DNA of 64,000 nucleotides, taken from Longimicrobiales bacterium. Its GTDB lineage: Bacteria > Gemmatimonadota > Gemmatimonadetes > Longimicrobiales > Gaopeijiaceae. Position numbers and translations under genes: made by a program. Below, one piece after another: positions 1-64,000 of the stretch. Under the pieces are notes generated by a model. That model had not been told where the DNA came from and searched no databases. It saw nothing but the letters and a program-made list of their open reading frames with translations. Where the stretch lies: assembly GCA_965202985.1 (NCBI GenBank), contig CBDBCF010000001.1, positions 2,112,001 to 2,176,000 of the forward strand. The letters run 5' to 3'. Numbering within the stretch: position 1 is the first letter of the stretch; every line of letters begins with the position of its first letter.

Positions 1-2
1 CG

Positions 3-272
3 CAGGGGTGGTGGACCCTGGCCGTGTTCGCGGAAGCCATGAGACAGGTGCTGGCGTCGGGCGAAGAGCTGTCGGGACCCGCCGTCAAGGAGGCCCTGGA
101 GTCGTTCCGGGACTTCGACATGGGCGGTGCGACCGTGCCCCTGACGTTCACGCCCGACGACCATCGGGGCGCCAAGGGCTTGCGCATGTTCCGCGTGGAG
201 GACGGCATGTGGGCGCCCTTCACCGAGTTCTTGCAAGCGCCCTCGTGGACGCCCGAAGCGCCCGCCCCTTGA
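3..272 (+). CDS. branched-chain amino acid-type ABC transporter substrate-binding protein, C-terminal part (5' truncated by window)
   Basis: Open frame from the window edge; VKEALESFRDFDMGG..PLTFTPDDHRG is typical of LivJ-like binding-protein C-termini; stop overlaps the start of a LivF-like gene. Confidence 0.75.
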   Translation, partial: QGWWTLAVFAEAMRQVLASGEELSGPAVKEALESFRDFDMGGATVPLTFTPDDHRGAKGLRMFRVEDGMWAPFTEFLQAPSWTPEAPAP

Positions 273-1114
273 ACGCCGGCGCGCCGCACGCCATCCGGTC
301 GCCCCCGCCCGCCCCGCCCCTGTTGCAGATCAACAACGTCGAGGTCCGCTACGACGACGTGATCCTGGTGCTGCGAGGACTCTCGCTGGAGGTGGCCCGC
401 GGGGGGATTGCGGCGCTCCTGGGGTCCAACGGGGCCGGCAAGACCACGACCCTTCGCGCGATTTCGGGCCTGCTCGACATGGAGGACGGCAGGGTCGCGG
501 ATGGTTCCATCGTCTTCGACGGCGAGGAGATCCACGAAATGGCGGCTCACCGGATCGTGGAGAAGGGCGTATTCCAGGTGCTGGAAGGGCGGCGCGTATT
601 CGAACATCTGACGGTGCGCGAGAACCTGTTGGCGGGGGCGTACACGCGCCGAGGCCGGGGCGTCGCCGTGGAGGCGGAGCTGGAACGGGTGTTCGCGTAC
701 TTTCCGCGCTTGGCGGAGCGGCGGCGCCAGACCGCGGGCCACTTGTCGGGCGGCGAGCAGCAGATGCTGGCGCTGGGCCGGGCGCTGATGGCGCGGCCTC
801 GCATGATGCTGCTGGACGAGCCTTCCCTGGGGCTGGCGCCGATACTGGTGGAGAGCATCTTCGAGATCGTCGAGCGCATCAACCGCGAAGAGGGCGTCGC
901 GATCCTGCTGGTGGAGCAGAACGCCCGCCTGGCGCTGTCGGTCGCGGACTACGGCTACGTCATGGAGGGCGGCCGCGTGGTGCTGGAGGGCGACGCCGCC
1001 GAGCTTCGCGCCAACGAGGACGTGAAGGAGTTCTACCTGGGACTAGGCGATTCGGGCCGGCGCTCGTACCGCGACGTAAAGCACTATCGGCGTCGGAAGC
1101 GCTGGTTGTCGTGA
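269..1114 (+). CDS. livF: ABC transporter ATP-binding protein (LivF-like)
   Basis: Walker A GSNGAGKTT, signature LSGGEQQM, Walker B LLDEPSLGLAP; start placed at TTG 269 overlapping the upstream TGA (start uncertain). Confidence 0.9.
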   Translation: MNAGAPHAIRSPPPAPPLLQINNVEVRYDDVILVLRGLSLEVARGGIAALLGSNGAGKTTTLRAISGLLDMEDGRVADGSIVFDGEEIHEMAAHRIVEKGVFQVLEGRRVFEHLTVRENLLAGAYTRRGRGVAVEAELERVFAYFPRLAERRRQTAGHLSGGEQQMLALGRALMARPRMMLLDEPSLGLAPILVESIFEIVERINREEGVAILLVEQNARLALSVADYGYVMEGGRVVLEGDAAELRANEDVKEFYLGLGDSGRRSYRDVKHYRRRKRWLS

Positions 1115-2340
1115 CCGGCGGGGCGCCCAAGGAATGGGCCGCGCGGCAGGACCGGCTGGCCGCCCGAGCAGTGGCCTACGGGGCGCAGCACAGCGCCGAG
1201 ATCCGGTTGCGACTGGAACGGGCGGGGGTCGTGCCGGAAGAGGTGGCGAGCGTCGGCGGGCTGGCGCGGGTCCCCGTGTTGCACAAGGACGACGTGCCGG
1301 GCCTGCAAGCGAGCGATCCGCCGTTCGGGGGGATGCTTGCCGTGCCGGTGGGGTCGCTCCGTCGGGTCTACCGCTCGCCGGGGCCGATCCTGGACCCGGA
1401 AGGCGAGGATCCCGACTTCTGGCGGGTGGGGCCGGCGGCGCGGGCGGCCGGCTTTCGCCCGGGCGACGTCGTGCTGAACAGCCTGTCGTACCACTTGACC
1501 CCCGGCGGCATGATGCTGGACGGCGGCCTCCGCGCCCTGGGGTGCGTGGTCGCGCCCGGCGGCTCGGGCGACGCGGCGGCGCAAGCGGAGATCGCCCGCG
1601 CGACCGGGGCGGCCGGCTACGTGGGCACGCCCCAGTTCCTGCTCGCGTTGCTGGAATGCGCCCGGACCGGCGGCGCACCTCTGAAGTTGCAACGGGCATT
1701 GGTGACGGGCGCGCCGTTGCCGCCTTCGTTGCGCGCACAGCTCCAAGACGCTTTCGACGTGGACGTCTACCAGTTCTACGGGACCGCGGACGCCGGCGCC
1801 TTGGGCTACGAGTGCGAAGCCAAGGACGGCTGGCACGTGGCCACGGAGGTAGTGCTGGAAATCCTGTCGCCCGCCGACGGCCAGCCTGCCGCGGACGGCG
1901 AGCCCGGCGAAGTCGTGGTCACCAGTCCCAACAGGGTTTATCCGCTCGTCCGGTTCGGCACGGGCGATCTGTCGGCCTGGAACCGCGCGCCCTGCACGTG
2001 CGACCGGACGAGCCCGCGCCTGACCGGCTTTCTGGGCCGAACGGGCGAAGGCGTCAAGGTGCGGGGCATGTTCGTGCACCCCCGCGAGCTGGCGGCGGCG
2101 CTGGCGGTGGCACCCGGCGTGGCGCGCTGGCAAGCGGTCGTGAGCGAGCGCAACAACCGAGACGAGTTCGTGGTGCGCGTGGAGGGGCAGGGGACCGCCT
2201 TGGCGCCCGCAGCACTGGCACGTCGCATCCGGGAAGCGGCAAGGGTGCGGGCCGAAGTGGAGTTCGTGGCGCCGGGAACGCTGCCCCAGGACGGCCCCCG
2301 AATCGTGGACCGCCGAGCCCCCGGCGCCCGGCCCCGCTGA
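1111..2340 (+). CDS. phenylacetate-CoA ligase family (AMP-binding) protein
   Basis: YVGTPQFL, YGTADAG, RFGTGDLS, GRTGEGVKVRGMFVHP motifs; GTGA overlap with livF. Confidence 0.85.
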   Translation: MTGGAPKEWAARQDRLAARAVAYGAQHSAEIRLRLERAGVVPEEVASVGGLARVPVLHKDDVPGLQASDPPFGGMLAVPVGSLRRVYRSPGPILDPEGEDPDFWRVGPAARAAGFRPGDVVLNSLSYHLTPGGMMLDGGLRALGCVVAPGGSGDAAAQAEIARATGAAGYVGTPQFLLALLECARTGGAPLKLQRALVTGAPLPPSLRAQLQDAFDVDVYQFYGTADAGALGYECEAKDGWHVATEVVLEILSPADGQPAADGEPGEVVVTSPNRVYPLVRFGTGDLSAWNRAPCTCDRTSPRLTGFLGRTGEGVKVRGMFVHPRELAAALAVAPGVARWQAVVSERNNRDEFVVRVEGQGTALAPAALARRIREAARVRAEVEFVAPGTLPQDGPRIVDRRAPGARPR

Positions 2341-2356
2341 ACGTGCCAACGTCGGG

Positions 2357-5300
2357 TCAATTGAAGAACCGCCCCCGACCCACATAAGGTTTGCCGACAG
2401 CGCGCGGTTCGGCGGCCGCGGCAGCGCCGTCCGGGGCGCGTTCGGTCTCCAGGGCGTCTAGCCATCCGTTCAGCGCTTGCACCTGCTCCGCGATCACGTG
2501 GATCACGCCGTCCTCGGCCTGGACCTTGCCGCGGCAGATCATGAGTCGCGCCGTCAGCAGGTCGCGGCGGCAACGCTCCTGCACCGTCGGGAAAACGACA
2601 AGGTTGGCGATCCCGGTCTCGTCCTCCAAAGTTGCGAACACGACCTCGCGCGCAGTGCCCGGACGCTGTCGCACAAGCACGAGCCCCGCCACGGCGACGC
2701 GGGCGCCGTCTCGCATCTTTGCCAACTCCGCCGCAGGACGTGCGCCCCGCCGCGCCAAGCGCTCCCGCAGAAACGCCACCGGGTGCCGCTTCAACGACAA
2801 GCCCGTCGTACGGTAGTCGGCGACCACGTGCTGCCCCTGGGACATGGCGGGCAGTGCGGGCTCGACTTCTTGACGGACCGCGACGCCGTCGAACAACGGC
2901 AGCGGCTCCGAGTCGCCCAAACCCCCGGCTGCCCAAGCGGCTTGGCGGCGGTCCAATCCCATGGAGCCGAAGGCGTCGGCGTTGGCCAAGCGCACAAGCG
3001 TTGCGCGCGGAATCCCCGACCTCCTCCACAGGTCTTCGGGCGACACGAAGGCTTCCCCAGGCGCCTCTCCCCGCGCCTTCACGAGAAGCGCGGCCTCTTC
3101 GGCGCGCAGGCCCCGGACTTGGCGCAACCCCAGCCTCAGCGCGAGCCGCCCGTCGCTCGCCGCGCCCAGCGTGCAGTCCCAGTCCGAGTGGTTCACGTCA
3201 GCGGGGCGCACATCCACGCCGTGGTCACGGGCGTCGCGAACGATCTGGGCGGGCGGGTAGAAGCCCATCGGCTGGCTGTTCAGAAGCGCGCAAGCGAAGA
3301 CGGCGGGATGATGGTGCTTGATCCAGGAGGACACGTAGGCCAGCAAGGCAAAGCTGGCGGCGTGGCTTTCGGGAAAGCCGTAGTCGCCGAAGCCTTCGAT
3401 CTGCCGGAAGCACCGTTCGGCGAAATCGCGGTCGTAGCCCCGTCCGGTCATGCCCTCCACGAACTTGTCCCGAAAGCGGTGAATGGTGCCGTAGTTGCGG
3501 AAGCTGGCCATGGCGCGGCGCAGCTGGTCGGCCTCCGCGGGAGTGAAGCCGGCGGCCACGATGGCGATCTTCATGGCCTGTTCTTGGAACAAGGGCACGC
3601 CCAAGGTCTTCTCCAGAACCTTGCGCAGCTCCTCGGACGGGTACGCGACCGGCTCCAGTCCTTTGCGTCTGCGCAAGTACGGATGCACCATGTCGCCTTG
3701 AATGGGACCCGGGCGCACGATCGCCACTTCGATCACCAAGTCGTAGAATGTCTTGGGCCCGAGCCTGGGCAGCATCGCCATCTGAGCCCGGCTCTCGATC
3801 TGAAAGACGCCCACCGTGTCGGCGCGCTGGATCATCTTGTACACCGCCGGGTCTTCCTGCGGCACGCTGGCCAAGGTATGGCGCGCCCCGCAGTGCGTTT
3901 CCAACAGATCGAACGCCCGCCTCATGCACGACAACATGCCGAGCCCCAGCACGTCCACCTTGACCAAGCCCAGCGCCTCCAAGTCGTCCTTGTTCCATTC
4001 GATCACCGTGCGATCCGCCATCGCCGCGTTCTGGATGGGAACGATTTCGCACAAGGGCCCACGCGAGATCACGAACCCTCCCACGTGCTGCGACAGGTGA
4101 CGCGGGAACCCGCACAGCTCCCGCGACAGCTCCAACGCCAGCGCCAGGCGCCGGTCCGACGGATCGAACCCCTCTTCGCGGGCTTGCGCTTCGCCCGCCG
4201 GTCCGGACCACCACGAAACCGTGGACAAGAGCCGGTCGATCACGTCCTTGCTCAGCCCCATGGCCTTGCCCACGTCCCGCAGCGCGCTACGGGGTCGATA
4301 CGACACCACCGTGGCCGCCAGCCCGGCGCGCTCGCGCCCGTACTTCCGGTAGATGTACTGGATGATCTCTTCTCGGCGCTCGTGCTCGAAGTCCACGTCG
4401 ATGTCGGGCACTTCGTCGCGTTCGGCGGAGATGAAGCGCTCGAAGAGTAGGTCGATGCGGACCGGGTCCACGGCGGTGATGCCCAGGCAGTAGCACACGG
4501 CCGAGTTGGCCGCCGAGCCCCGCCCTTGGCACAGGATGCCCATGTCGCGGGCGGTCCGCACGATGTCGTCCACGGTCAGGAAGTACGGCGCGTACTCCAG
4601 CCTGCCGATCAGCGCCAGCTCGTGCTCCAGAGCCGCGCGCACCTTGGGCGGCACGCCTTCGGGATAACGACGCTCGGCGCCGCGCCACGTCAGGGCTTCC
4701 AGGGTTTCCTGGGGCGTGCGGCCGTCGCCGGCGACTTCGGCGGGGTACTCGTAGCGCAGTTCGTCCAGGGAGAAGCGACAGCGGTCGGCGATCTCCAAGG
4801 CGTTGCACAGGGCTTCCGGGTGGTTGCGGAAGAGCCGTGCTGTCTCCGCCGGCGCTTTGAGGTGGCGGTCCGCGCTGGGGGCCAAGCGCCAGCCGGCGTT
4901 GCGAACGGTGCAGCGCTCGCGCACGCAGGTCAGCACGTCGTGTAGGCGACGGCGGTCGGGGTCGTGCATCTCCACGTCTCCCGTGGCGACCAGGGGCACG
5001 CCGCTCGCCTTCGACAACGCGGCCAAGCGGGCCAGCCGGCGGTCGTCGTCGCCCCGGCGGTAGTGGGAGGCCGCCAAGTAAAGGGGCGCGTCGGGCCGCT
5101 CTTCCAGTCGGTCCCGGTACCATGCCAGCTGTTTGCCGAAGTCGGCGCCGGGAGGCAGCACCTGGGGCGCCACGACGACGAAGACTTGTGCACCGGCGGC
5201 CCGAATCACGTCTTGGCGGCGCAGGTGGCAGGCTCCCTTGGGCGCGCGCCGTCGTCCCGTGGTGATCAAGCGCGCCAAGCGACCGTAGCCGGCGCGATCC

Positions 5301-5566
5301 ACGGGCAGGCACAACAGGCTGGGGCCGTCCAGCAGGTCCAGGCGCGCGCCGGGGACAAGACGCAGTCCCGCCTGCTCGGCGGTCTCCTGCTTGGCGGCCC
5401 GGTGCGCCCGAACGACTCCGGCCAAGGTGTTGCGGTCGGTTAGGGCCATGGCCCGGTAGCCCAGCGCGGCGGCCCGCTCCACCAGCTCTTCCGGGTGGGA
5501 AGCGCCCCTCAGGAACGAAAAGTTGCTGGTGACTTGAAGTTCGGCGTAGGCCGGGACGCCGCTCAT
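2357..5566 (-). CDS. dnaE2: error-prone DNA polymerase III alpha subunit (DnaE2/ImuC)
   Basis: YAELQVTSNFSFLRGASHPEEL, GRGSAANS, PDIDVDFEHERREE, FPRHLSQHVGG, YGFPESHAASFA; start at MSGVPAY (ATG 5566) overlapping the imuB stop. Confidence 0.95.
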   Translation of the reverse strand: MSGVPAYAELQVTSNFSFLRGASHPEELVERAAALGYRAMALTDRNTLAGVVRAHRAAKQETAEQAGLRLVPGARLDLLDGPSLLCLPVDRAGYGRLARLITTGRRRAPKGACHLRRQDVIRAAGAQVFVVVAPQVLPPGADFGKQLAWYRDRLEERPDAPLYLAASHYRRGDDDRRLARLAALSKASGVPLVATGDVEMHDPDRRRLHDVLTCVRERCTVRNAGWRLAPSADRHLKAPAETARLFRNHPEALCNALEIADRCRFSLDELRYEYPAEVAGDGRTPQETLEALTWRGAERRYPEGVPPKVRAALEHELALIGRLEYAPYFLTVDDIVRTARDMGILCQGRGSAANSAVCYCLGITAVDPVRIDLLFERFISAERDEVPDIDVDFEHERREEIIQYIYRKYGRERAGLAATVVSYRPRSALRDVGKAMGLSKDVIDRLLSTVSWWSGPAGEAQAREEGFDPSDRRLALALELSRELCGFPRHLSQHVGGFVISRGPLCEIVPIQNAAMADRTVIEWNKDDLEALGLVKVDVLGLGMLSCMRRAFDLLETHCGARHTLASVPQEDPAVYKMIQRADTVGVFQIESRAQMAMLPRLGPKTFYDLVIEVAIVRPGPIQGDMVHPYLRRRKGLEPVAYPSEELRKVLEKTLGVPLFQEQAMKIAIVAAGFTPAEADQLRRAMASFRNYGTIHRFRDKFVEGMTGRGYDRDFAERCFRQIEGFGDYGFPESHAASFALLAYVSSWIKHHHPAVFACALLNSQPMGFYPPAQIVRDARDHGVDVRPADVNHSDWDCTLGAASDGRLALRLGLRQVRGLRAEEAALLVKARGEAPGEAFVSPEDLWRRSGIPRATLVRLANADAFGSMGLDRRQAAWAAGGLGDSEPLPLFDGVAVRQEVEPALPAMSQGQHVVADYRTTGLSLKRHPVAFLRERLARRGARPAAELAKMRDGARVAVAGLVLVRQRPGTAREVVFATLEDETGIANLVVFPTVQERCRRDLLTARLMICRGKVQAEDGVIHVIAEQVQALNGWLDALETERAPDGAAAAAEPRAVGKPYVGRGRFFN

Positions 5567-7179
5567 CCGAACAACCCGTGAAGGAACCACCGCGCCCGCT
5601 CTTCTCGGTACAGCCAATAGCGCCGGCCTTCGTCGTCTTCGGCCCAGTAGTAGTCGCGGGGCAGGGCGTCTTCGCGCCACCACTCGCACTCCAGACGTTC
5701 GGGACCGGCGACGGCGCGGACCCGACAGGCCTGCCTCCTTCGGACGAAGAAGACCGGCAGCCCGCGCGGCTCGTCGACGCGCACATCCACCGGCTCCGGG
5801 GGCGACAACAGGCGCAACGGGCGGCGGCCCTCGGGCCAGCACGTCGCGGAGACAGCAGGCGACGACAAGGGCCCCTTGCCCACCGCCCTCTCGGGCAACC
5901 AACTCTGCCGGGGCCAAGGACGCACAATGCAACCGAAGCCGAACCGGTTCCCGATCCGATCCAGAAGGCCCGTCAAGCCCTTGGCGTCCGCCAAATCCGG
6001 CGCGCCTGCCCAATCCGACGCCGCGTCCGCGCAACCCGGCGTCGTGCCTCGGTCGGCCGTCGCCGCATCCGCGTAGCCCGCGACCATGCCCGCTCCTCCG
6101 ATCCAGCCCGTTTGCACGGTCTCCACGGCTTCGACCACCTCGGCTCGCAGCACCATCTCCTCGATGCCGAAGCCGGGTCGGACCTGGGCCAGCTTTTCGG
6201 CAAAAAGGGGCGCCAACGCTTCCTTTCGGCGACGGGGGCGACTGGCGCCGACGACAAGCGACTGGCGAGTTCCGTCCACCCCGCGGCAGATCAAGCGCAA
6301 CCGTCGGACACCCTCTTCGGTGCGGCGCAACGTTCGGCACAAGCTGGCCAGAAGCTCGTCCACGGCGGCCCGGACGTCGCCGGCCCTGGCTATCGGCTCG
6401 GCAAAGGCCCGGCAAGCTTCCAGGGGTGCCGGAGGCCGAAGAGGCGCAAGGGGCTCTTCAAGGCGCCCCAACGCTTGCGCCAGCCTTCGGGACGGCCCGG
6501 AACCGAAGCGCGCGTCCAGTTTGACGGATTCCATGTCGAACAGTGCACGAATTCTGTCCAGGCCGAACGACGAAAGGGCTTCCGCCACGCCGGGCTCCAA
6601 CCGCAGGGCGGCCACCGGCAGCTCCGCCAGGGCATCCTTGGTTCCGTCGGGGCCGGCGACGGGCGGGAGTGCGGTCGTCGCGCCGCCGCCGTTGCTGCCG
6701 TAGTGCGACAGCGCCCAGGCCGCTCCCGGCGTTCCGGCCAGGGCCGTCCTCGAAGCCAAGCCGAAGCCGTTCAGTTCCTTATGCACTTTCGTTGCCAGGG
6801 CTTCTTCGCCTCCGAAGAGGTGCGCGCAGCCTCCCACGTCCAGAAACAGGGTGTCGGGCGGGGACAGGGCGACCCGAGGCGTGAAGCGAAAAGCCCAGCG
6901 GCCCAGCGATTCGAGCGCCCGGAGATCGCCCGCGGGGTCGGCAGGGGCCGCGACCACGTTGGGTTCGACGGCCCTGGCGTCGGCCAAGGGCATCCCGGGC
7001 GACAGTCCTGCCCTGCGCGCCCGAAGGTTGGTTGCGTCCACGACCATTCGGCCCCGGACCTCCGAAACCGTGACGAAGGGGCGCTCCCGCGCTTCGGGAC
7101 GGCGCCGGGTCAGCCGTTCGGTGGCCCACCACGGCAGCCACACGGCCAAGATGCGCCGAGAGAGCGAGCGCAGGGTCAC
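5563..7179 (-). CDS. imuB: Y-family polymerase-like accessory protein ImuB
   Basis: GMPLADARA, RFTPRV..LFLDVGGCAHLFGGE, C-terminal GPERLECEWW..RDYY..WLY..WFLHGLFG; lies between imuA and dnaE2; GTG start overlaps the imuA TGA. Confidence 0.9.
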   Translation of the reverse strand: MTLRSLSRRILAVWLPWWATERLTRRRPEARERPFVTVSEVRGRMVVDATNLRARRAGLSPGMPLADARAVEPNVVAAPADPAGDLRALESLGRWAFRFTPRVALSPPDTLFLDVGGCAHLFGGEEALATKVHKELNGFGLASRTALAGTPGAAWALSHYGSNGGGATTALPPVAGPDGTKDALAELPVAALRLEPGVAEALSSFGLDRIRALFDMESVKLDARFGSGPSRRLAQALGRLEEPLAPLRPPAPLEACRAFAEPIARAGDVRAAVDELLASLCRTLRRTEEGVRRLRLICRGVDGTRQSLVVGASRPRRRKEALAPLFAEKLAQVRPGFGIEEMVLRAEVVEAVETVQTGWIGGAGMVAGYADAATADRGTTPGCADAASDWAGAPDLADAKGLTGLLDRIGNRFGFGCIVRPWPRQSWLPERAVGKGPLSSPAVSATCWPEGRRPLRLLSPPEPVDVRVDEPRGLPVFFVRRRQACRVRAVAGPERLECEWWREDALPRDYYWAEDDEGRRYWLYREERARWFLHGLFG

Positions 7180-7862
7180 GGGCCAGCCCCGCACCAAGCT
7201 TGCGCGGCGTCGTTTCGTGTTGCGTCGCCCACGAGGCCCGGCGGTCGCCACGCCACGACCCGCTCCAGCGCTCGCCCGCCCCGGCAACGCAATAGCTGGA
7301 CGCGCCACGCTTCCCGGTCCGGCCCCCGACCCGGCGCCGCCGTGATCCGCCATCGGCTGGCCGCCGTGGGAACGCCCGCCCTCCCGACCCCCGTTCCCGG
7401 CGTCAGCACCAAGCCCACCACGTCCGATCCTTCGGCGGCGAGCATCAAGCGACGCGACGCCGCCAGTCCCAGAGGGGCGCTCTCGGCCACCACCCCCTTC
7501 ACCGCCCGACAGCGCAACGCCTCTTCCATGACCCAAGCAACGTCCCCCGGTCGCCGAAGCCCCGCGACCACCACCAGCCGCCCTGCCTCGATCCCGTAGC
7601 GGACCAAGCCCGGTGCGTGCAGGTCTCCGTGCTGGGCCAGCCACAGCAGCGCACCCCCGCGCGCCCCCGCCCGGCCCAGGACGGCGGCGCAGAACCCCGT
7701 CGCGGCCTCGTTTCCGCCCACCTCGTGAACGCACCCTCGCCGCAACCCGCCGCCGGGAAGCGCACCGTCGATCTCGGGAAGGCCCAAGGGCAGGCAGGGT
7801 TGCCCGGCGCACCCCGCCCCATCGATCTGCCCGATCTTCCGACGCAACGCAGCAACAGACAT
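7176..7862 (-). CDS. imuA: ImuA family RecA-like mutagenesis protein
   Basis: LGLPEIDGALPGGGLRRGCVHE, WVMEEALRC, ASRRLMLAAE, W.VQLLRCRGG; first gene of the cassette. Confidence 0.88.
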   Translation of the reverse strand: MSVAALRRKIGQIDGAGCAGQPCLPLGLPEIDGALPGGGLRRGCVHEVGGNEAATGFCAAVLGRAGARGGALLWLAQHGDLHAPGLVRYGIEAGRLVVVAGLRRPGDVAWVMEEALRCRAVKGVVAESAPLGLAASRRLMLAAEGSDVVGLVLTPGTGVGRAGVPTAASRWRITAAPGRGPDREAWRVQLLRCRGGRALERVVAWRPPGLVGDATRNDAAQAWCGAGP

Positions 7863-7871
7863 GGGATGACA

Positions 7872-7901
7872 AGAATACCGAATAAAAACCGTATTCGTCA
7901 A
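7872..7901 (-). promoter_or_regulatory. putative sigma70-like imuA promoter with overlapping inverted repeat (candidate SOS operator)
   Basis: Minus strand TTGACG-N18-TATTCT ending 9 nt before the ATG; inverted repeat GAATAC-N12-GTATTC at 7873-7896. Confidence 0.55.
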
Positions 7902-7969
7902 ATCGGACTATGCTGGGAGCCGACGGGGACCGCTGGCGGCGGCAACGTCCGCACCGCATCCTTGAAGGC

Positions 7970-9346
7970 GTGCCGACCCTTCCCGCCCCCCTCCACGATG
8001 CGCTTGCCGCCCGCTTCGGCAGCCGATACTCGACCGCCGCGGCGGTTAGGGAGCACCACGGCAAGGACGATTCCCATCATCCCGTGGTCCCGCCCGCCGC
8101 CGTCGTCTTTGCGGGGTCCACCGAAGACGTGGCGTTCGCGACGGCGTCCTGCGCCCGTCACGGCGTGCCCGTGATCCCCTTCGGCGCCGGCACTTCGATC
8201 GAGGGCCACGTGCAGGCGGTGCAGGGCGGCGTCAGCATCGATCTGACCGGGATGAACCAAGTGCTGGCGGTTCGGCCCGACGACATGGACGCCACCGTCG
8301 AGGCTGGCGTGACCCGCCGCCAGTTGGCGCGCGAGCTGAAGGGCACGGGCACGTTCTTCCCCGTGGACCCGGGCGCCGACGCCACCTTGGGAGGCATGGC
8401 GGCCACCGGCGCTTCGGGCACCACGACGGTTCGCTACGGCGCCATGCGGGACAACGTGATCTCGCTCGCGGCCGTGCTCGCCGACGGCTCCGTGCTGCGG
8501 ACGGCCGGCCGAGCCCGCAAGTCGTCGGCCGGATACGACTTGACCCGCCTGTTCGTGGGCTCGGAGGGCACGTTGGGCGTGATCACGGAGCTCGTGGTGC
8601 GCCTGCATCCGGTACCCGAGGCCGTGGCCGCCGCCGTGTGCGCGTTCCCGGACTTGGGCGCGGCGGTGGCGTCGGTGGTGCAGGCGGTTCAGGCGGGAGT
8701 TCCCGTGGCACGGGCCGAGCTGCTGGACGCGACGGCGATGAAGGCGGTCCGCCGGTACTCGGGGCTGTTCTACGCCGAAGCGCCGACCGTCTTCTTCGAG
8801 TTCCACGGGTCCGAAGCCGAAGTGAGCGACCAGGGGACCGCCATGGAGGAGCTGTGCCGCGAAGTGGGCGGATCGGCCTTCGAATACGCCCGCCGACAGG
8901 AAGAGCGGAACCGGCTATGGAAGGCGCGCCACGACGCCTATCCGGCACTGTTGGCGTTGCGTCCGGGCAGCCGGGGATTGACCACCGACGTGTGCGTGCC
9001 CCTGTCCAAGCTGGCCCAGTGCATGACCGAGAGCTGCGAGGACTTGAAGGCGGCCACCGTGCCTTGGGGCATCGTGGGTCACGTGGGCGACGGCAACTTC
9101 CACGTGGCGTTCGCGATCGACCCGGCGCGACCGGAGGAGCGGGCCGAGGCCGAGGCGGCCAACGAGCGCATGATCGAACGCGCCCTGGCGCTGGAAGGCA
9201 CCTGCACGGGCGAACACGGCGTCGGGCTGGGCAAGCGACGCTTTCTGGAGGCCGAGTTCGGCGTTGCCGGGGTGGCCGCCATGCGCGCCGTCAAGAAGGC
9301 GCTGGATCCGGACGGCGTCATGAACCCGGGGAAAATGTTGCCGTAG
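7970..9346 (+). CDS. FAD-binding oxidoreductase, D-lactate dehydrogenase/GlcD family
   Basis: PFGAGTSIEGH, GGMAATGASG, GSEGTLG, GHVGDGNFH, GEHGVGLGK, DPDGVMNPGK; start GTG 7970 (alternative ATG 7910). Confidence 0.9.
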   Translation: MPTLPAPLHDALAARFGSRYSTAAAVREHHGKDDSHHPVVPPAAVVFAGSTEDVAFATASCARHGVPVIPFGAGTSIEGHVQAVQGGVSIDLTGMNQVLAVRPDDMDATVEAGVTRRQLARELKGTGTFFPVDPGADATLGGMAATGASGTTTVRYGAMRDNVISLAAVLADGSVLRTAGRARKSSAGYDLTRLFVGSEGTLGVITELVVRLHPVPEAVAAAVCAFPDLGAAVASVVQAVQAGVPVARAELLDATAMKAVRRYSGLFYAEAPTVFFEFHGSEAEVSDQGTAMEELCREVGGSAFEYARRQEERNRLWKARHDAYPALLALRPGSRGLTTDVCVPLSKLAQCMTESCEDLKAATVPWGIVGHVGDGNFHVAFAIDPARPEERAEAEAANERMIERALALEGTCTGEHGVGLGKRRFLEAEFGVAGVAAMRAVKKALDPDGVMNPGKMLP

Positions 9347-9373
9347 GTGCGCGGCTTGGTGCGGCGGCGGACG

Positions 9374-10812
9374 TTAGGAAGCCGCTTGCGTCTCTTCTGC
9401 GGCCTTGCGAGCCTGTGCGGCTGCCAGTCCCGCCGACAGCGCGATCCAGAAGCCGGCCAGGGGCGCCGTCGCCATGGCCAAGGCGGCCACGCCCAGGCCG
9501 AGCATGGCGAACAGGCCGTCGATGCCCATGCCCGCCACGTCGCCGCCTCGGTACAGGAAGACGTCCACGACGGGCTTCGCCTTGTACTTCTCGCGCTCCG
9601 TCACGACGCTGAACAGCGTCTCGCGCGCAGGTCGCGAAACGGCGTGGCGCGTGGCCCGGTGGACGGCTTGGAAGATCGCCAGGACGCCCAGGACCGGCCA
9701 TATGGCCAGCACGGCGAAGCCGACCAGGGTCACCAGCGCCACGATCGCCAGCGTCCAGCCGACGCCCAGCCACTTCAAGAGGCGGGCGGTGACGAAGACT
9801 TGGACCAGCAGCGTCGCCGACTGGGCCAGGAAGTCGAAGTAGGCGAAGTTCTCGACGCGCTCGCTGAACGTGTCGGCGGCCTGCGAGATCAGGTTCGCTT
9901 GGGCGAAGTAGATCAGCGTGTTGGACACGGCCAGGAAGACCACCCATAGCCCGATCCCGAGCATGTAGGGCGAAGTGGCCACCGTCCTGGCCCCCTCCCA
10001 GAACGTGCCGCCGATCCGGGCGCACCCCCCCCGCCGTCCTCGTCGGACGCGCCCGTCGTTCTCGCTCCGGCCGATCTCTGCGCCGCCCTTGGCGTCCGGC
10101 GCCGGGGCGCCATCCGATCCAGCAGCAGCATGACCGCAACGGCGCCCGCAAAGAGAACGCACGCGACAAGCATGAATCCGGCGGGCAGATAGGCCGAATC
10201 CGTGGCGCCGCTGATCTGGCCCGCCGCCCAGCTGCCCGTGATCGACCCCAGCGTGCCGCCTGCCCCGACGAAGGCGAAGATCCGCTTTCCTTGGCCGAAG
10301 TCGAAGATGTCCACCATGAACGACCAGAAGACGCTGGTCATGAACAGGTTCACCACGCTGAGCCACACGTAGTACGTGTAGCCCACGCCCCGCGCCAAGG
10401 CCGTCTCGGTGCTGGTTCCGATCAACCCGCCGCCCGCCGCCGCATCGCCGATCAGCAGACCCGCGAAGCCCAGCAGGCACACGACCACGAACCCGTACCA
10501 TGCGGGAATGAAGCGCCGACGGTTGGTGCGCGCGACCACGCCTCCGAACGCCAGCACCACCAGCAGACTCACCGCCGAAGTGACGCCGAACAACCAGCGC
10601 AAATCGCCCATTCCCCTCGCCACGCCCATCGCGTCCCGGACGGGGCGAAGGAAGAAGTACCCGCAGAGCACCAGGAAGAAGAACAGCGCCGACAACAGGG
10701 CTAGCGGACGTTCCCGCGGCTCCATCCTCTTGAGCGTCACCGAGCCGAGGCCGAGAATCGAGCCGACTGCAACGATCCACAGGGCCACGGTCGAGACTGT
10801 CGGCGAATCCAT
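9374..10812 (-). pseudogene. NTT/TLC-like (NTP/NDP exchange-type) MFS transporter, frameshifted at a G8 tract (10025-10032)
   Basis: N-half (MDSPTV..RPVRDAMG..SVFWSFMVDIF) and C-half (IGGTFWEG..RPARETLF..KYKAKPVVD..YRGGD) lie in different frames; one extra G gives a 479-aa paralog of 10968-12416. Confidence 0.8.
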
Positions 10813-10967
10813 GCTTGCGCCATCTCCGTTTGGTAGGCGGAAGGAACGGGCCGGTACGCCGAAGGCGGGATTGACCCCAGCGATAAGAAGGCCATCTTCA
10901 TCCCAGGGCAAGTCCGCCCTCTCGCCCGGCTCCGATCTCCCCTCCTTGCGATGCCTGCCGTCTGCCG

Positions 10968-12416
10968 ATGAGCCCGATCTTCGGAACCGGAGCACGTTCG
11001 ACCAAAGCCCTGGTCCGCTTGACCGGCGTGCGTCCCCAGGAAGCGGTCGCGGTGTTCCTGGCGTGCGCCTACTTCTTCTGCGTGCTGGCGGCGTGGTTCG
11101 TGATTCGCCCGATCCGCGAAGAGATGGGCGTGGCCGGCGGCGTCGAGAACATCCCTTGGCTGTTCACGGGCACGCTGGCGGGGATGCTGCTGGTTCACCC
11201 TCTGTTCTCGGCCACGGTCTCCCGCTGGCCCCGTCGACGCTTCGTGACGGTGGCGTACCGGTTCTTCATGGCCAACCTGGTCGTCTTCTCGGTGTTGCTG
11301 AACGCGGTGTCTCCCGAGGCGGCGGTCTGGACCGGTCGCGTGTTCTTCGTCTGGACCAGCGTGTTCAACATGTTCGTGGTCTCGGTCTTCTGGTCGTTCA
11401 TGACCGACATCTTCCGCGAAGTCCAGAGCAAGCGGCTGTTCGGCCTTCTCGGCGTTGGAGGGACGCTGGGGGGCATCGCCGGCTCCGCTGCGACGGCGGT
11501 TCTCGCGCCTCGGGTCGAAGCGGCGCATCTGTTGTGGTTGTCGGTGCTGCTCTTGGAGGTTGCCGTCCTCTGCGTCAAGGGGCTGGACAAGCGCGACGGC
11601 GCGTCCCGCTCGCAGGCGGGCAAGGTTGGTTCCGGAAGTTCCGCATCCAGCCGGAAGGCGAGCGCCGCTCGTTCGCTCTCGTGGTCGGAGAGCGCGGCGG
11701 CCAGCACGCAGATCATCGGCGGGACGCCATGGGACGGGATTCGCCGCGTGACGGCTTCGCGGTACCTGACGGGCATCTGCGTCTTCATGGTGTTGTTCAC
11801 GACGGGCTCCACCTTCTTGTACAACATCCAAGCGGAGATCATGTCCCGGACCTTTCCGGACCCTGGACAGCGAACATCGGTGTTCGCGCAGCTGGACTTG
11901 GCTGTGCAGGTGCTGACGCTCCTAACCCAGCTGTTCTTTACGGGCCGCCTGCTCAGGTGGCTGGGCGTCGGCGTCGTGCTGGCGGTTCTGCCGACGGCCA
12001 GCGTGCTAGGGTTTGCGGCGTTGGCAACGGTGCCGATCTTCGCGGTCTTCGCCGCCTTTCAGGTGTTGCGGCGCGCAGGCGAGTACGCCCTGGCCCGCCC
12101 CAGCCGCGAAGTGCTCTACACCGTGCTGAACCGAAGCGACAAGTACAAGGCCAAGAACTTCATCGACACGGTCGTGTACAGAGGAGGCGACCAAGTCGGC
12201 GCGTGGTCGTACGCGGCGTTCGGCTACATCGGCGGAAGCACGCCCCTCGCGGCCTTGGCCATGGCCCTGTTGTCGGTCCCGTGGCTGGCGACCGCTCTAT
12301 GGCTGGGTCGACAGCAGAAGGCCCGCGCGACCCGCCTCGGGGATCAAGCCGACGCTGGCCCGTCGGCGCCGGAGCTGGCCAGTCTCCGATCCAGACATCG
12401 GATCGATCGATCGTAG
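10968..12416 (+). CDS. NTT/TLC-like (NTP/NDP exchange-type) MFS transporter
   Basis: About 12 hydrophobic segments; RPIREEMG, SVFWSFMTDIF..KRLFG, RPSREVLYT..KYKAKNFIDTVVYRGGD. Confidence 0.82.
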   Translation: MSPIFGTGARSTKALVRLTGVRPQEAVAVFLACAYFFCVLAAWFVIRPIREEMGVAGGVENIPWLFTGTLAGMLLVHPLFSATVSRWPRRRFVTVAYRFFMANLVVFSVLLNAVSPEAAVWTGRVFFVWTSVFNMFVVSVFWSFMTDIFREVQSKRLFGLLGVGGTLGGIAGSAATAVLAPRVEAAHLLWLSVLLLEVAVLCVKGLDKRDGASRSQAGKVGSGSSASSRKASAARSLSWSESAAASTQIIGGTPWDGIRRVTASRYLTGICVFMVLFTTGSTFLYNIQAEIMSRTFPDPGQRTSVFAQLDLAVQVLTLLTQLFFTGRLLRWLGVGVVLAVLPTASVLGFAALATVPIFAVFAAFQVLRRAGEYALARPSREVLYTVLNRSDKYKAKNFIDTVVYRGGDQVGAWSYAAFGYIGGSTPLAALAMALLSVPWLATALWLGRQQKARATRLGDQADAGPSAPELASLRSRHRIDRS

Positions 12417-12737
12417 CTACGACTTCTTGCCCGGCGTGAGCTCGTCCAAGATGTCCGATGCCGATATTGCGATCTGGAAGACGATCACCACGAGTTCCAG
12501 GCAGACGCGCACCCCGAACAAGAAGAACAGCGACAAGACCACGGCCGATCCCGAGTAGGCGAAGACGTCCGCGTCGGGCAAGTCGCCACTGGTCAGGAAC
12601 GGGATGATCTCGAAGCCCCATGCGAAGATCAGGACGACGAAGGTCAGGATGTACATTATCCTAACCAAACGGATCGCCACGAAGTGAGAGAACGAGAAGT
12701 CGAAGATGCGCGCGAAGGTCGAGGGACGAGAAGCCAT
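12417..12737 (-). CDS. small membrane protein, DUF4282-like
   Basis: FDFSFSHFVAIRLVRIMY..RVCLELVVIVFQIA pattern; two TM segments. Confidence 0.7.
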   Translation of the reverse strand: MASRPSTFARIFDFSFSHFVAIRLVRIMYILTFVVLIFAWGFEIIPFLTSGDLPDADVFAYSGSAVVLSLFFLFGVRVCLELVVIVFQIAISASDILDELTPGKKS

Positions 12738-12794
12738 TTTTCCGTCACGGTGTTGAAGTTGGAGTGAAGACGCTGCCCTAGAGTGATTTGTCGT

Positions 12795-12835
12795 GCGAGC
12801 CCGCCTGCACCCGCGAACGGCGCAGGCGGGCTCGC
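12795..12835. terminator. GC-rich hairpin, possible terminator
   Basis: 14-bp perfect stem GCGAGCCCGCCTGC/GCAGGCGGGCTCGC just past the stop of the repeat-protein gene; the short T tract lies on the + side. Confidence 0.5.
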
Positions 12836-12857
12836 CCTCCTTTTGCCCGACGTTCTA

Positions 12858-13967
12858 CTAGCGAGTCGCCACCAGCGTGTCCTTGAGGTCTTGGACCCGC
12901 TCGGAGGTGACTTCACGCAAGTCCTTGATGCGCTCGCCCGTGTAGTCCTTGAAGTCGTCGATCCGCTGGCCCAAGGTATCGACGATCCGCTTCTCCGAGT
13001 CACGAATAGCTTGACCGATCGAAGCGTGAGCGGCCTCCCCTTCGGCTGCAACTGCTTCAATGCGCTGGTCCAGGCCTGCTTCAGCGCCGTCGATGCGCTT
13101 GGCCAAGCTTGCTTCGACGTTGTTGATGCACTTACTCATCCCTGCCTCGACGCTTTCAATGTGTTTGGTCAGGCCAGTTTTGACTTCTTCGATGCGCTCC
13201 CCCAGACCTGCTTCGACGTCGTCGACGCGCTGCCCAAGGCCCGCTTCGACACCGTCGATTCGCTTGGTCAGGCCGGCTTCGACGCCGTCGATTCGCTGTC
13301 CCAGACCGGCTTCGACGCTGTCCATGCGCTGCCCAAGGCCCGCTTCGACACCGTCGATTCGCTTGGTCAGGCCGGCTTCGACGCCGTCGATTCGCTTGGC
13401 CAGGCCCGCTTCGACGCTGTCGATTCGCTGTCCCAGGCCTGCTTCGACGCTGTCCATGCGCTGTCCCAGACCTGCTTCGACACTGTCGATTCGCTGCCCC
13501 AGACCCGCTTCGACGCCGTCGATTCGCTTGGTCAGGCCGGCTTCGACGCCGTCGATGCGTTGTCCCAGACCTGCTTCGACACTGTCGATTCGCTGTCCCA
13601 GACCCGCTTCGACACCGTCGATGCGCTTGGTCAAGCTTGCTTCGACGTTATCGATGCGCTTGCTCATCCCCGCCTCGACGCTTTCGATGTGTTTGGTCAG
13701 GCCAGTTTTGACTTCCTTGATGCGGTGCCCAAGGCCTGCTTCGACACCGTCAATGCGCTGTCCAAGGCCTGCTTCGACGCCGTCGATGCGCTTGGTCAGG
13801 CTTGCTTCGACATTGTCAATGCGCTTGCCAAGGTGGGCTTCGACATTGTCCATGTGTTTGCCGAGGCTGCCTTCGACATCGTCGATGCGCTTGCCAATGG
13901 ACCTGTTGAGCATCGCGAAGCCGGTCGCAAGCACGACCAGGCCTCCGAGCCACTCCAAGACTCCCAT
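12858..13967 (-). CDS. membrane-anchored 11-residue-repeat (hendecad/apolipoprotein-like) coiled-coil protein
   Basis: RBS AAAGGAGG before ATG 13967; N-terminal hydrophobic anchor followed by 25 units of RIDxVEAGLxx. Confidence 0.8.
   Translation of the reverse strand: MGVLEWLGGLVVLATGFAMLNRSIGKRIDDVEGSLGKHMDNVEAHLGKRIDNVEASLTKRIDGVEAGLGQRIDGVEAGLGHRIKEVKTGLTKHIESVEAGMSKRIDNVEASLTKRIDGVEAGLGQRIDSVEAGLGQRIDGVEAGLTKRIDGVEAGLGQRIDSVEAGLGQRMDSVEAGLGQRIDSVEAGLAKRIDGVEAGLTKRIDGVEAGLGQRMDSVEAGLGQRIDGVEAGLTKRIDGVEAGLGQRVDDVEAGLGERIEEVKTGLTKHIESVEAGMSKCINNVEASLAKRIDGAEAGLDQRIEAVAAEGEAAHASIGQAIRDSEKRIVDTLGQRIDDFKDYTGERIKDLREVTSERVQDLKDTLVATR
13065..13889 (-). repeat. 33-bp coding tandem repeat, about 25 copies
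   Basis: Units such as gattcgcttggtcaggccggcttcgacgccgtc recur contiguously and in frame. Confidence 0.9.
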
Positions 13968-14149
13968 GCGACTTCCTCCTTTCGGACGAGGCGTCGTCCC
14001 CGTCCCGTTGTGGTGGTGCGCTCCGAGAAGCGTCCCCGCGTGGGACGCCCGAGGTGCGCAGGACAAGCTAACGCATTCGAGGTCCGACCGGCACGGGTCC
14101 GGTCGCGTCCAGCTGCTCACGAGGTGCCGATCCGTCTCGAGTTTGGGTC

Positions 14150-17100
14150 CTAGTCTTCCCGCCGAACCACGACCCCGTATCCCTCCAAGTCTCGTTGCTC
14201 ATACGACTGCGCGGCGGCTACCTCAAGGAGCCGCACTTGGTAGCCGTCGGCATGAGCGACGTTCGGTACCCAGAACTCCAGCACGCCTCCGGTCCGCAGG
14301 CGCCCGGCCACGACGATCCGGCGCCGTAGCGGCGTGCCCGCGTGGAACAGCTCGAAGTCCGTCGCCCGCAACGAGTCCAGGCCCGGGCCCTCGACCTCCA
14401 GCATGACGCCCGCGTCGTCGTTCGAGTTCGGCAATGTCAAGTCGACAGTCAGGAACCCGGGCAAGGGCAGGGCAACGGCGGCGAACTCGGCGGTCAGGCC
14501 GGCTGCCGAAGCGACCAGCGTCTGCGAAGAGTCCGATCCCAAGGTCCATGTCGTCCGGGCCAAGCCGTCGGCCTGCGTCACGACCGAATCCGGAGAGATT
14601 GAGCCGCCGCCCGAAGTCACCGCGAACCGCACCACAGCCTCTTGGGCCGGGTGTCCGTTGGCGTCCAGCACTCGCACCGTCGGCGAGACGTCCAAGGGGT
14701 CGCCGGCAACGCCGTCTTGGCGGTCGCCTTCGACCTTTTGCAGGTCGCGGGGAGTTTGCCTGACCGTCGCGGCCGCCTGGGCGCGTGCGGCACCCGCTCG
14801 GGCCGTGATGGCGGCGGCGCCGCTGCCGACCGCCCGGACCAGCCCCGTGTCGTCCACGGTCGCCACGTCCGGCGCCGAGCTCGTCCATGCTACGGCCGCG
14901 CCGGCCATCAAATTGCCGTTCTGATCGCGAACTTGGACTCCCAGCTGTTGCGCGTCGTCGATGGCCTCCAGCACGAAGGCGGACGGAGACAAGACCATGG
15001 TCGTGGGAATCGGATCGGGGGCCGTAGGAGGGGAATCGCCGCCGCAAGCCGCCGCAAGCGCAGATGCGAGCAGCCGCAATCCGAGCGTCGTGGACTTGGT
15101 TCGCGGACGCAGGGCAACCGGGGCCGCCACTTTCGGCTCTGCCCGATCGCACTCGCACGGGCACTCGCGCCGCCGCGTGGCACTTGTCTTCGCCGAACGA
15201 CGCCGAGCGTTCCGGCCCGGCAGCCTCCGCTCCCGCGACTTCGGCCCAGTCCGCGACGAGGACAACGTTGCTGGCGCCGACGACGACGGGCCGTCCTTGC
15301 ACCGGGCGCCCCCTGCCCGACATCGGTCTCGCCACGACAGAAAGTCGCCCAGGTTGTAGGCGCCGTCGTGGTTGCCCAGCCGGTCGAGCGCCGCCCGTTG
15401 GAGATCGGTGACGGGGCCGTCGCCCAAGAGGGCCCGCGCGGCCTCCTGCACCGACAAGTCCGTCGCCACCTGGAAGGTGTCGGCCACGAAGAACGGTCGG
15501 CCGGCACCTCCGTCCACGTCGATCCGAATCGTGTCCACGTAAAGACCGGGAGCCGTGGCGCGGGCGCGCCGCCGCCACCGCAAGCGGTCGCCGGCCGTGC
15601 CCGTCGAGTCCAGCAGTTCGAGCCAATCGAACCCATTCGTCCCGCCCGTCCTGGCCGACCACGTGCTCGCCTCCGCCCCGAAGCCCTTCATCTCGACCAC
15701 CACCGAGTCTCCGAGCGCCTCCGCAACCCCGGTCACCGAGACCGCGTGGCCGCCCGAACGGTCCCGCGCCCACACGACCACGCCCACGGTCAGCCCCACC
15801 ACCACCGCCGGCCCGTCCTCTCGGGGGACGCTCGCCGAGCTCAGCCGAACCGTCTCTTCGTATTCGCCGGCTTCCAACTCCGACGGATCGACGGTCCACG
15901 CCAGCGTGTCGAATGCGAAGCCCGAGGCCACGTCCAGCGACAACCACTCCGATCCGCCGTGCGTGGCCGTCCACTGCTCGCTGGGCCAGCCGGCGCCGAA
16001 GACGCCGACGCCAGTGCGCAAAGCCACGGGCTGGCCGCCCACCGGCACTTCCAGCTCCTGGTCCCGAACCCGCACCTGAAGCGACAGCGGCGCCGAGGCG
16101 GGCACCGAGAAGGCGCCCCGTCCGTGCGTGGCGGCGACCATCATGCCGGCGTGCGGTTCGGCGACCAGATCAAAGACGGCCACCATCGGCAACCCGCTCC
16201 CGAAGCGCGTCCAGCGCCCCGGCCCCGCCGAAGCGAACACGCCCAAGTCCGTCCCGACGAAGAGCTGGTCGTCGTTGGCGGGGTCCAGCAGCACGGCGTT
16301 GACCGGGTGGTCGGGAAGGTTGCCCGTGATGTCGCGCCACGTATCGCCGAAGTCGTCGGTGGCGAACACGTGGCCGGTGCCGAAGCCCGAGACGGTGGCC
16401 CAGGCCGTGCCCGCCCGTGTGGGATGCACCGCCAAGTCCGACACGAATCGGTCCGGCAGGAACGAGGTGCGCCAGGTCGCGCCCCCGTCCCGCGTCACGT
16501 GCACCTTGCCCCAGCTGGCGACGTACACCACGCCCCCGTCCGAGCGCGCCGGCGCAATCCGGGAAATGGGTTCGTCCGCGTCCTTCTGGGCAATGTTGCC
16601 GGGGACGACTTGCCACGAATCGCCGCCGTCTCGCGTCTTGTACAGTCGCGAAGTGCCGAAGTACAGCACGTCGGGGTCGAACGCGTCCATGACCAGCGGC
16701 GGAATGAACAAGGCGTCTTCGTCCAAGTCGATGCCCGCAATGAACTGCTCGGCGGACGCGCCGCCGTCCGAGCGTCGGGGACCCGAGTATTCGCCGCCCC
16801 ACTGCGTTTCGACCCATATGCGGTCGCGCGTGGGATGCGTTGCCGTAAAGCCGCCGTCGCCCCCCAGCACATGTTCCCACACCGGGTCGCCGGGCCGGTG
16901 TCGAACCGTTCCGTTGTCCTGTGTGCCCCCCAAGACGTCGAACGCCCCGCGCGGACTGATCGACACGCCGCCGTAGAACTGCGTCAGCTCCAAGTTCGTG
17001 TTGAGCGACTCCCAATGCTCGCCGCGGTCCGGACTGCGGTAGACGCCGCCGTCGTTGCCCACCCATACCATGTCCGGCCGTTCCGGGTCGGTGGTGATCA

Positions 17101-18334
17101 CGTGCTGGTCCACGTGTATCCATTCGGTGCCGCCGTTCATCTTGTAGTCGAAGGACCGGCCGCCGTTGTCGGAGCGATAGAACAAGATGCTTCCGAAGTA
17201 CAGGACGCTGGGGTCCCGCGGGTGGACAGCCAGCGTCATGTCGTACCAGCACTGCGTGCACGAGGCCCCTTCGGCGGGCAATGCGGACCAGGTGTCGCCG
17301 CCGTCGGAGCTGCGGTACAGCTTGGGCGGCGCGTCTTCGTCGGCCCGGGGATCGAACGCCGCATAGAGGACGGCGGGATCGGACGGGGCCTGGGCCAGCA
17401 TGATCCGCCCGTCGGTGCTGTCGCCCAACGTCAAGTGCTTCCATGTCGCGCCGCCGTTCGTGGACCGATGCACGCCGACGTACCGAACGCCGATGAAGAG
17501 TCGCTCCGGAACGCTGGGATGCAGCGCAAGGTCGGTCACGGCGGGGCCCCACCACTGGTCTTCCAAGACGAACGTCTCGTGCCAGGTCCTGCCCGAGTTC
17601 GTGGAGCGGTAGAAGCCCCAGTCGGTGGCGGCGTAGACGGTGGTCGCGCTTGCCGAACCCGCCGTGGCCGGATCGACGGCTATCCGCGAGATCCGCGCGC
17701 CGCCGTAGGGCGAGTTCCCAAAGACGGACTGGCCGAGGTGGACCCAGGTGGCTCCCCCGTCGGTGGAGCGCAACACGCCGCATCCGTAGTAGCTGTCCGC
17801 GGAAAAGTGAGCTTCGCCGGTGCCGGCGTACACGATCTCCGGGTCAACCGGGTCCAGCGCGATCGCGCCCATTGCCAACGAGCACTGGTCGTCGGTCAGC
17901 GGGCGCCACGACCTCCCCTGGTTGTCCGTTCTCCAGACGCCGCCCTGCGCTCCGCCCGCGAAGATCAAGTCCGGGTCGGTCGGATGCAGCGTGACCGCCG
18001 AAACCCGGCCCGTCGAAGCCAGGAACCACGGAATGACCTGCGGCCCCAGCGGCTCCCACGCCCCTGAGAGCACCGCCGAGCGACGTCCCGGCGGCGTAAT
18101 CCGCATCGGCCTGCGCAACACCGCGGACCGAGCCGCCTGCAACCGACCGCCCAGTCCCTCCAATCCCGGAGACCGCCGCTGTTCCAGAAAGAACTCCCAG
18201 CGCCGAGCGGGGTCGTCGGTCTGCAAGAGCGAGGCCGCCGCTCGTCCTGCCGAGGCGTCCGCCCTAGTTGCTCCGCCCGCCTGGGCCGCAAGCGCCAGTC
18301 CCACCGCGGCCAAGCGAGCCAGCCATGACCTCAC
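14150..18334 (-). CDS. secreted VPS10/BNR (Asp-box) beta-propeller protein with BACON-like and Ig-like domains; apparent fusion with a downstream lipoprotein
   Basis: Signal peptide; many SxDGGxTW boxes; HVDQH and GGTQDNG motifs; internal lipobox LAAAC; Big_2-like WTSSAPDVATVD. Confidence 0.8.
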   Translation of the reverse strand: MRSWLARLAAVGLALAAQAGGATRADASAGRAAASLLQTDDPARRWEFFLEQRRSPGLEGLGGRLQAARSAVLRRPMRITPPGRRSAVLSGAWEPLGPQVIPWFLASTGRVSAVTLHPTDPDLIFAGGAQGGVWRTDNQGRSWRPLTDDQCSLAMGAIALDPVDPEIVYAGTGEAHFSADSYYGCGVLRSTDGGATWVHLGQSVFGNSPYGGARISRIAVDPATAGSASATTVYAATDWGFYRSTNSGRTWHETFVLEDQWWGPAVTDLALHPSVPERLFIGVRYVGVHRSTNGGATWKHLTLGDSTDGRIMLAQAPSDPAVLYAAFDPRADEDAPPKLYRSSDGGDTWSALPAEGASCTQCWYDMTLAVHPRDPSVLYFGSILFYRSDNGGRSFDYKMNGGTEWIHVDQHVITTDPERPDMVWVGNDGGVYRSPDRGEHWESLNTNLELTQFYGGVSISPRGAFDVLGGTQDNGTVRHRPGDPVWEHVLGGDGGFTATHPTRDRIWVETQWGGEYSGPRRSDGGASAEQFIAGIDLDEDALFIPPLVMDAFDPDVLYFGTSRLYKTRDGGDSWQVVPGNIAQKDADEPISRIAPARSDGGVVYVASWGKVHVTRDGGATWRTSFLPDRFVSDLAVHPTRAGTAWATVSGFGTGHVFATDDFGDTWRDITGNLPDHPVNAVLLDPANDDQLFVGTDLGVFASAGPGRWTRFGSGLPMVAVFDLVAEPHAGMMVAATHGRGAFSVPASAPLSLQVRVRDQELEVPVGGQPVALRTGVGVFGAGWPSEQWTATHGGSEWLSLDVASGFAFDTLAWTVDPSELEAGEYEETVRLSSASVPREDGPAVVVGLTVGVVVWARDRSGGHAVSVTGVAEALGDSVVVEMKGFGAEASTWSARTGGTNGFDWLELLDSTGTAGDRLRWRRRARATAPGLYVDTIRIDVDGGAGRPFFVADTFQVATDLSVQEAARALLGDGPVTDLQRAALDRLGNHDGAYNLGDFLSWRDRCRAGGARCKDGPSSSAPATLSSSRTGPKSRERRLPGRNARRRSAKTSATRRRECPCECDRAEPKVAAPVALRPRTKSTTLGLRLLASALAAACGGDSPPTAPDPIPTTMVLSPSAFVLEAIDDAQQLGVQVRDQNGNLMAGAAVAWTSSAPDVATVDDTGLVRAVGSGAAAITARAGAARAQAAATVRQTPRDLQKVEGDRQDGVAGDPLDVSPTVRVLDANGHPAQEAVVRFAVTSGGGSISPDSVVTQADGLARTTWTLGSDSSQTLVASAAGLTAEFAAVALPLPGFLTVDLTLPNSNDDAGVMLEVEGPGLDSLRATDFELFHAGTPLRRRIVVAGRLRTGGVLEFWVPNVAHADGYQVRLLEVAAAQSYEQRDLEGYGVVVRRED

Positions 18335-18346
18335 CCAGGGAGTCCT

Positions 18347-19213
18347 CTATGCATCGCCCGCGTCCAAAGCCGGCTCCCACGGAACGGAAGTCAAGAAGTC
18401 GACCAGAGCTCTGCTTGCCGGCGATTCTTCGAACGCCGTCTTTGGTAGGCCCTCCCTGCCTATGACGACCGACATCGGAGCGCCCGGGCAACTAAACTGC
18501 CCCGCTATCGTTATTCCCGCCTTCGTGCGATTGGCAATGCCCCGAGACACCTGATCTTCGGGGTTCCTGTATGCGTCAATAAAGTCCAGTGCCCGGGCGT
18601 ACCTATCGGGCCAAGCCACCGAGACCATCGGCCCCAGGTGATCTTCCAGGGTTCCCGTGTCTTCCGCATTTCCGGAAAAGACAAAGCACCCGACCGGAGC
18701 CACATCCGTTGCCATCCGCATCCCGTGTCGCAGCTCCGCCAAGTCTCCGTAATGCGTGCGGTAGCGCTGCCGGACGTTGTCGAGCGTGCCCGCTACGCCA
18801 ATTTCGTTTGCATCGTGCAAGAGTGCGATCGCGTATTGCGACACGTCGTATGAAACATTACCGGCAATCTCCATCGTTGTCTTCACCTTGTCGAGAAAGT
18901 CTACAATCGGATTCGTCTGGTCCTTGCCGTGAGCGCGAAACAGAAAAAACACCGTATCCAAATCAACACTCTGCAAGACCGCTTCAAGCGTGGGCAAACG
19001 GGGATGCGTCGCCGTCTGCAACGTGAGGTCACTAACGGCATACCGATCAATGTGTGTTGCAATCAAACCTCGACCCGCATGGCTATGGCCAAATGGCGAA
19101 GGCAAGTCCCGAATCTTGCCGTCGACCCAACGACAACCACCCACGACGCCGAGGCTGCGTTGCGTAAACACTACATCGTGACGACCCTCGCAAAACACGA
19201 GAATCGCCTTCAT
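18347..19213 (-). CDS. DUF3226-like TOPRIM-fold protein (putative nuclease/effector)
   Basis: N-terminal ILVFCEGRHD, LLHDAN, GTLED; ATGA overlap with the upstream ATPase. Confidence 0.65.
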   Translation of the reverse strand: MKAILVFCEGRHDVVFTQRSLGVVGGCRWVDGKIRDLPSPFGHSHAGRGLIATHIDRYAVSDLTLQTATHPRLPTLEAVLQSVDLDTVFFLFRAHGKDQTNPIVDFLDKVKTTMEIAGNVSYDVSQYAIALLHDANEIGVAGTLDNVRQRYRTHYGDLAELRHGMRMATDVAPVGCFVFSGNAEDTGTLEDHLGPMVSVAWPDRYARALDFIDAYRNPEDQVSRGIANRTKAGITIAGQFSCPGAPMSVVIGREGLPKTAFEESPASRALVDFLTSVPWEPALDAGDA

Positions 19214-21405
19214 CGCAATCCGCGAACGTCAAAATCCACCGCCTCGTGCAAGCGCCGAAGTTGCTTGCCGCCAAACCGCCGCACTGCGATATCTCCGTTT
19301 TCTTGCCCCAACACATAACAAGCGATGTCGTCCGTGCGATAGTCGTTCACCAGCAAAGCATCCAACGCCTCTTTGCTGTGCGTGGTGAGAAACACCTGCA
19401 CATTGAGCTTGACCGCGAGCTTCTGAACAATGAGCGTGAATCCAGAAAACAAGTCCTTGTGCATTGCATTCTCGAATTCGTCGACAAGCAAGACGCCACC
19501 ACGAACACCCGCAAACAACAGGCCGATCTCGAAGACCCGTCGCACTCCTTCCCCAAACCACGACCGATCCGGCGCCGTTGCGAAGTCTCGATGAGATACC
19601 AAGAATCGATTGAACCGGTCTGCCAGTTCGATATTGCGGAGGCCTGAGTCAATCTCGTTTCGAATAAAGTCGATGACTTCCGCCTTGGTTCCCGCCTCCA
19701 GACTTGCCTTGTTGGAGCGGGCAAGCACGGCGGGTCGACTGGCGTAGAACGGACTCGTGAACGCCGTCCGGCACAGCCAATGCTGGCCATCAAATGTCGT
19801 GCGCCGCCGCCGGTCGCTAAAGAATGCGGTCTCCGTTCTTTGGGCACGACTGCCGTAGCAGGACATGACCATCAGTTTGGTCAAGAACGTCGTCTGATCG
19901 CCAATGTCGGCATCCGGCACGCGCACGACGTTGGTGGTGAAGCTCGCGTGATTGTCGTCAACGGCGTCGAATACTCCCGACACTTGCACGGAGTCGGGAA
20001 GCTGATCGGCGATCCAGGCTGGTTCGGGGTCGCCTTCGATTCGGCTTCGCCAACGGAGTACGTCCAAGAGGGCTCGTTCGTCGTTCTGGCGAGCGAGCAG
20101 ATAGACCGCTTCCAGCAACGACGTCTTGCCGGCGTTGTTGACGCCCACGATCACGTTGACGCGACCAAGGTCCTCAAGGGCGATTCCGCCGATGCCTCGA
20201 TAGTTGTCGACGCAAAGAGACGAAAACTGTGATTTAGTGATCTCATTGAAGGGTTGCCAGGGCAGGCGTTCGCCAGTGGTTGGCGGACGACGCTTGTGTG
20301 CCAGAGAAACTCCTTGGAGACGGCCGATGAATTGGTCTACCCGGTCCAGATTTTCGGGCTTCAACTCGCCGATCCGCCGAGTGACCTTGTCGATTCCGGC
20401 ATCCAAAGCGCCAAGTACGCGCTCGATCTCGCTCTTGACGAGCTGTTCGCTGGACAACGCGGCTTCTTGAAGACTTCTCGTTTCCTCCAGGCGTGAAAGT
20501 GCATCGGGATCGTCGATCAGCTTCGCCAAGTCGCGAACCTGGATCGCAGACGTGATCACCGCATCCGGCGTTGGTCGCGAGTCGTCCGATTGACTGTCTT
20601 CTTCCTCGAGCGTGACATCCTTCGACATCCAGGCAAACAGCCGGTCGAGGTTGGACTGATTTGCAACGGAACGGGTGGACTCGTCCCACCCCAACCATTT
20701 GCGCATCCCTGGGCTCCTCAGGACTTCGCGGAAAAGGTTGTACTTGTCCGAGCGGAATTCATCGCCGTAGTCTCTGGCCTTGTACATTTCGATCAATGCG
20801 AGAGTGCGAATGGACAAATTGAATTCGCGCTTGCTGACGCCCAACGCCCGACACACGGCATCGGCATCCTCGAAATGATCGAGAAGCGTCTTCATTGCCA
20901 ACGCTCGATTGATGGCGGGCCATCGTCGCTTGCCCGTGATGTGATGAAGCCCCATCATGATCATGCGATGGTGCTCGTCGGCATCGTCGTAGACGACAAC
21001 GGGCAGGGACGAAAAGCGGTTGCTGTCCAAGTTGCCGAGGTCGATCGAGTCTTCGGCGTGGCGGATCTGGAGGTGCTTCAGCGTAGCAACGCGCCGATTC
21101 CCTTCGATGACCAAGTACCGGCCCTTGCCCTTGCTGTGGACCAGGAGTGGATCGATGTCCAGCCACCCGTTCTCCTTGATGCTGGCAATCAGATCGCGAA
21201 CTTGATCCTGATTGCGGCCCAGGACGAAGGTCGCGGTTCGTCTCTGAACGTCCGCATCGAGTTCTCGTTCCGGCAGGATCCGGCGGTAGTCGGGGTGGTC
21301 GACGATCCGAAAGTTGTTCGGATCAAGGTAGAGGTTTTTGAGGGACACGGACCGGCGGTTGCCGTGCGCAATGGATTCGCCGCTCGTGGTTGGCTGGTCG
21401 CTCAT
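19210..21405 (-). CDS. ParB/Srx-like N-terminal domain fused to AAA_15/AAA_21-type ABC ATPase
   Basis: LYLDPNNFR and YLVIEGNRRVATLK (ParB-like); Walker A GVNNAGKTS, FGEG, Walker B LLVDEFEN, H-loop LTTHS. Confidence 0.85.
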   Translation of the reverse strand: MSDQPTTSGESIAHGNRRSVSLKNLYLDPNNFRIVDHPDYRRILPERELDADVQRRTATFVLGRNQDQVRDLIASIKENGWLDIDPLLVHSKGKGRYLVIEGNRRVATLKHLQIRHAEDSIDLGNLDSNRFSSLPVVVYDDADEHHRMIMMGLHHITGKRRWPAINRALAMKTLLDHFEDADAVCRALGVSKREFNLSIRTLALIEMYKARDYGDEFRSDKYNLFREVLRSPGMRKWLGWDESTRSVANQSNLDRLFAWMSKDVTLEEEDSQSDDSRPTPDAVITSAIQVRDLAKLIDDPDALSRLEETRSLQEAALSSEQLVKSEIERVLGALDAGIDKVTRRIGELKPENLDRVDQFIGRLQGVSLAHKRRPPTTGERLPWQPFNEITKSQFSSLCVDNYRGIGGIALEDLGRVNVIVGVNNAGKTSLLEAVYLLARQNDERALLDVLRWRSRIEGDPEPAWIADQLPDSVQVSGVFDAVDDNHASFTTNVVRVPDADIGDQTTFLTKLMVMSCYGSRAQRTETAFFSDRRRRTTFDGQHWLCRTAFTSPFYASRPAVLARSNKASLEAGTKAEVIDFIRNEIDSGLRNIELADRFNRFLVSHRDFATAPDRSWFGEGVRRVFEIGLLFAGVRGGVLLVDEFENAMHKDLFSGFTLIVQKLAVKLNVQVFLTTHSKEALDALLVNDYRTDDIACYVLGQENGDIAVRRFGGKQLRRLHEAVDFDVRGLR

Positions 21406-21446
21406 GGCCTCGCCTTTCGATCAGCGTCTGAAGCGGTCGCCCGGAA

Positions 21447-22748
21447 CTACCCCTCCGCCTCCAGCGGTTCGGGGTCCACGGGGGGCTGCCACACCTGGAT
21501 GACCGGAAACGTGGCCAAGAACCAGCGCACGGCCCACGCGAACAGGCCCAGGAATCCGATGCCGATCAAGGGGGTCCAATGCGAGAACACGGGATCGCCT
21601 TCGTGGTGCAGGGACGGGAAGATCAGCATGTAGTGCCACAGCCACAGCCCTGCCAAGATCACGAGCGCGAACGCCTGCAGGATCTTGCCCGTCTTCTTGG
21701 GGCGCACGCCGAGCAAGCCCGCGAACGGCACGACGAAGCACAAGACGATGACCGCTGCCGACAAGCCGCCCCAAGGTTCGCCTGCGCGCGTCGCGACCCA
21801 CGCCTGTTCCCAGGGGAGCTTGCCGTACCAAATCACGATGTACTGGGACCAGAACAGGTAGGTCCAGAAGACCGTGAAGGCGAACACCAGCTTGCCCAAG
21901 TCCCACAGCACCGCCGTGCCGATCTGCTCGTCGAGCGTCCGGTCCTTGCCCTTGAGCCATACGGCGGCGACTGCCGTGGCCGCGAGACCGCCCCAGAAGG
22001 CGCCCATGAAGAACCAGCCGCCGAACAGCGTGGAGAACCAGTGCGGCTCCAGGGACATGGCCCAGTCGAAGGCCAGCACGGTCATGACCACTACGAAGAC
22101 CAGCACCAGCACCGGCGCGATCCGGGTCATGCGCAGATAGCTGCGCTCTTCTTCGACGGCTTGGCCGGCCCAATCGCCGCTCAGGCGGTCGCGCCAACGG
22201 GCGCGCTGTTCGCCCCCTGCGTCCGTCCCCGCATCTCTGGGCTTGTCGCGGCCACCCAGGTCGGGACGCAGCGCCAAGTAGACGAACCCCAGCGCCAGGC
22301 CGAACAGCGCAAGCACGCCGACGGCGTTGCGGGCGACCAGGAACGGGATGTTCAGCCACGTGGCCTTCTTTTGCACGATGGGGTCGTGAGCCATCATGTC
22401 GATCCACGGGAAGTAGTCCTCCCGCAGAAAGGCCAGCATGGGAATGAACAGCGCGAAGGCTATCGGCAAGTAGGCCGCGAACGACTGGTGCAGGCGGCGA
22501 ACCGGGCGATTCCACTTGGCCTTGGTGATCCACGTGACCGCCGCAACGATCACGCCCCCAAGAGAGATCGAGGCGAAGTAGTTCCAGTTGACCACGTACG
22601 ATTTCCAGGCCAGCGCCGGGTCCGTGGCCAGCGCTGCAACGAACGACACTGCGCCGATCAGGACCATTGCTCCGATCAGCGCTTTGGTGGTCGCGGGGCG
22701 CTCCAGGTAGCGAACCGGGAACCGGTCGGGAGCCGAATGGTCGCTCAC
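21447..22748 (-). CDS. actF: alternative complex III membrane subunit ActF
   Basis: Polytopic; FDWAMSLEPHWFST, WTYLFWSQYIVIWYG; GTG start overlaps the actE stop. Confidence 0.88.
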   Translation of the reverse strand: MSDHSAPDRFPVRYLERPATTKALIGAMVLIGAVSFVAALATDPALAWKSYVVNWNYFASISLGGVIVAAVTWITKAKWNRPVRRLHQSFAAYLPIAFALFIPMLAFLREDYFPWIDMMAHDPIVQKKATWLNIPFLVARNAVGVLALFGLALGFVYLALRPDLGGRDKPRDAGTDAGGEQRARWRDRLSGDWAGQAVEEERSYLRMTRIAPVLVLVFVVVMTVLAFDWAMSLEPHWFSTLFGGWFFMGAFWGGLAATAVAAVWLKGKDRTLDEQIGTAVLWDLGKLVFAFTVFWTYLFWSQYIVIWYGKLPWEQAWVATRAGEPWGGLSAAVIVLCFVVPFAGLLGVRPKKTGKILQAFALVILAGLWLWHYMLIFPSLHHEGDPVFSHWTPLIGIGFLGLFAWAVRWFLATFPVIQVWQPPVDPEPLEAEG

Positions 22749-23386
22749 GGTTGGCTCTCCGCGTCCGCGCCTTCGGCCGTCTCCGCGCCTTCGCTCCCCG
22801 TGTCCACGCCCTGCAGCTGCCGCACGTAGTTGACCAGGTGCCAGCGGTCGTAGTGACCGATCTGATGACCGTAGCCGGGCATGAGTCCGCGGCCCACCCG
22901 GATCATGCCGTAGACGTAGCCGTCGGTGAGCGCCACGGCCCGGTCGCCCCGCAAGGGATAGGCGGCCATCGCCGGGTGCACCTCGAAGATGTAGCCCGTG
23001 GTGCCGGCCCCGTCGTGCCCGTGACACACGATGCAGACGCGCTCGTAGAGCTCCTCGCCTCGGGCCAGGGACTGGGGCGAAGCCGGCACGGGGTTGGTCA
23101 GGCTGTCCACGACCTCGGGTTGGTTGGTCATGTCCAGCTGCGTGAAGGGAGGCGGCACGTCCAGGGCGCCCTCGGGCTGACCCAGGGCGACCTGGAAGGG
23201 ACCAGCGGCGTAGTTGCCGGCCGACATCGGCACGGCGCCCTCCGGGGGCAGCAACGTGTTCTCGTAGGGATCGAACGAACGCTGATCCCTCATGCTCCTG
23301 CCGAAGACGCCGGCCATGAAGTCGTCCAAGGGGACGCACGCGCCGGCGAACAAGACCGCCAGCAATAAGGTCGCGACGCTACGCAT
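22745..23386 (-). CDS. actE: alternative complex III monoheme cytochrome c lipoprotein ActE
   Basis: Lipobox FAGAC, CIVCH heme motif, GRGLMPGY. Confidence 0.88.
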   Translation of the reverse strand: MRSVATLLLAVLFAGACVPLDDFMAGVFGRSMRDQRSFDPYENTLLPPEGAVPMSAGNYAAGPFQVALGQPEGALDVPPPFTQLDMTNQPEVVDSLTNPVPASPQSLARGEELYERVCIVCHGHDGAGTTGYIFEVHPAMAAYPLRGDRAVALTDGYVYGMIRVGRGLMPGYGHQIGHYDRWHLVNYVRQLQGVDTGSEGAETAEGADAESQP

Positions 23387-23921
23387 CGAACCCCTCCGCG
23401 TCTTCGCGCAGCTCGTCCGGTTCGAAGCCGTTCAGCAGTTCGCGCACTTCGCCGGCCTTGGATGCCGGCGCCGCCACGTACACGCCGAACGAGCCGCTGG
23501 AGCAGTCGGGGTGATAGGCGACGCGCGGCCGGAAGTTGGGCAAGCCGGCGTTGATGAACAGGCCGATCACTGTGGAAAGCGCCCCGAACAGGATCGCGCA
23601 CTCGAACGCGATCACCACGTAGGCGGGGATCGAGTACAAGGGTTTGCCGCCGGTGATCAGGGGCCAGTCCATCGATGTCCAGGTCGTGAAGGCGAAGCCC
23701 GTTGCCGCTCCCGTGAGCGCTCCGGCCAGGGTGAACACGCGCACGGGGCTGTGCTCCAGCGCCAAGCCGTCTTCCAGCAGGTGGTGCTCCGGCAGCGGCG
23801 CAAAGGCCCGAAACTTCTTGTACCCCGCCGCCCGTAGCGCCTTGCAAGCGCCGATCGTCGAGTCCAGGTGCTCGAAGAGGGCGAAGAACCCCTGGCGTCC
23901 GCCCCGCCGCCGCTCAGCCAT
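23379..23921 (-). CDS. actD: alternative complex III subunit ActD (DUF3341)
   Basis: DWPLITGGKP..IPAYVVIAFECAILFG; operon position. Confidence 0.88.
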   Translation of the reverse strand: MAERRRGGRQGFFALFEHLDSTIGACKALRAAGYKKFRAFAPLPEHHLLEDGLALEHSPVRVFTLAGALTGAATGFAFTTWTSMDWPLITGGKPLYSIPAYVVIAFECAILFGALSTVIGLFINAGLPNFRPRVAYHPDCSSGSFGVYVAAPASKAGEVRELLNGFEPDELREDAEGFDA

Positions 23922-25323
23922 GCCGCACCTCCTTCGCCGCGCCCTTCATGGGCGGCGGAATCACTTCCTTCATCTCGGCGATCGCCACCGGCGGCAGCAA
24001 CCGGGTGAACAGCAGGAACCAGAAGCCGAACCAGGCGAAGCTGCCCACCAGAATGCCCATCTCCACCACCGAGGGCCGGTACAGTCCCCACGCCCAGGGT
24101 TCGTATTCGTGGGACAGGGACGTGACGATGATGACGAAGCGCTCGAACCACATGCCGATGTTGATGAAGATTGAAATCACGAACAGCGCCGCGATCGAGC
24201 GTCGAACCCGCTTGAACCACAGCATCAGCGGCACCAGCCCGTTGCACGTGAGCATGATCCAGTTGGCCCACCAGTAGTGGCCGAAGACGCGGTTCCAGAA
24301 CGACCCGCGCTCCGGCGGCTCCCCCGAGTACCAAGCCAGAAAGTACTCGGTCATGTAGGCGTACAGGACGATCGTCCCCGTGACCAGGCACAACTTGGCC
24401 ATCGCCTCGAAGTGCTTGACGGTGAGATAGTTCTCCAGGCCGAAGAACTTGCGCATGGGCACGGCCAGGGTGATCACCATCGCCACGCCCGAGAAGATCG
24501 CCCCGGCCACGAAGTAGGGCGCGAAGATCGTGGTGTGCCAGCCGGGCACGATCGACATCGCGAAGTCCCAAGACACCACCGAGTGGACCGACAGCACCAG
24601 CGGCGTCGCCAGGGCCGCCAAGTAGATGTACGCCTTGGAGAAGTGGTGCCACTCGCGGTCCGTGCCCCGCCATCCCAGAGAGGCGAGCTGGTAGAACTTG
24701 CGGCGCAGCCCCTTGGCGTGGTCGCGCGCCGCCGCCAAGTCCGGGATCGTGCCCAGGTAGAAGAACACGGCGGACACGGTGAAGTAGGTCGTGACCGCAA
24801 ACACGTCCCACACCAGAGGCGACCGGAAGTTGGGCCACAGGAACCGGGAGTTGGGGTAGGGCACCAGCCAGTAGGCGTGCCAAACGCGGCCCACGTGAAT
24901 CAGCGGGAACAGTCCCGCGGTCATGACGGCAAAGACGGTCATGGCCTCGGCGGCCCGGTAGATCGACTGTCGCCACGGCGCGCGCAACAGGAAGAGGATC
25001 GCCGAAATGAGCGTGCCCGAGTGAGCGATCCCGACCCAGAACACGAAGGTCGTGATGTACACGCCCCAGCCTACCGGCGCGTTCAGCCCCGAGACGCCGA
25101 TCCCTTCGTAGATCTGGTAGAACCAAGAGACGAAGAAGATGCCCACGCCTCCTGCCGCAAGACCGAAGAGCACCCACCAGCCCGGCCCAGGGCGCGAAAG
25201 AACCTTGAGGACATCCCGGTTGACGTCGTCGTAGCGGCCTACGTCGGGGTTGGGGAGCGCGCCCCGCCGCCGTCGTTGGAGCTCCGCCGCCGTTGCCGCG
25301 GCCTCGGCCGTTGCCGTCGCCAT
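23914..25323 (-). CDS. actC: alternative complex III quinol-binding subunit ActC (NrfD/PsrC family)
   Basis: FVFWVGIAHSGTLISAIL, RAAEAMTVFA, NFRSPLVWD, LVLSVHSVVSWDF, WHTTIFAPYFVAGAIFSG. Confidence 0.93.
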   Translation of the reverse strand: MATATAEAAATAAELQRRRRGALPNPDVGRYDDVNRDVLKVLSRPGPGWWVLFGLAAGGVGIFFVSWFYQIYEGIGVSGLNAPVGWGVYITTFVFWVGIAHSGTLISAILFLLRAPWRQSIYRAAEAMTVFAVMTAGLFPLIHVGRVWHAYWLVPYPNSRFLWPNFRSPLVWDVFAVTTYFTVSAVFFYLGTIPDLAAARDHAKGLRRKFYQLASLGWRGTDREWHHFSKAYIYLAALATPLVLSVHSVVSWDFAMSIVPGWHTTIFAPYFVAGAIFSGVAMVITLAVPMRKFFGLENYLTVKHFEAMAKLCLVTGTIVLYAYMTEYFLAWYSGEPPERGSFWNRVFGHYWWANWIMLTCNGLVPLMLWFKRVRRSIAALFVISIFINIGMWFERFVIIVTSLSHEYEPWAWGLYRPSVVEMGILVGSFAWFGFWFLLFTRLLPPVAIAEMKEVIPPPMKGAAKEVRHG

Positions 25324-25326
25324 GCG

Positions 25327-28300
25327 CTAGTGGCCGCCCCCGTCCACTTCGTGGTGCGTCACTTTCTTCAGGTAGTGCACGGCCGGCTGCGTGTTGATGA
25401 GTTCGTCCAGCACCCGGTACGCCCGCTCGTCGGCCGCCGCCGCCGCGACCCGCGTATCGTGGTCCTTGATGTTGCCGAAGACGATGGCGCCGGCAGGGCA
25501 CACGCTCTGACACGCCGTATAGACCTCGCCGTCGCGCACTTCCCGTCCTTCGACGGCCGCCCGTCCGCCGGCGTCGCGGATCCGCTGCACGCAGAAGGTG
25601 CACTTCTCCATGACGCCGTTGTCGCGAACCGTCACGTCCGGATTGAACTGCCAGTTCATCGGCTCGGGAATGTGTTCTTCGTCCGTGTACCGGTACCAGT
25701 TGAACACGCGCACCTTGTACGGGCAGTTGTTGGCGCAGTACCGAGTCCCCACGCAGCGGTTGTACGCCTGCGCGTTGAGGCCGTCGGGCGTGTGGTAGGC
25801 GGCGAAGACGGGGCAGACGGGTTCGCAGGGCGCGTTGTTGCAGTGCTGGCACAGCATCGGCAGGAACCGCACGTCCAGGGTGCCCGCCTGGGAAGCGTCC
25901 ACGTGCTCGTAGTAGCGCTCCATCCGCAGCCAGTGCATTTCGCGGCCGTTCATCACCTCGGTCTCTTCTACCCAGGGGATGTTGTTCTCCGCTTGGCAAG
26001 CCGTCACGCAGGCGCTGCACCCCGTGCACTTGTCCAGGTCGACGGCCATGGCCCAACGGGGGTGGTCCTCGCCGTACTCGCCGAAGTCGGAGCCGGGCAG
26101 CGGGAAGTCCTCCGCCCGCCCTTCGGTCGGCACGGGCAGGAAGCCGCCGCCCTCCTGCAGCTCGCGCAGGCCGTGGTGTCCGTGCTCCGCATCCGCGGCG
26201 TGCTGTCCGTCGTCGCTCGCGTGTCCCAGCGCCGACAGCGCCATCGCCGGCGCGACGTTGCGGTCCTCCTGTCGGGACGCGCCCTCGTTGGAGGCCAGCC
26301 TCCGCCATTCGCCGGTCGGTGTCACTTCGACGCCCGGCGCCAACAAGGCCAAGCTGTCGGAGGCGTCGTCGACCGCGCCCGGAAGCAGCTCCATCGGATT
26401 GACGCCGTTGCCGTCGGCGAAGCGCCCGTAGCTGGTGTGGCCGCCGCCCATGGCGATCGCCACCACGTCCTCGCGGATGCCCGGGTAGTCCCAAACGGGG
26501 ACCTCCACGGCCCGGTCTTCGACTGTCACGCGCACCACGTCGCCGCGCTTGAGCCCCAAGCGGTCCGCTGTGGCGGGATGGATCTCCACCCACGAGTGCC
26601 ACATGATCTTGGAGACGGGGTCGGGCAGCTCCTGGAGCCAGGGGCGGTTGGCGTGGGCACCGTCGCCGAACCGGGAAGACGGGTAGACCAGCAGCGTGAG
26701 CCCTTCCGAAGCGCCCAGCCCCGACGAGCCGAAGCCGGCGCCGGTCGTGGCGGCTTGAAGGGCGGCGGGCTGGGGCTCCGGGGCGGCGCGGGAAGCGAAT
26801 CCGGTCCTGAGCAGCTCGCGCCAGCGGGCGTCCGCGTTGTCGTCGATGCCCGCCTGCGCCCCGTTGTCCGAGGCGCGGGCCGCAACGCGCAGGTACTGGC
26901 GGAAGTTGTCGGCTCCGAAGTCGGCGCCGTTGCGTCGCCCCACTTCAAGCAGCACGTCCGCCATGGGACGCGAATCGAACAAGGGAACGGGCCGCATGAC
27001 GGGCTGCCGCACGGCGTAGGTCCCGGGCGTGGGAGAGGCGTCGCCCCACGACTCCAGCGGATGCGCGTCGGGCAGCACCAAGTCGGCCAGGGCCGTGGTC
27101 TCGTCCGGCGCCGCGGCGAACGCAACCTTGAACGGAACGTTGCCGAAGGCCTCTTGGAATCCGGCGGAAGGCGGCAGCGAATACGCCGGGTTCGTACCCG
27201 CAACCACGGCCATGCCGTAGGCGCCCGAGTTCATGTCCACCACGGCCTGCCGGAGCGCCCCGTAGGACGAAGCTTCCGAGTCCGGCGCCGACCCTACGTG
27301 CAGCGTGTTGCCCAGCGCCCCCGCCACGGAGTTCAGGACCAGGACGGCCAAGTTGGCGGCGGTCGCGGCTTCGTGGCGACCCGCAAGCCCCGGCCCCAGA
27401 GCCAAGCCGCCGCCGGCCTCGAACCTGTCCGCCAACTGCGCCAAGTCCCCAGCGCTCACCCCAGCCGCCGCTGCGGCGCGCTCCAACGTGTACTCCTCGC
27501 TGGCGACGAGCGCCTCGTACGGCCCCGGGTCTGCCGTTTCCGGGTTGCGCCGCACCAGCTCGCCAGCCACCGCCAGGGCGATCTGCGCCTCCGAGCCAGC
27601 CCGCGCCGGGATCCATTCGTCGGCGTTTTGACCCGTCAGCGAGAGGCGAGGACCGACGAATACGAAGCGCCCCTTGTCGCCGTGGTCGACGCCGTGCATC
27701 TCGGCGAACTGCGCCCCCATCTCCACCGGCGACTGCCACGTCTCCAGAAAGTCGGCCCCGAACGACACCAGGAAGTTGGCGGCCCCGATCTCGTAGCGGG
27801 GCAGGGCGGCGACCCCGAAGGCGATCCTTGCGGCCTCTCGCAACGCCGAGTCGTCCAGCGGATCGTAGACGACCCTGCGGCCCCCGACGGTTTCTGCGAA
27901 GCGGTCCAGGAACGCGGCTTCCGAAGGTCCCTTGGCTCCGGTGAGGAACAGCGCCTGCCCGGCGGCGGCGAACCGTTCCGTCAGCAGTTCCAGCGCATCG
28001 TCCCACGACACGGGGACGAGCACGCCGTCGACGCGACGAAGAGGCGTGGCCAGCCGGTCCGGGTTGTACAGCCCCTGAAGCGCCGCCACGCCCCGAGCGC
28101 AGAGGCCCCCCTTGGACACGGGATGGTCGGGGTTGCCTTCGATCATGACGGCCCGGCCTTCGCGGGTCCGAACCCGGATGCCGCAACCGGCAGCGCATTC
28201 GCCGCAGGTGGAGGCGTACCACGTGGCGACCCCCGGCGTGATCTCCTCGGGAGGCGTCACGTAGGGGATCAGGCGCTCGACCTTCTCCGTGGAGCAGCCG

Positions 28301-28368
28301 ACCGCCGCGGCCCCGGCCCCGCCGGTGCCCACGACCTTGAGGAAGTCCCGCCGCCCGAAGCCGCTCAC
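25327..28368 (-). CDS. actB: alternative complex III subunit ActB (molybdopterin-oxidoreductase-like plus Fe-S domains)
   Basis: Tat motif RRDFLK; WLQELPDPVSK; CTGCSACVTAC, CQHCNNAPCEPVCP, RCVGTRYCANNCPYK, MEKCTFC. Confidence 0.93.
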   Translation of the reverse strand: MSGFGRRDFLKVVGTGGAGAAAVGCSTEKVERLIPYVTPPEEITPGVATWYASTCGECAAGCGIRVRTREGRAVMIEGNPDHPVSKGGLCARGVAALQGLYNPDRLATPLRRVDGVLVPVSWDDALELLTERFAAAGQALFLTGAKGPSEAAFLDRFAETVGGRRVVYDPLDDSALREAARIAFGVAALPRYEIGAANFLVSFGADFLETWQSPVEMGAQFAEMHGVDHGDKGRFVFVGPRLSLTGQNADEWIPARAGSEAQIALAVAGELVRRNPETADPGPYEALVASEEYTLERAAAAAGVSAGDLAQLADRFEAGGGLALGPGLAGRHEAATAANLAVLVLNSVAGALGNTLHVGSAPDSEASSYGALRQAVVDMNSGAYGMAVVAGTNPAYSLPPSAGFQEAFGNVPFKVAFAAAPDETTALADLVLPDAHPLESWGDASPTPGTYAVRQPVMRPVPLFDSRPMADVLLEVGRRNGADFGADNFRQYLRVAARASDNGAQAGIDDNADARWRELLRTGFASRAAPEPQPAALQAATTGAGFGSSGLGASEGLTLLVYPSSRFGDGAHANRPWLQELPDPVSKIMWHSWVEIHPATADRLGLKRGDVVRVTVEDRAVEVPVWDYPGIREDVVAIAMGGGHTSYGRFADGNGVNPMELLPGAVDDASDSLALLAPGVEVTPTGEWRRLASNEGASRQEDRNVAPAMALSALGHASDDGQHAADAEHGHHGLRELQEGGGFLPVPTEGRAEDFPLPGSDFGEYGEDHPRWAMAVDLDKCTGCSACVTACQAENNIPWVEETEVMNGREMHWLRMERYYEHVDASQAGTLDVRFLPMLCQHCNNAPCEPVCPVFAAYHTPDGLNAQAYNRCVGTRYCANNCPYKVRVFNWYRYTDEEHIPEPMNWQFNPDVTVRDNGVMEKCTFCVQRIRDAGGRAAVEGREVRDGEVYTACQSVCPAGAIVFGNIKDHDTRVAAAAADERAYRVLDELINTQPAVHYLKKVTHHEVDGGGH

Positions 28369-28381
28369 CGCAAGTCCGTGC

Positions 28382-28945
28382 CTAGTAGTGACATACCGTG
28401 CAGTCGCGAGAGGCGCCGCGCTCCAAGTGGCACGAGACGCACCAGCCCATCTTCAAGTTGCCGGCCTCGGGGGCCACCTCCTGCAGGACGCCCATCTCCT
28501 GGACTTGGCCATGGCAAGTCTGGCACGCCACGCCCGCGGCCACGTGGCGGAAGTGAGGGAAGGTCACGTGGTCCGACACCTTGTAGATGCGCCGCCACGG
28601 GATCGGCGTGCCCGAGGCGTGGTACTCCCGGAGCTTGGCGACCTCTTCCGGGTTGGTCCTCCCGCCGACGATGCCTTCGCGGTGGCAACCCATGCAGGTC
28701 TCGACGGGGGGAATCCCCGCGTCCACGGACCGCTCCGCCGAGAAGTGGCAGTACTGGCACTCGATCAGGAACTGCCCGGCGTGCGTGTCGTGGGGAAACT
28801 GGATCGGCTGGCCCGTAACCGGGTCGTCCGCCGAAGCGACGGGGTCGGGGGCGGGCTCGCCCTCGGGCGTCTGCCATCCGATGAGGGTGACGACTCCTAG
28901 AACCGGAATCGCGCCCGCGCAAGCCGTCAGCCACAGCCTCTTCAT
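28382..28945 (-). CDS. actA: alternative complex III pentaheme cytochrome c ActA
   Basis: Five CxxCH motifs (CQYCH, CMGCH, CQTCH, CVSCH, CTVCH), QPIQFPH, MGWC. Confidence 0.92.
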   Translation of the reverse strand: MKRLWLTACAGAIPVLGVVTLIGWQTPEGEPAPDPVASADDPVTGQPIQFPHDTHAGQFLIECQYCHFSAERSVDAGIPPVETCMGCHREGIVGGRTNPEEVAKLREYHASGTPIPWRRIYKVSDHVTFPHFRHVAAGVACQTCHGQVQEMGVLQEVAPEAGNLKMGWCVSCHLERGASRDCTVCHY

Positions 28946-29208
28946 CTTGCGGTGGTCACCCGGGCCGCCAACGGGCCGGTTGGAGGGTTCGATGTGCGGA
29001 GCCGAAAGCCAAACGATGCGAACCGGAAGGTAGGGCTAGGGCTGGGGCGTGTCAACGACGGCGGGCCGGGCGAGCGACCGGTGGGCGCAGGGGGGCGGGA
29101 GCGACGTGTTGGCGTTGCCGGACCGAATCGGCCAAATTGAACCGCGACGCTTGCGACGGGCCGGAGTCCGGGTCCATCGTCGCGCACCCGATCTGGCGAC
29201 CCCTCGGA

Positions 29209-29610
29209 ATGGAGCTGTCCATGCCTGCCGAAATGGACCCCGTTGCAGAACAGCAGTTCAGTCCCGCTTTGGACCCCGTGGTTCTGTCGGCGGTGTCCGG
29301 CGCCCGGCTGGACGAGGCTACCGCACGTCGCATCGCCGAGGGTGTGAGCGACCTTCTTGCCCAGGTGCTGTCTGGAAGTCGCCGACCGAGGTCGCCGGAG
29401 TTCTTGAGAGACGCCTTCCTACAGGACGTTGCGCGAATGGCTGTCGAAGAGGGAATCGAACTGTCGGAAGATGACTGGACTCAGTTGTTGAACGAAGCGA
29501 TTGCGCTTGAGGTGTCGGCGAGGGCGAGCGAACAGATTCGCGCCTCGTTCGAGAGCATTCGAGGCGGCACATTGACAAGAGCCGGGTGGGCCAGTCGGCG
29601 CCGGAGCTGA
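29209..29610 (+). CDS. hypothetical protein
   Basis: Acidic, helical-looking ORF in the gap between actA and the next + gene; start uncertain. Confidence 0.4.
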   Translation: MELSMPAEMDPVAEQQFSPALDPVVLSAVSGARLDEATARRIAEGVSDLLAQVLSGSRRPRSPEFLRDAFLQDVARMAVEEGIELSEDDWTQLLNEAIALEVSARASEQIRASFESIRGGTLTRAGWASRRRS

Positions 29611-29620
29611 CGCAGGTCGG

Positions 29621-29941
29621 ATGACGCTTCCAGGGGAGTCCGGGGTGCCGGGCAGCGGGGAGGGCCCGACCGAGGGCGCAGGGTCCGCCGAAAACCTGCA
29701 CCTTACGACTTTCACGCACGACGGCAGGTTCTGGGACGTGTACCTGGAGTTCGTTGAGGACGCCCGACGGCCCGATTCTTGTCGAGCGCGCCTTTGCTAC
29801 GTCCCGACCGACGACAGCTCGGGCCAGGAACCCGCAAGAACGGCTGTGATCATCATCGAGCCGACCTACGAGGAGGCCCTGGAAAAGGCCCGGACGCTGG
29901 ACCGCCACAGCCTTGGGGCCATGCTCCGCTCCGCGACTTGA
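29621..29941 (+). CDS. hypothetical protein
   Basis: Protein-like composition (HLTTFTHDGRFWDVYLEF..TAVIIIEP), GC-rich third codon positions. Confidence 0.65.
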   Translation: MTLPGESGVPGSGEGPTEGAGSAENLHLTTFTHDGRFWDVYLEFVEDARRPDSCRARLCYVPTDDSSGQEPARTAVIIIEPTYEEALEKARTLDRHSLGAMLRSAT

Positions 29942-29975
29942 CGCCGTCGTAGCCCCAAGGACGCGGACCCTGGGC

Positions 29976-30752
29976 GTGACGCCGATTCGGTTTCTGCTGT
30001 TGCAGGTTCGCGATCCGGGCGATCCCATGGGTCCGCACGAGGTCGCGGCGTTCGATCGCGCACTGCGGCCGCTTCCGGCGCGGATCGGCGTCTTCGACCT
30101 GCTCGGCCGCCCGTTGCGCAAAGGCGACCTGGCCAACGCCGACTTCGTGCTGATGGGGGGCAGCGGGGCCTACTCGGCGGCGCTCGGGGGACCTTGGCTG
30201 GAGATGGCCATGGATTCGCTGCGCGCCGTCCACGGCTCGGGCGTGCCGGCGTTCGCTTCGTGCTGGGGCTTCCAGGCGATGGCTCGGGCCATGGGCGGGC
30301 GGGTCGTTCACGACCGTGCCACGGCCGAGGTCGGGACCCATCAGCTCACGCTGACGGACGCGGGGCGGGCGGATCCGCTGTTCGGGGCGCTGGGGCCGGC
30401 GTTCGACGCCCAGATGGGTCACGAGGACAGGGTGGAGACGCTGCCGGCGCACGCCACCCTGCTGGCGTCTTCGGCCAAGGTGGAGAACCAGGCCTACCGC
30501 TTTGACGACGCGCCCATGTACTGCACCCAGTTCCACCCCGAGCTGGACGCGAAGGGGCTGTTCAGCCGCTTCGCCGCCTACCCCAGATACGTGGCGGAAG
30601 TGGCGGGAATGACGATGGAGGAGCTGTCGGCAAAGGTCCGGGAAACGCCCGCCGCGGCCAAGCTGGTGCGCCGGTTCGTGGAGATGCACCTGGGGCCGGG
30701 GCGACGATGCCAGCCGCCTAGGCCTCGCGGACCCAGCGAACCAGCTCCTTGA
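29976..30752 (+). CDS. type 1 glutamine amidotransferase (GuaA-like)
   Basis: GGSG, nucleophile SCWGFQ, QFHPE. Confidence 0.88.
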   Translation: MTPIRFLLLQVRDPGDPMGPHEVAAFDRALRPLPARIGVFDLLGRPLRKGDLANADFVLMGGSGAYSAALGGPWLEMAMDSLRAVHGSGVPAFASCWGFQAMARAMGGRVVHDRATAEVGTHQLTLTDAGRADPLFGALGPAFDAQMGHEDRVETLPAHATLLASSAKVENQAYRFDDAPMYCTQFHPELDAKGLFSRFAAYPRYVAEVAGMTMEELSAKVRETPAAAKLVRRFVEMHLGPGRRCQPPRPRGPSEPAP

Positions 30753-31989
30753 GGGTGGGGCGCTTACCCTGCATGAGGATGCCCACCCGGTAGATGCGCC
30801 CGGCAACCCACGCCATCGCCGCGATCGCCGCCGCCATCAGCACCAGGGACAGCGCCACCATCCAGACGGGCACGTCTCCGGCGACGGCCCGCGGATACAT
30901 GAGGACGGGGCTGAAGAAGGGGAACAGCGCCGCCCAGTCGATCCACGCCATGCGGTTCCCGTTGATCGTGCTCATCTGCAGCATGAAGGGGATCACCAGC
31001 AGCATCATGACCGGGAACAGCGCCTGCTGGGCGTCCTCTTCGCGACTGCACATCGCCCCCACCGCGGCGAAGAGCGAAGCGTAGAGGAAGTACCCGAGCA
31101 GGAAGAAGAGAAGGAACAGGAGGACCAAGCCCGGCCCCGGGAGGAACTCGAGGATCCGGCTCACGTCGGCGCCCGGCACGTTGGCGACCACCAAGGGCAG
31201 GCCCACCATCGCGAGCAGCCCAACGAACGCCACCCAGATGCCCAGCTGGGTCAGGCCCATCGACGCCACGCCCAGCACCTTGCCCAGCATGAGCTGCGAG
31301 GGGCGGAGCGACGAGATCACGACCTCCACGACCCGGTTGCGCTTCTCGTCCAGCACCGAGCGGAGGACGTAGGTACCGTAGATCAGGGTGGTCATGTAGA
31401 GCAGGATCGCCGCGCCCATGCCCGCGACCAGGGACACGTCGCGGTCGATCTCGGCGCCGGCGGGGTCGCCGGAGTCGTCCCGGCGTCCGACGGGCTCGTA
31501 CTCGATCTCGCCGCCTCCCAGCAGCTGGCGAACTCCTGCCGCGTCGCCGGTGGCGTCCAGCCGCGCGGACAGCACCGCCTCCACCACGACCCTTCGCGAG
31601 ATCTCCGAGAACATCCTGCCGGGCGAGTCCTTGGCCCGGTAGACGAACGTTCCTTCGGTCGCGGTCAGGTCGTCCAGCACGAGGTACGCTTCCAGCTCGT
31701 CGTCCTCGATCCGCTGGTCGAGCGCGTTGGTGTTCGCGGCCGGGTCCGCGATCTCGACGTTGTAGCCCACGGCTTCCAGTCCTTGGGCCACGTCCTGCGC
31801 CAGCGCGCTCTCGGTCAGGTCCACGACCGCCATCTCGCGCGCGGAGCGCTCCGACTGCACGCCCATGAAGATGCTGAAGGCCATGAGCCCCATGATGAGG
31901 AGGGGCACGCCCAGGGTCGCCAGGATGAATCCCTTGGTCTTGACGCGCTCCAGGTACTCCCGTCGCAGCACCACCCATACCTGTTTCAT
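30718..31989 (-). CDS. ABC-2 type permease (NatB-like)
   Basis: RREYLERVKTKGF, EKRNRVVEVVISS..LMLGK, YASLFAAVGA, RIYRVGILMQGKRP. Confidence 0.9.
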   Translation of the reverse strand: MKQVWVVLRREYLERVKTKGFILATLGVPLLIMGLMAFSIFMGVQSERSAREMAVVDLTESALAQDVAQGLEAVGYNVEIADPAANTNALDQRIEDDELEAYLVLDDLTATEGTFVYRAKDSPGRMFSEISRRVVVEAVLSARLDATGDAAGVRQLLGGGEIEYEPVGRRDDSGDPAGAEIDRDVSLVAGMGAAILLYMTTLIYGTYVLRSVLDEKRNRVVEVVISSLRPSQLMLGKVLGVASMGLTQLGIWVAFVGLLAMVGLPLVVANVPGADVSRILEFLPGPGLVLLFLLFFLLGYFLYASLFAAVGAMCSREEDAQQALFPVMMLLVIPFMLQMSTINGNRMAWIDWAALFPFFSPVLMYPRAVAGDVPVWMVALSLVLMAAAIAAMAWVAGRIYRVGILMQGKRPTLKELVRWVREA

Positions 31990-32939
31990 CGGACGCCTCC
32001 GCTCCCCAGTCCGCCGACCGCAGCCGCGTCGGAGCCCGCGTCGGCCCCGGCGTGGCGCACGAAGATCTCGTGGAGCCGCGGCTCCAGAAGCTCGAAGCGC
32101 CGCAGGCTGGCCCCCGTCTCGACCGCCGCGGCCAGGACCTCGTCGTGTCCGGCCCCCGGACGCAGGGAAAGGTGCAGGGCCGCGCCCGCCTCCTCCACCG
32201 CCGAGACGCCGGGCCACGACACGCGCGGCGGATCGTCCTCGAACTCCACGGCCACGACGCCGGCGCGCTCCCGGCGCTTGAGCTCCTTCAGGTCGCCGTC
32301 CAGCACCTTCTCGGCCCGCGAGATCAGGCAGACCCGCTCGCACAGACGCTCGGCCTGCTCCATGAGGTGCGTCGAGAAGAGGATCGTCGTGCCCTTCTCC
32401 TTCTCCTCGCGCACGATCGATTCCAGCACGTCCTGGTTGATGGGGTCCAGGCCGCTGAACGGCTCGTCCAGGATGAGCAGCTCGGGTTCGTGCAGGACGG
32501 TGCCGATGAACTGGACCTTCTGCTGCATCCCCTTGGACAGGTCCTGGACCTTCTTGGAGGCCCACTCGCCCAGGCCCAGCCGCTCCAGCCACTTCATGGC
32601 CCGCGGACGAACGACGCGTCGCGCCAAGCCCCGGATCTCGCCCAGGAAGACCAGCTGGTCCACCACCTTCATCTTCTCGTAGACGCCGCGCTCTTCCGGC
32701 AGGTAGCCCACGCGGCTCCGCCGTCCGAAGTCGGGCTTGCCGCCGAACAGCTCCACGTCGCCCCGGTCGGGAAGGAGGATGCCCATGATCATGCGGATCG
32801 TGGTGGTCTTGCCGGACCCGTTGGGCCCCAGCAGGCCGTAGATGGAGCCCCTGGGGATCTGGAGGTCGAAGCCCGAGACGGCCGTGTGCTTGCCGAACGC
32901 CTTGGTCGCCCCGGAGAGGCGCACTACCGGTTCGTTCAC
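31986..32939 (-). CDS. ABC transporter ATP-binding protein (NatA-like)
   Basis: GPNGSGKTT, LSKGMQQK, ILDEPFSGLDP. Confidence 0.92.
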   Translation of the reverse strand: MNEPVVRLSGATKAFGKHTAVSGFDLQIPRGSIYGLLGPNGSGKTTTIRMIMGILLPDRGDVELFGGKPDFGRRSRVGYLPEERGVYEKMKVVDQLVFLGEIRGLARRVVRPRAMKWLERLGLGEWASKKVQDLSKGMQQKVQFIGTVLHEPELLILDEPFSGLDPINQDVLESIVREEKEKGTTILFSTHLMEQAERLCERVCLISRAEKVLDGDLKELKRRERAGVVAVEFEDDPPRVSWPGVSAVEEAGAALHLSLRPGAGHDEVLAAAVETGASLRRFELLEPRLHEIFVRHAGADAGSDAAAVGGLGSGGVR

Positions 32940-33132
32940 GCGATTGGTCCTTGTGGAGTGGAGGCGACGGCACGGCCCCCCGGTCCATCGGGCGGGCGCA
33001 CCGAAAGCTACTACGACGGAACCGCGCGGCTTTCTTCGGCCACGCCCGTCTCGGGGCCTCGGCCTGCCCGTCGCGTTGGTGCTTATATTCCATGGTCGGC
33101 GGTCGATCAAGAACATCGCAAAGGGAGTCTCC

Positions 33133-33321
33133 GTGGCCATCTATCGGACGATCTGCTACTTCGACATCAACGTTACCCGCGACGGTCGCATGACGGTGCC
33201 CAAGAGCATGCGCGAGCAGTGCGGCATCCGCGAAGGGGACACCATGACGGTGCGAGTGGAGGAGAACCCCCGAGGCGTACGCCAGCTGGTGATGTGGCGG
33301 AAGGACACGGACGAAGAGTAG
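33133..33321 (+). CDS. AbrB/MazE/SpoVT family DNA-binding protein
   Basis: RBS AAGGGAG then GTG; VTRDGRMTVPKSMREQCGIREGDTM motif. Confidence 0.75.
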   Translation: MAIYRTICYFDINVTRDGRMTVPKSMREQCGIREGDTMTVRVEENPRGVRQLVMWRKDTDEE

Positions 33322-33415
33322 TCGCGAGCTTCAGGCGGGCGGCGCTGGGGCGGGGCGGGCGGCGTCGGACTTGGTGGCGGCTGCCGTCAGTTGCGCCCGG
33401 CCGCTAGCGCTAGCG

Positions 33416-34810
33416 TCAGCGCAGCTCGCACCATCGCACTAGATCGCCCAGGGGACGGCCGCCGTCGTGCAGCCAGTCCGCGTCCGGAAAGGGCATCTGG
33501 TCCAAGGGAACGATCCTGCTGACGCCCAGGCCGCACAGCGCTTCGGCGAACTCGGGGTCCGGCGCGACCCCTGCCAGGCCGACGGTCTGCAGGACGGGCG
33601 ACAGGCCGGCCAGCATCTGCGCGCACGCGTCCCGGCCCGAAGCCGGCACGACCCAAGCGGTGCGGCTTCCCACTGGTTCGAAGTGCTCCATGTCCGCCAT
33701 GACCACGGTCCACGCCAGGTCGGGCGCGGCCCAGAACTCCACGTCTGCCCCTGCGGCTTTCTTGACGGCGAGCCGACCGTGCAGCTGCCGAACGGCCGAC
33801 TGCGCGCCCACCTCCGGGGGTCCGGGCGGAAGGGAGGCGTCCAGCGCGGCCAAGCGGCTCCCGAGCGCGTCGCACCATGCGGCGGCCTCGGGCCGGTCGG
33901 CGAGGAGCAGGAACAGGTGGGCGCTCACGCAGCCGCGCTGGTCGAAAAGGGCCACGGCGCGGGCCGCTTGTTGGACGGCGTCCGAAGCCGCGGCGGGATC
34001 GACGACGGCGACGCCCAGCCGGTTCGGATGTTCGGTCAGGCGGGTCGTGGCGGGCGCGCGGGCGCGGACCGCGTTGACGGCGTCGTCGCTTCCGTGGACG
34101 ACTACTTGGTCTGCGAGACCGAGCACCGCGCGCTCCCAGTGGTCGTGGGCGGCCACGCCTCCGGGCCAGTACTGGACTGCGACGGCAGCCGCCACCGCTG
34201 GATCCGCGCCGGCAAGGATCCGGGCGAAGCGCATCGTCAGCGCCACGTCGCCGGCCCCTGGCTTGGCCAGCACGGCCGACTTCACAACCAGGGACCGGCA
34301 GATCGAACCGATCGTCAGGCCGGGCACCGAGCCGGCGCCGACGTGAACGACCAAGGGGTGGCCGGACGCCCGAACCCGTCGGCCGCCGTCGATCGCGAAG
34401 CCGTCCAGCACGTCCGGATCCGGAAACTCGGCGCGGACTAGGCGGGCCAGGGCGGCTCCGCTCCACGAGCGGCTCATCTCGGTCACGACCTCCTGGATCA
34501 TCGGCGCCGACAGGCGGGCGTTCGCGGCGGCCTCGCGACAGGCGGCCCCGGACGGTCCTCCTTCGTCCAGCTCCTGCCGGAGACGGCGGGCGGCTCGCGC
34601 CAGGGCCTGTGCGATCTCCATGGCGGGCCGGTCGGCCAAGCGCCTCCGGGCCTTGCGGAGACCGGACGCCAGGGTGTGCGCGGATGCGGGGTCGGGGCGC
34701 GGGTAGCGAACGGTCGCCCCCCCGGCGCGGATATCGTCCACGAACTCGGGGGCGGGCACGCCGGAGGGCCAGAACCAGCCGTCCAGTGGCGCCGGGCTCC
34801 CGCCGGTCAC
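33416..34810 (-). CDS. acyl-CoA reductase, LuxC family
   Basis: HVGAGSVPG, FDQRGCVSAH (catalytic Cys), GVSRIVPLDQM..WLHDG. Confidence 0.82.
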   Translation of the reverse strand: MTGGSPAPLDGWFWPSGVPAPEFVDDIRAGGATVRYPRPDPASAHTLASGLRKARRRLADRPAMEIAQALARAARRLRQELDEGGPSGAACREAAANARLSAPMIQEVVTEMSRSWSGAALARLVRAEFPDPDVLDGFAIDGGRRVRASGHPLVVHVGAGSVPGLTIGSICRSLVVKSAVLAKPGAGDVALTMRFARILAGADPAVAAAVAVQYWPGGVAAHDHWERAVLGLADQVVVHGSDDAVNAVRARAPATTRLTEHPNRLGVAVVDPAAASDAVQQAARAVALFDQRGCVSAHLFLLLADRPEAAAWCDALGSRLAALDASLPPGPPEVGAQSAVRQLHGRLAVKKAAGADVEFWAAPDLAWTVVMADMEHFEPVGSRTAWVVPASGRDACAQMLAGLSPVLQTVGLAGVAPDPEFAEALCGLGVSRIVPLDQMPFPDADWLHDGGRPLGDLVRWCELR

Positions 34811-35958
34811 GAACGGCCCCGGACGGCCCGCAAGAACGCCTCCGCCGTCAACGAGCAGCCCCGCGGCTCCGCGCCCCCGGCCCGGCCCAGCAGCTGGAAG
34901 CCTCCGCCGGGAACCAACTTGCCCAGGTCCTCCGTGAGCACGTGGCACACCGAGGCGGCGTTGGCCAGGTCGAAGTGGGCCAGCAGGCCGGGCTGGCCGG
35001 GCGGCAGGGGCGTCAGAGTCGTGGGGTCGAGGGCTCGCGTTCGCACCCAGGGCGGAAAGCGGTGAACGCGCTGGGACGGGGGCGCGGCCTCCTCCGCAAC
35101 GGTGCCGGCGGCGTGGTCGTAGGACTGCGAGAGCATTTCGGTCATCCCGTACTCGTTCACGATGTGCGAGTCGGGCACGCCGAGCTGGCGGGATATTCGG
35201 GCGTAGAGGGTTTCCCGGTCCACCTCGGCGGTCCGTCCCTTGAAGCCGCCTGTCTCCATGACGCGGGAGTCGGGCGGTAGCCGGATCGGGCGCGTCTCCA
35301 ACGCCTCCAGCAGCTGGACCAGCGCGAAGGCCGTCGCCGCCAGCAGGACTGGTTCGCGAGCCGTCGCCGCAACCTTGCGAACAACCTCAGCGTCCACGCC
35401 CCGCTCGGGGTCGAAGGCCCATGTCGCCCCGACGACCTCTGGTTCCTCGGCAATGAACCCGCACATCGCCGACAACGACGAATCGGGCGCCGCTCGGGGG
35501 TGGGGCGCCAGCGACACCACGCGAACCCGCTTCAGCCCCGCGAACAGGTTGCGTCGGTAGGGCCCTCGGGCCGCCGCCCGGTACAACGCCATGCTGGCCA
35601 CGTGGTGTTCGCCCCGTCGGGCGCCTCCGCTGGTCGTGCCGCTGGTGCGAAACACGGCCTCGGCCTTGCCGGAGACGATCGCAACGTCGCGGAAGGCGGT
35701 GGTCGGCACGGGCGGAACCTCTTCCCATCGCCGGGGGCTGCCCGCGCCGGCGTCTTCCCAGTAGTGCCGCAAGACGGGGTTGGAGCGGCGCTGGGCGTCG
35801 TGGACCTGGAGGGCCAGCCGGTTGAAGGCGTCCGCGCCAAAGAGGGCGGGGTCCGAAAGCGCGGCGTCGGCGTAGGCTCGAAACAGCCGCACAAGCTGTG
35901 CGACCACCGGCAAGGACCGAGGCGGCTCCACGGGAGACGAGGACATCATGCGGGACAT
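34807..35958 (-). CDS. acyl-protein synthetase, LuxE family
   Basis: FRTSGTT, METGGFKGR, NEYGMTEMLSQ, DLAN..TEDLG, GRAGGAEPRGCS; start uncertain (35949-35982). Confidence 0.85.
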   Translation of the reverse strand: MSRMMSSSPVEPPRSLPVVAQLVRLFRAYADAALSDPALFGADAFNRLALQVHDAQRRSNPVLRHYWEDAGAGSPRRWEEVPPVPTTAFRDVAIVSGKAEAVFRTSGTTSGGARRGEHHVASMALYRAAARGPYRRNLFAGLKRVRVVSLAPHPRAAPDSSLSAMCGFIAEEPEVVGATWAFDPERGVDAEVVRKVAATAREPVLLAATAFALVQLLEALETRPIRLPPDSRVMETGGFKGRTAEVDRETLYARISRQLGVPDSHIVNEYGMTEMLSQSYDHAAGTVAEEAAPPSQRVHRFPPWVRTRALDPTTLTPLPPGQPGLLAHFDLANAASVCHVLTEDLGKLVPGGGFQLLGRAGGAEPRGCSLTAEAFLRAVRGRS

Positions 35959-36101
35959 CGTTGCGCGAAGGAAAGCGTCCACTCCGAAGGGAAGCGCCCG
36001 CTCGAAAGGTAGCGTAGAATATATGGCTTCCCGGCGGCCGGCTCTTCGGACGAGACGGCTGCGCTTCGGTCATCGACGCGAACAGACGGCGGCTTCGACG
36101 C

Positions 36102-36731
36102 ATGGCGGATTCCAACAACAGGGCGCCCCGGCGACGCTTTCTGGCGGGCGTTGCAACGGCGGCGGCGGCCGGACTGGCCTTGCTGGCGCCCCTCTGGTCC
36201 GGGCTTCGGGTCGCCCTGGACCCGCTGCGTCGGGGGCGGGAGGGCCGTGCGGGGTTCGTCCGAGTCACGACGCTGGCGGCGCTGCCGGAAGACGGCGTGC
36301 CGCGCAAGTTCCCGGTGGTCGCAAGGCGCGTGGATGCGTGGAACACCTTCGCGAGCGTGCCCGTGGGGGCGGTCTATCTGCGACGGTTCGGGAGCGGGGG
36401 CGCTACTGCGGGCATTGACGGCGGGCCGGCCTCGGAGAGCGCGTCGGGCCGGAGCGACGCGGGTGGCCAAACGAACGCGACCGGCTTGCAGGCGTTCAAC
36501 GTGGTCTGCCCTCACGCCGGGTGCTTCGTGACCTTGGCCGCCGATCGGTCCCGGTTCGTGTGCCCCTGCCACAAGAGCAGCTTCGCGCTGGACGGGGCCG
36601 TGAACGATCCGGCCAGCCCCAGCCCGCGCGACATGGACGCGCTGGATGTCGAGGTGCGGGACGGAGGCGAAGTGTGGGTCCGCTTCCAGAACTTTCGGCC
36701 GGGGACGCCGAACAAGACGCCCGTCGCGTGA
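36102..36731 (+). CDS. Rieske 2Fe-2S subunit of a cytochrome bc complex
   Basis: Tat-like RRRFL plus TM; CPHAGC and CPCHKS boxes; SPSPRDMD. Confidence 0.92.
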   Translation: MADSNNRAPRRRFLAGVATAAAAGLALLAPLWSGLRVALDPLRRGREGRAGFVRVTTLAALPEDGVPRKFPVVARRVDAWNTFASVPVGAVYLRRFGSGGATAGIDGGPASESASGRSDAGGQTNATGLQAFNVVCPHAGCFVTLAADRSRFVCPCHKSSFALDGAVNDPASPSPRDMDALDVEVRDGGEVWVRFQNFRPGTPNKTPVA

Positions 36732-38524
36732 GCTTCGCGAGGCCGGTCTTGGCGTGGCTGGACGACAGGACGGGGTACCGGGACCTGCTGCGGAGGCTGC
36801 TGTTGGAGTCGGTGCCAGGCGGCGCGCGGTGGCGATACGTGTGGGGAAGCACGCTGGCGTTTGCGATCGTGGTGCAGTTCGCGACGGGCGTGGCGCTGTG
36901 GGCGGCGTACAGCCCGAATGCGCAGGGCGCGTGGGAAAGCGTCCACTACGTGCAGAACGTCATGGCGGGCGGCTGGCTGCTGCGGGGCATCCACCACTAC
37001 ATAGCGCAGGCCACCGTGGTGCTCCTGATCCTTCACCTGATGCAGGTTCTCGTGGACGGCGCGTATCGCGCGCCTCGGGAGGTCAACTTCTGGTTCGGCT
37101 TGGCGCTGCTCCACGTCGTTCTCGGACTGCTGCTCACCGGCTACCTGCTGCCATGGGACCAGAAGGGCTACTGGGCCACCAAGGTCGCGACCAGCATCGC
37201 CTCGGTTGTTCCCGTGATCGGTCCCGCCCTTCAGAAGGTGCTGGTGGGCGGCGCCGACTACGGCCACCTGACCCTGACCCGCTTCTTCGCTCTTCACGCC
37301 GGCGTGCTGCCGGGGGCGCTCGTGCTCCTGGTCGCGGCGCACGTCTTCCTCTTCCGGCGGCACGGCTTGACGGCGGCGAAGCCGCGGACCGCGGCCCCGA
37401 AGGACGGAGTCTTCTGGCCGGACCAAGCACTGCGAGACGCCGTGGCGTGCTTGGCCGTGATGGCGGCGGTGCTGTTGCTGGTCGCTCTCTCCGGGGGCCC
37501 GGCGCTGGGAGCGCCCGCCGACCCCAGCGAACCGTACGCCGCGGCCCGGCCCGAGTGGTACTTCATGTTCCTGTTCCAGTGGCTCAAGTACTTCCCGGCG
37601 GGGATGGAGGTGCTGGGCGCCGTCGCGATCCCCGGGCTGGTGCTGGGCTTGGTGGCGCTGATGCCCCTGGTGGGCAGATGGCAACTGGGCCACCGCTTCA
37701 ACCTGGGGCTGGGCGCCGCCGTGCTGACCGGCGTGGCGTTGCTGACTTGGCAGGCGTACCGCCAAGACGGGCGCGACCCCGAGTTCGCGTTCGCCAAGGA
37801 AAGCGCGGAAGCCGACGCGGCGCGAGCGGCCGAGCTGGCGCTGGGGCCGGAGGGCATCCCGCCTGCGGGCGCACTGGCCATGCTGCGGAGCGACCCGTGG
37901 AGCCGTGGACCGAGGCTGTTCGCGGATCGTTGCGCCAGCTGTCACGCGTTCGACGGACACGACGGGCGGGGCCGCTGGCTGGCCGACCCTCCGACGGCCC
38001 CGGACCTGAGTGGGTTCGCCAGCCGGGAGTGGATTGCGGGGCTTCTGGATCCGGACCGGGTCGCGACGAGGGAGTACTTCGGCGGCACCGCCTTCGCGCG
38101 CGGACGCATGGTGCGCATGGTGCAGCGTCGGGTCGCCGGGTTCGACCACGGGCAGCAGCAAGAGTTGGCCAAGGTCGTGAAGGCGCTCTCGGCGCAGGCG
38201 GCGTTGTCCTATCAGGCGGCCGTCGATTCCGCCGAGCAGAACGAGATCGCCGAGGGCGAGGCGCTGATCCGTTCGGAGTCGATGGGCTGCACCGAGTGTC
38301 ACGAGTTCCAGGGCGTCGTGGATGTCCCGCGCGGTCCCGTGCTGACCGGCTACGGGTCGAGGGAATGGCTGCTCGGGATCATCGGCGACCCCGCGCACCC
38401 GGCGTTCTACGGCGAGCGCAACGACCGGATGCCCGCCTTCGCGCGCGACGGCGTTCTGACGCCCGACGAGATCGGCCTGCTGGCGGACTGGCTGCGACGA
38501 GACTGGTACCGGGGGGAGCGGTGA
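36728..38524 (+). CDS. cytochrome b (b6-like plus subunit IV) fused to diheme cytochrome c
   Basis: RGIHH..LHL, GYLLPWDQKGYW, RFFALH..AH, PEWY; CASCH and CTECH. Confidence 0.9.
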   Translation: MSFARPVLAWLDDRTGYRDLLRRLLLESVPGGARWRYVWGSTLAFAIVVQFATGVALWAAYSPNAQGAWESVHYVQNVMAGGWLLRGIHHYIAQATVVLLILHLMQVLVDGAYRAPREVNFWFGLALLHVVLGLLLTGYLLPWDQKGYWATKVATSIASVVPVIGPALQKVLVGGADYGHLTLTRFFALHAGVLPGALVLLVAAHVFLFRRHGLTAAKPRTAAPKDGVFWPDQALRDAVACLAVMAAVLLLVALSGGPALGAPADPSEPYAAARPEWYFMFLFQWLKYFPAGMEVLGAVAIPGLVLGLVALMPLVGRWQLGHRFNLGLGAAVLTGVALLTWQAYRQDGRDPEFAFAKESAEADAARAAELALGPEGIPPAGALAMLRSDPWSRGPRLFADRCASCHAFDGHDGRGRWLADPPTAPDLSGFASREWIAGLLDPDRVATREYFGGTAFARGRMVRMVQRRVAGFDHGQQQELAKVVKALSAQAALSYQAAVDSAEQNEIAEGEALIRSESMGCTECHEFQGVVDVPRGPVLTGYGSREWLLGIIGDPAHPAFYGERNDRMPAFARDGVLTPDEIGLLADWLRRDWYRGER

Positions 38525-38561
38525 GGCGGCGGACGGCGGGCGATTCGGGTAGGGATCAGGC

Positions 38562-38891
38562 ATGAAGAAGCTGGAACTCAGCGACGCGCAATGGAAGCGG
38601 ATTTGCCACCATTTCCCCGAGGAGTCGAAGCCGAAGGGCCAACCGGGTCGGCCTTCCGTGCCTGCTCGGGAGGTCCTCGACGCGGTGCTCTGGATCATGC
38701 ATTCCGGCACCCCGTGGCGCTATCTTCCCCAATGCTACCCCAACTACAAGACGGTGCATCGGCGATATCTGACCTGGGTGCGAACAGGCGTCCTGGAGCG
38801 GGCGCTCAAGGACTTGGAGGCCGAAACCAGAAGCCGGAGTTTCCTGCCGACGGAATGGGACGCCTGGCAGCCTACGTCGGACAGTCCGTAA
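38562..38891 (+). mobile_element. IS5-family transposase N-terminal fragment (DUF4096-like); no catalytic ORF follows
   Basis: LSDAQW..GRP..REVLDAVLWIMHSGTPWRYLP..YKTVHRRYLTW..GV. Confidence 0.8.
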
Positions 38892-39053
38892 GCTGTCTTC
38901 GTAGTCTGGGCACACGCGAGAGAGTACTCATAGCGCGACGGACGACGAACCAGTCGCGTTGGCGACGAGTCGTCCTCGGGCATCTTGCCCTTGACTCGCG
39001 GGGTTCAAGATCACATCTTTCGGCCCGACGCTGCTTTCACCCAAAGCCCGGAC

Positions 39054-39490
39054 ATGCCTGTGTTCATCCCTAACCGCGACGACTATCCCCGTGCGGCCTG
39101 CAAGCTCTTGGCTGACGCATTAGTGCTCAAGGCGAGACATCGCTACGACGGTGCAGTCTACCTAGCAGGCTACGTCGTCGAATGTAGTCTGAAGGCGTTG
39201 AAAAACTGGAAGTTGGGCAGGTGAAGCGAACTCACGACTTGGCCAAACTCCACGATACCGTAGCTCGCCTTGTCAGTGAAGCGGATGTTCGGACCGCTCG
39301 ATTTGCCGAGCCCCTCGCCGATGTCCTGCGGAACGCTGGAATTATTGCTTGGGATCCACAGATGCGCTACTGTGCGCCCACAGCCGACGCTGATCAAGCG
39401 GATCAATGGACGACGGAAGCTCGTCACGTGTACTCGGTCGTAGTCGGAGGTCTGGTCATGGATGGGACTCTCGGACATGCAGGAGGATAG
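39054..39490 (+). pseudogene. HEPN-like protein split by an apparent 1-nt deletion near 39200
   Basis: AVYLAGYVVECSLKA in one frame and KRTHDLAKL..W.PQMRY in the -1 frame; joined product about 145 aa. Confidence 0.65.
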
Positions 39491-40772
39491 GTCGTTGGAC
39501 GGGTCGACGCCCCACTTCGACGAGGCGTACGCCAACGTGGTATCATCTGTTGACCGCCTTCTGCGACAGAAGACGGAACCGTGGCGTGTTCTGTTGATCA
39601 CGGATTTGACCAGTCAGCTGCGCGCCATACTCTGGTGCCCCGACGAGGATTGGACACAAGGCCGGGACCAGTGTTCCGAGGCGCTGGCCGTTGCGTGCGG
39701 ACCGTATTGGTCGGACAGTGTCATCCGGGGCCGCACCGGCGCCGACCATCCTCAACCCCTACGTGTGTTGCAACGACACCGAGCGAAGTCGGCTTGGTTT
39801 GACGGCCCGACCGATCCACCGTGGCCGGGAGGGCAGCACGACTCTACCATCGCACTGTTCTATTCTTTCAAAGGTGGTGTCGGTCGTTCTACAGCCCTCG
39901 CCGCCACAGCCCTACACTTGGCCGCCACCGGAGAGCGCGTCGTGGTTCTGGACGCTGATTTCGATGCCCCCGGGTTGGGCTCTCTGTTGCCAGATCGCGA
40001 TCGTACCACATCACGCCACGGAATCGTGGATTATTTGCTTGAACAACCCGTTCTGGCGGCTAACGACATCGTCGCTGACATTGGCGAATACTACCACCGA
40101 TCTCTATTCTCGTATTCGGGTACGGACAGAGAGATTCTCGTGTTTCCCGCCGGGACGTTGAATGCGGATTTCGTCCGCAAGCTTGGTCGTGTTGACTACA
40201 CGCGTTCTTTGTCTACCCGTGAACATCCATTCCTGTCGCTCTTGGGAGCGATTCGAGACAACCTAAACCCGCAATGGATACTTATTGACTCGCGAGCGGG
40301 GCTTGGCGAGGCATCCGGCCTTCTAACTGGCGGCCTCTGTCACATAAACGTGCTCTTCGGGGCCCTTGCAGAAGCAAGTTGGGATGGCAGCGCACTGCTC
40401 TTGGATCGCCTCGGTGCGCAGCGAGTGCAGGCGTCAACGCCCCGCCCCCAGGGTGAATGTGTTTGGGTTGCACCGATGGTGCCGCAACGAGGACACCAGG
40501 AGGTAATGGCACGATTCTCGGAACGATCCCGCGATTTGTTCGCAGAGCGGTACTACGCGCATCCGAACGACGGGGACGGCCCGTGGACCTTGGACGATCT
40601 AGAAGATGACGATGCGCCACATGTGCCCGTGGCCATTATGTATGATCCGATTCTCATCGACATCCCCACCGCGACGGACGTTTCGGAAAGCTTGCTAAGG
40701 TCGTGGCCCTATCGGAGCCTCGTCAATAGAATGCTCACGTGTCGCGAACGACTTGTAGGAGAAACGGACTAG
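39477..40772 (+). CDS. ParA/MinD-like ATPase, KGGVGR-motif variant
   Basis: FYSFKGGVGRST, VVVLDADFDAPG, GIVDYL, ILIDSRAG; alternative TTG start at 39495 after AGGAGG. Confidence 0.85.
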   Translation: MQEDRSLDGSTPHFDEAYANVVSSVDRLLRQKTEPWRVLLITDLTSQLRAILWCPDEDWTQGRDQCSEALAVACGPYWSDSVIRGRTGADHPQPLRVLQRHRAKSAWFDGPTDPPWPGGQHDSTIALFYSFKGGVGRSTALAATALHLAATGERVVVLDADFDAPGLGSLLPDRDRTTSRHGIVDYLLEQPVLAANDIVADIGEYYHRSLFSYSGTDREILVFPAGTLNADFVRKLGRVDYTRSLSTREHPFLSLLGAIRDNLNPQWILIDSRAGLGEASGLLTGGLCHINVLFGALAEASWDGSALLLDRLGAQRVQASTPRPQGECVWVAPMVPQRGHQEVMARFSERSRDLFAERYYAHPNDGDGPWTLDDLEDDDAPHVPVAIMYDPILIDIPTATDVSESLLRSWPYRSLVNRMLTCRERLVGETD

Positions 40773-42289
40773 TGACAACCAGGAGGCAACTTACCAAGGC
40801 TGGGTGCGCCGAGCTGCGACGGCAGTTGCGTGATCTTGGCTACGGACAAGCCGAGACGGAAATGGAAGATATGTTTGCATTGCGCGTGTATCCGGTTCCT
40901 GATCACCTCAGAGCTATTGATCCAGGGGTAGTGTTGGTTGTTGGCTCCCGAGGGTCGGGAAAGAGCGAATTGTTTCGGGCATTCTTTCAGCAGAGTGCAG
41001 AAATGCGGCAAGCTTTGGTGAATCACACGCAATTCGGAAATTCCCGAATGCTGTCCCTTGAGCACGCCAAATGGTTGTCGGCTTATCCGAAGGGCATTGA
41101 CTTTCCGGATGAGCGTGCCCTAAAAAGCCATGTTCATACTGACGAGCAAGCGCAAAACGTCTGGTATGCAATGCTAGTTCGATGTCTGAAGAACGAATTT
41201 GATGCGGATGTAAGATCAGAACTTGATCCACTTCTGTCCGCCAGGGCGGCGGACTTGGGAACCGTCTTGGGAGCAATGGACTCGCTGAGCCTTAGTCCGA
41301 CGGTTGCGCTCGACGATCTGGAAGAAAGATTGGCGAACGAAGGAAGGTGGGTATTTCTGGGATATGACGAGCTGGATACCCTAGGTGGAACCGATTGGTC
41401 GCTGATGGCTAGGATGATTCGGGGCTTGATGGCCTTCTGGTCCAGTTATGGACGTCGCTGGAAGCGACTTCGGGCCAAGATTTTTCTTCGATCCGATCTC
41501 TTTCGCCGGCACGCCGATATGGGCACGGCAGATTTTGCGAAATTGGCGGCTAATCGCGCCGAACTTACTTGGTCGAATGCCGCGATCCTTGGAATGCTGG
41601 TCAAGAGAATCGTCAACACGTCTCCGGGGCTGGCGGAGTATTGTGCAGGAAAAATCGGGCTCGATCCGCAGAGATCCTTGGGGCTAATGCCGCGAGTCGA
41701 GCGCCCAGAGGACGCGTTTCCGTTGTTGGAGCGAATGGTCGGTGAACATATGGGTGCAACGAAGAAGAAGGGGTACGTTCGGAACTGGGTTTTTACGCAC
41801 TTGTACGACGGCAACAAGCACATCAGCCCGCGCACGATGGTTCGTCTCTTCGAGAGCGCGGCAACAAAGGATGCAGTGAATCAGACCGTCCGAGTACCGC
41901 GGCTTTTGCATCCCACCGCACTTCGACAGGGCCTAACCGACGTAGCGACGGATCATGTGACGCAGGGTCACCACGAATGGCCTTGGCTGGAAGGTGTCAA
42001 GCGTCGCTTGGCCGAGCAGCCGCTAGTGCCGTGGCCACGCACACGCTTCAATGAACTCTTGTCCACGGACTGGAACGGAGAGTGGCACGCTTCCAAGCCA
42101 TCTGTTCGTCCACCGGCGGATCGGGCTGCCGACCTTGGCGACTACCTGATCGAATTGGGGATCGTGCGGAAGCGCACCGACGATCGAATCGACGTGCCCG
42201 ATCTGTACCTCTTCGGTTTCGGCCTGCGGCGCAAAGGAGGCGTCAGGGCAAGGCAACAGCCTTCCAGTCGGCCCACAGGGCCAAAGTGA
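40772..42289 (+). CDS. P-loop NTPase, Sll1717-like (STAND/KAP-related)
   Basis: VVGSRGSGKS, FLGYDELD, KIFLRSD, C-terminal LIELGI..DVPDLYLFGFGLRRKGG; GTG overlaps the upstream TAG. Confidence 0.78.
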   Translation: MTTRRQLTKAGCAELRRQLRDLGYGQAETEMEDMFALRVYPVPDHLRAIDPGVVLVVGSRGSGKSELFRAFFQQSAEMRQALVNHTQFGNSRMLSLEHAKWLSAYPKGIDFPDERALKSHVHTDEQAQNVWYAMLVRCLKNEFDADVRSELDPLLSARAADLGTVLGAMDSLSLSPTVALDDLEERLANEGRWVFLGYDELDTLGGTDWSLMARMIRGLMAFWSSYGRRWKRLRAKIFLRSDLFRRHADMGTADFAKLAANRAELTWSNAAILGMLVKRIVNTSPGLAEYCAGKIGLDPQRSLGLMPRVERPEDAFPLLERMVGEHMGATKKKGYVRNWVFTHLYDGNKHISPRTMVRLFESAATKDAVNQTVRVPRLLHPTALRQGLTDVATDHVTQGHHEWPWLEGVKRRLAEQPLVPWPRTRFNELLSTDWNGEWHASKPSVRPPADRAADLGDYLIELGIVRKRTDDRIDVPDLYLFGFGLRRKGGVRARQQPSSRPTGPK

Positions 42290-42357
42290 CAACCCGGGGA
42301 CCTCGCGGCGCGGCGCTTCCAGTCCGATCGCTACCCCAGCTCAGCAGCGCCGCCGCC

Positions 42358-43581
42358 TCACCCCGCGCAGATCGGCGGCGCCTCGTAGTCCAGGTTCAGC
42401 AGGCGGGCGTAGCTTTGGCCTAGGGCGATGTTGCGGAAGGCTTCATCGTTCAGGTGCTGGTTGATGCTGCTCGTTACCGCCAGCTCTTCCTTGTAGCCCT
42501 CGAAGTCCTTGTTTCGGGAGGCGAGGAAGTCGGTGCCGGTGAGGATTCGCTCGGAGTGCGCGTTCAGGAACGGCACGTAGTGGGCGCGTTCTTCGGGTTG
42601 AGCGAAGTAGTGGTCGTGGACGATGCGCCAGGAGATGTCCAAGTAGAGGTTGGGGTAGTCGGCGAGCATCCGTTCCAGCAGGGCGACGTGGTGGGCGGCG
42701 TCCATGTCGACGAGCTGGAGCGACAGTCCCATGTGCACCCACACGATCTTGTTCGACGGGTAGCGGCGCAACACGCGTTCGATCAAGGGCAGGTGCGTAA
42801 GCGGTGCGTCGTCGTTGCCTAGGTCGGCGTGGATCGACAGGGGCATGTCTCGCTGGCGCAACAGGTCCATGAATGGCGCCCAGTCGTCGAACACGTCGGC
42901 CGTCACGGCTTCGTGATGGTTCCCGTACATTGCCTGCTTGACCAAGTTGATCTCGCCCACCCACTCGAACATGCCCGGAAACTCCTTGTCCAGAAGGGCA
43001 ATGCCGGGCAGGATCGAACTTGGGTTGGAAAGGTCCGGGAACGTCATCGCGAGAGCTAGGCGCACGCGGGCGGGTCGGTTCGCTGCGAAGGCGGTGGCGT
43101 TGGCGAAGTCGTTGCGGAACGCGGGCGTGACGGGGGTGCCCGGACAGTCCAGGTAGTACGTGCACGCCGAGAACGAGGGCAGCACCTGACCGATGCCCAT
43201 CACGGTGGCGAAGCGCACGCCGGCGGCCTCCAAGTAGCCGACCACCTCGTCGAACGGGATTGCGGGGCCGTTGAAGGGGCGGAAGTGGATGTGGGCATCC
43301 GCAATGGAGGTATGGGGCTCGGTGGTGCGGTCGAAGCAGGCGGAGGCGGCCGCTTGCCCGGACGGTGGAGCGGCTGCCGGTGGGTCCGTTGCCGATGGAT
43401 CGGCCGCTCGCCCAGTCGCTGGGTTCCCCGCTGGTGGGTCCTCCACTCGGGCCGGTGGGTCCAGCGCCGTCCATGTAGGCGCGGCCGGGGCGCCGCCGAA
43501 TGTGCCGGCCGTGCATCCGGCGGCGCTGGCCAGCAGCAGTGCGGACGCGAGGATGCTAGCGAGTCGGTCGTGTCTCTCCAT
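42358..43581 (-). CDS. amidohydrolase family (TIM-barrel) lipoprotein
   Basis: Lipobox SAAGC; DAHIH, GEINL, IHAD, WVHMG, LYLDISW, GTDF. Confidence 0.8.
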   Translation of the reverse strand: MERHDRLASILASALLLASAAGCTAGTFGGAPAAPTWTALDPPARVEDPPAGNPATGRAADPSATDPPAAAPPSGQAAASACFDRTTEPHTSIADAHIHFRPFNGPAIPFDEVVGYLEAAGVRFATVMGIGQVLPSFSACTYYLDCPGTPVTPAFRNDFANATAFAANRPARVRLALAMTFPDLSNPSSILPGIALLDKEFPGMFEWVGEINLVKQAMYGNHHEAVTADVFDDWAPFMDLLRQRDMPLSIHADLGNDDAPLTHLPLIERVLRRYPSNKIVWVHMGLSLQLVDMDAAHHVALLERMLADYPNLYLDISWRIVHDHYFAQPEERAHYVPFLNAHSERILTGTDFLASRNKDFEGYKEELAVTSSINQHLNDEAFRNIALGQSYARLLNLDYEAPPICAG

Positions 43582-45906
43582 CTACGTCTCCGTCAACTTG
43601 GCGCGCATGGATTCGAAAGCGTCGTCCATACCCGTCAATCGAGCCTTCAGGCGGTTGATCCGCAAGCAGATGTCGTCCCTGAAAGCGTGCAGGGCCATGT
43701 CTGTATGGTCAAGAGCGCCTGCTTGCTCCCTCTCGTGCGTCGCGTGCGCTTCCAGGGCGCCCTGCCAGCAACAGTGCGGCACCTGCCACCACGCAAAGAA
43801 GGTCTCCTCCATTCGCTCCCACACGATGTCGAAGTCGTCCCGTTCGGCCTTGACGGCGGCCATCGCGCAAGCCTTCGGCGTCTTGGCGAACCCCTCCAGC
43901 AGGGGGAAGACTTGGACGGGAAGCGACCTCTCCCGCAAGCCGCCGAAGAACAGCTCCCAGTCGGGGATGCCCGGCTGCTCGGCCATTCGAAGGGCCACGG
44001 ACTGAAACGCCTCGACCGCCTCGGTTCCGTCCAGCCTGCTCGCGTACGCCTCCGCGATTGTCTTCGGGCGACGAGGGGCGCGCTTCGATTGCGGCGTGGC
44101 CGGCCCCACGTGCCAGATCAGCGGCCAAAGGCGGCGTCGGCTCGCGCTGCCTCCAACGACGAGGTACGGTCCGGGCCCAAAGTCCTGTTCCGGCGCCAGC
44201 CAACCGGTCTTGCTTGCGCGCTTCAGCGATGTCGGCTTCAGGTCGGGATCGAGAAGAAACAGCGCCTCGACATCAAGGTCCGCCAAGTCGGCGGCGGTCA
44301 GCTTGGAGCGGCTCGACTTGTCAAGATCGAGTACGGACGAATCGGCGTCGCGGCGTTCCAGCTTCAAATCGAAGCGCATCACCGAGACGTATGCGGGCCG
44401 GGGGGCGCTCGTTCCTCGGGCGTCACGCATACCTCCTCGGGCGCCGCAAATGCGCAACTGAACCGCGCCGTCCAAGTCCCGGCTGTGCGCCAGCGCATCC
44501 TCGACAGCGGATTGGACAGCGGCAAGGTCCAGCGCGTAGTGTCCGGGACTTGTTGCCGGGATTTGCACTGCGATCCGGTCGCGGCGGCGTCGGACCTTGG
44601 TCGCGTCCTTCCCGACGTATCGCCCCTGGACCTCGAACATCGCGTGGCCCGCAGCAACGACTTCGGCACGCGCGCCGGCCAGCTGCGTTGTGGTCAGAGC
44701 GGAGCCCGGCGACAGTTCCTGGCCTCGGGGGCCGAAGAACGCCGCGTGCTCGGTGGGGAACGGAAGCCTCAACTCGGCCGTCCCCAGCAGGCCGTCCGGG
44801 CCCGGCCAGTCCACCCTGACGATCACGTCGCGGGGAGGTTTTTCGTCTTGAACGGTCAGCTCCAAGCGATACTCGTCGCTGTCGCCGCTGGTGCGTGCGT
44901 GCAAGCGCTCGCCGACCGAGGCTTCGATCTCGCCGAAGCGCAGCAGCCGTACTTCCCCGCGTCGCGGATCGGTCGAGGTGTGGAGTTCGACAGCAGCTCG
45001 TTCCGGCAGCGTGCGGAGTCGAACGGAACGGCGCACCACGTCTCCGTCCACGTACCGCAAGGTGCCTGCTCCCACTACTAAGTCGCAGTCGGACAGGCTC
45101 TTCCATGTCGTTCCGGATACGTCCGGCATCCACTGCAGATCGCACTCGGGGACGACGCCCTGCTGTTCGCCGTTGCGCCATTCGCGCATGGCCGGGCGAC
45201 CCAAGAACACGGGCGTCCTCTCCCGACCGAAGGCGCGTCGCGTCCCTTGTAACCTGTACTCCACGTCTGCGCTGTCCGACGAAGCCGCCGTCTCAATTGT
45301 GATCGACGAGCCGTTGCTTCTGCGCAGGATTGCCTTGCCCCGCACACGATAGAGACGGCGCGCTCCGGGGCGCATGACGTCCACGACTGCCGCCCGGTCG
45401 TCGTCTCCCGTCTCGATCTCGGTGTCCACGCTCGCGGCGACCAGGACCCAGGGCATATCGAGATCGACCGACCGTCCGCCAGCAACGCCATGTACTTTGT
45501 GCAGGACTTGCGCCGGGTCCGCAGCGAACAGCCAGGGAAGGTCGCCCAGGCTTGGGCTGGCCGGCTCGCCCAGGATCCAGGCGATCAGTTGTCGGGCGTC
45601 CTCGGAGGCGTTCACGCGGACTTGCAACACCTTGAACCGGCGCTCGCCTCCGGGCAGCTCGACGACGATCTCCTTGCCTTGGCGTGCACGCAGGAGCGCA
45701 TCGCCCATCGGCGAACTGGCGGACACGTGGCCAGCGTTGAGGTCGACCTGGGCGCTTCCCACGACCGTGTGGCGCAGCAGCTCGTCGTCGGTCAGGTCGT
45801 GAACGACGACCTCCACGCCACGGCGGACCGGAATTCCGATCTCCAACTCGTACGTCAGGAGATCGAGTTCGTCGCTGATCTTGGAGTCGGTAGCGTCGTC
45901 AAGCAT
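43582..45906 (-). CDS. GreA/GreB C-terminal domain fused to an STY4851/ECs_5259 (DruH-like) body
   Basis: N-terminal TVVG..D...[32 protein letters not shown] matches the Gre C-terminal domain; LPWLF and [22 protein letters not shown] recall the STY4851 family (by memory, less certain). Confidence 0.6.
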
Positions 45907-46212
45907 GAAGCAATGCGGACTCGCGGGCCTCTTGCTTGCAGGCTCGCGCGGGGCGTACGATACTGCGGGGCCGTACAGACTGCTGCGCGCCGGCGTCGGA
46001 GTCAAGCAGGCCGACCGTCGAGTGCGCCGAAACGGAGGACCAGCTATGGACCGCAAGGCCGATTGCGCAACCCGCGTCGGAGCCGACTACGGAACGTCCG
46101 TTCGGGCCGCGTGGGGCGTCCGGTGACGCTCGCACGGCCGATGACAGTTGGGCTCCCGATAATGCCTGCGCGGCCGACGGCGGTTGGGCTCTGGATGGTG
46201 CTTGCGCATTCA

Positions 46213-47430
46213 ATGGCGGTTAGCCGTCTGTTGGCGCTCGCGGTCCCGCTGGCGGCTTTGCTGGTCGGGGCGGCGGCGGCCCAGGAGCAGATCGCGCTGC
46301 CGGAAGACGACCTCGTTCTGGACGCCGGCTTTGAAGAGGTGTACCGGATCGGTTCGGTGACTGGGGAGGAATGGGAGGCGTTCGGCCATGTCGGCGGGAC
46401 AGGGTTCGACGCCTCGGGCAACCTGCACGTGCTCGACAGCCAGAACGCCCGGATCGTCGTCGTGTCGCCCCAGGGGGAGTTCGTTCGCGAGTTCGGGCGC
46501 CAGGGCGACGGTCCGGGCGAGTTCCAGCCCTTCGCCAGCTTCGCCGTCATGCGCGACGGGCGTACCGTGGTGTTCAGCGACCAGACGGGCATTCAGGTCT
46601 TCGGGCGCGACGGCAACTTCGCGCGCAGCGTGCGCCTGCCGCCGAACGAGGCGATCTTCCGCTACGCCGACGAGATGCGGCCCTTGGCTTCGGGCGACGA
46701 GGTCGTGATGGGAAGCTTCGAGACCTTGGCGATGCCGACGGAAGAATCTGTCGACGACGCCGAGTCCGTCAAAGAGCGTCCCGTGGTGCGGCTCGACTTC
46801 GGCGGCGACGTGATCGCGTTCGACACTCTGACAATGGCTTGGCAACCACCGCGAGGCCAGCCAGCCCGTTGGGTCGAAACCGCCGACGGCCGAACCGCCC
46901 TCGTACTCCGCCGCCCAGCCCAGTTCGAGCCCAAGCTGCTGCTGGCCGCGACGCCCGACGGCGCGTACGCCTACTCCGATTCCAGCGCCTACGTGATCCG
47001 CGTGGCTCCGCTCGGCGGCTCGGTTTCCCGCGTCCTGATCCGGCCGTTTCGCGCTCGCCGCCTGACCGATCGCGTCAAGAAGGCCACGACCGAGCACCTC
47101 TACCGGGACGTGCCGCCGGAAGTGCGCGGCCGGCTGGCGGAGCCCGAGTTCCATCACGAGGTCCCGGTGCTGACGGAGATGCGGGCGTCGTGGGAGGGAA
47201 AGATCTGGGTCCAGCGCTGGAACACGGACCTGGACCTGTGGGGGAGCCAGCCAGGAAGCCTGGGGCCGATCGACCTCCTGACCACGGACGGTCGCTACCT
47301 GGGAACCCTCCCTCCGGGCTTGATGTCGCTCCCCACCTTCGGCCCCGACGGCTTGGCCGCCTTCGTCGAAACCGACGAACTGGACGTGCCGACGATCGTC
47401 GTGAGGCGCTTGCCGGAAGCGTTGCGGTAG
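46213..47430 (+). CDS. secreted 6-bladed beta-propeller protein
   Basis: Signal peptide; [55 protein letters not shown]. Confidence 0.8.
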
Positions 47431-47451
47431 CTGCCGGGATCCGCCTGTTCT

Positions 47452-49770
47452 TCAGGATGGACGCGACGCCCGGGCACGAAGCCGCGTACGCAATGTTGTC
47501 TGGATCTGAGCGTACAGGCGTGCTTGTTCGGCTTGACGGTCAGCGAGAACTACCGCCAGCGCATACTCTTCTCGCTCCGACGACAGTCCTCCTCCCCAGG
47601 CCGGGTCATTCCGTGTAACAACGAACACCCAGCGACACTGACGCAGTTTCTCGGATGGCTGCTTGACCTCCCAGCTAGAAGCTTGAACCGTACCCCGTGA
47701 CCGCACTTGTGCTGTGATGCTCCTCCCCGAACTTCGTTCCGGCATCGCCGGTGCATCGCTTCGAGCGGTTTCCGCATTGAATGACCGAACCACCTGCTCA
47801 ACGGAATCGGACTGAACAAGCGAAAAGCTGATCTTGACTGCTCGATAGTCGACGCGAGTCGTCTGCACCGGCGACCGATAGGCCAGCGCTACCGTCATCT
47901 TTCGCGACCGGCGTCCGCTTGACCAGTAGTCTGCTGGGATCGGAATTTCGTAGAACTGGTGACTCTTGTTCCCAATCAAATCCATGGCCCAAAGCGTGAC
48001 GCAGTTGTCAAGAGAGCGAAACAGCGCGGTTCGGTCCACTCTTCCGTACCCAGCAACGTGCCGCACCTCGATCCTCGACTCCGAGCACAGCTCCTCGCAA
48101 CTCGGCGGAACTTCAGCGTGAGCTGCCAGTAGGGCTCGGCAGAGATCCACGCTTGCCTCAGGCATGTGCACAAGCATCGTTGCCACCAAATTGGACACCC
48201 GCGGTGCTGCGAAGCTGGTGCCGGAACAGGTTTCGAAAGGCATTCCGCTAGCGAAGCTTAGCGAAGTAGAGAGTTCTCCAACTTCCATTGACCCTGTGAG
48301 GCCTGTGCGATGGTCAACAAGTTCGTTGCCACCATAATCGACAAGGTCCGGCTTGATTGCTTCGTTCACTGATGGCCCGTGTCTTGTAAAGGGTGATGGT
48401 TGGCCCGCTCGGGCCACAGGAGCGTAGCCCGGATCGTCCGGCCAACGAGGATCGCGATCGTAGCGAGCCAGACTTCCGATCGTCAGCGCGTTCAACGCAG
48501 GTGCCGGGTCAATGAGAGTCGCATCCTTGTCGTGAAGGTGTCTCGGGTATCTGTCCGCTGGAGTAGCAGCAGTATCCAGATTGCCAGTAGGAACGACAAA
48601 GAGCACGCCAAGTTCCCTGCTGAGCGAATCCAGAGTCACGGCAAGCCCACGGACATGTCGACCATGGTACGGCTTCCGCCGGTCGCCATACGAGAGATTG
48701 AACACCTTGCAGCCATAGTTATCCACAAAGTATCGTACCGCCTCCTCAACTTGATTTTCAATGAGACGGGCGTCGCCCTCAACGCGTTCATCCAGTATTC
48801 GGCCGCTGTATAGCGTCAGGTCGGGCACAAATCGACGCTTCTCCACGCATTTGGCGACATCGCCGTAGAGCGTGATTCCGGCGACGAGCGTACCGTGCCC
48901 GTTGTCGTCCGCCGCTGAGCTGCCAGTCAAGAAGCTCTGGGAATCTCCGACGGCCGGGGCCAATACAGGGTGCCCGGACGCGATGCCGGAATCGAGAACA
49001 ACGACACCGGGAGCACCTGACGGGGGAGCACGTACTTCCTCCAGTTCCTGGACGCTGCGGCCTCGAAGGCGCCGGTCCAACATAACCCGAGGAGGCAAAT
49101 CAACAAGTCGGACGTCTCGGTGCCGTAGCAGCTTGCCGACCAGACTGCTAGAGCTCTTCGTACGATAGAGGCACAGGTACGGCTTTCGCACTGAATCAAC
49201 TGCTTCACCGCCGTTGTCTTCCAGCCATCGCTCGAACGCCTTTCGAAGACGGTTCATTTCAGCGGCACTCGCAAGCGGCCAAAGCTCGACATCTACAGTG
49301 ACGACTGCCTTCTGTGGGATTCCTTCGCGATTCAGTGACCATCTGGTTCTGTCTTCTGGCGTCAGCTGGTCCAGGTCGCGAAGGGCATAGATCAACTGAC
49401 GATACGTTACGTAAGTTCCTTCGGCGACGCCGCCAAGCTTACGTCGGAAATCAACGAGCTGTTCGTCAGTAGCGAACGCCAGGACTAGCTTCTTGTCCTC
49501 TTGACTCACGACCTCAATGCCTTTGGCGACCTTCACAATCTCCTCCGGGGGAACGCTGGTGTCCAAGTGCAACCTGACGAGTCGTCGGGCGTCGTAGCCG
49601 CCTATTTCGGGATCGGCGTGAAGAAGCGAGTCGAGTCGTCGCTGGAGGTGGCTGCCATGAGCTCGGGGGTCCTCCGGTTGTCGCGGCTGTCCAAAGCCTT
49701 TCGCGGGCCTTCGGTCCGTGATCGGCTTCTCTCTCGTAAGGTGCAAGTGCGGATAATCGGAGCTGCTCAT
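47452..49770 (-). CDS. S8 family subtilisin-like serine protease (IetS-like)
   Basis: Triad VVVLDSG / NGHGTLVAG / SGTSFAAP; KPDLVDYGGN; no signal peptide; ATGA overlap with the AAA ATPase. Confidence 0.9.
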   Translation of the reverse strand: MSSSDYPHLHLTREKPITDRRPAKGFGQPRQPEDPRAHGSHLQRRLDSLLHADPEIGGYDARRLVRLHLDTSVPPEEIVKVAKGIEVVSQEDKKLVLAFATDEQLVDFRRKLGGVAEGTYVTYRQLIYALRDLDQLTPEDRTRWSLNREGIPQKAVVTVDVELWPLASAAEMNRLRKAFERWLEDNGGEAVDSVRKPYLCLYRTKSSSSLVGKLLRHRDVRLVDLPPRVMLDRRLRGRSVQELEEVRAPPSGAPGVVVLDSGIASGHPVLAPAVGDSQSFLTGSSAADDNGHGTLVAGITLYGDVAKCVEKRRFVPDLTLYSGRILDERVEGDARLIENQVEEAVRYFVDNYGCKVFNLSYGDRRKPYHGRHVRGLAVTLDSLSRELGVLFVVPTGNLDTAATPADRYPRHLHDKDATLIDPAPALNALTIGSLARYDRDPRWPDDPGYAPVARAGQPSPFTRHGPSVNEAIKPDLVDYGGNELVDHRTGLTGSMEVGELSTSLSFASGMPFETCSGTSFAAPRVSNLVATMLVHMPEASVDLCRALLAAHAEVPPSCEELCSESRIEVRHVAGYGRVDRTALFRSLDNCVTLWAMDLIGNKSHQFYEIPIPADYWSSGRRSRKMTVALAYRSPVQTTRVDYRAVKISFSLVQSDSVEQVVRSFNAETARSDAPAMPERSSGRSITAQVRSRGTVQASSWEVKQPSEKLRQCRWVFVVTRNDPAWGGGLSSEREEYALAVVLADRQAEQARLYAQIQTTLRTRLRARASRPS

Positions 49771-50776
49771 GCGTTCGACGATCTCCGCGCCCTTCGAGTC
49801 CTTGCCTTTTCATACCGATGCGCGGCCGCAATGTGGCCCGTCGTCAGGTATGAATCGTCGCCCTGAAGAACCATCTCCTTCATCGCCCGGCGCAGGACGC
49901 GTTCCACGTCGGCATGGCTCGCACCGTCGAAGATGCCTGACGCCGCCAGCTCGTCAAGGCCGATTCTTCGGCGCACACCGCGAAGCTTGACCTCCAGGAG
50001 CTTGCGCACCTGCGTCCTAGTGGGAGGCCCCAATACCAGGATCTCCTCGAACCGGCGCCAGATCGCACGATCAAGCATTCCCTCGTGGTTGGTGGCGGCA
50101 ATGACGACACTGCGGCCTTCGTAGGCATCGAACATCTGGAGAACGGCATTTACGACCCGGCGAAGCTCCCCGTGCTCGGTGGCGTCGTCGCGCTCCTTGC
50201 CCAGGGCGTCAAATTCGTCAAAGAGCGCTACCGTGGGTTGTGCGGCTATGAAGTCGAACACCCTTCGAAGGTTCGCGGCGGTCTCTCCAGGAACGAGGAG
50301 ACAACGCTGTCGGTCCGGACAACCACGAATGGGCGGCCCAACTCGTGGGCGATCACTTCCGCCGTGAGTGTTTTGCCGCAACCTGGCGGGCCACAGAAGA
50401 GAACTCTGTCGCTTGGCCGCAGACCGTAGGCCTTCAGGACGTCGTCGCGATGGTTCTCGCGAACAATTCGCCTGACCAGAGAGAGATTGATGGGCGACAG
50501 CACGACGTCTTCCAAGCGCCGAGACGGCTCTTTCACCGCCAGGAGAGGTATGCCCCTTTCGTGGTCGTGGGGAACTGCGGCCGCCAACCTCCGCGAAGCG
50601 GCAGACCTCGGCTTGGCAGGACGGCCGTATAGGATGCTCTCCAAATCGTCGGCCAGGAGGTGGTGTTGCTTCTGACGTTCCTCGGCGATGACCTTCTTAG
50701 CAACGCCCCGGAAGGCGGCGAGGTCGCCGTCCGCTCCAGAGCGCACCAACTGACGCAACAGGTTGCCGTTCGCCAC
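49767..50776 (-). pseudogene. AAA+ ATPase (IetA-like), frameshifted at 50287-50288
   Basis: GPPGCGKT..VVSSFL in one frame and GETAANLRRVF..FDEFD..AATNH..DRAIWRRF in another; one added G restores SSFLGETAA (336 aa). Confidence 0.85.
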
Positions 50777-50921
50777 AGCCGATCCCTTGTGGTGCCCGTC
50801 GGACGAGGAAAGATGCCGCGAATCCTACTAGGGGCCGTTACGAGCCGCAACCGACCAGGCGTGGTTACCCGCACCAGGCGGCGCACGCTCACCTGCCTCC
50901 AACCGAGAGAGCCACGGCCGT

Positions 50922-50968
50922 ATCGTCCTTGCTAATCGAACGTCTATCGTTTAATCTGCAAGGATGAT
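50922..50968 (+). promoter_or_regulatory. putative leaderless promoter with flanking inverted repeat
   Basis: TTGCTA-N17-TAATCT ending 6 nt before ATG 50964; arms ATCGTCCTTGC and GCAAGGATGAT match at 10/11 positions. Confidence 0.5.
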
Positions 50969-52136
50969 TCCGCGACGACATCAAGCTCGCGTGGTCCGCA
51001 GCCTCGACGAGGTGCCCGCCGTCGTCATCTTGGGACCTCGCCAGATCGGCAAGACCACCCTGGCGCGCGAGATCGCCGCCACGGCTCCCGGAAGCGTCTA
51101 CCTGGACCTGGAGGATCCCGACCAAGCCGCCAGGCTCGCCGACCCGGCACGCTACCTCGCGCAACACGCCGGCACCCTGACGATCCTCGACGAAGTCCAG
51201 CGGATGCCCGGCCTCTTCGACGTCTTGCGGGGCCAGATCGACCTTCGGCGGCGCGAGGGGCGGCGCGCCCGCCACTTCCTCCTGCTCGGCTCGGCCTCCC
51301 GGACGCTCCTGAACCAGTCCGCCGAGTCGCTGGCCGGACGTCTGGTCTACTACGAGCTGCCGGGCTTGGACGCCCAGGAGGTCGGCGACGACAGCGACCG
51401 GGACAGGCTCTGGCTCCGCGGCGGATTCCCGGACTCGTTCACCGCCCGCAGCGACGCGGCTTCGGCACGTTGGAGGCTGGCGTTCATCCGAACGTACTTG
51501 GAGCGCGAAGTTCCTCACTTCGGGGTGCGCGTTCCGGCCGCCACGTTGCGGCGCTTCTGGACGATGCTGGCGCACCGGCAAGGCGGGCTACTGAACGCCT
51601 CGGCCTTGGCGCAGAGCCTGGGCGTGTCGGCCCCGACGGCGTCCCGCTACGTGGACCTGCTGGTCGACCTGCTGCTCGTGCGCCGACTTCAGCCCTACTT
51701 CGCCAACGTGGGGAAGCGTCTTGTGAAGGCGCCCAAGGTCTATGTCCGCGACACCGGCATTCTCCACGCGCTCCTCGGCTTGCGCGCCTACGACGACCTC
51801 TTGTCCCATCCCGTCGCCGGCCCCAGCTGGGAGGGCTTCGTGATCGAGAACCTGCTGGCGGTTGCGCCCTTTGGCACCGACGCCTGGTTCTATCGCACTC
51901 GCGCCGGTGCGGAAATCGACCTGTTGCTGTTGCTGCCCGACCAGAGGCTGTGGGCGGTCGAAGTCAAGCGGGGAGCGGTGCGGAAGACCAGCAAGGGCTT
52001 CGAGCTTGCCGCGAACGACCTCAACGTGGCCGAGCGGTTCGTGGTCCATTCCGGTGACGCAGCGTACCCGCTCTCCGAGCACACGACGGCGATGCCGCTC
52101 GATGCGCTGATGGCACGTCTGGCCAAGACGGAGTAG
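50964..52136 (+). CDS. ATP-binding protein, AAA_14 plus DUF4143
   Basis: GPRQIGKTT, LDEVQ, LLGSAS, ESLAGR, RGGFP, KRLVKAPKVY.RD.G, EIDL..EVK. Confidence 0.9.
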   Translation: MIPRRHQARVVRSLDEVPAVVILGPRQIGKTTLAREIAATAPGSVYLDLEDPDQAARLADPARYLAQHAGTLTILDEVQRMPGLFDVLRGQIDLRRREGRRARHFLLLGSASRTLLNQSAESLAGRLVYYELPGLDAQEVGDDSDRDRLWLRGGFPDSFTARSDAASARWRLAFIRTYLEREVPHFGVRVPAATLRRFWTMLAHRQGGLLNASALAQSLGVSAPTASRYVDLLVDLLLVRRLQPYFANVGKRLVKAPKVYVRDTGILHALLGLRAYDDLLSHPVAGPSWEGFVIENLLAVAPFGTDAWFYRTRAGAEIDLLLLLPDQRLWAVEVKRGAVRKTSKGFELAANDLNVAERFVVHSGDAAYPLSEHTTAMPLDALMARLAKTE

Positions 52137-52146
52137 GCGTCGCCCC

Positions 52147-52470
52147 CTACGACTCCTTCCGCAGCTCCACGGCCGTCCCGTAGCAGAGCATCTCGGCGGC
52201 GCCGCGGCTGACTTCGGCGGACTGGAAGCGGACGGCCAGGATGCCGTTGGCGCCCAGGGCTTCGGCTTCGGCGACCATGCGGTCGACGGCCTGTTCGCGG
52301 GCTTCGGCCAGCAGCTTGGTGTACTCGTAGAGCTCGCCGCCGGCCAAGTTGCGAAGGCTGGCCACCACGTCGCGGCCCAAGTGACGGGCGCGGATCGAGC
52401 TGCCGCGGACCATGCCGAAGGTGCGGACGACGCGGTGCCCGGCGACGCGCTCGGTGGTCGCGACGATCAT
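52147..52470 (-). CDS. YbjQ/UPF0145 family protein
   Basis: GGELYEYTKLLAEAREQAVDRM..A.ALGANGI..YGTAV. Confidence 0.9.
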   Translation of the reverse strand: MIVATTERVAGHRVVRTFGMVRGSSIRARHLGRDVVASLRNLAGGELYEYTKLLAEAREQAVDRMVAEAEALGANGILAVRFQSAEVSRGAAEMLCYGTAVELRKES

Positions 52471-52880
52471 CGGTGGACATGGCGGTAGGGGTCGGAGCGG
52501 TACTCCCGGCAACGGTCCCAGATGACGTGGGCCAGAAGGACCAGGATGCCGATCACCACGCCGCCGCTGGCGATCCGCACGACCGTGCTGGCGGGCGACG
52601 TGAAGAACACCCACAGCCCGTACCCCACCCACGCCACGAGCCCGGAGCCGCCCAGAAGCCAACCGACAGGCACGGTGATCCGCGCCCGGATCCGGTCCCA
52701 TGACGAATCGACGGCCTGCGGGGCGAAGGACAGGTCGCGGAGGCCTTGCTTCATGGCCTTGTACACGGCGAACTCGCGACGGAGCTCGCTCGACGACTCC
52801 AGACGGTGCTCCACCTGCACCCTCTCCTCGGGAGCGGCCTCGCCGTCCAGAAAGCGCATCAGTTCTTCGTGGCTGGTCAT
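52467..52880 (-). CDS. putative membrane anti-sigma factor
   Basis: ELMRFLDGE..VEHRLESS N-terminus plus two TM segments; ATGA overlap with the sigma factor. Confidence 0.75.
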   Translation of the reverse strand: MTSHEELMRFLDGEAAPEERVQVEHRLESSSELRREFAVYKAMKQGLRDLSFAPQAVDSSWDRIRARITVPVGWLLGGSGLVAWVGYGLWVFFTSPASTVVRIASGGVVIGILVLLAHVIWDRCREYRSDPYRHVHR

Positions 52881-53443
52881 TCCTCTTCTCCAGGGTCTGC
52901 TCCCAGTGCTTCCGCCAGGGCGCGTCTGGCGTGGTAGAGACGGCTGGCCACCGTCCCCTCGGGGATGTTCAGTATTCCGGCGATCTCGCCGTAGCGGAAG
53001 CCCTGGAGCTCCTTCAGCACGATGATCTCGCGATGGTCCTCGGCGATCTCCTCCAGCGCCTTCCACAGACGTTCCTTGGCCAAGCGGCGCTCCAACCCGC
53101 GCTCCGGGCCTTCCTCGGGGTCGGCGGGGCGGAGGTCCAGGTGCTCGTCCACGGTCTCGCGGTTGAAGCGGCTCTTCCGGCCGCGCAGCGCGTCGCGGCA
53201 CTTGTTGCGCAGGATCTTGAAGAACCACGGCTCGAAGTTGCGGGTCAGGTCGAAGCCGTCCAGCGACTGCCACGTCTTGACGAAGGCGTCCTGCACCGCG
53301 TCCTGGGCGTCCTCGCGGTTCCCCATCAGGCCCAGCGCGATCCGCATCGCCGGCTTCTCGTAGGCGCGGACGATCGGCTCGAAGAAGCGGGCGTCTCCGT
53401 TCCGACACTTTCGCAACAGCTCTCGTTCGACCTCGGGCGGCAA
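52877..53443 (-). CDS. ECF RNA polymerase sigma factor
   Basis: DAQDAVQDAFVK, FEPWFFKILRNKCRD, YGEIAGILNIPEGTVASRLYHAR; TTG start after GGAGAG. Confidence 0.9.
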   Translation of the reverse strand: MPPEVERELLRKCRNGDARFFEPIVRAYEKPAMRIALGLMGNREDAQDAVQDAFVKTWQSLDGFDLTRNFEPWFFKILRNKCRDALRGRKSRFNRETVDEHLDLRPADPEEGPERGLERRLAKERLWKALEEIAEDHREIIVLKELQGFRYGEIAGILNIPEGTVASRLYHARRALAEALGADPGEEE

Positions 53444-53740
53444 TCTCTCTCCATGGGTGCGGGTCGCGTGGCGGGCGAGCCCTCGGCTGGCGTGCGGGCG
53501 AGCCCCTTCTGGCGCGTGGGCCGGTCCTCTCGGTGGCCCACGGCTGATACGGCGGCGGTCGGCATTCCCTTCAAGCCGCCGGGGCTGCGCCATAGCTGAA
53601 CGGGACGCGCCGTACTGGCGGCAAGCGGCTTCGCTCCGCACTTTCTCGGAAGAACACATTGACGCTGACCGGGAGCCCTGGCAAGCCGCCGGGCAGCTCC
53701 CGAAGCTCTCACTCACGACGAACACGGACGAACAAAGCTC

Positions 53741-55450
53741 ATGGAACCTGCCTGTACCCGGCCCCCCAACGCCCCGGCCTCGACCGCCTCGGCCCTCGCC
53801 CTGGCCTGCGTGGCCGCCCTCGCCGCTCCCGCAACCCTCGCCGTCGCCCAGGACCAGACGGCAAACGGCAAGCCGTCCCAGGACCCGCAACCCGACGCCG
53901 AGCACGCCGTCCACCAGGCCGAGTACCCGGCCGGCTTCGACGAAGAGGCCGCGTACTACGACGAGGCCTTGGGGCCGCTGACCCGCCCCGTGACCACGAG
54001 CGTTCCTCGCGCCCAGCAGTTCTTCGACCAGGGGCTCCAGCAGATGTACGCCTTCACGCCCCTGCGCGCCGCCCGGTCGTTCCGCCAAGCCCAACGGGAA
54101 GACCCGGGCTGCGCAATGTGCTTCTGGGGCGAGGCGTGGGCGTGGGGTCCGTACCTGAACGGCCCCATGGGACCCGACGACGCGCCCCGGGCCTACGAGA
54201 ACATCCGGATGGCGAAGAAGCTCGCCGACGAGGGCGGGGCCAGCGACGTGGAGGCGGCCCTGATCGAGGCGATGGCCGTCCGCTACGTGGAGGAGCAGGG
54301 CGACGACGGGCGCAAGTCCCTGGACTCGGCGTACGCGCGCGCCATGGCGAAGGTGTGGGAGCGCTTCCCGGACGACCTGGAAGTGGGCACGCTCTACGGC
54401 GAGTCGCTGATGCTGCTGGAGCCCCGCCGAGGCCGCTGGGACAAGGACAAGCCCGCCGTCAAGAAGATTCACGCGATCCTGGAACACGTCCTGGAGCGGA
54501 GCATCGTGCACCCCGGCGCGTGCCACCTGTACGTCCACGCCACCGAGCCCACCGTCGAGCCCGGCAAGGCGGAAGCGTGCGCCGACCACCTGGGCGCGTC
54601 GATCCCCGGCGCCAGCCACATCCAGCACATGCCGTCCCACACCTACAACCGCGTCGGGCGCTGGGGCGACGCCGTCGAGGCCAACACCGCCGCGTGGCAC
54701 ACCGACCTGCGGGCCGGTGTGGACCGGGCGTGGGCGATCTATCCGTCGCACAACCTCCACATGCTGCTCTTCGCGGCGTCGATGGACGGGCAAGGCGCCG
54801 TCGCCGTCCAAGCCGCCAAGGACTACGGCAAGATCGTGCCCGGCGGCGCGTTCTACGAGGCGATGACGCTGCTGCGCTTCGGCCGCTTCGACGAAATCCT
54901 GGAGATGGACGATCCGCCGGAGGACGGCATCCAGCGCGGCTTCTGGGACTTCAGCCGCGGCTACGCCTACCTGCGGAGCGGCGATCCCGGGCGCGCGTCC
55001 GTGTACCTGGAGCGCGTGCAGATGGGGGCCGAGGAGACTCCCGACGGCGAGACCTTCCGAGGGCACTCGGCGGCCGACCTGCTGGGCGTCGTGGCCGGCA
55101 TCCTCGAAGGCGAACTCCTGCGCCACGAGGGCAAGACCGACGAGGCGGCGGCGGTGCTGGAAGCGGCGATCGAGACCGAGGACGGCCTGCGCTACGACGA
55201 GCCCGAGCCCCTCAACTTCTCCGCCCGCCATTGGCTGGGGAACCTGCTGCTGGAGGCCGAGCGCTGGGCCGAGGCGGAGGCCGTGTTCGAGGCCGCGCTG
55301 GAGGACCACCCCAACAATGGCTGGTCGCTGTTCGGGCTGGAGGCGGCGTTGCGGGCGCAGGGGAAAGGCGACGCGGCGGACGGGGCGAAGGCGCGGTTTG
55401 AGGAGGCGTGGGCTAGGTCGGATACGTGGATTTGGGCGCCGGTGTTCTGA
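53741..55450 (+). CDS. secreted TPR-like helical repeat protein
   Basis: Signal peptide; AQQFFDQGL..YAF, HPGACHLYVH, HIQHMPSH, HPNNGWSLFGL. Confidence 0.8.
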   Translation: MEPACTRPPNAPASTASALALACVAALAAPATLAVAQDQTANGKPSQDPQPDAEHAVHQAEYPAGFDEEAAYYDEALGPLTRPVTTSVPRAQQFFDQGLQQMYAFTPLRAARSFRQAQREDPGCAMCFWGEAWAWGPYLNGPMGPDDAPRAYENIRMAKKLADEGGASDVEAALIEAMAVRYVEEQGDDGRKSLDSAYARAMAKVWERFPDDLEVGTLYGESLMLLEPRRGRWDKDKPAVKKIHAILEHVLERSIVHPGACHLYVHATEPTVEPGKAEACADHLGASIPGASHIQHMPSHTYNRVGRWGDAVEANTAAWHTDLRAGVDRAWAIYPSHNLHMLLFAASMDGQGAVAVQAAKDYGKIVPGGAFYEAMTLLRFGRFDEILEMDDPPEDGIQRGFWDFSRGYAYLRSGDPGRASVYLERVQMGAEETPDGETFRGHSAADLLGVVAGILEGELLRHEGKTDEAAAVLEAAIETEDGLRYDEPEPLNFSARHWLGNLLLEAERWAEAEAVFEAALEDHPNNGWSLFGLEAALRAQGKGDAADGAKARFEEAWARSDTWIWAPVF

Positions 55451-55510
55451 TTGGACGTGACGGATCGAGAGGTCATTGTGCAAGCACATGCATCGGGGAG
55501 CCGACGAACC

Positions 55511-56794
55511 ATGCCGATACGTGCGGACAATCCGATTCGGAAATCGCACGAAGACGACCTGGGCTGGGACATCCAAGCAAAGCGGTTTTCCAACGCAATA
55601 CGACAACTGGATGCCAGCGAAGGCCTAGTAGTAGGGGTGTTTGGGACTTGGGGATCGGGGAAAACTTCCTTTATCAATCTGGTCCGCGAACACCTTGAGT
55701 CGTCTGGTGGATACAAAATAATCGACTTCAATCCGTGGATGTTTAGTAAAGCACAAGATCTCGTTCTTGCCATGTGTACCCAGTTGTCGTCCTCGCTGTC
55801 TGACAACAAGAAGGGCTTGGCTAAAAATATACTGAAATACGGCCTGGCCGTTGCCGAAATTGCCGCCGAGACTGTATCACCACGGATCCTGCGCTTTGCC
55901 ACAGCAATACGCAAGAAGACAGAACGAAATTTATCGCAGTTGCGCAGAGCCATATCGACTGAGCTCAAGAAGAAATCGAATGATCCCATGGTAGTAGTTG
56001 TAGATGACTTGGATCGCCTTGAGGCCGACGATGTTCGTCAGGTCATCAAGTGTGTTCGGCTGACGGCAGCATTTCCGAAGGTGATATACATTGTCGCCTG
56101 TGATCGCTGCCGTACCGCGACAGCTCTGAACGATTCGCTAGCTCTAGGTGAGCCTTCTGGTTCATCTTGGGGACACGATTATCTTGACAAGATATTCCAA
56201 GTTGCGTTCAACATTCCGGTTGTTGGTTCCGCCGAACTTGAAAAACAAGCTAAACGTGCGCTCGACGACGTTTGGGACAGGGTGCCCGGAAAGACAAGGA
56301 ATGGAGAGTTGATGGACATGGCCGAAGCCGCAATTCTAATGCCTCTCGTCAAAAATATGAGAGATGTTCGGCGCTTTGCAAACGCTATCTTGGCAACAGC
56401 CCTTGTGATCCCCGATGGAATCCGGAAGGATTACCTGATAGCACTCGAGGCCATACGTGTGTTTCTCCCCGATTCCTACGTTGCACTTTGCGCTGCTGTT
56501 GACGGCCTTACACAAATTCCCATCAATTTGGACGAGAAGGATGTCCTGGGTGGCCAAGTGCGCGCCATCCTCGATAAGGCGGGCAAAGAACGTGAGGTAA
56601 TCGCAGATTTGATTAACATGTTTTTCCCGGAGGGAGCCATCTGTATTTCCGATGACAGCCACTTTGAACAATGCATGCAAGGCGGCGGCTTGCCATTGTC
56701 CATGTTGCCTCGAGAAGATCGGTACGGCCCTTGGCCCGATGACGATGCTGATCGACGACAGATACTTGATCAATATCTGGGCAATGTCCTGTAG
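55511..56794 (+). CDS. KAP family P-loop NTPase
   Basis: DDLG, GVFGTWGSGKTS, FNPW, VVVVDDLDRL, YLDKIFQ, NMRDVRRF. Confidence 0.88.
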   Translation: MPIRADNPIRKSHEDDLGWDIQAKRFSNAIRQLDASEGLVVGVFGTWGSGKTSFINLVREHLESSGGYKIIDFNPWMFSKAQDLVLAMCTQLSSSLSDNKKGLAKNILKYGLAVAEIAAETVSPRILRFATAIRKKTERNLSQLRRAISTELKKKSNDPMVVVVDDLDRLEADDVRQVIKCVRLTAAFPKVIYIVACDRCRTATALNDSLALGEPSGSSWGHDYLDKIFQVAFNIPVVGSAELEKQAKRALDDVWDRVPGKTRNGELMDMAEAAILMPLVKNMRDVRRFANAILATALVIPDGIRKDYLIALEAIRVFLPDSYVALCAAVDGLTQIPINLDEKDVLGGQVRAILDKAGKEREVIADLINMFFPEGAICISDDSHFEQCMQGGGLPLSMLPREDRYGPWPDDDADRRQILDQYLGNVL

Positions 56795-56893
56795 CGAGCA
56801 GGCACGCCTCGTTGCAGGCGAAGGCGTCGACGCTCGGGCCGCGCTGGCCGAAAGGCGGGGTCAACCGTCCACCAAATCGGGGCAAGTCCAAGA

Positions 56894-57346
56894 ATGACGT
56901 ATGCGGGTTTCTGGAGGCGAGTTGCGGCGTCGATCATCGACAGTATCATTCTGGGTCTGTTCAACTCGATCGTCATGGCGGTCTGGTCTATACTCGACCC
57001 GATTGGTCTCGAGTTTAGTCAATTCGGCTTCGTTGTGATTCTCAACTGGATCTACTATGCGGATATGGAGTCGTCTCGCCTTCAGGCCACCGTCGGAAAG
57101 ATATGCATCGGGATCAAGGTTACCGATGTCGACGGTGCCCCCATCAGTTTCGGCAGAGCGACCGGTCGATATTTCGGGAGAAGCCTTTCGGTTTTGCTCC
57201 TCTGTGTTGGCGTTATCATGGTCGCGTTCACGGCGAAGAAGCAGGGTCTACACGACAAGATGGCTAGATGTCTTGTCGTGAACAAGTCGCCGCGCTCGAC
57301 TTTGTTTGGAGAATACAGCCCTGGACCGGATCGACCGCCTACGTAA
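56894..57346 (+). CDS. RDD family membrane protein
   Basis: YAGFWRRVAASIID, QATVGK, GRYFG, KQGLHDKMA. Confidence 0.9.
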   Translation: MTYAGFWRRVAASIIDSIILGLFNSIVMAVWSILDPIGLEFSQFGFVVILNWIYYADMESSRLQATVGKICIGIKVTDVDGAPISFGRATGRYFGRSLSVLLLCVGVIMVAFTAKKQGLHDKMARCLVVNKSPRSTLFGEYSPGPDRPPT

Positions 57347-57364
57347 CCCACAAGAAGACCAACT

Positions 57365-57518
57365 ATGCGATTTGCCGTTGTCATTTCACAGGGACCCGAA
57401 CAGCCGCTACGGGCCTCTGTGCCTGAGCTCCCCGGTTGCTTCTCGGCCGGGACACGCTCGACGACGCCGTCGAGTCCGCTTTGGAGGCCATCGCCTGCCA
57501 CGTCGAGGGCATGCTGAT
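57365..57518 (+). pseudogene. HicB-family antitoxin remnant
   Basis: Reconstructed across small indels: MRFAVVI-HRDPNSRYG-ASVPELPGCFSAG-DTLDDAVESALEAIACHVEGM. Confidence 0.7.
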
Positions 57519-57609
57519 GGGGGCTACGAGGAGTGGCTGCGGGAGCTGGCGCGGTCGTCGGGGATCGAGACGCAGACACGCGAGGAGCTGGCGAAGCTGG
57601 ACCGGAAGC
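57519..57609 (+). mobile_element. short internal transposase fragment (IS1182/IS5-like)
   Basis: GYEEWLRELARSSGIETQTREELAKLDRK resembles a transposase internal segment (recognised by memory). Confidence 0.4.
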
Positions 57610-58010
57610 TGTCGAGCGACAACCAAGATGAGACTGTCGGAGGCGGCGGTGATCTAACGTCGGGGGGTTCCCGGCGCGGGCTTGGCCCTGTCGTTCGGAG
57701 TCGGGCCGGCACGTGAACGATGGCCAGGCGAGGCAGTACATGAGGCACCGGAGGAACGGTCATGCCGTGGAGACGGCGGCCGCGAAGGCGGGGTTCGGCA
57801 GGGTGACGGGGTACAGGCTGGAGGCGGACGCTCGGTTGTCGTCGGCGAAGCGGAGGCGGCGGGGCAGCAGGCGACCGGACTCGTTGGAGCAGGCTGTTCG
57901 AGCACGCAGCGGTGCCGCTGCGCGAGCGGAATCCGGGTTGCGGGTGGTGGCGACGACGCTGGGCCAAGGGGTTGCGGGAGCCGAGGACCAGACACGGCGC
58001 TACGAGGCGC
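57610..58010 (+). mobile_element. IS21-family remnant (left end plus degraded istA N-terminus)
   Basis: Begins with TGT; GRHVNDGQARQYM..AAAKAGFGRVTGYRLEADARLSS..RGSRRPDSL resembles the IstA N-terminus; right boundary approximate. Confidence 0.65.
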
Positions 58011-58133
58011 TGTGCGGGACGACGCCGACGCGACAACCGAAGGCCGGGCTCCGACCATCGGATGTCGACGACCAGGTGGCGTCTTCCGTAGGTCGTCACG
58101 CGATCGAGCGTTCCCACAGCTAGCTTCGTCCGG

Positions 58134-58201
58134 TTGACGTGAATCCTGGGAGTAGGTACGTTCGTAAGGACTTCCGTTACGAACCGTACCCTGTGGAGGA
58201 G
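58134..58201 (+). promoter_or_regulatory. putative sigma70 promoter, palindromic operator and RBS
   Basis: TTGACG-N17-TACGTT; inverted repeat GGTACG.TTCGTAA/TTACGAACCGTACC at 58155-58190; GGAGGAG at 58195-58201. Confidence 0.6.
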
Positions 58202-58208
58202 AATCGAG

Positions 58209-58400
58209 ATGGCCCGGGACAGTAAGCCGACGATCACCGAATGGAAGATCCACCACACCACGGCCGGTGGTCACTCGGTGGACCGAAAGCAGTTTGGAGA
58301 CTTCCTTCGGAGCGACCAAGGTCGGTCCATGATCGTCCAGGCCGCTAAGGCCGTGAGAATCAATCCGAAAGGAGAAGATGAAGGTCGGCCGTCCTCCTGA
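58209..58400 (+). CDS. small hypothetical protein (63 aa)
   Basis: Strong RBS and putative promoter directly upstream. Confidence 0.6.
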   Translation: MARDSKPTITEWKIHHTTAGGHSVDRKQFGDFLRSDQGRSMIVQAAKAVRINPKGEDEGRPSS

Positions 58401-58444
58401 ACGATACCTGCCTCAATACAACTACTGCTGACAGAGAATGAAAA

Positions 58445-59147
58445 ATGGGATTCGGGTTACTATTTGTGCCGCTCGTAGGCGGCTATCTGTTTCTTAAGTG
58501 CTGCAACTTCACGAAATATTCTGTTTCTCGAGAAAGTGGTTACAAGCTAGTCTTTGAATCTGCCGCAACAGGAATCATCTTGCTCGTTGCCTCTAGAATC
58601 ATCATACGCTTGGCTATGCTATCGCCGATAGCCGAACACGCTGTGGCTTTGGAGTAACGTCACCTCCATACAGTATTCGGGAACACTGATCACTGCTTTT
58701 GTTCTTGGTCCAATTGCCGCAAAGGCGGTCAACCTCCGCTATAACGAGGCGGCGGGAGCACGGCGAGCAGTCGAAAAGACAGATAACTCGATGGAATCCC
58801 TTATATTGGAGTCCATGAAGCCAACCGAGCTGATCGAGGTTACGTTAGAGAGCAACAAGGTATACATTGGGTGGGTATTAGGTGCTCACATTGCAAATCT
58901 GGAACGCAAATATATCGAAGTGTCTCCTCTGCACAGCGGCTATCGCGATAGGGGAACACAAGAGATGAAGCTATTGACGAATTACGCACAAGCTTTTGCT
59001 GATCATCCTGACCAGATCAAGAAAGGCCATGAATACAAGCTTCGAATTGTGATTCCGGTGTCCCAGATTCGGACAGTCCGACCCTTCGACATCGAATACT
59101 ACTCTTTGTTTATTGGTGCGCAGACCACGAACGCGGCAGACAAGTAG
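58445..59147 (+). pseudogene. membrane protein with soluble beta-rich C-terminal domain, frameshifted near 58645
   Basis: MGFGLLFVPLVGGYLF.. frame ends at TAA 58655; the +1 frame reads WSNVTSIQYSGTLITAFVLG..EVTLESNKVYIGWV..SGYRD without a stop. Confidence 0.65.
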
Positions 59148-59225
59148 GTTTTGTGCGCCAAGTTTCCTGTGCCATAACCTTTCTACGGTGTCGAGCACCG
59201 CCAACGACCCCAATAGACTTCACAG

Positions 59226-61475
59226 TTATTTGCTGCGCCAGAATCCATCGACTAGGTAGTGTGTAGGCCCAGCCTCGTGCCGGGCAAGAAGTTGGCGGGC
59301 TAGCTCGAGTCCCGCGGCCTTGTCGACGTCGCGGCTGATGTCATACGCCTTGGCCGGGACGATGCAGTTAGGACACCCCTTCCGGCAACTACAATTTTCT
59401 GCAACCCTGATGCCTTCCCGCAACACTTTGTCCCAAACGCTGAAGAACCTATTGGCGATTCCGATCCCGCCACTGTGGCGCTCATAGCAATACGCCGCCT
59501 GAGCCGTGGAGTAGGTGCTTACATCGAATCGATCTATTGGCAGGACGAACAGCGAGCCTATGCGCATCATGTGTTCTACTCCCCCAGCTGCCGCCGTCCA
59601 GCCCTTGGGAGCCGGCGATTCCAGCCAGAACGCGTGTATCTTACTGCTGGACATGGCTGCCTTGGTCGGGTCGTAATGAATTCGCTCGTCCGTCTGCGTA
59701 TTGACGAGGTGGTAGCCTTCGAACCGATGCGTAATGGACACGGCACCGTAGTATGCCGCCACGGTCTCGTCGTATCTGATTCCTTGGAAGGGATGTTCAT
59801 ATGGATGGAGCGTCGTAAAGAACACCGGCTCCGTTCGGCGATTCAGTTCCGCCTTCCCAAGTACGATCTCGCCCGCTTGGTGGGCCTTGATCACGTAGTG
59901 CTGACCCCTAAAAGGAAAAATTGCCCCAATGTACGCCTCCCGAAAGCGGCGAAGCTCCGAAATGTCACCTATCTCCGTTCCGCCATCCATGAGTCTGAAC
60001 GAGTTTCCGTACATCCCTCGCAGCGGTAGCCTCAACTGAGGCCGGAAACCCTTGGGCAGACCCACATCGGCTTCCAACGCGGTCTTGTAAAAGGCAGGGC
60101 CAAGCCACTTTTCGTCCGAGGGGCGCACTGCGTCAACTTCCTTGATTAGCGAGGGAACGTGGTTGTCGATCACGTCTTGGTTGCTGGGATCTACCACTAG
60201 CTCGTCGAAAGGCTTGTCCAGAAAGGCCTCTATGTTGGCGACGAAAAAGGAATCGATGGGATCGTTCATGGCGTAGGCTACGACGTAGGCGTCCTTATCC
60301 CACTTTCGTCCTGCCCGTCCGATCTGCTGCCACGCCGACATGATGGTGGCCGGAAAGCCAGCCAGGATGATGGCGTCCAGTCCGCCGATATCGATGCCCA
60401 GCTCGAGGGCGTTCGTCGTAAACACGATGCGAACCCTGCCATTCTTGATCCGTTGTTGAATATCCTGCTTGGTATCGCCCTTGATGTCCGCATGAAACGC
60501 ATCGGCTTCGGTGGGGTCCTCGTCGTATTCTTCTAGCTCATGTCTGCATTGCCTAAGGGCGTGCTCCAGGAACCGCTTGCTAGGGCAGAAGACCAGGACT
60601 TGTTCCCGTCGCTTCCAGAACGTCAGCGCGGCACGCACGATCCGCGACCGCAATATGTCCATGTACTTGAAATCCGGTATCGCGGGCCTGACGAATACGA
60701 AGTGGCGCCTTGGCCGCAGGACCTCCGTTGCCGACACGAGTTCGACGTCGAGTCCGGTCAGGTGCTTCGCGTGCTCAGCCGGGTTCGCGCAGGTGGCTGT
60801 TGACAGAAACACGGTCGGTTGAGTACCAAGGCGGTCTAATAGAGTGAAGAGCCGTCGAAATAACAGCGCCGCATTCGTACCGAAATAGCCGCGGTATTCG
60901 TGCATCTCGTCGATGACTACATAACGCAAGTTGGGCAGGAAGCCGTTGTCGATCCATTGTTCTTTGTAGCCGAGGAACGCCATATTGAGGTAGTCGGGCG
61001 TGGTGAACAAACAGTGACACGGTGTAGAGCGGAGTACACTCTTGATGTAATCCGGCGTGTCCCCGTCGTAGGGAAAGGACTCGACTTCCAGCGGCTTGCC
61101 GAGTTCGCTAAGCTGGTTGTGCTGGTCGAAGGCAAGCGCCTTCATGGGGTAGATCAGCAGGGCGTGCCCGTCCGGGTCGCGGCGCAGCGCATCAAGTATC
61201 GGGATTGTGAAGGCCAGGGTCTTTCCACTGGCCGTTGGGGATTCCAGCACGACATGTCGCCCCTCGAGGGATCGCTGCACAGCGTAGTACTGGTGCCGGT
61301 AGGGGCGCTGGAGCCCGAGGTCGGCAAGTTTGGCTCGAATCTCGGAACGCACCTCAGTCGGCCATTCGGCCATAACGTCGGGCTGGATTGAGTCCAAGCT
61401 GCCAGTCTCGACGGTGTCTCTGTCGCGAAGGGCGTCAAGCTCCGAGAGGTGCCTGATGAGATCGTGAACGGACAT
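59226..61475 (-). CDS. DEAD/DEAH-box helicase with DUF1998 Zn domain (MrfA/YprA/Hrq1-like)
   Basis: PTASGKT, YPMKALA.DQ, DEMH, SAT, TNALELGIDIG, QQIGRAGR, CSCRKGCPNC. Confidence 0.9.
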   Translation of the reverse strand: MSVHDLIRHLSELDALRDRDTVETGSLDSIQPDVMAEWPTEVRSEIRAKLADLGLQRPYRHQYYAVQRSLEGRHVVLESPTASGKTLAFTIPILDALRRDPDGHALLIYPMKALAFDQHNQLSELGKPLEVESFPYDGDTPDYIKSVLRSTPCHCLFTTPDYLNMAFLGYKEQWIDNGFLPNLRYVVIDEMHEYRGYFGTNAALLFRRLFTLLDRLGTQPTVFLSTATCANPAEHAKHLTGLDVELVSATEVLRPRRHFVFVRPAIPDFKYMDILRSRIVRAALTFWKRREQVLVFCPSKRFLEHALRQCRHELEEYDEDPTEADAFHADIKGDTKQDIQQRIKNGRVRIVFTTNALELGIDIGGLDAIILAGFPATIMSAWQQIGRAGRKWDKDAYVVAYAMNDPIDSFFVANIEAFLDKPFDELVVDPSNQDVIDNHVPSLIKEVDAVRPSDEKWLGPAFYKTALEADVGLPKGFRPQLRLPLRGMYGNSFRLMDGGTEIGDISELRRFREAYIGAIFPFRGQHYVIKAHQAGEIVLGKAELNRRTEPVFFTTLHPYEHPFQGIRYDETVAAYYGAVSITHRFEGYHLVNTQTDERIHYDPTKAAMSSSKIHAFWLESPAPKGWTAAAGGVEHMMRIGSLFVLPIDRFDVSTYSTAQAAYCYERHSGGIGIANRFFSVWDKVLREGIRVAENCSCRKGCPNCIVPAKAYDISRDVDKAAGLELARQLLARHEAGPTHYLVDGFWRSK

Positions 61476-61657
61476 GGGAGTCAGGTGGGTTGAAGGGTAC
61501 GATCAATCCTCGCATAGTAGATTGCGGGGAACGCTGTCGCAAATGGCGACTCTCAGGTCAAGCGAGCCGCAAGAGAAAGGTGGGCGGCTTGAAGGCTCAC
61601 AGCATGCCCACATAGTGGGGGGATCGCGACGCCAGGGTCCGACGTAGCGCGAGACCT

Positions 61658-62539
61658 TCACGATCCCGCCTCCACCAAGCCCGCCCCCACCGCCTCCCCC
61701 GCCGCCCGGTACCCCTCGTCCAGGAAGTGCGGGATCGCGCCGAAGTCGAAGGTGCCGTAGCCGTCCAGGTCGGGGGAGACCTGCACGGTAGGGAGCGAGC
61801 GGTGCTGGGCCATCAGGGCGCGGTGGCGGTTGCGGATCATGATGCCCATCGCGCGCTGGTGGATCGCGACCAGGCCCTCGCGCACCAGGCCGGTGCCGGC
61901 CACGCTGCCGAAGCCGAGCACGTCCACGCTCACGACGCCGCTGGCCCCGGCTTCGACGGCCCGCTCCAGGGGCACCACTTGGTCCAGGCCGCCGTCCAGG
62001 TAGAAGGCGCCGTCGTGCTCGAAGGGCGGGTACAGGACGGGAAGCGCGGCGGAGGCGTACACGGCGTCCACGGGGGACACGTCGGTTCGCGCGCCGTGGC
62101 CGAACCACTCGGTGCGTCCGGTCTCCATGTCCACGGCGTTGACCAGCAGGGGCGTCCACAGCTCCTCCCAGCGGCGGGCGGGAAGCGTTTCCTCGATGTA
62201 CGACCGCAGCACGTCGCCGCGGAAGACGCTCACGGCCTTGATGCCGCTGATCCACGCGGCGCGGCGGTTCACGCGGATGATGTCGGACCGGCGCAGGCGG
62301 CGAGCCACCCGGTACATCTCGCCCGCGTCCATGCCCGCGGCGATGCAGGCGGCCACCATTGCCCCGATCGAGCAGCCGATCACGCCGGCGAACGTCGTGC
62401 CGGTCTCCTGCAACCGTCGCCAAGCGCCCACGTGCGCCAAGCCCTTGATCCCGCCGCCGCCCAGCACCAGCCACGGCCGCGGCCCCAGCGACGCCAGCGG
62501 GGCATCGGGCGCGCTCCTCGGCAAGTCTTTGTCTGCCAT
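61658..62539 (-). CDS. patatin-like phospholipase
   Basis: LGGGGIKG.AH.G, GCSIG, ASAALP, DGG. Confidence 0.9.
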   Translation of the reverse strand: MADKDLPRSAPDAPLASLGPRPWLVLGGGGIKGLAHVGAWRRLQETGTTFAGVIGCSIGAMVAACIAAGMDAGEMYRVARRLRRSDIIRVNRRAAWISGIKAVSVFRGDVLRSYIEETLPARRWEELWTPLLVNAVDMETGRTEWFGHGARTDVSPVDAVYASAALPVLYPPFEHDGAFYLDGGLDQVVPLERAVEAGASGVVSVDVLGFGSVAGTGLVREGLVAIHQRAMGIMIRNRHRALMAQHRSLPTVQVSPDLDGYGTFDFGAIPHFLDEGYRAAGEAVGAGLVEAGS

Positions 62540-62712
62540 TTGACCCCTCCGATCATTCAAGGTAGCTTCAAGGGCTACACGCCGGCTTCGACCGGCCTTC
62601 CGCAGGCGTCTCCGGGAGCTTCCCGCTGGAACCCGTCGGGCGCTTCGCCTCCCACCCGACCACCCGACCGCTCCCGGTCGGATCGCTACCCAGCTTCGGA
62701 GATTTGCCGTAA

Positions 62713-63486
<774 letters not shown>

Positions 63487-63526
63487 GCCGAAACACCCGC
63501 ACACCGCGACACAACAGGAGAAGACT

Positions 63527-64000
63527 ATGCCGCAGAACGAACTCGTACACGACCTGGGGCTGGACGACTACAAGTTCGGGTTCGTCACCGACTCCACGCC
63601 CGTCTTCCGCACGCGGCCCGGGCTGGACGCCGAGATCGTGCGCCAGATATCCGCGCGCAAGGACGAGCCGCAGTGGATGCTGGACCTGCGCTTGAAGGCG
63701 CTCAGGGTGTACGAATCCAAGCCGATGCCGGGCTGGGGCGGGGACCTGTCCGAGCTGCAGGAGACGCTGGACCAGACCTACTTCTACGTGAAGCCGCAAG
63801 AGAAGATGGAGCGGTCCTGGGACGACGTGCCGGACAACATCAAGGAGACCTTCGAGCGGCTGGGCATTCCCGAGGCCGAGCGAAAGATCCTGGCCGGCGT
63901 GGGCGCCCAGTACGACTCGGAGATGGTCTACCACTCGCTCAAGGAGGAGTGGGAGTCCAGGGGCGTCATCTTCGACTCGATCGAGGACGGGCTCAAGAAC
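63527..64000 (+). CDS. sufB: Fe-S cluster assembly protein SufB (3' truncated by window)
   Basis: RBS AGGA; YKFGF, GLDAEIVRQIS..KDEPQWM, SWDDVP..IKETFERLGIPEAE, GVGAQYDSE. Confidence 0.93.
   Translation, partial: MPQNELVHDLGLDDYKFGFVTDSTPVFRTRPGLDAEIVRQISARKDEPQWMLDLRLKALRVYESKPMPGWGGDLSELQETLDQTYFYVKPQEKMERSWDDVPDNIKETFERLGIPEAERKILAGVGAQYDSEMVYHSLKEEWESRGVIFDSIEDGLKN

Follow-up and report, generated by a model that had tools for sequence, protein, structure and literature searches.

Three co-oriented genes in a comparatively AT-rich block raise two questions: whether they form a conflict system of a new kind, as the initial annotation proposed, and whether the copy at hand can still work. 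The cassette occupies positions 39054..42289 of the window, the whole 64,000-nt stretch of DNA analysed here, and all coordinates given below are likewise on the + strand. It lies 3' of an IS5-family transposase remnant (38562..38891, the N-terminal 109 aa; NF033580 3.7e-24, which is below the cut-off of that model, and PF13340 4.8e-24). The GC content of the block is 57.5%, compared with 68.6% for the genome, and 12 of 1192 genome segments of the same size are equally low. Genes 1 and 2 overlap by 14 nt, and genes 2 and 3 by one base, the start of gene 3 falling on the stop of gene 2; the overlaps resemble the pattern of a translationally coupled operon. The layout first described, with overlapping or abutting genes in an AT-rich block after an IS5 remnant, is thus borne out. 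The cassette is flanked by a cytochrome b gene on the left and an amidohydrolase gene on the right. An Rfam search gave no match, and a promoter scan stayed at chance level (one found, 1.0 expected). The window stretch is present in 11 runs, five of which are labelled sponge metagenome; therefore, the bacterium is likely sponge-associated.

The trio was at first held to match no named defence system, and this claim did not stand. The PADLOC models PDC-M28A, PDC-M28B and PDC-M28C match genes 1, 2 and 3 in that order (1.4e-06 for a 49-aa fragment, 2.5e-52 and 3.9e-65), and the intact cassette of locus L001 gives 2.1e-14, 4.8e-60 and 4.6e-64. The set also fits HINPO, a system predicted by Li, Burroughs and Aravind (bioRxiv 10.64898/2026.10.19.760177). 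Judged from sequence, the window trio very probably belongs to PDC-M28/HINPO. As a discovery, it is pre-empted by the PADLOC candidate and the HINPO preprint: the trio is already catalogued, HINPO so far having been described in silico, and the window copy is a new, broken member. Literature searches that covered the main text of both preprints found no experimental test of the trio in print. The main text of the HINPO preprint contains neither 'PADLOC' nor 'PDC', so the link between HINPO and PDC-M28 is drawn here, and the PADLOC name and the 2026 name can be joined. Similarly, 'M28' is absent from the main text of Payne et al. (bioRxiv 10.1101/2024.01.29.577857), in which the PDCs are presented as bioinformatic phage defence candidates. 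Besides the order of the three models, the cassette shares with PDC-M28 the occurrence of relatives within BREX and Hma, the type of context from which PDCs come. It differs in that its subfamily is divergent (218 bits versus 489-570 bits for full-length matches in the phylum) and in that not all three window genes are intact.

Gene 1 had been described as a HEPN-like gene, and its motifs are found where they were placed (YLAGYVVECSLKA, 39159-39197; THDL, 39230-39241; MRY, within WDPQMRY, 39350-39370), but it is not one ORF. The 5' part (PDC-M28A, PF05168 type; 39054..39224), with YLAGYVVECSLKA, runs out of frame and ends after 56 aa at the stop 39222-39224; PDLC04558 matches its first 49 aa (1.4e-06). 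The 3' part (39221..39490), with THDL and WDPQMRY, is in the -1 frame and corresponds to positions 53-141 of the family HMM (E 1.2e-23). DNA alignment with L001 and L002 and with contigs of runs X1, X3, X8 and X7 places the single-base deletion at 39201..39205, in a run of five A. The frameshift is common to the contigs of X1, X3 and X8, which come from three studies (X1 is possibly the window's own source); the contigs of X7 carry the absent base, and the base in that gap is not A. A functional cassette in the window, with the shift serving as a programmed or reversible switch or stemming from faulty assembly, is very improbable. The run of five A speaks for such an event, but the same lesion recurs in the three studies, the gap in X7 is filled by a base other than A, the HEPN gene is a single ORF in 32 of 32 relatives, and the frameshift has since been followed by another lesion and by near-neutral drift; IetA nearby is likewise split.

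The HEPN nature of the gene, for which a check had been set beforehand, is confirmed by the intact homologue in L001, which matches PF05168 with 1.1e-08 and PDC-M28A as given above. All 49 HEPN homologues compared carry the same residues at E41, K45, H59, R103 and Y104. The PDB search with the HEPN profile returned 1wol_A as its sole match, at E 0.4. The cassette HEPN is of the PF05168 type, with the conserved Tyr and no RX4HXY. HEPNs of the PF05168 family make up class II, whose usual partner is an MNT; they lack RX4HXY and keep the Tyr (PMC7641770; PMC3710099 Table 1). RX4HXY is the RNase motif, and this widespread class was described as biochemically uncharacterised as of 2020 (PMC7641770); a literature search for later biochemistry on it gave no further paper, and PMC13000451, in the parts used here, covers class I-type fusions only. 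For the cassette HEPN, a predicted toxin acting on RNA, RNase activity is therefore uncertain. A Legionella HEPN works via a Gln/Glu-bound Mg site and not via the Arg-His motif (PMC11586414), which provides a precedent for activity without that motif.

Gene 2 (PDC-M28B; 39477..40772, alternative start 39462) encodes an ATPase of the ParA/MinD fold and passes NF047398 (KGGVGR-motif variant AAA ATPase). Its Walker A motif KGGVGRS (39870-39890) has Arg in place of the second Lys, exactly as initially annotated, and is followed by DADFDAPG (39951-39974), with the PG motif after sensor-1 that is present in 115 of 120 homologues. The predicted model has the ParA fold, and DNA-bound pNOB8 ParA is among its best fold matches. 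A ParABS partition system was rejected, as the Walker A is the Arg variant and not KGGxGK[ST], and no parB-like gene was found among the flanking ORFs scanned, in line with the initial remark that none adjoins the ParA-like gene.

The N-terminal domain of gene 2 (39477..39850; family HMM 1.8e-27) is more difficult to place. Among its profile matches of at least 180 aa, 83 of 99 have the ParA motif behind the domain. The order of its secondary structure elements is helix-strand-strand-helix-strand-helix-strand, an order compatible with the minimal Pol-beta nucleotidyltransferase fold. The GSX10DXD-like nucleotidyltransferase motif, searched as G[SG]x9-13[DE]x[DE], occurs in 0 of 34 N-domains. 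A Pfam scan of the same 34 domains gave nothing below E 0.01, a PDB search with the domain profile gave one chance match, and the ESM Atlas returned for the domain no usable matches, or just unnamed ones under 0.8. The hhalign score of the domain with 26 MNT proteins is 10.9, below the shuffled controls (mean 12.9), and whole-protein fold searches of gene 2 are dominated by matches to the ParA domain. By its position, the domain may still correspond to the iNTase of HINPO, which is reported as an inactive Pol-beta nucleotidyltransferase fold (bioRxiv 10.64898/2026.10.19.760177). An in-frame deletion of 54 nt at 39751/39752 falls in its third helix; the contigs of X3 and X7 carry these 54 nt. 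The initial annotation did not mention that the window copy is broken.

Gene 3 (PDC-M28C; 40772..42289) encodes an AAA+ NTPase of 505 aa, which is of the ORC/CDC6-STAND type according to the fold of the predicted model. The motifs of a P-loop NTPase that were originally reported, GSRGSGKS (40943-40966) and YDELD (within GYDELD, 41360-41377), are confirmed, but the proposed Sll1717 likeness narrowly misses the model threshold: NF047389 (Sll1717) covers most of the NTPase part with 71.7 bits, 3.3 below its cut-off of 75. Neither NF047398, which gene 2 passes, nor NF047389, whose cut-off gene 3 does not reach, denotes a system; both are names of protein families. The top fold matches of the predicted models include ORC/Cdc6, TnsC and MuB. 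A tripartite STAND receptor of the Avs/NLR-like kind was rejected, since profile scans of gene 3 gave no effector family or repeat-sensor match and the fold matches fill residues 11-488 of 505. The APE system, which requires an alpha-alpha toroid protein, was rejected as well.

The likeness to HINPO (bioRxiv 10.64898/2026.10.19.760177) comprises the upstream HEPN, the ParA with the Walker A Arg and the PG motif after sensor-1, the fast-evolving N-terminal domain without the nucleotidyltransferase catalytic motif (0/34 here), and the downstream ORC-CDC6/STAND, occasionally fused to ParA; the window copy differs in being broken, with its HEPN frameshifted. In the preprint, the HINPO HEPN is assigned to the PA-HEPN1 profile and the system is described as enriched in multicellular bacteria. 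We found copies in Streptomyces, Nostoc and Calothrix, and also in unicellular genera. With the class II HEPN/MNT pairs (PF05168/PF01909; PMC7641770, PMC3710099), the cassette shares a PF05168 HEPN that keeps the conserved Tyr and lacks RX4HXY, and an adjoining domain for which the nucleotidyltransferase fold has been reported. It differs from them in that the N-domain forms one protein with ParA and a STAND gene comes next; membership in these toxin-antitoxin pairs was rejected, as the GSX10DXD motif of an adjoining MNT is found in 0 of 34 domains. Another relative is the MAE_18760 dyad, in which a HEPN is paired with a ParA/Soj-like ATPase proposed to control it (PMC3710099); however, that HEPN belongs to another family, listed as conserving Rx4-6H, and the dyad has two genes, with no STAND described in that paper.

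The co-occurrence of the three genes, put forward as a check in the initial annotation, was examined in several sets. Sixty-five metagenome loci have an alignment to gene 3, and 32 of them, in which an intact gene 3 start is preceded by 1750 nt or more, were kept; of the 33 excluded, 32 are of insufficient length or truncated at a contig end, and the last, L086, has an internal deletion. The order HEPN, ParA, STAND is found in 32 of 32 kept loci, and the HEPN gene is one whole ORF in all of them. PDC-M28C matches occur in 10 of 401 genomes of the phylum, the window's own genome included, and eight of the nine others have the trio, five of these as ParA-STAND fusions; the exception is L027, with a weak PDC-M28C match (5e-13) and neither HEPN nor ParA. 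All 12 plasmid loci examined, out of 22 plasmid records with gene 3 relatives, carry the trio, and a ParA-STAND fusion is also found on the Nostoc plasmid L138. These counts include duplicates and close kin and therefore overstate independence. HEPN, KGGVGR ParA and STAND-type NTPase are nevertheless a conserved unit without ParB, as had been supposed. The trio of the Enterobacter plasmid has no DNA match among E. coli genomes, and viral contigs contain no gene 3 relative.

The conflict-system character originally suggested for the trio agrees with its association with defence genes. In a PADLOC scan of 66 out of 254 candidate flanking ORFs, picked as near neighbours, strong defence neighbours were found in 11 of the 21 metagenome loci scanned (L039, L042, L047, L048, L058, L061, L066, L069, L080, L086 and L093), a raw, uncontrolled count in which many loci are kin or duplicates. 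Weak or ambiguous matches in L041, L045, L072 and L073 were left out of the 11; the other 10 loci have no strong defence neighbour. The trio is located between hmaB and hmaC, co-oriented with them, in L058, L066 and L069, and between pglX and pglZ in L080. In L042 and L048, it is lodged between two halves of pglX; no long direct repeat was found at these splits, the longest being 8 nt, and there is thus no sign of an excisable element. Among the plasmid copies, three are part of BREX-2 operons and one adjoins hsdR. The window cassette itself has non-defence genes as its direct neighbours, while PADLOC models for PDC-M38, IetAS, PDC-S01, a PifA-like KAP NTPase and a DruH-like piece match at distances of up to 21 kb. 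The IetA near the window cassette is also split.

Three of the examined copies lie behind tyrosine integrases. Since the cassette occupies different insertion sites in genomes of the same genus, it is probably mobile. Together with the 22 plasmid records and the proposal that HEPN-ParA dyads are TA systems (PMC3710099), these observations would suit a module for addiction or stress, similar to toxin-antitoxin pairs, that keeps mobile DNA stable and accumulates in defence hotspots without itself acting against phages. This explanation is nonetheless improbable: the cassette is co-oriented between core BREX and Hma genes, an embedding that Payne et al. give as a predictor of defence with a high success rate (bioRxiv 10.1101/2024.01.29.577857), a STAND partner of 500 aa would be superfluous for addiction, and L086 retained its HEPN after losing the partners. 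An anti-phage role of the intact cassette, in contrast, is probable.

The window copy is doubly damaged, by the 1-nt frameshift in HEPN and by the loss of 54 nt from the N-domain of gene 2. The second lesion probably postdates the first, because X3, which has the frameshift, and X7 both keep the 54 nt. The X7 contigs break inside HEPN at 39275-39277, and their loose ends are identical to both ends of a 1.8-kb DDE_Tnp_1_4 element of the window's own genome, which we take to be of the IS1380 type. In L002, about 290 nt are gone, covering the HEPN C-terminus and the start of ParA. HEPN has thus been disrupted independently in close kin, once by insertion of an IS1380-like element and once by a junction deletion, and the three separate first lesions (frameshift in the window, X3 and X8; IS insertion in X7; junction deletion in L002) are all in HEPN. 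As HEPN makes up 13.5% of the cassette, the naive chance of three HEPN lesions is 0.0025, a post hoc figure from a small sample. These lesions hint that the toxin is likely the working end of the system.

Between the frameshifted copies of the window and X3, there are 10 non-synonymous and 5 synonymous changes (15 of 16 differences listed). Their omega is about 0.7-0.9, compared with 0.07-0.11 in the long term; the changes fit neutrality (p 0.31-0.54) and depart from an omega of 0.11 (p 8e-5 to 8e-4). Recent, short-term polymorphism inflates dN/dS. The non-synonymous excess comes from the window lineage, with 8 of 9 changes; the 2 of 6 of the X3 lineage by itself are uninformative and agree with continued selection as well. 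After the frameshift, the changes in ParA and STAND thus look near neutral. With the HEPN frameshifted, the N-domain shortened and the rest apparently drifting, the window copy is most likely inactive.

These lesions bear on the published model (bioRxiv 10.64898/2026.10.19.760177, sections 22 and 41), in which invading DNA is detected by the ORC/CDC6-STAND protein and becomes coated with ParA multimers whose assembly that protein nucleates; ParA would be the primary effector, HEPN a backup and the N-domain a nucleotide sensor, and the ParA-STAND pair remaining in the window could still work. The fold matches to DNA-bound pNOB8 ParA, ORC/Cdc6, TnsC and MuB agree with it, as do the uninterrupted ParA core and STAND frames of the window, X3, X7 and L002 and the mostly synonymous changes of the X3 lineage (4 of 6). 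We consider this model unlikely, although less so than an addiction module. HEPN is present in every intact-context locus examined (32/32, 8/8 and 12/12), whereas the ParA-HeH systems of the preprint often lack their optional effector, and after HEPN loss the window lineage accumulated the 8 of 9 non-synonymous changes and the 54-nt deletion. Our data tend to favour HEPN as the essential output, which we hold to be somewhat better than an even guess, and the natural lesions turn output versus backup into a testable disagreement with the published model.

The reading that we favour, with a probability of about 0.6, is that the window holds a broken copy of a mobile PDC-M28/HINPO-like cassette and that intact copies likely form a switch against phages, with a predicted HEPN toxin that two NTPases would gate; a two-NTPase switch over a HEPN effector was also the mechanism initially inferred. 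The ORC/CDC6-STAND protein would oligomerise on sensing invader DNA or a breakdown of the DNA-modification system around the cassette. It would then drive the nucleotide cycle of its ParA partner, to which it is fused in some members, in place of the absent ParB. The N-domain of ParA, the reported dead nucleotidyltransferase, may dock the HEPN dimer in the way of MNT in HEPN/MNT toxin-antitoxin pairs, and direct contact between the two is a tentative suggestion by analogy. The ParA-STAND switch would turn HEPN on, HEPN would stop translation, and the infected cell would arrest or die; the cassette would probably serve as a second line of defence where BREX or Hma is the first.

Partly damaged copies bear on how HEPN is held in check. 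In L086, an intact HEPN stands next to a ParA cut to about 40 residues, with the N-domain gone and STAND broken, and in L028, an intact HEPN lies beside a frameshifted ParA. HEPN, therefore, need not be lethal without its partners, and both loci argue against a strict antitoxin role of the N-domain; activation of HEPN by the switch would fit them better than simple release. A further idea, doubtful at present, is that a class II HEPN/MNT pair was captured by two NTPases and that the cassette guards BREX and Hma and fires on their inhibition. The MNT antitoxin would have lost catalysis and been fused to ParA, thus becoming a handle for ParA-STAND control of the toxin. If this is true, the PF05168 class of HEPN would gain its first function, and the sponge-symbiont strains would form a natural knockout series, in which the toxin went first and the handle second, with the switch drifting. 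The question of output versus backup is directly approachable, as intact copies are present in non-pathogens available in culture, namely Sphaerotilus, Tistrella and Paraburkholderia phytofirmans, and on Streptomyces plasmids.

Within the window, the frameshifted HEPN–ParA–STAND trio is not the only defence system in decay; the second is the IetAS system located at 47452–50776 on the minus strand. Its IetS gene is complete (3.5e-233), and a frameshift near position 50300 divides IetA into two ORFs. The two-gene candidate system PDC-M38A/B (18347–21405, minus strand; 1.3e-212 and 1.2e-25), in which both genes are apparently intact, is placed in a low-GC block separate from that of the trio. At 43582–46056 (minus strand), a GreA C-terminal domain is fused to a partial YjiT/DruH-like protein (NF038336, 7.3e-56), for which no DruE partner was detected among the neighbours scanned. 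Other genes of the window encode a PDC-S01 AAA_14/DUF4143 protein (50964–52136, plus strand), a PifA-like KAP NTPase (55451–56794, plus strand; 4.8e-53), and a DEAH-box helicase (59226–61475, minus strand; TIGR03817). Additionally, LuxE-like and LuxC-like genes form a pair at 33416–35982 on the minus strand; their matches are weak and under the cut-off, and luxAB was absent from the neighbours scanned.

The same genome contains a second PDC-M28C gene, the STAND NTPase gene of the trio, as an orphan C-terminal remnant of 45 aa (G000:C1:2202130–2202255, minus strand; about 8122–8259 in locus L033), which lies about 48 kb downstream, immediately ahead of a molybdopterin dehydrogenase operon. In the homologous locus L086 (6484–7764), the trio adjoins a JetB-like gene and retains an intact HEPN gene; an internal deletion has removed the greater part of ParA, together with half of STAND.

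In three other homologous loci, L042 (184–8219), L048 (2265–10551), and L047 (2897–5620), a pglX-like methyltransferase is divided at a common point, profile position about 635–640, into two genes, each with its own stop and start. The trio is located between the halves in L042 and L048, accompanied in L048 by an ABC ATPase pair. No long repeat was found at the joints, and the split gene may represent a natural two-subunit PglX that includes an insertion hotspot.

The 1.8 kb DDE_Tnp_1_4 insertion sequence of the window's genome (G000:C2, about 65480–67280; locus L099) carries its left inverted repeat twice in tandem, and its transposase frame covers only positions 1–234 of the 435 in the profile. 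The 13-nt end motif of this element occurs at 9 sites across the genome.

The N-terminal domain that precedes the ParA-like ATPase in the trio also precedes ParA-like domains with a degenerated Walker A in four proteins (P0339, P0351, P0388, and P0449).
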